Positions 1 through 32,000 of a stretch of 32,000 nt of DNA are shown here, one piece after another. A model generated the notes under the pieces. The model was given only the letters and a program-made list of their open reading frames with translations, made no database searches and was not told the DNA's origin. Source of the DNA: Legionella bononiensis (GTDB taxonomy: Bacteria > Pseudomonadota > Gammaproteobacteria > Legionellales > Legionellaceae). The first letter of the stretch is position 1; each line of letters begins with the position of its first letter. The DNA lies in the NCBI RefSeq assembly GCF_016786415.1, contig NZ_JADWVN010000016.1. One strand, 5' to 3'. The position numbers were made by a program, and so were the translations under genes.

Positions 1-1049
1 TTGATTCCTCAGTAGCAGCCTGGTTATTAAAGGAACAAGGCTATCAGGTTGAAGGTCTGTTCATGAAAAACTGGGAACAGGATGATACAGATGCATTCTG
101 CCCTGCAGCGCAAGATCTGGCTGATGCTCAGGCAGTATGCAATCAATTGCGTATTCCTCTTCATAGCGTTAATTTTTCAGAACAATATTGGGATAAGGTA
201 TTCGCTCATTTTTTAAATGAATACGAACACGGCAGAACTCCTAATCCAGATGTCTTGTGCAATAAGGAAATCAAATTTAATGCCTTTTTAAATCACGCAT
301 TAGAACTTGGAGCGGATTACATCGCTACTGGGCATTATGCAAAAAATAAAATTGAAGGTTCTACCGGTTTTCTTTATAAAGCAAAAGATAGAGACAAAGA
401 TCAGACTTATTTTCTGCATGCTGTAGAACCCGCCGCACTGGCAAAAACTCTATTTCCAATTGGCGATTATCATAAATCGCAAATACGTGATTTTGCGAAA
501 GAATTAGGTTTAGTAACCCATGCTAAAAAAGACTCTACAGGCATTTGTTTTATAGGGGAAAAGCGATTTAAATCTTTTTTAAAAGAATTCATTCTGGCTA
601 AACCTGGTGATATAAAAAATATGGACGGGACTATTCTTGGAAGACATGATGGACTCATGTTTTATACTTTAGGTCAACGTCAGGGACTTGGAATTGGCGG
701 CATGCAAAACTCCTCTGATGAACCTTGGTATGTGGTCGAAAAAGAGGTAAAAACCAACACATTGTACGTTGCTCAAGGCAGTCAACATCCAATGCTTTAC
801 GCACAAGGACTTATTTGCGGCCCTATTCACTGGTTAGCAGATTGTCAGGATAAATTACCAATCACTTGTTATGCCAAGACCAGATACCGACAGGCAGAAC
901 AGGCTTGTATGATTTCACCTCAGGATGGAAATCAACATTACATTATGTTCTCTAGTCCACAAAGAGCAATTACACCTGGCCAATATGTGGTTTTTTATGA
1001 TAAAAACCAATGTCTGGGTGGAGCAACAATAGAACAAATCATCAGATAA
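1..1049 (+). CDS. mnmA: tRNA 2-thiouridine(34) synthase MnmA (TrmU), 5' end truncated by the window edge
   Basis: The frame of the 63..1049 ORF stays open back to nt 3 (..[28 protein letters not shown]..), so the listed ATG is internal. The body shows typical MnmA blocks ([41 protein letters not shown]). Confidence 0.93.
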
Positions 1050-1101
1050 TTGTTATAATATAAAGAGTATAGTTGTACTTATTATCTAACCGGAGTATAC
1101 G

Positions 1102-1494
1102 ATGGCTGAAGTTGAGATAGCCCCTACGACAAGTGACATCCATTTTACTGTGAGTGCCGCAGATAAAGTAGCAGAATTAATTAGAGAGGAAGATAATTTT
1201 AACCTTAATTTACGTGTTTCCATCTCTGGCGGAGGCTGTTCGGGATTTCAATACGGATTCAGCTTTGATGAACAAATTAACGATGATGACACGATTGTGG
1301 TGCAGCAGTGTTCTGATGGTAAATCCTCAGTAAAACTGTTGATTGATTCGATGAGCCATCAATACCTGCATGATGCAGAAATTGATTACATTCAGGGAAT
1401 TCAAGGTGAGCAATTCGTCATTCGCAATCCTAATGCAAAAACAACCTGCGGCTGTGGATCCTCATTCAGTATGGATGATGAAGACGATATGTAA
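1102..1494 (+). CDS. erpA: Iron-sulfur cluster insertion protein ErpA (HesB/IscA A-type carrier) with a short acidic C-terminal tail
   Basis: Near-colinear with E. coli ErpA as I remember it ([22 protein letters not shown]..., [15 protein letters not shown]). The three Cys ligands are present. GGAG lies 7 nt upstream of the ATG. The extra C-terminal MDDEDDM tail is absent from E. coli ErpA. Confidence 0.9.
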
Positions 1495-1498
1495 ATAT

Positions 1499-1534
1499 AA
1501 AAGCCACTCACCAGAACTCAGGATTGTGGCTTTT
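1499..1534. terminator. Hairpin between convergent erpA and the L,D-transpeptidase gene (putative bidirectional terminator)
   Basis: aaaagccac (1499-1507) pairs perfectly with gtggctttt (1526-1534) around an 18-nt loop. The T-run is at the 3' side on the + strand and the A-run at the 5' side. It sits 5 nt after the erpA stop. Confidence 0.45.
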
Positions 1535-1569
1535 AGTTCTACTACGGAAGTACTGCTATAAAAAAATTA

Positions 1570-2043
1570 TTAATAGGGTTTAATAATTACTTTTGTTCCT
1601 ATTTTCATAAAATTATGGCTTAACCAATAAGCGTCGCTCGGTTTTACCCTGACGCATCCGTGGCTTGCGTTGTAGTTAGGTACATCATAGGAACCATGTA
1701 CCGCGTAGTATTTACTAAAAAACATACAATAGGGCATTGGTGCACCACCACCGCCAACCGGATATCGGCTGGATTTACAACCAGGACCGCCTTTGCTGAT
1801 TATTCGGTATACACCTGACGGAGTTTTACACCCTCTACGAATATCAGAGCAGTAACTTTTACCTCCAGATCCTCTTCCTGTACGAACCACCTTTCCGTTT
1901 TCATTAATGGCTTTCCAGGTCAGTGTATTAGGATTAAAAATAAAAGTATTACCCGCTGAATATGCGGTTTGATACATTAATGCAACAACTGAAATAAACA
2001 AAAAACGCACTATGAACATTAAACGAAAGTTGGACTTTTCCAT
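1570..2043 (-). CDS. Small secreted L,D-transpeptidase-domain (YkuD) protein
   Basis: N-terminal hydrophobic signal sequence (FIVRFLFISVVALMYQTAYSA). C-terminal YkuD catalytic signature HGSYDVPNYNASHGCVRV (His ... SHGC(V/I)R). Gly/Cys-rich middle region. Confidence 0.8.
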   Translation of the reverse strand: MEKSNFRLMFIVRFLFISVVALMYQTAYSAGNTFIFNPNTLTWKAINENGKVVRTGRGSGGKSYCSDIRRGCKTPSGVYRIISKGGPGCKSSRYPVGGGGAPMPYCMFFSKYYAVHGSYDVPNYNASHGCVRVKPSDAYWLSHNFMKIGTKVIIKPY

Positions 2044-2245
2044 GATTATTCCTATTTCATTTCCATCAACTTCTATTTTAGTTTAAATTTTGAACAAATC
2101 AAACTTCAATCTTTTAAGCTGCGTTTGAAGAGGGGTAAATCTACAGCAAAATCTAAATAAATCAAATCATAATGCTGTTTAAACAGGCAAATCAGAATAT
2201 TTTGTCCTAATATATATTTGAGACCCTAAAAAAGGATAATTCATC

Positions 2246-2626
2246 ATGACAAGGAAATTGCTTCTCGCAACAACCCTAGCATTAAGTAGTGCATTTATAC
2301 CCTTTGTGTCGAATGCAGAAGATACTTCCAGCCCTACTGAGATGCCTAAAGACAGTTGGCTAAGCTCAATGACTCCTTTATTGCCTGATCTAATCTGCAA
2401 AGGTTTTATACAGGATGCTGATTTGAAAAAAAGATTTGATGAAATTAAAATGACTTATGAGCAATGCGTCACGTTAATACCAGAAAGCACCAATAAATGC
2501 CAAAATGAACTTTATGGCAGCATGCCTGATAAAATTAATAGTGAGAGCGCCGCAACCTGGGGCAGATCTCTTGGAGAGTGTATCGGTAAAGATTTTGCTG
2601 AAAAATATTTGGTTCCAAAAAGTTAA
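2246..2626 (+). CDS. Secreted/periplasmic hypothetical protein (4 Cys)
   Basis: Clear Sec signal peptide MTRKLLLATTLALSSAFIPFVSNA|ED. AAGGA lies upstream of the ATG. I recognise no family. The antisense ORFs 2179..2400 and 2474..2656 are overlapped and less plausible. Confidence 0.55.
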   Translation: MTRKLLLATTLALSSAFIPFVSNAEDTSSPTEMPKDSWLSSMTPLLPDLICKGFIQDADLKKRFDEIKMTYEQCVTLIPESTNKCQNELYGSMPDKINSESAATWGRSLGECIGKDFAEKYLVPKS

Positions 2627-2645
2627 ATGCACATTCAAAAGAGTT

Positions 2646-2677
2646 CCAGCCTGCATTGATCATTTAGAGCAGGTTGG
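2646..2677. terminator. Hairpin between the convergent secreted-protein gene and dnaQ
   Basis: ccagcctgc (2646-2654) pairs with gcaggttgg (2669-2677), 9 bp with one G-U, and is followed by the T-rich attctttgcttta on the + strand. Confidence 0.35.
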
Positions 2678-2759
2678 ATTCTTTGCTTTAATTAAGCTAT
2701 TTTGATAACCATTAAAGTATAAAGAGTCAAAACTCTCCCACGTATAAAACAATTCACCG

Positions 2760-3464
2760 TTACGTTTCTTCACTCCAATGATTGACACCCGATTTCTTAG
2801 TCAAAAAATTAACAAAATCATGGTGAGCCGCAAGTTCTTCATCATTAGGTCTGACGATAACTGGATTTGCCAGTTTTAAAGCACTGGATTCATTAATATT
2901 AATCGCCAGATTACTGGTGACCGTCTCTGTATCTGAAAATAAACTGGCCTGACCACCAGTCATGGCCAGATAAACAAATGCTAATATTTCCGCGTCTAAC
3001 AAAGCTCCATGCAGCTGCCTGTTGGAGTTATCAATATTATAACGCTTGCATAATGCATCAAGACTGTTGCGTTGACCTGGATGCTTTTCTCTCGCCAAGA
3101 CCAGAGTATCAAAAATATCGCAGTATTCTTCCAGTTTTTTCTTCCAGTGAACGTGTTTCAATTCTGAGTTGAGGAATCCAACATCAAACGGTGCATTGTG
3201 TATCACTAATTCAGCACCACCTACAAATTGAAGAAACTCTGAAACCACATCTTTAAATAAGGGCTTATCTTGTAAAAATTCAGTACTGATACCATGCACA
3301 CGAAAAGCCCCCTCTTCCACATCCCGTTCAGGATTCAGATAAACGTGAAAATGCTTTCCGGTTAATTTTCGATCAATCAATTCAATACAACCAATCTCAA
3401 TAACCCGATGGCCTTGCTCAGGACCTATACCAGTTGTTTCTGTATCTAAAATTATTTGCCTCAT
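2760..3464 (-). CDS. dnaQ: DNA polymerase III epsilon subunit (3'-5' proofreading exonuclease) DnaQ
   Basis: Exo I DTETTG, Exo II HNAPFDVGFL and Exo III HGALLDAEILAFVY motifs. The ORF-track start at 3467 is TTG; the adjacent ATG at 3464 (MRQIILDTETTG) is preferred. Confidence 0.92.
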   Translation of the reverse strand: MRQIILDTETTGIGPEQGHRVIEIGCIELIDRKLTGKHFHVYLNPERDVEEGAFRVHGISTEFLQDKPLFKDVVSEFLQFVGGAELVIHNAPFDVGFLNSELKHVHWKKKLEEYCDIFDTLVLAREKHPGQRNSLDALCKRYNIDNSNRQLHGALLDAEILAFVYLAMTGGQASLFSDTETVTSNLAININESSALKLANPVIVRPNDEELAAHHDFVNFLTKKSGVNHWSEET

Positions 3465-3476
3465 CAATCCGCCCTG

Positions 3477-3908
3477 TCAGGTTAATTCAGTTATCGCTTG
3501 ATTCGCTAAAGCATCAACCAAATCATTTTCCAAATGACCAGAGTGCCCCTTAACCCAATGCCAGGTTACTTTATGAGTTGAAGCGAGTTGATCTAATGAC
3601 ATCCAGAGATCGGCATTTTTTACCGGTTCTTTTTTTGAATTGCGCCAACCATTTTTTTTCCAGGAGGCGAGCCACTCTTTCATTCCTTGCTGGACATATT
3701 TAGAGTCTGTATATAAATCCACTTCACAGGGACGCTTTAATGATTCCAGGCCCTTAATCGCAGCCATTAACTCCATTCTATTATTTGTGGTATGTGCCTC
3801 ACCACCATGGAGAGTTCGTTCAACGCCCTGGTAACGGAGTAAAACACCCCATCCACCAGGCCCAGGATTTCCTTTACAGGCACCATCTGTATATATTTCA
3901 ACAATCAT
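3477..3908 (-). CDS. rnhA: Ribonuclease HI
   Basis: [39 protein letters not shown] and [20 protein letters not shown] are classic RNase HI blocks. The start overlaps the upstream SDR stop as ATGA (3905-3908). Confidence 0.93.
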
Positions 3909-4711
3909 AAGAATAAATCTGTATATAGTTCCAAATCAGACTGCATAGCATAACAAGAAAAATCAGTTACACCAGCACGTTTTAAAACATCTTCATCAAT
4001 AAATAAATTTCCTGTAATTGATCTTGAGGGTTGATTGATAATCCAATGTACCGCATCGGCGATAATCTGTGGTTTTCGACTTGCCATATACATTTCCTTT
4101 GGGAAATGAACACGGATGGCATCTGTAGCAATAGTTGTTCTTGGCCATAAAGAATTGACAGCAATACCGGCCTCTTTAAACTCATCTGATAATCCGAGAG
4201 TACACATGCTCATACCGTATTTACTGAGGGTATATGCCAAATGCGATGCAAACCATTTTCTATCCATATTCAATGGTGGCGATAAAGTCACAATATGAGG
4301 ATTAGGGCTTTTTAACAAATGAGGAATAGCTGCCTGAGAGCAAGCAAAGGTTGCTCTGGTATTGACCTCTTGCATTAAGTCATAACGCTTCATTGCAGTA
4401 TTCAATGTATCGGTTAAACTGATCGCACTTGCATTATTAATTAACACATCAAGTCTGCCAAAAGTTTCAATGGTTGTCTTCATTGCACTTTGAATTTGCA
4501 ACTCATCACGCACATCAACCATTAAAGGCAAGGCTTGTCCACCCAGATCTTCTATTTCCTTTGCAACAGTATAAATAGTCCCTTCCAGTTTGGGATGGGG
4601 TTCCGTGGTTTTAGCAGCAATAACAACACATGCTTTTTCAGCAGCACATTTTAAAGCAATTGCTCTGCCTATTCCTCTACTGCCGCCAGTAATAAAAATT
4701 ACTTTATTCAT
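3905..4711 (-). CDS. Short-chain dehydrogenase/reductase (SDR), HSDL2-like subfamily
   Basis: TGGSRGIG Rossmann motif, NNAS, and a YxxxK catalytic pair (YTLSKYG). The block [15 protein letters not shown] resembles the HSDL2/'citronellol dehydrogenase-like' SDR subgroup from memory. The start overlaps the ALDH stop as ATGA (4708-4711). Confidence 0.85.
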
Positions 4712-6111
4712 TTAGTCCCTCTTCTTTTGATTCCAGCAATATAAGCCAAAAACAAGCGCATTAATGTTCCATATGGAGGATAGAGTAGTGTTCCCGGAGA
4801 AAATGCTCCTTTTATCAACACAGGTTTTAGTTTAGAAAACGTATCAAAGCCTTCTTGCCCATGATATTGTCCCATTCCACTTGGACCAACACCACCAAAA
4901 GGCAAATCGTCTATCGCGATATGCATTAGCGTATCGTTAATAGTTAAAGCACCGGATAAAGTTCTGGTTTGAATAAACTGCTTCTCAACATTGTCCTCTC
5001 CAAAATAATATAGGGCTAAAGGATTGGGTAATGCGTTGATAAAAGCTATTGCATCCATAAAAGTGTTATAACTCACTACAGGCAGTATAGGTCCAAAAAT
5101 TTCTTCTTGCATGACCCTCATTTTGGCGGTGACATCAAATAACAAATATACGGGTAGTCTATTTGAATGTTCATTTTGCTTACCAAATTCAACGACACGC
5201 GCGCCTTTCGATCGAGCATCTTCTACCAATGCCAATAAACGCAGTTTATGAGTGTCATTAATAATATTGGAATAATTATCATTGTTCATCAAATCCGGAT
5301 AATGCTTCTCAATGAATTGCTCGAATGCCTCTTCAACAACTTCCTCCCATCCTTCTGGAACTAACAGGTAATCAGGAGCAATACAGGTTTGTGCCGCATT
5401 GAACAATTTCCCCATAAACAAGCGATTAAAATAATTTTTATTCATGGTGGAAGACAATACAGCTGGAGATTTACCTCCCAGCTCCAGAGTTATCGGGGTC
5501 AGACGCTCACTTGCTGTTTTCATGATCAGTTTTCCAACTGCTGTCGATCCGGTAAACATTAAATGTGCAAAGGGTAAGGATGAGAATTTTTTCGAAGTCT
5601 CTACGTCACCATTGACAACCTGAATGTACTTATCCAAACCTGTTGAATGAAATATCGATTGGAGTACTAAACCAGTCTCAGCAGATAATTCAGACATTTT
5701 AATCATTACCCGATTACCGGCAGCCAAAGCATAAACTGCTGGGACTACGGATAAATAAACGGGATAATTCCAGGGAACCAGATTCCCTATGACGCCTAAA
5801 GGCTGTGGTACTACATAAGCAGATGCTGGAAAAAACAACCAGGATACCTCTTTATGTCGTTTTCTCATCCAACGCTTCATTTTTTTTAAACAATAATTAA
5901 TTGCGTTGATTGTAGGGAAAATTTCAAGAAATAAAGTTTCTTCCACCGATCGATGGATGAAATCCTTATTGATTGCTTCAGCTATAGAATAAGCTTCAGT
6001 TTGCAAAGCCTTTTTGATATCCATCAAAATTTTTTTTCTTTCGCCCAGTGAAGGATAGGGATTTAAGTGATGCTCATGATCCAGAGCTTTGAATTGAGAG
6101 TTTAAATCCAT
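4708..6111 (-). CDS. NAD(P)+-dependent aldehyde dehydrogenase, class-3/coniferyl-aldehyde-dehydrogenase-like
   Basis: ALDH signatures: LELGGKSP (catalytic Glu), NAAQTCIAPDY (catalytic Cys), EEIFGPILPV, FGGVGPSGMGQYHG. The length and N-terminus resemble the CalB-type subgroup. AGGA lies 10 nt upstream, and there are only 11 nt after the hutH stop. Confidence 0.88.
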   Translation of the reverse strand: MDLNSQFKALDHEHHLNPYPSLGERKKILMDIKKALQTEAYSIAEAINKDFIHRSVEETLFLEIFPTINAINYCLKKMKRWMRKRHKEVSWLFFPASAYVVPQPLGVIGNLVPWNYPVYLSVVPAVYALAAGNRVMIKMSELSAETGLVLQSIFHSTGLDKYIQVVNGDVETSKKFSSLPFAHLMFTGSTAVGKLIMKTASERLTPITLELGGKSPAVLSSTMNKNYFNRLFMGKLFNAAQTCIAPDYLLVPEGWEEVVEEAFEQFIEKHYPDLMNNDNYSNIINDTHKLRLLALVEDARSKGARVVEFGKQNEHSNRLPVYLLFDVTAKMRVMQEEIFGPILPVVSYNTFMDAIAFINALPNPLALYYFGEDNVEKQFIQTRTLSGALTINDTLMHIAIDDLPFGGVGPSGMGQYHGQEGFDTFSKLKPVLIKGAFSPGTLLYPPYGTLMRLFLAYIAGIKRRGTK

Positions 6112-6122
6112 AATTGTGCGTC

Positions 6123-7652
6123 CTATCCTATGGTTTCAACATTCAAATGAGCTAAAGTAAAATCTTCAGCAAGAATCCTGTGTTTGATTTTGGCAATGTC
6201 AGGCGCAAAATATCTGTCTCTATCATAAGGAGCAATATCTTCCCTTATTTTTCGATATATCTCATACAGTTGAGGAGAGGTTTTTAACGGTTTATGAAAC
6301 TCAAGTCCCTGACAGGCAGCAAGTAATTCAATAGCAAGAATCGTAGCAGTGTTATCGTTCATTTCATATAGACGACGAGCTGCGCTGGTCGCCATAGAAA
6401 CATGATCTTCCTGGTTCGCTGATGTAGGAATGCTATCAACAGAATGGGGATGAGCAAGTGCTTTATTATCGCTGGCACAGGATGCTGCGGTAACATGAGC
6501 TATCATAAAACCTGAATTCAGCCCACTTTCCCTCACAAGAAATGCCGGTAAACCACTAAAATTCTTATCAATCAACAAAGCAATCCGTCGTTCAGCATTT
6601 GACCCCATTTCGGCAATGGCCAAAGCAAGATTATCTGCAGCCATCGCAATTATTTCACCATGAAAATTTCCTCCTGATAATATATCCCCATCCTGGGCAA
6701 AAACCAGAGGATTATCAGAAACAGCATTCGCTTCAACCTGCAGGGTAGCGCCTACAAACTGTAATTGATGAAGTACAGCACCCATAATTTGCGGTTGGCA
6801 ACGTAATGAATAAGGATCCTGTACTCGATTACAGAGTCGGTGCGATTCCCTAATCTCGCTACCAGACAATAAACTGCGGTACATTGACGCCACTTGAGTT
6901 TGCGATTGATGACCTCGCGCTTCATGTATTCTGGCATCAAAAGGTACATCACTTCCACATGCGGCATCTACAGACAAGGCACCGGCAATAACCGCCGTTT
7001 CAAAAAGGGTTTCACAGGTAAATAAAGCCATCAATGCCAATGCGGTAGAAACCTGCAAGCCATTAAGAAGAGCTAAGCCTTCTTTTGCTTCCAACTCTAT
7101 AGGTGCTAATCCAGCAATTTTCAAACCATCGACAGCACTGATTTTCTTGCCTTTATACCGTACCTGCCCTTCACCAAGTAAAGCTAGTGACATATGTGCC
7201 AAAGGAACCAAATCCCCTGAAGCACCAACAGAACCCTTTGCAGGGATACATGGATATACTTTATGGTTGTAGAGTTGCACCAAAGCTTCAACCACTTCAA
7301 TTCGAACTCCAGAAAACCCTTGAGCCAAATTATTAATTTTAAGCAGTAATATTAATGCAACCACATCATCAGAAAGTAACTCACCTGTTCCACAGGCATG
7401 AGACAGAACAATATTTCGTTGCAGCTGTTTCAAATGTTCGTTTGAAATAGTCTGATTCGCCAAAGAACCAAATCCAGTATTAATACCATAGACTGTTTTT
7501 TTATCTTTAATAACTTTTTTCACGGTTTGGTGCGACGCATCGATTAAGCCCAAAGCAGTATCGGATAAGGAGCAAAGCAAGCCATTTGTAATAGTGTATT
7601 TAATAGACTGCAGGGTCAATTGCCCTGGTTGAAGTATAAAGCCTTCAGACAT
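6123..7652 (-). CDS. hutH: Histidine ammonia-lyase
   Basis: MIO-forming Ala-Ser-Gly motif within [15 protein letters not shown]. Full-length colinearity with the HAL/PAL family. The start overlaps the hutU stop by 8 nt. Confidence 0.93.
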
Positions 7653-9330
7653 TTACTTGCTCCTCTTGAGATTCCATAGGTAACCATAATGAATTTTCTT
7701 TTGCACATCGTTTTGCAAGGTCATATCCTGCATCAGCATGTCTCATTACTCCGGTTGCCGGATCATTATGTAAGACTCGGGCCAATCGTTGTGCTGCTTT
7801 CGCAGTGCCATCCGCTACAATAACGACACCAGCATGTTGAGAGAATCCCATGCCAACACCACCTCCATGATGAATACTGACCCAGGTAGCTCCACTGGCA
7901 CAATTTAACAATGCATTAAGTAAAGGCCAGTCCGAGACAGCGTCGCTGCCATCCAACATCCCCTCAGTTTCTCTATTAGGGCTGGCAACTGATCCGGAGT
8001 CCAAATGATCTCGTCCGATAACTATGGGCGCTTTCACTTCTTTATTTTTAACCATTTCATTAAATGCCAAGGCTAATCGAGCTCGGTCCTTTAAACCAAC
8101 CCAGCAAATTCTGGCAGGAAGCCCCTGAAAAGCGATTCTCTCTCTGGCCATATCAAGCCATTGATGCAAGTGTTTATCATGCGGAATCAGTTTCTTGACC
8201 ATCCTATCAGTAGCGTAGATGTCTTCAGGATCCCCTGATAAGGCAACCCATCTGAAAGGTCCAATTCCTTCACAAAATAAGGGTCTGATATAAGCAGGAA
8301 CAAATCCCTCAAATGAAAAGGCCTGTTCTTCCCCTGCTTCCAATGCCATTTGTCGAATGTTATTTCCATAATCAAATACAGGTATTCCTTTCTTTTGAAA
8401 TTGAAGCATGGCATGCACTTGAATAGCCATTGATTTTTTAGCAGCGTCGACAACTTGTGCAGGATCTGTTTTTCTCATGTCACTGGCCTGCTCCAAAGTC
8501 CAACCAGCAGGAAGATATCCGTTCAACGGATCATGAGCACTGGTTTGGTCAGTGACCAGGGATGGATGAGCGCCACGTTCAATCAATTGAGGATAGATTT
8601 CTGCGGCATTACCCAATATTGCTACGGATATAGGTTGTTTTTTTTGACATGACTCATTAATCCATGCCAAGGCCTCATCAAGATTATCAGTAAATTTATC
8701 AAGATATTTCGTTTTAATTCGTTTTTCTATTCGACTTAAATCACACTCAACGGCAAGAACACTGGCGCCAGCCATAGTGCCAGCTAATGTTTGTGCTCCA
8801 CCCATACCCCCTAATCCACCTGTTAGAATCCAACGACCTGATAAATCGCCGTTATAATGTTTTTTAGCAGCAGCAATAAAAGTTTCATAGGTACCTTGAA
8901 CAATCCCTTGAGAACCAATATATATCCAGCTTCCAGCGGTCATTTGGCCATACATCATCAGGCCTTTTTTATCCAACTCATTAAAATATTCCCAATTAGC
9001 CCAACGCGGAACTAAATTGGAATTGGCAATAAGAACTCGTGGCGCGTCTTCATGGGTCGTAAAAACACCAACGGGTTTTCCTGATTGAATTAATAAAGTC
9101 TGATCATCATCCAATACTTTTAATACCTGGACGATTTTATCAAAACAATTCCAGTTTCGGGCTGCCTTCCCCAGCCCACCATAAACAATTAATGAATCCG
9201 GATCTTCTGCTACATCGGGATCCAAATTATTGCATAACATTCGTAAAGCAGCCTCGGTCAACCAACTCTTGGTTTGTTTTTCCGTGCCTCTATTCGCAGT
9301 AATTACCCGCTTATTCTTGTTATCATTCAT
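7645..9330 (-). CDS. hutU: Urocanate hydratase
   Basis: Typical urocanase blocks ([43 protein letters not shown]). The ORF track starts at 9372, but the ATG at 9330 ([10 protein letters not shown]) has GGAG 8 nt upstream and gives a canonical N-terminus. Confidence 0.93.
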
Positions 9331-9590
9331 CAAGAATTCTCCATTTCTAACAAAATTAGAAACATCATACACGAGACAACTTTCTGCGTGAATGCAGTAT
9401 TAAGTTAAATTCATTGATTCAGACACTTTAGGGCGAATTGGGAACACACCTGCTGATGGAATTAATATACAGAGACATTAAGTTGCCTGTTACCCACAAA
9501 ACGCCTCAATAACCCCGTAATATGACATCCTGAATGCAAGGATTGCAACTAGCATTAAGTTTGTCTTAATAAAATACTCAATGTTTCATT

Positions 9591-9673
9591 TCAAAAATTA
9601 TCAAGATCTCGCTAAAAATAGCCTTCTCCCCCTGGGAGAAGGCTATTCTTGCGAGATCTCGATAACTTTTTGA
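9591..9673. repeat. About 83-bp near-perfect palindrome downstream of mshE (probable bidirectional terminator or palindromic element)
   Basis: Core arms: aatagccttctccc (9617-9630) and gggagaaggctatt (9634-9647) with a 3-nt loop. Outer arms: agatctcgc (9604-9612) and gcgagatct (9651-9659). Flanks: tcaaaaattatc and gataactttttga, symmetric apart from one indel, which supply A-runs and T-runs on both sides. Confidence 0.6.
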
Positions 9674-9742
9674 ATTGAACAATGTAAGAAGGGATCTCTT
9701 GAAACTATGAGGAGCTTGCTTTTGAATGATCTGACTCGACTT

Positions 9743-11503
9743 TTATCCTTTTTCTTGATTTAACTCTTCATTTTTAGACGGAGGTTCAGTTTCCCTCCTT
9801 AAAAACTCTTCATCTAATTGCCCTACCACTCGAATAGCCTCTGCAATTGAAGTCGTCCCGTCCTTAACCAGCTCAAGGACTGATTCGGATAATGGATGAT
9901 AAGTTTTACACGCTAATGCTGCTTTGACAAAAGCTGCTGAATCATTCTGGCGTAAAGCATTCAGCATATCCGTATTTAGCTCCAATAACTCATAAATTCC
10001 CACTCGTCCATAATAACCGCTGTAGTTACAATGCGAGCATCCTACTCCTTTTTTAAAAGAAAGTTTAGGATCAACCTTCATTGATAGAAGCCAGATTAAC
10101 TCATGTTCATCAGGTTTTTCTGTATAAATACAGAATTTACAAAGTGTACGAACTAACCTTTGACCGATGATTGCCTTTACTGCAGAGGCGACCATATAAC
10201 CTTCAACCCCCATATCGATTAATCGAATAGCTGAAGTCATGGCATCATTAGTATGCAAGGTAGCAAGTACCAAATGACCCGTAACAGCTGCTCGCATTGC
10301 GATTTGAGCGGTTTCTGGATCACGGATTTCACCCACCATAATAACATCTGGATCCTGGCGCAGCATGGCACGTAGAACTCGTGCAAAAGTCAAATCGATC
10401 TTGGGGTTAACCTGTACCTGATTAATTCGGCTGATGCGATATTCGATAGGATCCTCAACCGTTATAATTTTACGCTCGGGTAAATTAAGCCTGGCGAGAA
10501 TACTGTATAAAGTTGTTGTTTTACCACTTCCTGTAGGACCAGTAACCAAGAGCATCCCATAAGGCTTGGAATAGATTTCTTCGATACGTTTTACTGTTTC
10601 AGGATCAATTCCAAGTTGACTTAAATCCGTCACTTCACTGGATTGATTCAGTAATCGCATTACTACGGCTTCCCCATTCGCGGTTGGCAAGGTGGATAAA
10701 CGTACATCAAATGAATTACCCTTGATTTTAAAATTAAAGCGACCATCCTGTGGAATTCGTTTTTCAGAAATATCCAGATGGGCACGCAGCTTTAATCGCT
10801 GAATCAAGGCACTGACAATACGCTTTTCATCTAAGATATTCTCATGAAGCTGGCCATCGATACGAAAACGAATACGTAACGATTTTTCATCAGGTTCAAT
10901 ATGAATATCTGATGCTCTGGCTTGAACTGCATCATGAAACAGGGAGTTTAAGAGTTTTACTACAGGTGCCTGCTCATCACTTTCTTGTAGTTCATCAAAC
11001 AACTCATCTTCTTTTCCGCTCAACTCCTCAATCATCTCTCCAGAAAGCTCATGGGCAAAAGTTGATATTTCCTGAGTCCGGCGATAAATTCTATCTATTG
11101 CATTTAATAACGACATCTCGCTGATAACGGCTAATTTTAACGGCTTTTTTAATACCTTTGAAATCGCATCAAAAGCAGTAATATCTTGAGGGTCAGCCAT
11201 CCCAACTAATAATTCACCATCTTTCTCACCAAGAACCAATGCACGACAACGTCGTGCGTATGTTTCAGGTAACAAATGAGTATATTCAGGTGAAAGTTCG
11301 TATTTATCCAAATCTATATATGGAATATTCAATTGTTTGGCAAAAAGTTCAAGAACATCATGCTCCGAAACAACGCCCATATTTATCAGGATTCTTCCAA
11401 ATTTATCACCGGTTTTTTTTTGCAACTCCATAGCCTGATCAAGAGTCTCCTGGTTAATTAAGCCTGCATTAAGCAAAATCTCACCAAGTCGTATACGCTT
11501 CAT
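9743..11503 (-). CDS. mshE: MSHA-type pilus extension ATPase MshE (GspE/PilB family) with N-terminal c-di-GMP-binding MshEN domain
   Basis: Two tandem 24-residue MshEN motifs at the N-terminus (RLGEILLNAGLINQETLDQAMELQ, KKTGD spacer, KFGRILINMGVVSEHDVLELFAKQ). Walker A GPTGSGKTT, Asp box, Walker B/His box, and tetra-Cys CKFC...CSHC. Confidence 0.9.
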   Translation of the reverse strand: MKRIRLGEILLNAGLINQETLDQAMELQKKTGDKFGRILINMGVVSEHDVLELFAKQLNIPYIDLDKYELSPEYTHLLPETYARRCRALVLGEKDGELLVGMADPQDITAFDAISKVLKKPLKLAVISEMSLLNAIDRIYRRTQEISTFAHELSGEMIEELSGKEDELFDELQESDEQAPVVKLLNSLFHDAVQARASDIHIEPDEKSLRIRFRIDGQLHENILDEKRIVSALIQRLKLRAHLDISEKRIPQDGRFNFKIKGNSFDVRLSTLPTANGEAVVMRLLNQSSEVTDLSQLGIDPETVKRIEEIYSKPYGMLLVTGPTGSGKTTTLYSILARLNLPERKIITVEDPIEYRISRINQVQVNPKIDLTFARVLRAMLRQDPDVIMVGEIRDPETAQIAMRAAVTGHLVLATLHTNDAMTSAIRLIDMGVEGYMVASAVKAIIGQRLVRTLCKFCIYTEKPDEHELIWLLSMKVDPKLSFKKGVGCSHCNYSGYYGRVGIYELLELNTDMLNALRQNDSAAFVKAALACKTYHPLSESVLELVKDGTTSIAEAIRVVGQLDEEFLRRETEPPSKNEELNQEKG

Positions 11504-11505
11504 AA

Positions 11506-12516
11506 CTATCCTTGTATTTTTTTCAAACGATTTTGAGCATATGCCCGAACCACCGTTTCACTATCCGGACTTTGGCTTGCCCGTATGTACGCTTCCTTTG
11601 CTTGATTCAGATCATGGGTGTATTCAAGCGAAATGGCATATCCTAACCAATACTGACCATTATTCGGATCAATCTGAATTAATGACTTAAATATTCCGCC
11701 TGACTCAACGATTTTCCCCTCACCTTGAAGTGCTGCAGCCAAAGTGCCATAAAAATCGGGATAGGTTTCTATGGGAGGATGATAGTTGGATAAATATTTC
11801 ACTGCTTCAGCTGCTTTACCCTGTTCAAGAATTAATCTTCCCTTTATCGAAATAAGTGGTATATCTAAAGGCGTGTGTTTTAACCCTTCATTAACTACTG
11901 CTGTTGCCAAATCAAAATCACCATAGGTTAGATATAAAGATGCCAGATTTTCACTGGCATTCACTGCATTAGGAATTTTATCTAAAATTTCCTGTAATAG
12001 TTCTATTGCACGATCATCACGTCCCTCTTCGATTGATTGCAGTGCTTTATTCATTTGGGCATCATGCCATTCAGTAAGCGTTTGAGGCGCATAAACTTTA
12101 TTTACGGTTGTCTCTTCTGGTTCATTCTGACTCTCCACCCAATCAGGCACATCATTCTGCTCAACAGCTAATTGAGGAGCCGGTGGTAATTCAGATTCAA
12201 CAGCGTGCACGGGAGGAAGGGCAGGAATATAACTTATAGGCTTTATTGGTTCTAATGGCGCAGGACGTGAAAGAGAGTCTGCTATTACTATTGCAGGATC
12301 CTCCTGAGTTGGTGCTTTAGATTTTGATAATGAGTCACCAGCAATACTGATCAAGACCATTCCCGTGAGAATTATAAGCAGAAAAACACCGCCTGCCAGC
12401 AATCCCCACTTTATTCTAGCCAAATTATTACTGGGAACAGCCTGAAGAAGCGGAATTGGATTTTTAGTTCGTTGTTGTTTGGAAAGATCATTTAAGAGAT
12501 CATTAAGCAAACTCAT
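11506..12516 (-). CDS. mshN: MshN-like TPR-repeat pilus biogenesis protein (N-terminal TM, Pro-rich linker, TPR C-terminus)
   Basis: Located between the mshM-like and mshE genes. One TM (WGLLAGGVFLLIILTGMVLI), a Pro-rich spacer, then TPR-like helices. The track start at 12537 is TTG; the ATG at 12516 overlaps the mshM stop as ATGA and is preferred. Confidence 0.7.
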   Translation of the reverse strand: MSLLNDLLNDLSKQQRTKNPIPLLQAVPSNNLARIKWGLLAGGVFLLIILTGMVLISIAGDSLSKSKAPTQEDPAIVIADSLSRPAPLEPIKPISYIPALPPVHAVESELPPAPQLAVEQNDVPDWVESQNEPEETTVNKVYAPQTLTEWHDAQMNKALQSIEEGRDDRAIELLQEILDKIPNAVNASENLASLYLTYGDFDLATAVVNEGLKHTPLDIPLISIKGRLILEQGKAAEAVKYLSNYHPPIETYPDFYGTLAAALQGEGKIVESGGIFKSLIQIDPNNGQYWLGYAISLEYTHDLNQAKEAYIRASQSPDSETVVRAYAQNRLKKIQG

Positions 12517-13424
12517 AAAGTTAATCCGTAATACCAAATCATGATAAAGAATACCAATACACCCATCGCTCCGATACCGAGAAAGGGTTTTATATAAGGC
12601 CGCCAGAGGAAGAGTTCGGAGCTTTCTGTATCAGCAATTGCTCGATTCACCGCATGACTATTAACCAAAGATTTACCCTGCCCATAAGCTACCAAAAGTG
12701 ACTTGTGACAAAGAATATTCAATAATCGAGGTAATCCTCCACTGGCCTTATATAATCGTCGCTTCGCATACGATGTAAATAAACAACCGTACGTATAACC
12801 TGCCTTTGCTAAACGATGACTTAAATACTTATCCAGATCACCTCGGGCCAGCGGTTGTAATTCATATGAAAAAGTGAATCGCTGTTTTAGTTGACGAAGA
12901 TTAATCTGAGCCAATTTAACGTCTAATTCAGGCTGACCAAAAAGGACTACCTGGAGCAGTTTTCTTTCCTCAGTTTCAAGGTTAGTCAGAAGTCGAACAG
13001 CCTCAAGACATGAATCAGGTAAAGCCTGTGCTTCATCAATGATCAATACTGTTTTTTTTCCAGCCCGATGTAAATCAAGAAGTCGCTGATTAATCGCTTC
13101 AAGCAGTTGATATTGTGTCCAATTTTCTTCTGGTTTAACACCTAGTTCACTTGCAACAGCAAAACGTAAGCCATCTGCGGTCTGATCGGGATTAGGTATG
13201 TACGCTGTAACATATTCATCTTTCAAACTATTTAATAAAATTCTACAGATCAAAGTTTTTCCAGTGCCAATTTCACCCACAATTTTAATAAAACCTTCAC
13301 CTTGAGAAAGACTTAGCAAGAGAACATTTAATGCTTCCTGGTGGCTAGGTAGTTCACAAAAAAACTCTGTATTTGGCGTGAGTGTAAACGGCGCTTTAGT
13401 CAATCTAAAATGTTCTAAATACAT
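12513..13424 (-). CDS. mshM: MshM (ExeA-like AAA+ ATPase) pilus biogenesis protein
   Basis: Walker A GEIGTGKT, Walker B VLIIDEAQ, ExeA-like layout and a C-terminal TM segment. A strong GGGAGAGGGAG sits directly upstream of the ATG. Confidence 0.8.
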   Translation of the reverse strand: MYLEHFRLTKAPFTLTPNTEFFCELPSHQEALNVLLLSLSQGEGFIKIVGEIGTGKTLICRILLNSLKDEYVTAYIPNPDQTADGLRFAVASELGVKPEENWTQYQLLEAINQRLLDLHRAGKKTVLIIDEAQALPDSCLEAVRLLTNLETEERKLLQVVLFGQPELDVKLAQINLRQLKQRFTFSYELQPLARGDLDKYLSHRLAKAGYTYGCLFTSYAKRRLYKASGGLPRLLNILCHKSLLVAYGQGKSLVNSHAVNRAIADTESSELFLWRPYIKPFLGIGAMGVLVFFIMIWYYGLTL

Positions 13425-13439
13425 CTCCCTCTCCCCAGT

Positions 13440-15197
13440 TTATCGTGTGCTCAGATTCTCTTTTGATTTTGGACCCAGCACAATTGGAGCTTCTCCTTGA
13501 GTACCATAGATATCAGGCCGATCTCCCAAATGAAAACCACGCTTAAGACTTGCAATTCTTCGAGTAGTATCCGTAAGATCTTTAATGTTGCTTTTCTGGT
13601 TAACAATGGTTGCTTTTAATAAAATCACCAGTTCACTTTTGTCGGAGTTTTGCTTGGTTCGACGTACCAAGGTACCTAAAAAGGGAATGTTACCAAACCA
13701 GGGTAGTTGAGCAATACCCTCTGTCGTTGCATCTTGCATCAACCCACCAATGACCACTACCTGACCATTTTTGGAATGGACTATAGTATCAGACTCTCGG
13801 ATGGTGCTGTTGGCCAATGGCAGATCCAGAACACCACCTTGTGTACCCAAATCAATCACTTTTCGCTGATCTTTTACAAGGCTTACAGAAGGATGTATAT
13901 GCAGAGTAACTTGTCCATTGGGATCAATTTGAGGGGTAACATCGAGGGTAATCCCAGAAAAGAATGGAGTTAAATTCACATTTAATGTGGGCTGCGTAAC
14001 TAACCCTTGCGATACGATGTTTTGGTTCTGAGACACGTTAGTAACAAAAAACTCATCAAATCCCACTTTAATTGCAGCCTTCTGATTATTCATAGCTGAT
14101 ACACGTGGACTGGATAAAACCTGCACATTACCTTGGAGCTCAAGAGCCTGGATATAGGTGGTGAAATCACGGGGATTCCAATGGATATCGATTCCAAAAC
14201 CCTGACCAGCAGCTCGAATAGCCGCACTTGAAAAATCGGCATTAGGTATGTCAACGTTCGTTCCAGTGAAATTCGACAGCGCATTAAGCTTTGCACCAAA
14301 AAGTTTCCAGTCAATGCCCATTTGAAACTCATTACTCAGATTGACCTCAAGAATTTTGGCTTCAAGAATGACCTGACGATCCATACTGTTCTGCACAACA
14401 TCCAGATACTTTTCGACTTGTTTGAGCTCTTTTGGCATAGCCCTGACAACAATGATTCCAGCAACAGGATTAACTGTGACTGAACGACCATCCGTTTTAC
14501 CAATAATATTTTCGAGAGTAAGCTTTAACGATTTCCAAAAATCGATATCACTTTTGGTTTCAACAGCGCCGATCACATTACTGTAACTTTGATTATTATT
14601 AATATTGGTAGGCAAAGAAGTCGTAGAGGTTGTTCCAGCTGTCCCTTGATTGTTTGAACCAACAGAAGTGACCTCTCCATTGCTTACGGTCATATTAGAG
14701 CTGCCCTTACGCTGCAACTCCAGGTAATTCACATTATAAATTTGGGTTTTTAAAGAATTAGGAAGTATTTCATAGCCGCCCTGAATTGGAATATAGGCGT
14801 AACCATAAACATCTTCAATGGATTGAAGTACTTGTTCAACAGTAACCTGTTTAAGGCTTAATGTAATAGTGCCTTTAATTTCAGGACTCACAACCATATT
14901 GGTTGATGTATCCGCAACAAGACCCATAAAAAAAGCCTGGGCAGGTACATTTTTCACTGCAATATCAAAACGTTGATTACTTGAACGAGCCCCTCCGGAG
15001 CGTACTTTCAAACTGGGTAAAAGTGCTTGAACGGCGTTACGATGAGGCATTCTGCTGTCTTTCGCCATTAACGTTTTATTATTAGCAATCCCTGTTTGCA
15101 ATTCATTATCCATTTCATCAATTGCAGTACCTTTAACCGGCTTATGCATATTACAGGCTGTGAGGAGCAAAAGAAGTATAACTGTATATTTTTTCAT
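13440..15197 (-). CDS. mshL: Pilus secretin MshL (GspD/PilQ superfamily), lipoprotein
   Basis: Lipobox LLLLLTAC|N. Secretin C-terminal domain blocks (VLSSPRVSAMNNQKA, IPFLGTLV...ELVILLKATIV). The start overlaps the mshK stop as ATGA. Confidence 0.88.
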   Translation of the reverse strand: MKKYTVILLLLLTACNMHKPVKGTAIDEMDNELQTGIANNKTLMAKDSRMPHRNAVQALLPSLKVRSGGARSSNQRFDIAVKNVPAQAFFMGLVADTSTNMVVSPEIKGTITLSLKQVTVEQVLQSIEDVYGYAYIPIQGGYEILPNSLKTQIYNVNYLELQRKGSSNMTVSNGEVTSVGSNNQGTAGTTSTTSLPTNINNNQSYSNVIGAVETKSDIDFWKSLKLTLENIIGKTDGRSVTVNPVAGIIVVRAMPKELKQVEKYLDVVQNSMDRQVILEAKILEVNLSNEFQMGIDWKLFGAKLNALSNFTGTNVDIPNADFSSAAIRAAGQGFGIDIHWNPRDFTTYIQALELQGNVQVLSSPRVSAMNNQKAAIKVGFDEFFVTNVSQNQNIVSQGLVTQPTLNVNLTPFFSGITLDVTPQIDPNGQVTLHIHPSVSLVKDQRKVIDLGTQGGVLDLPLANSTIRESDTIVHSKNGQVVVIGGLMQDATTEGIAQLPWFGNIPFLGTLVRRTKQNSDKSELVILLKATIVNQKSNIKDLTDTTRRIASLKRGFHLGDRPDIYGTQGEAPIVLGPKSKENLSTR

Positions 15198-15535
15198 CTA
15201 CGTTTTGTCCACAGCCTTTTTCCAAATAAATACAAGATGACCTTGCGGCCAGAGTACAACAATACCACATGATTTTTATCAATAGCAAGGACGCGTGCCC
15301 CGTTAATGGAACTGCCAACACTGACAATTTGTTCATTTATCATTGCGAGTCGCCTCATTCGTCCAATCAATATACTTTGAAGATTAAAAGGGGTACCTTT
15401 ATCTTTAGCTACAGGCTCCTCCGTGTTTACTTTAGGTTTGGTCGGGTCACTTAAATACGCCAGGCCAATATTCGGAATCAGCAAAAAAAACAGGAAGATG
15501 AAAGGGCAGAATAATTTGGAGTACCGGTTACTCAT
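15194..15535 (-). CDS. mshK: MshK-like small pilus biogenesis protein
   Basis: 113 aa with an N-terminal hydrophobic signal/anchor. Sits immediately upstream of the secretin, as mshK does in Vibrio MSHA loci. ATGA coupling at both ends. The assignment rests mainly on synteny. Confidence 0.55.
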   Translation of the reverse strand: MSNRYSKLFCPFIFLFFLLIPNIGLAYLSDPTKPKVNTEEPVAKDKGTPFNLQSILIGRMRRLAMINEQIVSVGSSINGARVLAIDKNHVVLLYSGRKVILYLFGKRLWTKRR

Positions 15536-16269
15536 GGGGTAACTCCCTGCGCCACATTAGTCGTATCGGTAGGTAGTTTCAAAGTATAGAACTCAATCTC
15601 CGCGATCCCTTCTGGATACTTTTTGACGGTATAAGTAAATTTATCCCAATACAGACTCCAATTGAGCCCTTCCAGGCGCTTTAAATAATTCATTATAGGA
15701 AAATAGTTACCTTTTAAGATTAATCGGTAATGGGTATGCACTACATTCATTCGGTTTGATGCTTTCTGATTCGATGAGGCGTCACCAGACGAAACTTGAT
15801 TTGTTGTCGGTTGAGGTTGAATTACAGCAGGTTGAGGTATGGTTGCTAAATCAACAATGGTTACCCCAAAAGTTTGTTTCAACATGTCATGCAACAATTT
15901 AGCTAAATCACGACTGCTGATGTAACGACGACGATAACGAGCAAACTTTTTTTCAATTTCATTCAATTGACTCATTAAATCTTTATAATCATTTAAAAAC
16001 TGGACAGTATCAGGATTGTTTAGCAAGATATGAATAACTGTTTGCTTTTGCTTTAATTCATTAACTTGAGTCTCCAATTGCTGCGTTTGAAGGACACTGT
16101 CATTAATCGCTTTTTTTTGAGGATAATGTACTGCTAAGAACCATAATCCAAAAAGTAACGAAAGAACAATGATTAATAGACTGAATCTATCACGCTCGCT
16201 TAATTGTTCTATTCTGAGTTTAAACAACTGATAATGTCTTAAAAACAATAAGTGAATACTCATAGTCAT
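15532..16269 (-). CDS. mshJ: MshJ (PilO-like) bitopic inner-membrane alignment protein
   Basis: One N-terminal TM (FSLLIIVLSLLFGLWFLAV) followed by a coiled-coil-like stretch and a C-terminal domain. Position is between the PilN-like gene and mshK. ATGA overlaps at both ends. Confidence 0.6.
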   Translation of the reverse strand: MTMSIHLLFLRHYQLFKLRIEQLSERDRFSLLIIVLSLLFGLWFLAVHYPQKKAINDSVLQTQQLETQVNELKQKQTVIHILLNNPDTVQFLNDYKDLMSQLNEIEKKFARYRRRYISSRDLAKLLHDMLKQTFGVTIVDLATIPQPAVIQPQPTTNQVSSGDASSNQKASNRMNVVHTHYRLILKGNYFPIMNYLKRLEGLNWSLYWDKFTYTVKKYPEGIAEIEFYTLKLPTDTTNVAQGVTP

Positions 16270-16901
16270 TTCCCCCCGGAGTCCGTTTTAGTTGGGTCTT
16301 CAGAATCATCTTCAGAACCAAGATCATCCGTTGCTATAGAAAATTTTACGTAGGGGCGATTGGTTATTGCTTTTACATAAAACAAATTAAACACTATTTT
16401 TTTAAAAGCTGCTGTTTTCATTAAACGATTCATCAGCACTGATACATCATCAGGACGAACGGCATAACCACCAAGAGTGATACTGTCACTGTCCAAATTA
16501 ATTGAAATTTGATTAAACCATAAAGATGCAGGTACAGTTTGAGCCAATGCATACATAAATCCGGAAAACCCGGGTCTTACAATCAGATGTTCTAAAGCGG
16601 CATAATCAGCACTTCGCTCCTCAACCTGATTCCTCAATGCCTGAATCTGATTTGATAATGAAATATTATTACTCAATAGAGGGTATTTTTTGACCAACTC
16701 GGTGTAGGTTTGGCTTTCATTAACTAATGTTTGTTGGAGTTCATTGAGATTACTACGCGCATTATATATGTGTACTCCCTTGAAAACAGAAATAATAAAA
16801 AGAAAAACAGTCACCCCGATAACTATCCAAACCATTTTTGTAACGGATAGTCTACTGCTGTCCTTAGGGAGATCGCGAAGAAAATTGATTGATTGAATCA
16901 T
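16266..16901 (-). CDS. PilN-like fimbrial assembly protein (equivalent to the C-terminal half of a fused MshI)
   Basis: N-terminal INFL..LP motif resembling the PilN INLLP box, a single TM (MVWIVIGVTVFLFIISVF), a coiled-coil region and an acidic C-terminal tail. The start shares one nt with the upstream stop (TAATG). Confidence 0.55.
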   Translation of the reverse strand: MIQSINFLRDLPKDSSRLSVTKMVWIVIGVTVFLFIISVFKGVHIYNARSNLNELQQTLVNESQTYTELVKKYPLLSNNISLSNQIQALRNQVEERSADYAALEHLIVRPGFSGFMYALAQTVPASLWFNQISINLDSDSITLGGYAVRPDDVSVLMNRLMKTAAFKKIVFNLFYVKAITNRPYVKFSIATDDLGSEDDSEDPTKTDSGGK

Positions 16902-17824
16902 TATTTCTCCCCGTTCAAATGCATTAAGGCGCCGCCAATTGCATAAAATGCCTCAGCCATAACCGGAGGAGTTATCTTCTGTTCGGACTTAAAATAGGCA
17001 TTAACATCAAGTAAAAATACATCCTTTACAAGCTCTTCCTTTAATCGAAGAAATAAATCTTCTGCAGCATAGAAGCTTGGGGTAAAGAAAATTTTCTTAG
17101 GTTCAGGCAATTTAAGTTCAATTAAACAATAATCAATGGACCGCTGTATTTCCAGAACCATATCATGAATTGCAGTACTCTCAGGTTCAATTATCGAACG
17201 ACTGATTGACAATGCCCGAGAGAGATACAAGCTGTCTTTAAAATAGATATGCAACCTGCAAACATTTGCGTCATAACTGACTACTATAGTCGGTGATTCA
17301 GGATCTATAGGAGCACGCCTCAGCAATTGGGACAACGCCAGCTCAGCAATGCTTATTGATGAAATATTAAGCAAACAACGCTTCAACAATTCGACTTTAT
17401 TTATTAATTCATTTTGAGGCGTTACTGCGACAAAAACACGTTTTCGCAAGCCACCAGCACCGTGTAGCGGTACCATAAATGTATCCACAGCGATGTCGTT
17501 TAACGGGTAATCTATCATTCCTTTCAGATGCCAGCGTAAGGCTTTGGCCATCTCCTGCTCTGGAACTTCAAGCGCATCCATTAACAACAGCTGATATAAG
17601 CCCGGTGATAAAATAACCTGGCAAGGGAGACCAATTAAACTATATCGCTCAATTGCCTCTGATATTCCCTTGGTGAACAGTTCTGGCTTTGGATCTGGAA
17701 AATAATGGTGTTCACAAAAGCGTATGCTGCTACCCTCTTCAAGTTCTACAAGACTAAAACCATGTTCACTTAATAAACATGATAGTTGTCGTGAAGGTTT
17801 TTTCGCTTTGCCCAAGCCGAACAT
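16901..17824 (-). CDS. mshI: MshI (PilM-like cytoplasmic) pilus assembly protein
   Basis: 307 aa, no TM, first gene of the I-J-K-L-M-N-E block. Size and position fit a PilM-like actin-fold component. The assignment is by synteny, not by recognised motifs. Confidence 0.55.
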   Translation of the reverse strand: MFGLGKAKKPSRQLSCLLSEHGFSLVELEEGSSIRFCEHHYFPDPKPELFTKGISEAIERYSLIGLPCQVILSPGLYQLLLMDALEVPEQEMAKALRWHLKGMIDYPLNDIAVDTFMVPLHGAGGLRKRVFVAVTPQNELINKVELLKRCLLNISSISIAELALSQLLRRAPIDPESPTIVVSYDANVCRLHIYFKDSLYLSRALSISRSIIEPESTAIHDMVLEIQRSIDYCLIELKLPEPKKIFFTPSFYAAEDLFLRLKEELVKDVFLLDVNAYFKSEQKITPPVMAEAFYAIGGALMHLNGEK

Positions 17825-17932
17825 CCATCATCCTGATAATAAATGGTAAATCTAGTTTAACTGAGCCATTTTTGAATGTCGACTGCTATCTTGTTGATCC
17901 AGCATGGAAAAATCCTGTTCAAATGACCGTTC

Positions 17933-18412
17933 TTATTTCATGTTATTTAAAAAAACAGTATTAATCAGTTGAATGGTTTCATCCCCTTCTTTTAATGTCA
18001 TATCGATTGTAATTGCTCTAACCAGGGCTGGAGTAGCAGTGCTATTAAAATTTGATTGATAATACGTCAATGTAAATCCCGTTACCACATCGCTAAGAGG
18101 CTGGGACGATATTCCTGTACGAGTGAGTGTTGGCCCAGGACTAACCCAAGTGTAAGTAATTGATTCACCATTTGATGTGGTAAAACTGACATTTGCAGAA
18201 TTAATCACCGAAAAACTTACTGCCTGTTCCAGTTCTTTAGTCATTCGAGCCATCGCCAATGCGGCCTGATTATTTAAACCTGTAACATTTATCCCTGTAA
18301 AATAACTTGTAAATCCCGCATTTAACATCACCGAAGCAATTGAAAAGATGATCCCGGAAAGGACCATTACCATAATCATTTCAATGAGGGTAAAGCCCTT
18401 AGTTGTTCGCAT
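17933..18412 (-). CDS. Minor prepilin (MshO/PilW-like) with class III signal peptide
   Basis: MRTTKG|FTLIEMIMVMVLSGI: Gly-1, Phe+1, Glu+5. The ORF track starts at 18442 (16-residue leader); the ATG at 18412 gives a 6-residue leader. The start choice is uncertain. Confidence 0.75.
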   Translation of the reverse strand: MRTTKGFTLIEMIMVMVLSGIIFSIASVMLNAGFTSYFTGINVTGLNNQAALAMARMTKELEQAVSFSVINSANVSFTTSNGESITYTWVSPGPTLTRTGISSQPLSDVVTGFTLTYYQSNFNSTATPALVRAITIDMTLKEGDETIQLINTVFLNNMK

Positions 18413-18800
18413 AGTTGTATACGTAGGCCTTGATAATGGCATCTCCTGCTCCTGAAACAGTAATCGTAATAATTTTAGGGTTGGTTCCGGATATAATTGG
18501 TGTACTCACTGTGAAATTATTGGCAGCAGCGTAGGTCGAAAGAGGAGTGCATATTGCTAAACCAGGGGAAGTAGTGCATGGATCAGAAAGTGTTGTATAC
18601 CCATTGATGGAGCGATTCATCAAAATAATTTGCATCCGCGCATTGGCAAGAAAACTTGCCTGAGTAATCGATGTGGGTGTATTGGCACGACTGAGGGATT
18701 CATTCAGACCAACCAATAATCCTCCGGCAATAATGCCAATCAGTACAACGAAAGCGATCAGTTCAATCAGGGTAAAGCCTTGTTGTAATCCTTTTCTCAT
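18399..18800 (-). CDS. Minor prepilin (MshD-like) with class III signal peptide
   Basis: MRKGLQQG|FTLIELIAFVVLIGI with Glu+5 and one Cys pair (DPC...AIC). The track start at 18809 is GTG; the ATG at 18800 has AGGTGA 5 nt upstream and is preferred. Confidence 0.75.
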   Translation of the reverse strand: MRKGLQQGFTLIELIAFVVLIGIIAGGLLVGLNESLSRANTPTSITQASFLANARMQIILMNRSINGYTTLSDPCTTSPGLAICTPLSTYAAANNFTVSTPIISGTNPKIITITVSGAGDAIIKAYVYNYANN

Positions 18801-18809
18801 GGTGTTCAC

Positions 18810-20315
18810 CTAATGATTACGCCAGACAGTAGGAGTTGCACTTACTGCACCTCCGCCACCTGGAATACCCGTCACCGAGTTTAATGTAAAAGTCCCTCCC
18901 AAAGCGGTGCTTGTCCAATTAGTACCATCAAAATGATAGGCATTAGCAGAACTGGAACCAACGGCCATACAATCATTAGTTGCATTACAATGGACTCCTA
19001 ATAAATTGACAGAGCTTGGGGCTGTTTGGGCAACACAGGAGGCAGCGGAAGTGATAGGTAATGAACATTTAAAATTAACCCCATTATTCCCTACCAAAAT
19101 ACACAGACTGGTATTTGGACAATGTACGGAATTTAATGAATTATTAGTCAGAGTATAAGGACCAGTCCACGCTCCATTGAAATAGTACACACGTCCATTA
19201 CTTCGTACTGCAACACAACTATTCGTTTGAGGGCAATCTACATCATTCATAGTACTGGCCAGACTAGTCAGATTATTAAATGGGACTGTGGTATTCGAAG
19301 AAAAATTGTAGGCACGATTACTTCCTACCGACATACAAACACCACTGATACAGCTCACGCCTAGCAGGTTAAAATTATTGCTGGCGAGATAAGAAAAAGT
19401 CGCAGGAAAAGTATAACGATACATCAATCCCCTTGGAGGTGATACACCACTGCCAACTATCCAGCAATTGGTGCTTGTATCGCAGGAAACATCTTGAAAA
19501 CCTCCACCGGATATACCCGACAATGCCAGTGCCCATGACACACCATTATATAAATAAATTGAACCAACTGAAGCAGAAGTGCTTCCGACAGCAATTCCGT
19601 TAGTCAAGGTATTGAATATTCCTGTAAAGGTAAAATTGACTGGTCCTGTCAACACGGTTGACCACGAAGAACCATCAAACTTGAGGATAACACCACTGGT
19701 GCTGCTGTTAACCCCTGCGGCAAAATAAGTCGAAGGATTAGATAATAATACCGCCTGTGACAATGTAACCTGGCCACTGGGTGATGTTGCTGAGGGGGAG
19801 CTTCCCTGACCGATAATAATATATTGAATCTGACTTGCGGAAGCACCGCTGGAGTGAGCTGCTGCTGCAGTACCATTTTGCCCTCGACGGGCATGTTGCA
19901 ATGTTGCTCCACTGATTCCATCGTAGTATATGGTCTCTGAATCAACAGTAATCGCGCCAAATGTCGCTAAACCCGAAACTGAATTTAAAGGAATTACAGT
20001 CGATGAAGCGGTTATAGCAGAAGATAGAGTAGTAGAACCAGTATTTTTAGTACAACTGTACTGATACTCCCCTTGCCCGCTGACAGTAACTGCTGGCTGC
20101 CAACTCCCGTCACACCATGCTGTTGCAAGTGTGAGCTCGTAGGTTCCTTGTTCAATGCCTGTCTGTGCCAGATCGTAAGCACGATTTGCAGAAATGGAAC
20201 TGACACTCGAATTCGTGCCACTGAGTGTCATCGCAACAAATGCACTTGCAAGTGCGGCTACAATAACCAGGAGTATGGCAATAACCATCATTAAAAAACC
20301 GCGCTGATTATCCAT
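18810..20315 (-). CDS. Large PilX_N/MshP-like pseudopilin lacking Glu5, fused to a Cys-paired repeat (beta-propeller-like) domain; putative pilus-tip adhesin
   Basis: N-terminus MDNQRG|FLMMVIAILLVIVAALASAF has a pilin-like hydrophobic helix but Val at +5. Ser/Thr/Gly/Asn-rich. 14 Cys arranged as 7 close pairs. About 7-8 repeats of ..(L/V)xxVxC-x4-6-C-x-x-VG-x-x-G...(D/N)G..W from residue about 197 to the C-terminus. Confidence 0.7.
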   Translation of the reverse strand: MDNQRGFLMMVIAILLVIVAALASAFVAMTLSGTNSSVSSISANRAYDLAQTGIEQGTYELTLATAWCDGSWQPAVTVSGQGEYQYSCTKNTGSTTLSSAITASSTVIPLNSVSGLATFGAITVDSETIYYDGISGATLQHARRGQNGTAAAAHSSGASASQIQYIIIGQGSSPSATSPSGQVTLSQAVLLSNPSTYFAAGVNSSTSGVILKFDGSSWSTVLTGPVNFTFTGIFNTLTNGIAVGSTSASVGSIYLYNGVSWALALSGISGGGFQDVSCDTSTNCWIVGSGVSPPRGLMYRYTFPATFSYLASNNFNLLGVSCISGVCMSVGSNRAYNFSSNTTVPFNNLTSLASTMNDVDCPQTNSCVAVRSNGRVYYFNGAWTGPYTLTNNSLNSVHCPNTSLCILVGNNGVNFKCSLPITSAASCVAQTAPSSVNLLGVHCNATNDCMAVGSSSANAYHFDGTNWTSTALGGTFTLNSVTGIPGGGGAVSATPTVWRNH

Positions 20316-20724
20316 TCACAAACCCCGTTTCAGGTGCCACTGTCAGCGCGTTTGAACCTTCACCTGTTGCAGTCACTGTAATAGTCGCTGTGGATGAATT
20401 GGATGGAGTACCTGATGCATCAAAAGTGATGCTGCTGCCGGATAAAGAAACCCCTGCCGGCATGGCAACGTTGACTGCACCTCGAGGAGGGGTTGGAGAT
20501 ATAAAATAATTAGTCGCGGAAATATTGATGGTATAAGATGTATTTAAGCTCATGGCCAACGTTTGAGTGTAACGAATATCTCTCTTTAATTGCTCCGAGA
20601 TTGAAATTAAATTAAAGCTTCCCGCAGAAGGGTAATTCATGATTACCGCTACAGCTAAAATACTAATCACAACGAGGACCGCAATAAACTCGATAAGGGT
20701 AAAACCGTGTGTAGGTCGCATCAT
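20308..20724 (-). CDS. Minor prepilin (MshC/GspH-like) with class III signal peptide
   Basis: MMRPTHG|FTLIEFIAVLVVISILAV with Glu+5 and no Cys. Its end overlaps the 501-aa gene start by 8 nt. Confidence 0.75.
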   Translation of the reverse strand: MMRPTHGFTLIEFIAVLVVISILAVAVIMNYPSAGSFNLISISEQLKRDIRYTQTLAMSLNTSYTINISATNYFISPTPPRGAVNVAMPAGVSLSGSSITFDASGTPSNSSTATITVTATGEGSNALTVAPETGFVNG

Positions 20725-20832
20725 ATTCTACCCTGCTCCATCTCCTTTACACGCTGATTGAAGTACCTGGCTCAAATTATGTTGGTCAGTCGGACTATAC
20801 AGTCCTTATTATAAAGCAGTAACCTCAATGGT

Positions 20833-21216
20833 TTAATTAATGCCCATCCCGCTAAATGTAGCAGTTACAGCAGTTCCACCAGTAGGTGTAAAAGTTAATG
20901 TACACGTTGCCGTAGCGCCTGCTGCTATTGGGGCTGGAGTTATTGCGTATAACCCACCGTTAGTAGGCATGCCACCAGCCAATACCCCCCATGTATTGCA
21001 ATTAGTTACAGCAATTCCTTTCGCACTATTGGCGGTTCGTGCAGCAAAATTAACCGACATGGCAGACGATAACCCTCCTGCAACACCATTAACTGCTGCT
21101 TGAGCAGCATCAGATTTTAAGTCAATATAAAGAGGTACTGCTACCACGGATAAAATACCCAAAATTACAATAACCATTACTAATTCAATCAGGGTAAAGC
21201 CTTTGTTCAAGTTCAT
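20833..21216 (-). CDS. MshA-type pilin (candidate major subunit)
   Basis: MNLNKG|FTLIELVMVIVILGILSVVAVPLYIDLKSDAAQAA is the MSHA-pilin style N-terminus. Has a C-terminal Cys pair (TNC...ATC). Has its own strong RBS (GGGAG) and a 263-bp upstream intergenic region. Confidence 0.8.
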   Translation of the reverse strand: MNLNKGFTLIELVMVIVILGILSVVAVPLYIDLKSDAAQAAVNGVAGGLSSAMSVNFAARTANSAKGIAVTNCNTWGVLAGGMPTNGGLYAITPAPIAAGATATCTLTFTPTGGTAVTATFSGMGIN

Positions 21217-21479
21217 CAGTCACTCCCATATAAAACACGTACAGATCACATCGTTTTGACACTCAAAATCGAGGCAATGCATCCATTTGATTAACTCTCA
21301 AGTCCATAATTAAGTATAGACCAGGATTTATAGTGAACACAAACTCTATTTATAAAATCAATAAAGCTAAGTAATTGACTAATAGACAATTTTTATCAGA
21401 TATACAATAAATCATTACCTGATTATCCAAAATGCTCAATCCACGATATAAAATTGTGGATGAACGTACGTGTATGTTA

Positions 21480-21932
21480 CTAACAACCGGCCGTATTTAT
21501 TGCAATCACCGGTGCTACACCTGCAGCTGTTGATGCAGTATAAGTAACACTGCACGTAGCAGGAGTTGGCGCACCAGCCGCTTGCCATGTTGCAGTAGTA
21601 GCAGTTTGAGTCAAAGTAAAACCAGGTACCGGTACATAAGATATCGCAACGTTGATACCTCCAGCAGCTGATGCTGGATATTTATGGAGCAAATTTACTG
21701 TAGTTCCATCCATAATAATAGAGGGTTGAGAATCAAGGTAATTATTTACTATAACGGCTGAATGAGTTATTTGACTGGCTGAAGCCACTGAACCAAAAAT
21801 ACCATTTATAGCTGAAATCCGTGCTTGAGTAGTAAAATCATAGTACTTGGGAATTGCCACTGCAGCTAATATTCCTAGTAGTATAATGACAATAATTAAT
21901 TCGATAAGAGTAAAACCACGCTGCTTCACCAT
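21480..21932 (-). CDS. MshA/MshB-type pilin (second candidate major subunit)
   Basis: MVKQRG|FTLIELIIVIILLGILAAVAIPKYYDFTTQARISA. Has a C-terminal Cys pair (ATC...AGC at the very C-terminus). GGGGAG lies 4 nt upstream of the ATG. Confidence 0.8.
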   Translation of the reverse strand: MVKQRGFTLIELIIVIILLGILAAVAIPKYYDFTTQARISAINGIFGSVASASQITHSAVIVNNYLDSQPSIIMDGTTVNLLHKYPASAAGGINVAISYVPVPGFTLTQTATTATWQAAGAPTPATCSVTYTASTAAGVAPVIAINTAGC

Positions 21933-21983
21933 TATACTCCCCCAAAAAGTGTAAATAAGTACTGTTTTCTCATCCCTAACAAC

Positions 21984-22451
21984 TTACCACTCATGACAAC
22001 CCCATAGACGCATATCCTGACACCATCTATAAGAACTCACTGTAAATTCAACTATACCCTTATTACAGTATAGATCAACTACAATTTGATGGTCATTTTT
22101 TGACCAAAAATATCGTTTACCACGTACTTTATAGGTCAGTTGATGAAGAACAGGATTATATTGCCAATATCCACTTTCCTGTAGTTCCGGTGACGCGAAT
22201 CCTGATGCCTGAAGAATAAAATCAGGTTCATTCAGATAGGAGCAATCAGGATTAGTCTGCTTCAACAGTATGCTTTTTGAATGAACCAGGTTTGTTATCA
22301 TGTTGAGATTCATACTTACGGTTGTTTTTTCTACCGTGGCTTCGAGCAGTTCAAAATAACTTAATAGTGTGCCCGCCAAAATGGCAATCAAACAAAGAAC
22401 GATTGCAAGATGCACTCGAGATAATTGGTAGGATCTTCCTAAGTTAATCAT
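21984..22451 (-). CDS. mshF: MshF-like small membrane protein
   Basis: Sits directly after mshG, as in Vibrio MSHA loci. One TM (VHLAIVLCLIAILAGTLL). The preferred start is the ATG at 22451, which forms ATGA with the mshG stop; the track start at 22481 would overlap mshG by 34 nt. The assignment is by synteny. Confidence 0.5.
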   Translation of the reverse strand: MINLGRSYQLSRVHLAIVLCLIAILAGTLLSYFELLEATVEKTTVSMNLNMITNLVHSKSILLKQTNPDCSYLNEPDFILQASGFASPELQESGYWQYNPVLHQLTYKVRGKRYFWSKNDHQIVVDLYCNKGIVEFTVSSYRWCQDMRLWGCHEW

Positions 22452-23674
22452 CGTTTCTGTATCAAACTGGCCATGCTCCACATTGGTAAAAGTACACCAA
22501 GAGCAAGGATTAATACCATTCCCGCCATCACAACCAGTAAAATAGGCTCAATAGCGTCGCTTAATCGGACAATGTCATAATTGATTTCCCTCTGATAATA
22601 TTCTGCTACTTCATCTAATAACTCGTCAATTGTTCCACTTTCTTCACCAAGGCTAATCATCTGTATAATTAAAGGCGGAAATAGCTCTGTTTGAGTGATG
22701 GCAGCAGATATAGTATTGCCCCGAACGATTAAATCGGTAACCGACTTGATTTTATTTGCGACATAGAGATTTCCCGTTGAAGCACCAACCATTTGAATGC
22801 CCTCTACAGCAGGAATACCAGCTCGTAAAACCAATGCAAGCAGACGTGCGAAACGAGCAAGAAGAATACGATGGATCAACCAGCCTATGATTGGAATTTT
22901 CAGTTGCAATCGGCCCCAGAAGATAGCCCCTGAATCCGTTTTTAGATAAGCACGAATCCCCAATATAGTGAGTACAGCAAAACCAATCATTAAATACCAA
23001 TAACTCAATATAAAATTGGAACTGGCCATTAGAATACGCGTTGGTAATGGCAACTGACTTTGGAAACTGGCATACAGCTTTGCAAATGATGGAATAACAA
23101 AGACGTTAATGATGAGTAACGCAACCACTATCGCGACGATCACCATGGTTGGATAACGTAAGGCAGTTTTTACCTTTTTGGTAATGTCTACTTCAAGTTC
23201 AAGATAATCTGCAAGATGTAAGAAAATCCTGTCCAGATTTCCCGTATTTTCCCCCACAATAATCAAATTTAGAAAAAAGTCGGAAAATATATTAGGAAAT
23301 TGTGCCATGGCAACATGAAGTGATGTGCCTTTATTTAAAGTGTGTAGAATTTGAATCAAAGCTTCAGATAAGGTTGTGTTATGAGTTGTTTCAGACAGTC
23401 GCTCTACTGATGTAGCTAGAGGAATTCCCGCATGAAGCAATGAATACATCTGTCTGCAAAACATATGGAGTTCAGAATGAGGAACTTTAGAATCAAACCA
23501 CTTAACTTTTTGTTTGGTGGGAGTTGAGCTAGTAGCCGTTGAGGAGGAAATATCAATAGGAATAAGGTTATCAGCTATTAGTTGATTTGCCAGTTCTTCC
23601 GGACTCGAAGCGTTACGCTGTCCAGATATTGATTTACCATTTTGGTCACGAGCCGTGTAAGTATATTGCGGCAT
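22448..23674 (-). CDS. mshG: MshG, polytopic inner-membrane platform protein (GspF/PilC family)
   Basis: 408 aa with the duplicated GspF architecture (two cytoplasmic domains, each followed by TM segments) and typical blocks (LSEAL..L..G.SL, GEE(S/T)G.L...L). First gene of the locus. Confidence 0.88.
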   Translation of the reverse strand: MPQYTYTARDQNGKSISGQRNASSPEELANQLIADNLIPIDISSSTATSSTPTKQKVKWFDSKVPHSELHMFCRQMYSLLHAGIPLATSVERLSETTHNTTLSEALIQILHTLNKGTSLHVAMAQFPNIFSDFFLNLIIVGENTGNLDRIFLHLADYLELEVDITKKVKTALRYPTMVIVAIVVALLIINVFVIPSFAKLYASFQSQLPLPTRILMASSNFILSYWYLMIGFAVLTILGIRAYLKTDSGAIFWGRLQLKIPIIGWLIHRILLARFARLLALVLRAGIPAVEGIQMVGASTGNLYVANKIKSVTDLIVRGNTISAAITQTELFPPLIIQMISLGEESGTIDELLDEVAEYYQREINYDIVRLSDAIEPILLVVMAGMVLILALGVLLPMWSMASLIQKR

Positions 23675-23729
23675 TCCCTATTCCACATAAACGGATTGTT
23701 TTATTCAATCCTCAAAATTTGCCTTCTCT

Positions 23730-23738
23730 TGATATAAT
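23730..23738 (+). promoter_or_regulatory. Candidate extended -10 promoter element (TGATATAAT) facing the POT transporter gene
   Basis: Exact TGnTATAAT match at 23730-23738, but the -35 is weak. It would give a leader of roughly 130 nt before the GTG at 23873. The region is AT-rich, so chance matches are likely. Confidence 0.3.
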
Positions 23739-23810
23739 ATCAATCAAATGGGAATAAATGGCAAGAACTGCTGCCAATAATGACGTACAATTCACCCTAA
23801 TGAATAGTAA

Positions 23811-23871
23811 GTGTTCACTATGTTTCACACTATGTTATACTTGAAATTAATTAAAACAAAATAGTGTGAAC
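23811..23871. promoter_or_regulatory. Cluster of TTCAC(AC)TAT motifs (tandem pair plus an inverted copy) in the mshG/POT divergent intergenic region
   Basis: gtgttcactat (23811-23821), tttcacactat (23823-23833), and the inverted copy atagtgtgaac (23861-23871). A 10-bp perfect inverted repeat, ttcacactat/atagtgtgaa, is separated by 27 bp. The same 11-mer, gtgttcactat, recurs on the minus strand at 21330-21340, upstream of the 127-aa pilin gene. Confidence 0.3.
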
Positions 23872-23872
23872 T

Positions 23873-25321
23873 GTGTTAAATCAAACTGATAAACATCCAA
23901 AATCATTACGTATATTTTTTGCTACAGAAATGTGGGAACGATACGGCTTTTACGTGGTGCAGTCATTATTAGCATTGTATCTGGCCTTTCATTTTAAATG
24001 GCAGGATAAACAAATTTATGCTTTGGTTGGTTCTTTTACGGCACTTACCTACCTCTCACCTTTAGTTGGCGGATGGATCGCTGACAAACTGATTGGTCAA
24101 AAAAGAGCTACATTATTAGGAGCATTCGTTTTATTTTTGAGTTATTGTCTTTTATCAATTCTGGATAATAACCTTGCACTGACCTCATCCCTGGCTGGTA
24201 TCGCTGTTGGAACCGGTTTATTGAAGCCGAATATTTCATCACTTCTAGGCAATGAATACCCTGTAGGTTCACCGAGAAGGGAAAGCGGGTTCACCATTTT
24301 TTATATGGGAATAACAACCGGTATTATTTTAGGTACTACCTTACCAAGCCAGTTAACTGAACTGTTTGGTTGGTCAGGCTCTTTTATCAGCGCCGCAATA
24401 GGAATGATTATTGCCTTTATGGTTTTTCTGTACGGCGTCCACCAATATAAAATAAAAGACTATAATCCTTTTGTTTTTGAATTAAAAAATATTGTGCTTG
24501 CAGTCATCTTAATGACTGGGTTATGGGCTTTATCGTTTTATATCCTGAATTATCCCAAACTGGCGAATTTAATGTTTGGTTTAGTTGTATTATTTTCTGC
24601 CGTATATATTTTATACTCTGTAAATCGTGAAGACTCAAATCAAGCGCGTCAAACATTGGTCATTGGCTTACTGTGCATTATATCAGTGATGTTTTGGGCT
24701 TTTTATTTCCAAATGTTCATGTCATTGACTCTCTTTATTTCCCGAGTAGTGCAACCCACTTTATATGGTATTCAATTCCCACCGCCCTATTACATTACAA
24801 TACAAAGTATCGGGATGCTCATTATTGGCTATTTTTTAGCTAAAAAACATCATCATCTTAATCTGATTGAGCGCGGATTAAGTACCGGAAAAAAATTCGT
24901 GCTGGCCATGATCTTCATGACTATAGCCTATTCCATTATTGCCATGGTAAGCACCTTTAGTAATAAAGCCGTTTTATTATCACCACTTCTTATTATTCCA
25001 GCTTATTTAATGATTTCGTTGGCTGAACTGTTCCTTTCCCCGGTAGGTTTATCAGCAATAACCGTTCTTGCAGATAAAAATAAAGTAAGCACGATGATAG
25101 GTATATTTTTCGTGTCTCTTGGAATCGGTGGGTTTCTGTCTGGAAAATTAGCGTCCTTAACGGCCATTCCTCCAGGTGAAACGAATATCGCCGTACTTAA
25201 ATCGCTGTATTCCGCAGCATTTACTCAACAATTAAGCATCCTGTTTATGGCTACTCTGGGATGTCTGGTTCTGTTTGCAGTCATAAAATTTTTGTTAACT
25301 CATATTCAGGTTTCAGAATAA
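23873..25321 (+). CDS. Proton-dependent oligopeptide transporter (POT/PTR2 family, DtpA-like MFS)
   Basis: PTR2 signature region FATEMWERYGFYVVQSLLALYL and GGWIADKLIGQK. About 12-14 predicted TM helices. A GTG start is the only start available, because an in-frame stop lies 2 codons upstream. Confidence 0.88.
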   Translation: MLNQTDKHPKSLRIFFATEMWERYGFYVVQSLLALYLAFHFKWQDKQIYALVGSFTALTYLSPLVGGWIADKLIGQKRATLLGAFVLFLSYCLLSILDNNLALTSSLAGIAVGTGLLKPNISSLLGNEYPVGSPRRESGFTIFYMGITTGIILGTTLPSQLTELFGWSGSFISAAIGMIIAFMVFLYGVHQYKIKDYNPFVFELKNIVLAVILMTGLWALSFYILNYPKLANLMFGLVVLFSAVYILYSVNREDSNQARQTLVIGLLCIISVMFWAFYFQMFMSLTLFISRVVQPTLYGIQFPPPYYITIQSIGMLIIGYFLAKKHHHLNLIERGLSTGKKFVLAMIFMTIAYSIIAMVSTFSNKAVLLSPLLIIPAYLMISLAELFLSPVGLSAITVLADKNKVSTMIGIFFVSLGIGGFLSGKLASLTAIPPGETNIAVLKSLYSAAFTQQLSILFMATLGCLVLFAVIKFLLTHIQVSE

Positions 25322-25395
25322 TGAAGATTAACCCTTTTTATATAGACCATTTGCTGATATCATTTGGCGCTTTTTGATGGAAGATTAACACACCT

Positions 25396-25731
25396 ATGTC
25401 TGATCAGAACCTTATGTTAAATACCTTATTAAAATCACTCGAAGACATCCAGGCAATAGATGTCAAAGTGATTGATGTTCATAAACAAACAACCATTACT
25501 GACTATATGATTATTGCATCTGGTCGCGCATCACGTCATGTAAAAGCCATAGCTCAAAAAGTAATGGACGATATGAAGATAGCTGGCTTACCTGCACTCA
25601 GTTCTACTGGACTGGAAAGTGGTGACTGGGCTTTAATTGATTTTGGAGACTTCATCCTTCATGTAATGCAGGCTGAGAGCAGACAATTTTATAATCTTGA
25701 AGGATTGTGGGAAGAGCAACCAGGGTCCTAA
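25396..25731 (+). CDS. rsfS: Ribosomal silencing factor RsfS (iojap family)
   Basis: 111 aa with ..[17 protein letters not shown]-type blocks and the [14 protein letters not shown] motif. Conserved rsfS-rlmH-mrdA-rodA neighbourhood. Confidence 0.9.
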
Positions 25732-25738
25732 ACACGAT

Positions 25739-26209
25739 ATGTTAAAAATTACGGTCATTACCCTGGGTAATAAAATGCCTGACTGGGTAGTTAAAGGCTC
25801 AAATGATTACATCAAACGATTCAAAGAGGGTATTCAGTTAAAAGTTATTGAAATCCCTCTGATTAGTCGGAGCAAGTCATCTGATCTATCACGAATCATG
25901 GAAAAAGAATCCGCCCTGATCCGTGAAGCATTACCTAATGGTGCACGTATTATTGCTCTGGATATTGAAGGTAAAAGCTTCAGTAGCGAAGAATTAGCCA
26001 TAAAAATTACCCAGTTACAACAGATCTCCAGCCATGTTTGTTTCATCATTGGTGGTCCTGAAGGAATTTCAAGTGAGATCATGCAGCTCAGCGATGAACG
26101 TTGGTCCTTATCCAAACTAACGCTCCCTCATCCAATGGTTCGAATTATTTTATTGGAAACCTTATATCGAGCCTGGACTATTATTAATAACCATCCATAT
26201 CATAAATAG
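25739..26209 (+). CDS. rlmH: 23S rRNA (pseudouridine1915-N3)-methyltransferase RlmH
   Basis: [16 protein letters not shown]..., the [14 protein letters not shown] knot motif and C-terminal [18 protein letters not shown]. The track start at 25697 overlaps rsfS; the ATG at 25739 gives a canonical protein of about 156 aa. Confidence 0.9.
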
Positions 26210-26281
26210 GGATTGGTAAATAAATCCATTTTAAGTTACTATCAACACCTTGTGTTTGTACCCTAAACTTTACTGTGTGCG

Positions 26282-28135
26282 ATGCCTCTGAATCAGTCGT
26301 TCAAAAATTATCGAGCAGAATCACAAAATCAGCGTTTCAGGCTTAATTTATTAGTAGCTATATTAATCATATTGTCATTAATATTGGTTCTTAGATTGGC
26401 TTATCTGCAAATATCGGAATTCAAACGCTATCAAACCCTGTCTTTAAAAAATCAAATGAGTATTATTCCTATAGCGCCACCCAGAGGCGTGATTCTTGAC
26501 CGTAATGGGGTATTACTGGCAGAGAACGTTCCCGTTTATGTACTCGAAATAATTCCAGAGCATGTGAGTAACATGAAAAAAACTCTGGCTAAACTTCGTG
26601 AGTTACTCCCTTCTATCACTGATGATGATGTAGAAACATTTAATCGCGCGCGATCACAAAACCGCTCATTTGTTCCCATTCCAATCAAGCTCAAGTTAAG
26701 CCAGGAAGAAGTAGCTGTTTTCGCAATCAATCAATACCACTTTAAAGGAGTGAGTATCAAAGCTCGATTAATGCGCCATTATCCACTGGGTGAAATGACA
26801 GCTCATGCATTAGGTTATGTAGGCAGAATCAATATTGACGAACTAAAGAAAGTGGATCCTACCAACTACCGAGCAACCAATTTCATCGGTAAAGCAGGTG
26901 TAGAAAAATATTATGAAGACATACTTCATGGCAAAGTAGGCTACCAAATGACTGAAACTGATGTCAGTGGGCGTACACTTCGAGTCATCAACAAAGTGAA
27001 TCCTCATTCAGGTGCCAAACTCTACCTCAGCCTTGATGTGAGATTGCAGGAGGCTGCCTATAACGCGCTTAAAGATAAACGCGGCGCTGTAGTCGTCATT
27101 AATTCTCACAATGGTGAAATATTGGCCATGGTGAGCTCGCCCAGTTTTGATCCCAATATCTTTGTCGGTGGGGTCAGCACAAAGGATTATAAAATTTTGT
27201 CCAATGCCCTACAAAGACCTCTATTTAATCGAGCGGTACGCGGAGTATATCCTCCAGCCTCGACGATTAAACCATTTGTAGGATTGGCTGGTTTGGATAA
27301 AGGGTTCGTGACTACAGCCACTGAAATCTGGGATCCAGGTAAATTCAAACTGCCTACAGCCAGTCATGTATACCGTGATTGGAAAAAAACAGGACATGGT
27401 GTTATTAACTTTAAACGAGCGATTACTGTATCCTGTGATACCTATTTCTATCAACTCGGCCATAAAATGGGAATAGCCAATATAGAAGACATGTTGGTTA
27501 AATTTGGCTTGGGTCAATTAACCCATGTAGATCTCCATGAAGAAGCCAATGGAATCATTCCCAGTGCACGCTGGAAAAAGCAAACTAAAGGTGTTTCCTG
27601 GTACCCCGGTGATACGTTAATCTCCGCAATTGGACAAGGGTTCATGTTAGCAACTCCTTTACAAATGGCTAATGCAACAGCCTCATTAAGCCAGCATGGA
27701 CAAAGATTCAGACCTCATTTACTGACTAAAACAGTCAATAGTGATAACGGTGAAATTGATGAATACAAACCCGTTGAGGAATACCCTGTCTATCTTAAAG
27801 ATGAATCCAATTGGGACGTGGTTGCCGAAGCCATGCATAATGTATTGACCAGTAACGAAGGAACTGGATATCGATTTGGCCGCAATCCACCGTACCCTGT
27901 TGCCGGAAAAACTGGAACAGCGCAAGTATTCAGCGGAAGACAATATGAAAAAACAAAATATGAAGACATCCCGGAAGCACTTCGGGATAATTCGTTATTT
28001 ATAGCCTTTACCCCCGTGGACAAACCGGACATAGCTATTGCGGTGGTAGTAGAAAATGATGTCATTGCATCAACAGTAGCTCGTAAAGTCCTGGACGCCT
28101 ATTACCAAATACATCCAATTAAAGTGAATCCATGA
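26282..28135 (+). CDS. mrdA: Penicillin-binding protein 2 (elongasome D,D-transpeptidase)
   Basis: N-terminal TM anchor, active-site STIKP (SxxK), SCD (SxN/D-type) and KTGTA (KTG) motifs. Followed by rodA with an ATGA overlap. Confidence 0.92.
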   Translation: MPLNQSFKNYRAESQNQRFRLNLLVAILIILSLILVLRLAYLQISEFKRYQTLSLKNQMSIIPIAPPRGVILDRNGVLLAENVPVYVLEIIPEHVSNMKKTLAKLRELLPSITDDDVETFNRARSQNRSFVPIPIKLKLSQEEVAVFAINQYHFKGVSIKARLMRHYPLGEMTAHALGYVGRINIDELKKVDPTNYRATNFIGKAGVEKYYEDILHGKVGYQMTETDVSGRTLRVINKVNPHSGAKLYLSLDVRLQEAAYNALKDKRGAVVVINSHNGEILAMVSSPSFDPNIFVGGVSTKDYKILSNALQRPLFNRAVRGVYPPASTIKPFVGLAGLDKGFVTTATEIWDPGKFKLPTASHVYRDWKKTGHGVINFKRAITVSCDTYFYQLGHKMGIANIEDMLVKFGLGQLTHVDLHEEANGIIPSARWKKQTKGVSWYPGDTLISAIGQGFMLATPLQMANATASLSQHGQRFRPHLLTKTVNSDNGEIDEYKPVEEYPVYLKDESNWDVVAEAMHNVLTSNEGTGYRFGRNPPYPVAGKTGTAQVFSGRQYEKTKYEDIPEALRDNSLFIAFTPVDKPDIAIAVVVENDVIASTVARKVLDAYYQIHPIKVNP

Positions 28136-29250
28136 ACAGACATCATTCTAAACCCGTATATCGATTTACAGCAAAAGCTTTGCATATGGATTTTCCATTG
28201 CTGGGTTTGTTACTGACTTTAATTACCTTTGGACTGTTAATACTCTATAGCGCTTCCAATGCGAATATGGGCATGATTTTGCGTCAGTCCATGAGACTCA
28301 TAATCGCCACTTTGATTATGCTGGTTCTCGGCTTTATTCCCCCTCATAAGTACAAGATCTGGACTCCATGGATCTATGGAATTGGTTTAGGGCTTCTCCT
28401 GGCTGTAATGTTAATGGGTAAAATTGGTAAAGGAGCACAGCGTTGGCTCGAATTGGGTCTGTTCCGCTTCCAACCTTCTGAGATAATGAAACTTGCTGTT
28501 CCCATGATGGCAGCCTGGTACTTTGACCGACAAGCTCATCCCGGAAGTATCCGATCGATATCTGTTGCCTCAATAATCATTTTTATTCCCGCACTGTTAA
28601 TCGCCAAACAACCAGATTTGGGGACAGCGATCATGGTAGCTGCAGCAGGCTTATGTGTGGTATTTCTCGCTGGAATTCGTTTTAAATTTATTTTATTACT
28701 TGTCGTACTGATGGGCTTGGCAGTTCCTGTGGTATGGCATGTAATGCATGACTATCAAAAGCAACGTGTTTATACCCTTCTTGATCCGGAACAGGATCCA
28801 CTTGGTTCAGGTTATCATATTATCCAATCAAAAATAGCTATCGGCTCTGGTGGTCTAATGGGCAAAGGCTGGTTGGAAGGCAGCCAGTCACATCTGAATT
28901 TTTTACCAGAGCATGCGACAGACTTTATCTTTGCTGTAAGTGGTGAAGAGTTTGGATTTGCAGGAGGGTTTGCGATTATCGCACTCATAGTTTTGATTTC
29001 TCTTAGAAGCTTGAATATCGCCAGCAATGCCCAAACTACATTTACCCGTTTGCTTGCGGCCAGTCTCGCCATGTCCTTCTTTTTATCAGGTTTTGTTAAT
29101 ATCGGCATGGTCATGGGAATCATTCCTGTCGTAGGCATCCCTCTTCCTCTGGTCAGTTATGGTGGTACCGCAATGGTAACCTTTTTAGCCAGTTTTGGGA
29201 TATTAATGTCAATCAGCTCACATCGGATTTTATTCAACAGCTTGAATTAA
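28132..29250 (+). CDS. rodA: SEDS peptidoglycan glycosyltransferase RodA
   Basis: About 10 TM helices. Conserved SEDS blocks (RFQPSEIMKL, QPDLGTA, TDFIFAVSGEEFGF, PLPLVSYGGTAM). Confidence 0.92.
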   Translation: MNRHHSKPVYRFTAKALHMDFPLLGLLLTLITFGLLILYSASNANMGMILRQSMRLIIATLIMLVLGFIPPHKYKIWTPWIYGIGLGLLLAVMLMGKIGKGAQRWLELGLFRFQPSEIMKLAVPMMAAWYFDRQAHPGSIRSISVASIIIFIPALLIAKQPDLGTAIMVAAAGLCVVFLAGIRFKFILLLVVLMGLAVPVVWHVMHDYQKQRVYTLLDPEQDPLGSGYHIIQSKIAIGSGGLMGKGWLEGSQSHLNFLPEHATDFIFAVSGEEFGFAGGFAIIALIVLISLRSLNIASNAQTTFTRLLAASLAMSFFLSGFVNIGMVMGIIPVVGIPLPLVSYGGTAMVTFLASFGILMSISSHRILFNSLN

Positions 29251-29289
29251 TCGAATCAGCAAATCGATTCATAACCTAATTCGAACCTT

Positions 29290-29412
29290 GGTGAAAAGTC
29301 AGATTTGAGTGCAGGTTGGGTGAAAAAATCTCTAAAAAAGCGCAGCATAGATGGCTATGTGAGCATTTTTTAGAGAGCTTTTCGCCCAAGATGCGCCAAA
29401 TATGGCTTTTCC
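29290..29412. repeat. About 123-bp long imperfect palindrome between convergent rodA and rnhB
   Basis: Perfect 11-bp inner stem tctctaaaaaa (29329-29339) with ttttttagaga (29366-29376). Apical stem catag/ctatg. The outer arms of about 39 nt (29290-29328 versus 29377-29412) pair at roughly three quarters of positions, with a few bulges and G-U pairs. Confidence 0.6.
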
Positions 29413-29436
29413 TTGAGCTGTGATGAATAGTTACAG

Positions 29437-30006
29437 TCAAAGCAACGCGGCAACAGGCGCATAGCTTCGTCTATGAATAGTGCATGGACCCAGGCGAATC
29501 AAAGCCTCTCTGTGCGCAACTGTTGGATAACCTTTATGACCAGCAAAGCCATATCCGGGGTATATTTTATCAAGTTCTTCCATTTCCTCGTCACGTAATA
29601 CCTTAGCCAAAATAGAGGCGGCGCTAATCGCGGGAATCAAACTGTCTCCCTGCACAATCGCTTTACACGGCATACTGATTCTTGGAATATGTATGCCATC
29701 CACCAGAACGGCTTCTGGTTGAATCGGTAAGGCTTCTATAGCACGCTGCATTGCCAGTAAGGTAGCATGATGTATATTTAATTCATCAATTTCTTCTACT
29801 TCAGCACGCCCATAAGCAAAAGCTAAAGCCTTTTCCTGAATTTGTAACGACAACAGCTTTCGTTTTTTCTCACTCAGTTTCTTTGAATCAGCCAGCCCCT
29901 CAATAGGTTCTTTTAAAATTACAGCCGCGGTAATTACAGCCCCTGCTAAGGGACCACGCCCTACTTCATCCACTCCCGCCAACAACAGTACCTTATCAAA
30001 ATCCAT
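29437..30006 (-). CDS. rnhB: Ribonuclease HII
   Basis: [19 protein letters not shown] (DEVGRG catalytic motif), DSKKLS and ASILAKV..D are all classic RNase HII blocks. Confidence 0.92.
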
Positions 30007-30113
30007 TGCATTGCTCTCTGCTAATAGTAAGGTGTAAGATAATACCTAGATAAAATTGATTTATCACCTAAGAAATGCGATCATGCGTACAAATAATTAT
30101 CAAATGATTAGCA

Positions 30114-31076
30114 ATGAGTAAAATTCGATGCGCAGTAATTGGTGTCGGCTATCTAGGTCGATTTCATGCACAAAAATATCAATCAATTCCTAATGCTGAA
30201 TTAGTTGGTGTTTGTGATGTTAACCCTGATGTAAGTAAAGCAGTAGCACAGGAGCTTAATGTTACTCCGTTTTTTGATTACCGTGATTTATTTGGCAAAG
30301 TAGATGCGGTGAATATAGCAGCCACTACAAACAAGCATTTTGAAATTGCAAAAGCCTTTTTAGAGCAAGGCATACATGTATTAGTAGAAAAGCCTATCAC
30401 TGAAACTGTGGCTCAGGCGGAAGAATTAATTCATATAGCGGCTATTCATAACGCCAAATTACAGGTTGGACATCTGGAGCGATTCAATTCTGCCCGGCTT
30501 GCGGTAGATCCTTATCTCGAAATCCCTTTATTTATTGAATCTGAACGTCTGGCTCCATTCAATCCTCGAGGAACAGATGTAAACGTCATACTGGATTTAA
30601 TGATCCATGATATTGATATTATTCAGAACATGGTAAAAAGCCCAATCACTTCTATTGTTGCCCAGGGCACACCTATTTTAACTAAGGCAATTGATATAGC
30701 CAACGCCAGAATCACCTTTGAAAATCATTGCGTCGCCAATGTAACAGCCAGCCGCATCAGTTTTAAAACTGAACGTAAAACACGAATCTTTCAACACAAC
30801 TCTTATATTTCTATTGATTATCATAAAAAACAATTCGCTGTTTTTAAAAAAGGGAATGGTGAAATGTTTCCCGGAATTCCTGATATTACCAGCGTCTCCC
30901 AGGAGTTCGAAAAAGGCGATGCTTTATTGGAAGAAATAAAAGCGTTTATTAACTGTATTGAACAGGACAGTCTTCCATTGGTTACTGGAGAGGAAGGACG
31001 GTATGCTCTTGAAACAGCGGAGCAAATAACGGCGCTAATTCATAATAATCTCACTGAACGTTATGCAGAAACCTAA
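30114..31076 (+). CDS. Gfo/Idh/MocA-family NAD-dependent oxidoreductase, possibly GnnA-like UDP-GlcNAc 3-dehydrogenase
   Basis: N-terminal Rossmann motif IGVGYLGRFHA and the EKP motif (VLVEKPI) typical of Gfo/Idh/MocA. The 3' end overlaps the lpxB start by 14 nt. The GnnA call is inferred from context. Confidence 0.8.
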   Translation: MSKIRCAVIGVGYLGRFHAQKYQSIPNAELVGVCDVNPDVSKAVAQELNVTPFFDYRDLFGKVDAVNIAATTNKHFEIAKAFLEQGIHVLVEKPITETVAQAEELIHIAAIHNAKLQVGHLERFNSARLAVDPYLEIPLFIESERLAPFNPRGTDVNVILDLMIHDIDIIQNMVKSPITSIVAQGTPILTKAIDIANARITFENHCVANVTASRISFKTERKTRIFQHNSYISIDYHKKQFAVFKKGNGEMFPGIPDITSVSQEFEKGDALLEEIKAFINCIEQDSLPLVTGEEGRYALETAEQITALIHNNLTERYAET

Positions 31077-32000
31077 ACACATAGTCATTATTGCAGGTGA
31101 AGAATCTGGTGATATTCATGCATCCGTTCTGATTAAACAGTTAAAAGCTGCTTATCCTGATATACGCATCAGTGGAATTGGTGGTAAACACATGCAAGAA
31201 GCCGGTGCTGAACTGGTATCTGATCTTGCACGTTATGGAGTTACTGGCTTAACAGAGGTTGTTCGCTATTTAAATATAATCCGTAAAGCGTTAAATGCTA
31301 TTAAAAAACATCTTGAAACGCAAAAGCCTGATTTGTTAATTCTTGTCGATTACCCGGGTTTTAATTTAAGACTAGCCAAGTATGCCAAAAAAGAATTAGG
31401 TCTTAAAATACTCTATTATATCAGCCCGCAGATTTGGGCCTGGAAAGCAAATCGCATTCATACAATTAAAGAATGTATTGATAGAATGGCCGTGATTTTG
31501 CCTTTTGAAAAATCCATTTATGAAAAAGCAGGTGTACCAGTAAGCTTTGTAGGTCATCCCCTGGTAGAAAAAATGTCTCTAAGTACCGATACACTATCCA
31601 GCAGAGCTGCATTGGAACTGCCTATGGAAGCACGTATCTTTGCCTTACTTCCAGGTAGTCGTACCCATGAAATAGAACGTCACATGCCTGTTCTTAGAGA
31701 CACGGCTAAACTAATACATCAAAAAGACCCCGGCATTCATTTTGTTATCCCAATTGCTGGAACTATTAATGCAGATAAAATTACTTCTTATTTTACTGGA
31801 TTGAATCTACCCGTGACCTATATTAAAGGAAAAGCTGTCGAATGCATGTCCGCAGCAAACTTTGTAATTGTTGCATCTGGAACCGCTTCACTCGAATGCG
31901 CCCTTCTCGAAAAACCCATGTGCATTATCTATAAATCCTCATTCTTAACCTATCACATGGCAATGCTTCTGATTAAAGTTAAATTTCTTGGTCTGTGTAA
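31063..32000 (+). CDS. lpxB: Lipid-A-disaccharide synthase LpxB, 3' end truncated by the window edge (absent from the ORF track)
   Basis: Manual translation from the ATG at 31063 gives MQKPKHIVIIAGEESGDIHASVLIKQLK...DYPGFNLRLAKYAKK...YYISPQIWAWKANR...LPFEK..FVGHPL, with no stop before nt 32000. Confidence 0.9.
   Translation, partial: MQKPKHIVIIAGEESGDIHASVLIKQLKAAYPDIRISGIGGKHMQEAGAELVSDLARYGVTGLTEVVRYLNIIRKALNAIKKHLETQKPDLLILVDYPGFNLRLAKYAKKELGLKILYYISPQIWAWKANRIHTIKECIDRMAVILPFEKSIYEKAGVPVSFVGHPLVEKMSLSTDTLSSRAALELPMEARIFALLPGSRTHEIERHMPVLRDTAKLIHQKDPGIHFVIPIAGTINADKITSYFTGLNLPVTYIKGKAVECMSAANFVIVASGTASLECALLEKPMCIIYKSSFLTYHMAMLLIKVKFLGLC

Follow-up and report, generated by a model that had tools for sequence, protein, structure and literature searches.

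A probable PilK/PilX-class modular minor pilin with a predicted beta-propeller in an MSHA-type pilus locus of Legionella bononiensis

Minor pilins of the GspK/XcpX and PilK/PilX/MshP class take the apical position in their filaments, have an extra domain inserted in the pilin fold and end in a C-terminal strand supplied in cis. They are encoded together with minor pilins of the H, I and J classes, and PilK, GspK and MshP homologues invariably lack a glutamate at position +5 (PMC13533445). The same work holds that the last strand comes either in cis, as in GspK and CpaL, or in trans, as from PilC/PilY1 and, by modelling, from the ~1,200-aa MshQ. The insert of GspK is an alpha-domain of ~180 residues placed mid-sheet, and MshP and PilX are small. 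PilC/PilY1 and its proposed MSHA analogue MshQ are separate Sec-exported non-pilins of at least 1,000 aa, which have variable N-terminal adhesin domains, contain disulfides, present a seven-bladed propeller followed by a short terminal strand and are expected at the pilus tip. MshQ is not known to be a propeller protein.

In other systems an adhesin is built into the pilin itself. CpaL/TadG of the Tad (type IVc) system of Caulobacter crescentus is a PilK-like pilin whose adhesin module, a vWA domain with MIDAS, is inserted between the pilin-like domain and the extreme C-terminal strand; this strand comes back and completes, in cis, the sheet of the pilin, the role of C-beta has been tested genetically, and there is no separate PilY1. 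PilX2 of the T4P-2 system of Saccharibacteria TM7x is a PilX with a heptabladed beta-propeller, proposed to be a pilus adhesin, the deletion of which halves host binding. More generally, Raynaud et al. (2021) defined modular pilins as a pilin module and a module not specific to type IV pili in one polypeptide, and found them to be widespread and often without database signatures. Examples are PilB and PilC of S. sanguinis, which have canonical class III signals, CofB of ETEC and ComZ of Thermus, all of which display a grafted functional module at the tip.

The 32,000-nucleotide stretch of L. bononiensis DNA analysed here (the window) contains a pilus locus that encodes a 501-aa protein, referred to below as the target. 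We think it likely that the target is an apical (PilK/GspK/PilX/MshP-class) minor pilin of an MSHA-type type IV pilus with two extra modules built in, and by analogy it is best read as PilK plus the C-terminal half of PilY1 in one chain. It has two of the properties that distinguish apical minor pilins, since it lacks Glu+5 and is clustered with minor pilins of GspH/I/J-class type.

The target gene and its family

The gene and its predicted parts lie in the window as follows.

18810..20315, minus strand: whole target gene, a probable 501-aa modular PilK/PilX-class minor pilin (ORF list; stop codon 18810-18812 included)
20298..20315, minus strand: leader MDNQRG (residues 1-6) with a putative prepilin-peptidase site (Gly6 invariant in the broad family alignment)
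20127..20309, minus strand: long alpha-1 helix (residues 3-63; DSSP 3-63 in the full AF2 model, 2-63 in the propeller-deleted model)
19731..20126, minus strand: all-beta N-domain (residues 64-195), including Cys68/Cys88 (strands from AF2 models)
19791..20054, minus strand: phage tail-fibre-like small beta module (residues ~88-175; Foldseek, PHROG and PDB matches)
18864..19730, minus strand: seven-bladed, cysteine-rich beta-propeller (residues 196-484; 28 DSSP strands, AF2)
18813..18839, minus strand: extreme C-terminal strand (residues 493-501, ATPTVWRNH), a candidate cis 'C-beta' strand (DSSP, conservation)

The pilin gene upstream has a stop codon that overlaps the ATG of the target (ATGGATAA), 24 homologues that are full-length or nearly so share 41-87% identity with it, and an exhaustive profile search recovered 1,552 relatives at E<=1e-30. 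Together these observations mark the target as a real gene and not a chance ORF. A hypothetical protein of L. bononiensis matches it at 100%, and in UniRef the identical protein carries the label PilX N-terminal domain-containing. Pfam and NCBIfam gave no significant match to the target, the matches being noise alone (DUF1131 at 0.086, an RpoE lipoprotein model at 0.006). The AF2 model of the whole protein has a pLDDT of 86.9. Around the gene, promoter and terminator scans returned counts at or near shuffle expectation, and an Rfam scan found nothing. An earlier note on this DNA had described the target as a cap-like pseudopilin fused to a large extracellular domain; we found no full-length homology to a characterised family that would replace this description, and the pilin-like N-terminal helix is confidently predicted.

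The first set of homologues pointed to a Legionella-specific family. This view was rejected because the exhaustive search found relatives elsewhere, with full-length copies present in MAGs from the Gammaproteobacteria, Legionellales, Coxiellaceae, Nitrospirota and Verrucomicrobia. Related loci were searched for with a narrower family alignment, the broad alignment being used for conservation across the wide family. MSHA machinery genes, whose co-occurrence with the family the earlier note had suggested surveying, lie in the fetched flank of 26 of the 29 loci with a full-length homologue. The arrangement of the minor-pilin block recurs in L. waltersii, at the locus of the 25%-identical homologue P0025 and at metagenomic loci (L001, L002 and L004 show the block). 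Some loci carry tandem divergent paralogues.

Predicted modules and their possible function

Within the N-domain, Cys68 and Cys88 are conserved at 90% or above in the Legionella clade. The segment ITVDSETIYYDGISGATLQHARRGQNGTAAAAHSSGA contains G120, E127, Y131, G145 and H154, all invariant in the Legionella-clade alignment, and R144 is invariant in the broader family alignment. A propeller-deleted construct folds in prediction with a pLDDT of 81.7, in a model that was built from a shortened target row over full-length homologues and has linker residues misaligned to the first propeller strand. When the N-domain was compared with the PDB by Foldseek, GspK/XcpX was not among the best 50 matches, so that a GspK-like globular fold was not recovered; the matches include the JBD30 baseplate and the AP22/K64-1 tailspikes.

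These phage matches fall to the small beta module at residues ~88-175, with its motif DSE-x-IYYDG...RG-x2-GT-x-A-x2-H. Foldseek against BFVD gave 76 viral matches to the module at E<=1e-3, tail fibre proteins among them (best match 1.8e-7, rmsd 0.9 Å over 73 columns, 36% identity), and its PHROG matches are to tail fibre, baseplate and virion families (PHROGs 11439, 9851 and 2885). The corresponding N-proximal beta module of phage tail fibres and tailspikes, which has no name, superposes on the target at ~1 Å rmsd with 30-39% identity and carries the same RG-x2-GT-x-A-x2-H signature. Unlike the phage modules, that of the target forms part of a pilin-like protein encoded in a bacterial operon. 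The module (profile positions 88-178) also occurs in giant proteins without the rest of the target architecture. A prophage origin, which the module might suggest, was discarded because the neighbouring genes are pilus, hut and housekeeping genes; no other phage genes were found within the window.

In the AF2 model, strand 182-191 of the N-domain leads into the propeller, and the last propeller strand, at 475-484, closes blade 1. The propeller has conserved Cys pairs at 278/284, 322/327, 361/367, 399/405, 417/427 and 443/449, and the 14 cysteines of the target, with their conserved pairing spacing, fit an extracytoplasmic protein. Its Foldseek matches in the PDB are seven-bladed propellers of the WD40/NUP43/MEP50/Ycf48 type (E about 1e-7 to 1e-8). 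At the sequence level the target itself has no Pfam match to propeller models, and among 27 family members Rax2 matches 14 and PSII_BNR 5, with P0097 above the PSII_BNR cut-off. Tectonin 2 (5fsb) gives a weak and marginal HMM match (E=1.2e-3) that hints at a lectin. Propellers are functionally promiscuous.

By DSSP on the AF2 model, the strand at 493-500 lies outside the 28 propeller strands. It is predicted with moderate confidence (pLDDT 50-71 across models) and persists in the propeller-deleted model at 207-211 (pLDDT 50-60). The terminal motif reads PTV[WLF][RH]N[QH] in Legionella and W-[QRK]-[EN]-x-[FY] family-wide. Several features that the earlier note had picked out are present as it described them: the Cys68/Cys88 module, the segment quoted above, a repeat domain of about 300 aa, whose 28 strands make seven blades, and the RG-x2-GT-x-A-x2-H motif, likened there to one of phage tail-fibre-like and PilX-like proteins and here superposed on phage tail-fibre proteins at ~1 Å rmsd with identity of up to 39%.

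The C-terminal 300 residues of the target copy the layout of PilC/PilY1 and MshQ, a seven-bladed propeller and then a strand, in agreement with the resemblance to PilX plus PilY1 that the note had proposed. That the target is a true homologue of PilY1 or MshQ was nevertheless rejected, because no signal was seen at the sequence level and the protein begins like a pilin: PF05567 did not match the target, and no PilY1/PilC chain appeared in a PDB profile search at E<=10. At 501 aa the target is also far from the size and setting of MshQ (~1,200 aa, downstream of mshDOP). The suggestion that one protein stands here where Vibrio has MshP and MshQ holds insofar as no MshQ-sized ORF was found in the operon in the window, which terminates at mshE and is followed by hutU/hutH. 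It does not extend to gene order, since Vibrio mshP/mshQ follow the MshO gene and the target does not follow an MshO-like gene.

Among the single-chain systems, CpaL shares with the target the insertion of a module between the pilin-like domain and the extreme C-terminal strand and the lack of a separate PilY1; it differs in the module inserted, in belonging to a Tad system, and in having a tested role for C-beta where that of the target is putative. TM7x PilX2 has the lollipop N-terminus of a PilX-type minor pilin and a heptabladed propeller, both of which are predicted for the target, and like the target it has neither a canonical PilD signal nor Glu5. However, it belongs to a Patescibacteria T4aP-like system and not to MSHA, its propeller is built of RCC1 repeats whereas that of the target is Cys-rich and Ycf48/Rax2/tectonin-like, and neither a phage tail-fibre-like module nor a returning terminal strand has been reported for it; no sequence relationship between the two was found. 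The target fits the modular-pilin definition of Raynaud et al. (2021), although their survey required IPR012902 (N_methyl), which it misses. Apart from S. sanguinis PilB/PilC, the modular pilins named above belong to T4b or competence systems; the modules of all four, of vWA, lectin, beta-repeat or beta-solenoid type, are appended C-terminally, whereas that of the target appears inserted before the returning strand.

Because it combines a cap-type minor pilin with a tail-fibre-like domain and a seven-bladed propeller, the target is probably located at the pilus tip and probably acts there as an adhesin. We consider it unlikely, though deserving of weight, that the target sits at the tip with a main job other than adhesion, its propeller and strand licensing or stabilising the initiation complex, gating the secretin or sensing force, as has been proposed for the PilY1 propeller and CpaL, and ligand binding being absent or secondary. 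Such a role would accord with the view that adhesion is the task of variable N-terminal domains and that the conserved PilC/PilY1 propeller gates the secretin or speeds up the assembly of the tip complex (PMC13533445), and with the implication of CpaL in surface sensing. The propeller keeps a strongly conserved sequence in different phyla, a pattern more typically seen where the role is structural than in an adhesin that evolves fast, and no ligand-binding motif was identified in the target. Conversely, the tandem divergent paralogues at some loci fit a diversified binding specificity, and a module of phage tail-fibre type is typical of receptor-binding proteins. These last observations favour the tip adhesin.

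The N-terminus and the pilus locus

The translated ORF begins MDNQRG/FLMMVIAILLVIVAAL (the slash marks the putative processing site), and residue +5 after Gly6 is Val11. Among ~70 full-length relatives, position +1 is F or Y and position +5 is V, A, I or L, with Glu+5 in none. The N-terminal half of the alpha-1 helix is hydrophobic and is followed by a PilX_N-like 'AYDLAQTGIE' segment. The target gave no match to PF14341, PF07963 or TIGR02532 at E<=1, while all five neighbouring pilins do match N_methyl/TIGR02532. PF14341 (PilX_N) matches 13 of 27 diverse family members at E<=0.1, and relatives at 25-30% identity match both PilX_N and Ycf48/Rax2 propeller models. The profile of the target family aligns over its full length with one homologue, P0109 (E=1.3e-66), which scores 27.1 bits against PF14341, above the cut-off of 25.5, over residues 8-58, equivalent to the target helix. 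The PilX_N-type N-terminus suggested in the earlier note is found in relatives but not as a match of the target itself; the pilin-like leader and helix with Val at +5 are as it reported, and the absence of Glu+5 across the family accords with its view of Glu5 loss as a hallmark of tip or cap subunits, which is also the published rule (PMC13533445).

It is improbable that this N-terminus is instead a Sec signal peptide or anchor, with a possible A-L-A/S site at residues 21-24, and the target not a filament subunit but a periplasmic or secreted accessory factor comparable to the Sec-using PilY1. The sequence does show the ALA motif, the target has neither an N_methyl/TIGR02532 match nor Glu+5, and the TM7x PilX proteins are likewise without predicted PilD signals, all of which would suit such a factor. 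However, unlike the invariant Gly6, the ALA motif is not kept across the family, the helix is predicted to run on, pilin-like, to residue 63, the PilX_N matches in relatives cover exactly the N-terminal segment, and the gene lies inside a minor-pilin block. The apical minor pilin is preferred, and its surroundings are listed below.

22448-23674, minus strand: GspF/MshG-like platform protein (T2SSF 6e-58, GspF 3e-99)
21984-22481, minus strand: 165-aa ORF in MshF position (no Pfam or NCBIfam matches)
21480-21932 (150 aa) and 20833-21216 (127 aa), minus strand: two prepilins, candidate major pilin(s), in MshA/MshB position (G/FTLIE; N_methyl, PilA and GspG N-terminal matches)
20308..20724, minus strand: 138-aa prepilin, GspH/ComGD-like minor pilin (ComGD 2.2e-13, GspH 1.7e-8, PF12019 7e-4; translationally coupled to the target)
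18399..18809, minus strand: 136-aa prepilin in GspI/PilV/MshD-class position (N_methyl; weak PilV 3.8e-3; class assignment weak)
17933..18442, minus strand: 169-aa prepilin in GspJ/PilW/MshO-class position (ComGF 4.9e-4, PRK10557 3.3e-3; class assignment weak)
9743..17824, minus strand: MSHA-type assembly machinery block (Pfam and NCBIfam matches), comprising the entries that follow
16901-17824, minus strand: PilM-like
16266-16901, minus strand: PilN
15532-16269, minus strand: PilO/T2SSM-like
15194-15535, minus strand: 113-aa ORF
13440-15197, minus strand: MshL secretin (TIGR02519 249.2 bits, cut-off 250.2, 1 bit below the equivalog cut-off)
12513-13424, minus strand: MshM-like ATPase (AAA_22)
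11506-12537, minus strand: MshN-like TPR protein (TPR match)
9743-11503, minus strand: MshE ATPase (PF05157 MshEN 1e-17; c-di-GMP motif NF053729 68.4 bits, cut-off 38)

All five small prepilins read G/FTLIE, with Glu+5, and the target lies between the GspH-like 138-aa pilin and the remaining two minor pilins (136 and 169 aa), the four genes of minor-pilin type forming one block of a complete MSHA-type operon. The I- and J-class identities of the latter are weakly supported by position and weak HMM matches; when the PDB was searched with the sequences of the three neighbouring minor pilins, all matches were generic N-terminal pilin ones, which gave no class assignment. Judged by its MshL-type secretin, MshEN ATPase and MshM/MshN-like genes, the locus belongs to an MSHA-type type IV pilus system. 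Both the canonical prepilins and the MSHA-type locus had been recognised in the earlier note. That the operon builds a short T2SS-like pseudopilus, its propeller cap working in the periplasm or secretin, for example in substrate loading or pushing, is very improbable: T2SS typically have GspK-class caps into which large domains are inserted, NCBIfam scores of the ATPase and platform proteins against GspE and GspF are high, though below cut-off, and many T2SS substrates present propeller-like platforms (PMC13533445), but the best model for the secretin is MshL and not GspD (249 vs 162 bits), the ATPase carries an MshEN c-di-GMP domain, and the locus has MshM-, MshN- and PilM/N/O-like genes but no GspC/L/M.

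A proposed tip subunit

As an apical minor pilin, the target would use its hydrophobic N-terminal helix to insert in the inner membrane and, to judge from its sequence, would probably be processed by prepilin peptidase after Gly6. Because Glu+5 is absent it should be able to occupy only the top of the filament, as is the established rule for PilK homologues. Synteny and the behaviour of PilHIJK suggest that, with the 138-, 136- and 169-aa minor pilins, it may form a tip initiation complex, which would prime polymerisation of the MshA-like major pilin by the c-di-GMP-responsive MshE ATPase. The chain would leave the pilin-like domain at strand 182-191, build the disulfide-stabilised seven-bladed propeller and return through the terminal strand, 493-500, which, to judge from its conservation and the AF2 secondary structure, would most likely complete the pilin-like sheet in cis. 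Such a strand, as in GspK and CpaL and as proposed in trans for the PilY1/MshQ C-terminus, would explain why an MshQ/PilY1 gene is unnecessary. The propeller and the tail-fibre-like module, located at the distal end of the assembled pilus, might bind a ligand, possibly a glycan, although this is speculative.

A more far-reaching reading, tentative and on balance doubtful, is that the target family is a natural cis fusion replacing MshP plus MshQ (or PilX plus PilY1), in which cap pilin, propeller and licensing C-terminal strand would all come from one chain, with a captured receptor-binding-type module shared with phage tail fibres. Were this true, pilus tip adhesins and phage receptor-binding proteins would share a pool of exchangeable modules. 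A class of tip adhesin not yet described, possibly a lectin that recognises the surfaces of hosts or prey, would then be in use in the MSHA-type pili of several Legionella species as well as in those of many uncultured Gammaproteobacteria, Nitrospirota and Verrucomicrobia.

The earlier note knew of no description of such an arrangement for MSHA-type pili. The design principle is already known from PilX2, CpaL and the modular pilins of other systems, and what stands of that claim is that the widespread target family itself is undescribed. Current domain databases miss two families here, the 500-aa architecture and the ~75-residue module shared with phage tail fibres, and defining both should improve the annotation of thousands of 'hypothetical proteins'. 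In the target, the propeller and strand that PilY1/MshQ deliver in trans appear covalently joined to a PilK-class pilin, and no MshQ-sized gene lies in the operon; it offers a natural test of the rule, proposed recently, by which a terminal beta-strand, in cis or in trans, licenses tip complexes. The analysis names a likely tip subunit for the unstudied MSHA-type pilus of several non-pneumophila Legionella, Fluoribacter and many environmental lineages, and a concrete candidate for their attachment to amoebae, biofilms or particles.

Genomic setting of the 501-aa protein

The 501-aa protein is encoded on the minus strand at window positions 18810-20315, where the earlier note had placed it, and is a real, conserved gene. 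A word-indexed search returned a Legionella bononiensis hypothetical protein at 100% identity and 24 homologues that are full-length or nearly so and share 41-87% identity with it; all those with a named source come from Legionella or Fluoribacter. The ATG start codon overlaps the stop of the pilin gene just upstream (ATGGATAA), a sign that the two genes are translationally coupled. The operon reads as follows in descending coordinates.

High-coordinate end of the operon, minus strand: GspF/MshG-like platform protein
21984-22481, minus strand: 165-aa ORF in the MshF position, GTG start overlapping the mshG-like gene
After the 165-aa ORF, minus strand: two major-pilin-like prepilins, 150 and 127 aa
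Between the 127-aa prepilin and the 501-aa protein, minus strand: GspH/ComGD-like prepilin, 138 aa
Directly after the 501-aa protein, minus strand: two prepilins, 136 and 169 aa
After the 169-aa prepilin, minus strand: PilM-like, PilN and PilO/T2SSM-like proteins
15194-15535, minus strand: 113-aa ORF in the MshK position, between the PilO/T2SSM-like gene and the secretin
After the 113-aa ORF, minus strand: secretin, best model MshL (249.2 bits, cut-off 250.2)
12513-13424, minus strand: AAA_22 ATPase in the MshM position
11506-12537, minus strand: TPR protein in the MshN position
Last operon gene, minus strand: ATPase with MshEN domain and MshE c-di-GMP motif

The operon ends at this ATPase, beyond which lie the urocanase and histidase genes. 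The MshL-like secretin, the genes in the MshM and MshN positions and the MshEN-domain ATPase mark the locus as MSHA-type. Neither the 165-aa nor the 113-aa ORF has a Pfam or NCBIfam match. All five neighboring prepilins carry the canonical G|FTLIE leader with Glu+5, as previously described, and match N_methyl/TIGR02532; no such match was found for the 501-aa protein in Pfam and NCBIfam scans.

The proposal that this single protein replaces both MshP and MshQ holds in that the operon contains no MshQ-sized gene, but its position is unlike that in Vibrio: it lies between the GspH-like pilin and two other minor pilins, whereas mshP and mshQ follow the MshO-like gene. At the locus of the most distant homologue (P0025, 25% identity) it directly follows three pilin-type genes.

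Operon order is rearranged between species. In L. bononiensis (20833-23674) the minor pilins are preceded by the mshG-like gene, the 165-aa ORF and the pair of major-pilin-like genes; in L. waltersii (L002) and at the P0025 locus (L001), mshG comes after mshE, at the operon's far end. Within the pilin block only one intergenic gap is sizeable, 263 bp of non-coding sequence between the two major-pilin-like genes (21217-21479), and scans for terminators and promoters gave nothing above chance there. In NCBIfam the MshM-position protein is best matched by the XrtA/PEP-CTERM-associated ATPase (1.4e-65, below cut-off), and the MshN-position protein by the PEP-CTERM TPR lipoprotein PrsT. These matches point to a kinship of MSHA accessory proteins with the PEP-CTERM/exosortase gene neighborhood that is known but little explained.

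N-terminus and predicted structure

The N-terminus, MDNQRG|FLMMVIAILLVIVAAL, is a pilin-like leader with Val at +5. In the family Gly-1 is invariant, +1 is Phe or Tyr, and Glu+5 occurs in none of ~70 full-length relatives. The earlier note took loss of Glu5 as a hallmark of tip or cap subunits, which agrees with the statement in PMC13533445 that Glu+5 is invariably absent from PilK homologues, making them apical. The comparison with PilX_N (PF14341) that it suggested gave matches among relatives: 13 of 27 wider-family members match the model, and a Pfam scan of the L. bononiensis protein itself gave no match. One matching relative, P0109, scores above the curated threshold (residues 8-58). The matching relatives align end to end with the Legionella profile, P0109 for one in a single stretch (E=1.3e-66).

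AlphaFold2, run with the family alignment, gives a confident model (mean pLDDT 86.9) with the expected pilin-like helix, unbroken from residue 3 to 63, followed by an all-beta N-domain (64-195), 28 strands (196-484), a low-confidence linker and a last strand (493-500). The 28 strands, which coincide with the conserved C-terminal repeat region of ~300 aa noted previously, probably form seven four-stranded blades as counted by hand from the DSSP string, with strand 475-484 completing blade 1. Foldseek against the PDB retrieved the seven-bladed propellers NUP43, MEP50, G-beta and Ycf48 (E about 1e-7 to 1e-8). Among PDB sequences, a profile search gave a single marginal match, the lectin Tectonin 2 (E=1.2e-3). 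Relatives match the Rax2 and Ycf48 (PSII_BNR) propeller models, one above the Pfam cut-off. Six conserved Cys pairs (278/284, 322/327, 361/367, 399/405, 417/427 and 443/449) fit an extracytoplasmic, disulfide-stabilized domain.

Strands 182-191 and 493-500 lie outside the propeller in the model. Since blade 1 contains both the first and the last propeller strand, entry and exit lie side by side, and the propeller is topologically a predicted insertion. When it is deleted (residues 1-195 joined to 485-501) the predicted fold has a pLDDT of 81.7 and the extreme C-terminus remains a beta-strand, and so on these models its partner must lie in the N-domain, the strand itself having a pLDDT of only 50-71. 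The strand motif is conserved, reading PTV[W/L/F][R/H]N[Q/H] in members of the Legionella clade and W-[Q/R/K]-[E/N]-x-[F/Y] in the majority of distant relatives. By analogy, this strand matches the recently described principle by which the final strand of the PilK-class sheet is provided in cis in GspK and CpaL, or in trans by the final ~10 residues after the PilC/PilY1 propeller, with MshQ modelled to supply that of MshP in trans (PMC13533445). Foldseek of the N-domain model retrieved no GspK among its best 50 PDB matches, and membership of the GspK family is thus unsupported at fold level.

Cys68 and Cys88 are present and conserved, as described earlier. In a diverse family alignment (A4) Cys68 is invariant and pairs with Cys88 in the Legionella clade; the majority of distant relatives lack Cys at position 88 and have one at the Tyr165 equivalent ('QxQC'), which suggests that the disulfide has moved between neighboring strands.

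The N-domain also holds the conserved segment 'ITVDSETIYYDG...RRGQNGTAAAAHSSGA', whose suggested resemblance to phage tail fibers is borne out by PDB, BFVD and PHROG matches.

20054-19791, minus strand: tail-fiber-type module, residues ~88-175, motif 'DSE...RG-x2-GT-x-A-x2-H'

Searches with the N-domain model found phage tail, baseplate and tailspike proteins in the PDB and 76 viral proteins in BFVD at E<=1e-3 (best 1.8e-7, rmsd 0.9 Å, 73 columns, 36% identity), several annotated as tail fiber protein. All PHROG matches of the isolated 77-residue segment are tail fiber, baseplate, tail or virion-structural (E 3e-4 to 5e-3). The module (~75-90 residues), which has no Pfam model, is an independent domain, because profile positions 88-178 are by themselves the best-matching stretch in giant proteins of 4,000-5,000 aa (P0056, P0151, P0157). 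Module-bearing giant bacterial proteins also hold FG-GAP and cadherin-like repeats.

Distribution of the family

The restriction to Legionella suggested by the word-indexed search was ruled out by an exhaustive profile search. At E<=1e-3 it reached 41,550 proteins, 1,552 of them at E<=1e-30, and dozens of 480-600-aa cluster representatives match the entire profile in a single stretch. The GTDB genomes with the full architecture are MAGs of Gammaproteobacteria, Legionellales, Coxiellaceae, Acidiferrobacterales, Betaproteobacteria, Nitrospirota and Verrucomicrobia; propeller-only relatives are found in Actinomycetota, Dormibacteraeota and Patescibacteria. Members are unnamed or 'hypothetical protein', apart from generic labels such as 'Tfp pilus assembly protein PilX', 'PilX N-terminal domain-containing' and 'prepilin-type N-terminal cleavage/methylation domain-containing protein'.

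In the survey of co-occurrence with msh genes that the earlier note suggested, 26 of the 29 retrieved loci with a full-length-like homologue have one or more MSHA machinery homologues in the flanking sequence (MshL, MshE or MshM at 22). The other three are L010, on a 5-kb contig, and L017 and L023, on contigs of about 13 kb. Propeller-only loci have no MSHA machinery neighbors in their flanks.

Two metagenomic MSHA-type loci encode tandem divergent paralogues, of 538+538 aa and 528+549 aa, a possible sign of alternative tips or of binding specificities that have diversified; one is L004 (8352-9968 and 10001-11617) and the other the P0146 locus. Legionella has a single copy. In Patescibacteria (P0076, 1008 aa; L028, L059, L064), next to MshE/MshG-like genes, a canonical prepilin N-terminus carries related Cys-rich propeller repeats, which suggests that pilins captured this propeller type more than once.

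A candidate cap pilin with its own propeller

The sequence features, domain layout, operon context and conservation of that context are shown by these analyses. The best-supported reading, to which we give somewhat better than even chances, is that of a PilK/PilX/MshP-class cap pilin of the MSHA-type pilus with a propeller and a licensing strand of its own. The protein would be processed by prepilin peptidase, incorporated apically with the three adjacent minor pilins, completed in cis by its C-terminal beta-strand and displayed at the pilus tip. Such a protein would combine in a single chain the functions of PilK and of PilY1's C-terminal half, the tail-fiber-type module being an extra to pilin, propeller and licensing strand. 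Glycan binding by the propeller is speculative, and a rival reading is of a tip protein for priming, gating or mechanosensing rather than adhesion. Alternatively, it could be a Sec-exported accessory protein. As a third option it could cap a T2SS-like pseudopilus.

The general idea of module-bearing tip pilins is already established, and modular pilins have been described as widespread. CpaL, the equivalent of PilK, combines a built-in vWA adhesin with a terminal strand provided in cis, and Saccharibacteria PilX2, needed for host binding, is a PilX with a heptabladed propeller. In agreement with the earlier note, we found no description in the literature of such a propeller-bearing cap pilin for MSHA-type pili or Legionella; the classical pilVWX/pilY1/fimU/fimT set is all that a 2026 paper on L. 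pneumophila T4P lists. This family is set apart by an MSHA context that lacks MshQ, by a Cys-rich Ycf48/Rax2-like propeller inserted ahead of a conserved terminal strand, by its broad distribution without annotation, and by the phage tail-fiber-type module, which could be set up as a new domain family.

Follow-up and report, generated by a model that had tools for sequence, protein, structure and literature searches.

We propose that the 501-aa product of a minus-strand gene in Legionella bononiensis is a modular minor pilin of the PilX/GspK/MshP ('K') class in the MSHA-type pilus of this bacterium, and most likely its tip adhesin, a reading to which we assign a probability of roughly 0.65. 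The protein joins a pilin-like N-terminal module to an extra Ycf48-like propeller, and is thus a modular pilin in the sense of Raynaud et al. (2021), which requires a pilin module at the N-terminus and a functional module from outside pilus biology. No pilin or propeller model of Pfam or NCBIfam matches the protein on its own, and its placement in the K class is drawn from its relatives and from the gene context. Modular pilins are known to be widespread (PMC8179133), K-class pilins lack Glu5 and are apical, and in adhesin-less systems the K homolog carries large insertions before the donor C-terminal strand (PMC13533445).

The gene lies in the window, namely the whole 32,000-nucleotide stretch of DNA analysed here, and its product is 100% identical to an L. 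bononiensis hypothetical protein. Its first 8 nt are shared with the H-class pilin gene upstream, and its stop directly adjoins the next minor pilin gene. The minus-strand segment 18813-19727 corresponds to residues 197-501 of the 501-aa ORF. The layout of the protein and of its surroundings is as follows, with the basis of each assignment in brackets.

18810..20315 (-): whole gene, encoding the 501-aa modular minor-pilin-like protein; stop codon at 18810-18812
20127..20315 (-): prepilin-like leader (MDNQRG, then FLMMV) and long hydrophobic alpha1 helix, residues 1-63 (sequence, AF2)
19740..20126 (-): beta-rich N-terminal globular module, residues 64-192, with the C68-C88 pair (AF2 strands)
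19635..19739 (-): blade 1, residues 193-227, without a Cys pair (AF2 and repeat alignment)
19506..19634 (-): blade 2, residues 228-270, without a Cys pair (AF2 and repeat alignment)
19371..19505 (-): blade 3, residues 271-315, C278/C284 (sequence, AF2, repeat alignment)
19257..19370 (-): blade 4, residues 316-353, C322/C327, spaced C-x4-C (sequence, AF2, repeat alignment)
19140..19256 (-): blade 5, residues 354-392, C361/C367 (sequence, AF2, repeat alignment)
19008..19139 (-): blade 6, residues 393-436, C399/C405 and the extra pair C417/C427 (sequence, AF2)
18900..19007 (-): blade 7, residues 437-472, C443/C449 (sequence, AF2, repeat alignment)
18861..18899 (-): Cys-less A-strand-like segment FTLNSVTGI, then a Gly-rich linker, residues 473-485 (AF2)
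18813..18860 (-): linker and conserved C-terminal beta-strand TPTVWRNH, residues 486-501 (AF2, conserved tail)
20308..20724 (-): upstream neighbor, H-class minor pilin, GspH/ComGD-like, 138 aa (domain matches)
18399..18809 (-): downstream small minor pilin, 136 aa, I-class by position (weak PilV/GspH/GspG matches)
17933..18442 (-): J-class minor pilin, 169 aa (weak ComGF match)
9743..23674 (-): complete MSHA-type pilus cluster (domain matches)

The repeats at residues ~193-485 form a seven-bladed Ycf48-like beta-propeller. The AF2 model (pLDDT 86.9) has seven four-stranded blades, whose 28 strands lie within residues 196-484 at a pLDDT mostly of 85-95, and a Foldseek search with this model matched seven-bladed propellers, including those of Ycf48 (5ojr and 8am5_S). 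The A4 profile, which comprises the target and 63 relatives (64 full-length sequences), matched the solved Ycf48 8am5_S at E=7.7e-11 over profile positions 182-470, that is, over the whole propeller, as well as Ycf48 5ojp (E=4.6e-10) and HCF136 (E=4e-5). PF14870 was matched by 13/64 relatives, with a best E of 2e-8, and a Rax2 propeller model by 25/64. The preliminary description, in which the region was read as a beta-propeller resembling the Ycf48/BNR type, is therefore supported at the level of both the modeled fold and the profile. The narrower A1 profile recovered no Ycf48 from the PDB sequences, but solely the lectin Tectonin-2 (5fsb, E=0.0012); the target alone and 25 close family members gave nothing meaningful in Pfam and NCBIfam scans, and a phmmer search of the PDB with a multi-repeat relative (P0096) found no solved structure with a C-x5-C repeat. 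In the model, blade 1 is probably completed by a C-terminal 'velcro' strand at residues 473-485, a segment that is part of a long AF2 strand (E467-484), and an 'LxxV' motif comes after the last W in the family consensus.

Across this region, seven repeats of 35-45 aa share the pattern h-x-x-V-x-C-x4-5-C-x-x-V-G-x-x-G...(Y/F)-x-(F/Y)-(N/D)-G-x-x-W, and the consensus of the iterated repeat HMM, NLNSVSCPSASDCWAVGNNGTILRYNGSSWS, agrees with the repeat pattern that had been described beforehand. When the family alignment was compared with itself by hhalign, an off-diagonal alignment of 190 columns at a shift of ~43 residues was obtained with E=5.4e-14, and a second one with E=5.6e-8, so that the internal repetition is significant in profile self-alignment. 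Ungapped BLOSUM autocorrelation over residues 191-501 peaked at lags 165, 121, 43 and 77, with a best z of ~3, below the 3.6 that marks the 95th percentile among the shuffle maxima. Such a non-significant outcome is to be expected of units that differ in length, and profile self-alignment was used in place of autocorrelation to test the repeats. Cysteines occur in the ORF at residues 68, 88, 278, 284, 322, 327, 361, 367, 399, 405, 417, 427, 443 and 449, and all the positions given earlier match the translation exactly. The first two repeats had been said to lack Cys, and units 1 and 2 are indeed without it in the alignment; the pair is absent from blades 1-2 in the A4 family consensus too.

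The N-terminus reads as that of a prepilin, with a predicted class III signal peptide made up of the short polar leader MDNQRG ending in Gly, followed by the hydrophobic alpha1N, FLMMVIAILLVIVAALASAFVAM. Gly6 is at position -1, Val rather than Glu is at +5, and Q4 and G6 are nearly invariant in close homologs. The prepilin-like junction Q-x-G-[FY] is kept in all relatives, while Glu occurs at +5 in 0/92 pilin-like relatives. Both AF2 models, of the full-length protein and of residues 1-195, have a helix at residues 3-63. PF14341 (PilX_N) was matched by 23/64 distant full-length relatives (best E=4.1e-6), and there were weak K-class matches of one relative to GspK NF037980 (E=0.006) and of one to ComGG (E=0.01); the PilX_N and GspK models did not match the target or its 24 close homologs, nor was the IPR012902/PF07963 (N_methyl) signature detected in the target. 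UniRef and JGI entries label the protein PilX. The globular module contains a small beta-barrel at residues ~98-172 with the motif FGAITVDSETIYYDG...RRGQNGTAAAAHSSGA. A Foldseek search with the model of residues 1-195 matched no solved pilin, and its best matches were modules of phage baseplates, tailspikes and tail fibres. Strands 69-72 and 143-146 were seen only in the full-length AF2 model and not in that of residues 1-195. At the other end of the protein, AF2 predicts a terminal strand at residues 493-500 within the conserved tail, where distant relatives have 'WxE'.

The pilus operon setting decides the likely function of the propeller. Translational coupling links the target gene to those of the H-, I- and J-class minor pilins, and the cluster encodes a GspF-like platform protein, two pilins, the H-K-I-J minor pilins, PilM/N/T2SSM-like proteins, an MshL-type secretin, an MshM-like AAA_22 protein, an MshN-like TPR protein and an MshE ATPase that has an MshEN domain. 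A gene resembling MshQ or PilY1 was not found in this cluster. The synteny is kept in Fluoribacter gormanii, and the gene of a distant relative (P0097) follows a trio of minor pilin genes in a different cluster of the MSHA type. The same architecture recurs in ~90 distant clusters (50% identity) among the best 150 profile matches. Literature searches on Ycf48 and pilins, on Legionella MSHA and on minor pilins with propellers and MSHA yielded no account of this protein family. Neither the pilin-like nature of the protein nor its type IV pilus operon had been seen in the preliminary description.

Ycf48/HCF136 is a photosystem II assembly factor that binds nascent membrane proteins. The homology of the propeller to such a factor raises the alternative that the target, anchored in the membrane, works in the periplasm as a Ycf48-like scaffold or as a factor in assembling the pilus machine, without ever entering the filament, and that its N-terminal helix serves only as a signal anchor. 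The missing N_methyl and pilin model matches in the target, and an N-terminal globular module without a pilin fold match, would agree with this. However, the prepilin-like junction conserved in all relatives, the matches of relatives to PilX_N, GspK and ComGG, and the position of the gene, which in two unrelated clusters takes the K place beside the H, I and J minor pilins, argue against it, and seven disulfides would be less needed by a periplasmic scaffold; we therefore consider a scaffold unlikely, albeit the best of the alternatives. An orthologue of Ycf48 itself was rejected in view of the Legionella host, the prepilin-like N-terminus without a lipobox and the pilus operon, the fold being homologous without the protein being an orthologue.

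The modular K-class pilin would carry its paired cysteines as structural disulfides. In each of blades 3-7, one Cys lies where strand A ends and the other where strand B begins. Of the 1,889 repeat units that 174 relatives provided, 1,147 had both Cys, 740 had neither and 2 had a single one. In the Cys-free units the pair is swapped for hydrophobic/Gly combinations (M/G, F/G, G/V), and a bulkier side chain at one position goes with a smaller one at the other (volumes, r=-0.80), with a volume sum of 227±30 Å3 as against 217 for two Cys and a shuffled sd of 66. These all-or-none counts and the volume compensation strongly support a direct contact of the two positions, which makes an intra-blade disulfide very likely, and one in each of blades 3-7 probable, on the strength of the sequence data. 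The pairing within blades that had been suggested thus stands, while the view that such a pair is unusual does not within this repeat family, where 61% of the units are paired in this way, including those of giant multi-repeat proteins. The spacing is C-x5-C in 1061/1159 Cys-paired units when counted per HMM hit. In blade 4, the DSSP string of the AF2 model has residues 322 and 327 as cross-strand partners around the two-residue turn 324-325; for the C-x5-C blades, the DSSP strings alone fix no cross-strand register that opposes the two Cys.

In 24 homologs of 41-87% identity, each of the 14 Cys shows a conservation of at least 90%, and the pair of blade 3 is kept in 55/64 relatives. C417/C427 is, as judged from the alignment, a clade-specific extra pair, located where the usual NG..W motif would be: among the 64 distant relatives the C417 column has a gap in 56 and Cys in 8, and the C427 column has Cys in 6/64. 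C68 is invariant in the 64 relatives and always has exactly one of two potential partners: 18 relatives offer C88 and the other 46 the residue-165 position.

It could be argued that the paired Cys are metal-binding or redox-active rather than structural, as a C-x4-6-C spacing can chelate metals. Nevertheless, the pair is gained or lost independently blade by blade, its volume-matched hydrophobic/Gly replacements are a signature of packing and not of a ligand, the compartment that receives the exported protein is oxidising, and PfCyRPA has proven intra-blade disulfides of like logic (PMC5349852), so that we regard this as improbable. Least probable of all, and rejected, is the reading of the propeller as a BNR/sialidase-type glycoside hydrolase or another pilus-delivered enzyme instead of an adhesin: the ...NG..W motif is a degenerate Asp-box as in the BNR/sialidase superfamily, and the weak sequence link to Tectonin-2 points the same way, but neither the target nor its relatives match any glycosidase family, the closest solved homolog, Ycf48, is non-enzymatic, and the invariant columns (G, W, C, A, E127, R144 and similar, mostly outside the propeller) contain no acidic/Arg catalytic set.

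For the apical minor pilin with a built-in adhesin, we propose the following mechanism. First, prepilin peptidase would cleave after Gly6, and the subunit, lacking Glu5, would take the apical position in the minor-pilin initiation complex. In line with a concept from PMC13533445, the C-terminal strand may return to the pilin module as an in-cis donor strand, folding back onto it, with the propeller placed, in this family, between the pilin sheet and that strand. Displayed at the tip of the pilus, the propeller would serve as the adhesin module that binds the ligand, and one polypeptide could do what MshP and MshQ, or PilX and PilY1, do in two. The periplasmic Dsb system would form seven disulfides, namely five A-B hairpin staples, C417-C427 and C68-C88, which may stiffen an exposed, force-bearing domain.

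A broader proposal, on which we are evenly divided, is that a large uncurated K-class family with its own disulfide-stapled Ycf48-type propeller provides the tip adhesins of MSHA-type pili without MshQ/PilY1 in the Legionellaceae and many uncultured bacteria, the staples being an adaptation to tensile load. The protein offers a concrete tip-adhesin candidate for the unstudied second (MSHA-type) pilus of non-pneumophila Legionella, and represents a widespread pilin architecture unseen by current domain libraries. It also fits, and can test, the recent model in which K-class pilins license assembly by their C-terminal strand and adhesin-less systems have large K insertions. The exchange of the Cys pair for volume-matched residues is a clean natural experiment on blade stapling, which could guide the engineering of stabilised propellers. 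No new principle is implied, as there are precedents for propellers at pilus tips, for modular pilins and for one disulfide per blade.

The propeller of the target resembles that of Ycf48/HCF136 (PF14870 PSII_BNR; 2xbg, 5ojp, 5ojr, 8am5_S), likewise a homologous seven-bladed propeller, which shares with the target family the repeat motif h..V.. -.GW.VG..G.i....dGG.tW. However, Ycf48 has no Cys pair, the two positions being F/M and G, whereas five blades of the target are Cys-paired; and Ycf48 is a lipoprotein of photosynthetic organisms, whereas the bacterium here is non-photosynthetic and the target propeller forms part of a pilin-like protein. A solved precedent for the stapling is PfCyRPA of P. 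falciparum, whose six-bladed propeller holds five sequential disulfides, each within one blade (PMC5349852). As predicted for the target, it has one disulfide per blade in five blades, but it is an unrelated eukaryotic protein of the sialidase fold, and the resemblance is one of analogy only.

As in the target, the N-terminus of the K-class pilins GspK/XcpX (T2SS), PilK/PilX (T4aP), MshP (MSHA), ComGG and CpaL (Tad) is prepilin-like without Glu+5, and their genes sit with those of the H, I and J minor pilins. Like the K-class pilins of adhesin-less systems, the target carries a big insertion before the conserved C-terminal strand (PMC13533445); this insertion is a ~290-aa Ycf48-like propeller together with a phage-like beta-barrel, whereas that of GspK is an alpha-domain. 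The gene order also differs, being H-K-I-J here and I-J-K (mshD-O-P) in the V. cholerae MSHA cluster (PMC13533445), and none of the curated K-class models recognises the target.

The beta-propeller protein PilY1/PilC and the large MshQ are presented at the tip on the minor-pilin complex, the same role that we propose for the target. However, PilY1 and MshQ are separate non-pilin proteins that give a C-terminal strand in trans, whereas the target would combine the adhesin module and the K pilin in one, and the propeller of PilY1, located C-terminally in a Sec-exported protein, is of another family (IPR008707). Membership in PilY1/PilC was rejected, as no PilY1 domain (IPR008707/PF05567) occurs in the target or its relatives and the N-terminus is pilin-like. 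The modular pilins, such as S. sanguinis PilB with its vWA module and PilC with its lectin module (PMC8179133), resemble the target in having a functional module grafted on a pilin carrier. They were catalogued by IPR012902 and a known domain signature, of which the target has neither (Raynaud et al., 2021; PMC8179133), and their module is simply appended, whereas that of the target is inserted before the terminal strand. If the proposed reading is true, the target would represent a third solution for the pilus tip, beside the trans-acting PilY1/MshQ and the simple appended modular pilins.

The repeat domain placed at 18813-19727 by the preliminary description corresponds to residues 197-501 of a 501-aa protein, and the cysteines listed there agree exactly with the translation, which contains 14 (residues 68, 88, 278, 284, 322, 327, 361, 367, 399, 405, 417, 427, 443 and 449). 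The gene and its segments are as follows.

18810-20315, minus strand: 501-aa open reading frame of the target, from the ORF listing
20112-20114, 20052-20054 and 19821-19823, minus strand: codons of C68, C88 and Y165, C68 and its two alternative partner positions in the alignment of 64 relatives
19800-20024, minus strand: small beta-barrel, residues about 98-172, lying after the pilin-like helix and before the propeller, with the motif FGAITVDSETIYYDG..L..ARRGQNGTAAAAHSSGA
19008-19139, minus strand: blade 6 of the propeller

Division of the last 310 residues along the predicted blade limits gives seven units of 35-45 residues each, which align on the motif ..h..V.C(x4-5)C..VG..G...(Y/F).(F/Y)(N/D)G..W; units 1-2 contain no cysteine, units 3-7 one pair each, and unit 6 the extra pair C417/C427. 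Ungapped autocorrelation of the target gave no significant repeat signal because the unit length varies, while self-comparison of the family profile produced off-diagonal alignments with E-values of 5.4e-14 (190 columns, offset by about 43) and 5.6e-8; therefore, the internal repeat claimed earlier is real, far beyond chance. A 103-aa ORF in another frame (19649-19960, minus strand) lies wholly within the gene, and in all likelihood is a non-coding artefact of the way ORFs were listed.

The AlphaFold2 model of the target, built from a 25-sequence alignment, is confident (mean pLDDT 86.9) and comprises a helix (3-63), a beta-rich module (69-191), a propeller of 28 strands forming seven four-stranded blades (196-484), and a last strand (493-500). 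Foldseek gave more than 1,000 matches in the PDB at E≤1e-3, the best 50 of these being beta-propellers of the WD40 and other types. Most of the 50 have seven blades, and they include Nup43, MEP50, Gβ and Ycf48 (5ojr, 8am5_S), with target-normalised TM-scores of 0.56-0.65. A profile of the target and 63 distant full-length relatives (23-44% identity) matched solved Ycf48 over the entire propeller (8am5_S, E=7.7e-11; 5ojp, 5ojr and 2xbg, about 1e-9) and HCF136 at E=4e-5, and PF14870 and the Rax2 propeller were matched by 13 and 25 of the 64 relatives, respectively. Therefore, the Ycf48/BNR-like seven-bladed propeller suggested from the repeat periodicity is correct as homology. Weak similarity to the glycan-binding Tectonin-2 is only a hint to a possible ligand.

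In the model, the paired cysteines of a blade fall where strand A ends and strand B begins, as for C278/C284 (strands 272-280 and 283-290) and C322/C327 (319-323 and 326-331). Iterated searching with a repeat HMM gathered 2,022 units in 174 proteins. Both pair columns are occupied in 1,889 distinct units, of which 1,147 have both cysteines, 740 have neither and only 2 have a single one. The 740 Cys-free units, most commonly with M/G, G/V, F/G, G/I or L/G at these positions, show anticorrelated side-chain volumes (r=-0.80) with a sum of 227±30 Å3 (shuffled sd 66), close to the 217 Å3 of two cysteines, and this compensation is not seen at the neighbouring column pairs. As the combined volume is kept and the switch to cysteine occurs only jointly, the two positions of a blade are in direct contact, judging from covariation in the sequences, and in a protein that is exported the pair is far more likely to form a disulfide than to be in any other state. 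Intra-blade pairing is thus well supported; however, the pair is not unusual as had been thought, since most units of the repeat family carry it. The C-x5-C spacing occurs in 1,061 of 1,159 Cys-paired units (counted per HMM hit), and 51 of the 64 full-length relatives carry the pair in all of blades 3-7, with blades 1-2 of the family consensus having none. PfCyRPA provides a solved precedent, with one disulfide per blade except in the velcro blade (PMC5349852). Blade 6 in the Legionella clade has FKCSLPITSAASC in place of the usual (Y/F)xNGxxW segment, and this stretch holds its own conserved pair C417/C427; across the 64 distant relatives the C417 column has a gap in 56 and cysteine in 8, and the C427 column cysteine in only 6. 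Eight of the 64 relatives (P0025, P0086, P0108, P0127, P0132 and P0152 among them) are Cys-free, every blade having M/G or F/G where the pair would be, and could serve as natural controls for the contribution of the disulfides.

The target matches a Legionella bononiensis hypothetical protein at 100% identity and is named a PilX N-terminal domain protein in UniRef. Its 24 homologues share 41-87% identity with it, those that are named all coming from Legionellaceae, and a genome scan located it in L. quateirensis (95%), Fluoribacter gormanii, L. qingyii, L. santicrucis and L. drancourtii; L. pneumophila is absent from the names of close homologues in both searches. All 14 cysteines are at least 90% conserved across the close-homologue set. 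Searching 1.84 billion representative proteins with the profile yielded 41,550 matches at E≤1e-3, the best 150 of which fall into about 90 proteins of 470-600 aa matching end to end and a group of giant multi-repeat proteins, reaching 6,713 aa and 39 matched stretches, with the same Cys-pair unit (SVSCPTxxFCMAVDxxGxxxxFNGxxW in P0040). P0039, P0040, P0041, P0088, P0096 and P0112 are very large non-pilin surface proteins made of the C-x5-C propeller unit, and such giants often carry Ig-like domains (Big_3_5, TIG). No Pfam or NCBIfam model describes this unit, and the target alone matches no family in either library.

The N-terminus starts with a short, polar, Gly-ended leader followed by a hydrophobic helix (MDNQRG|FLMMVIAILLVIVAALASAFVAM), where a prepilin peptidase-like cleavage would leave Val, not Glu, at mature position +5; Glu5 occurs in 0 of 92 pilin-like relatives. 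C68 is invariant in 64 relatives and is accompanied either by C88 (18 of 64, the Legionella clade including the target) or by a cysteine in Q-x-Q-C at the Y165 position (46 of 64), never by both or neither, and this strict alternation points to a switch of disulfide partner. Residues 1-195 modelled alone reached a pLDDT of 83, and Foldseek found no solved pilin matching this model. The beta-barrel (70-85 residues) instead matches the phage JBD30 baseplate (8rk3_b, E=1.7e-4), tailspike N-terminal domains in the PDB, and 76 predicted viral proteins in BFVD (E≤1e-3; rmsd 1.2-2 Å, identity 23-39%), many of them tail-fibre or structural proteins. Therefore, as modelled, the globular part beside the helix is not demonstrably a canonical pilin domain. 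The same module is repeated 10-24 times in the giant proteins P0056, P0151 and P0157.

The gene lies in a complete pilus cluster with the following surroundings.

9743-23674, minus strand: complete MSHA-type type IV pilus cluster, by gene content
20308-20724, minus strand: GspH/ComGD-like pilin gene upstream of the target, overlapping it by 8 nt
18399-18809, minus strand: minor pilin gene following and abutting the target
17933-18442, minus strand: second further minor pilin gene, ComGF-like
9743-11503, minus strand: MshE ATPase with c-di-GMP-binding MshEN domain
21984-22481, minus strand: 165-aa ORF flanked by the platform gene and the first pilin gene, overlapping the GspF-like gene by 34 nt
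6123-9372, minus strand: hutU (urocanase) and hutH (histidine ammonia-lyase family), directly downstream of the cluster
25396-29250, plus strand: rsfS-rlmH-mrdA-rodA, on the other flank

The cluster also encodes a GspF/PilC platform protein, two pilins, PilM-, PilN- and T2SSM-like proteins, an MshM-like AAA_22 protein, an MshN-like TPR protein and an MshL-type secretin (249.2 bits against the 250.2 cut-off of TIGR02519), and contains no MshQ- or PilY1-like gene. The 165-aa ORF matches no Pfam or NCBIfam model and occupies the same place as MshF in Vibrio clusters. Given the hutUH and housekeeping flanks, the cluster is chromosomal. In F. gormanii, the order of the target between its H-class and I- and J-class minor pilin genes is conserved together with the downstream machinery genes, and a metagenomic relative of about 26% identity (P0097) follows three small genes, two with a prepilin N_methyl motif, in another MSHA-type cluster.

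Assignment of the target to the K class of minor pilins rests on its N-terminus, its relatives and this context. PilX_N is matched by 23 of the 64 distant relatives (best E=4e-6), and GspK and ComGG weakly by one each, three models that all stand for the K position among minor pilins. K-class pilins (GspK, PilK, PilX, MshP, ComGG, CpaL) are apical and lack Glu5; the tip complex is licensed by a C-terminal beta-strand, provided in trans by PilY1/PilC/MshQ or in cis by GspK, and in adhesin-less systems the K homologue often has a large insertion just before this strand (PMC13533445). In the target, a Cys-less A-strand-like segment (FTLNSVTGI, 474-482) would close the propeller and is followed by a Gly-rich linker and a terminal strand, TPTVWRNH, which is conserved, with W-x-E as the corresponding tail of distant relatives, and may act in cis. 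Strands 69-72 and 143-146 appear in the full-length model only and not in that of residues 1-195, which is compatible with, though not proof of, a tail that folds back to pair with the N-terminal module.

Based on these findings, we propose that the target serves the MSHA-type pilus as its apical minor pilin of the K class and bears the adhesin in the same chain, wherein disulfides, presumably formed by Dsb, would stabilise an exposed, load-bearing domain. This type of protein was found neither in curated libraries nor in the searched literature, and modular pilins displaying grafted binding modules are widespread (PMC8179133). With a pilin-like N-terminus, a beta module, a propeller of roughly 290 residues, a linker and a terminal strand, the target fits the K-class frame, and most aptly counts as a further form of two known kinds of protein, the modular or K-class minor pilins and the Ycf48-like propellers.
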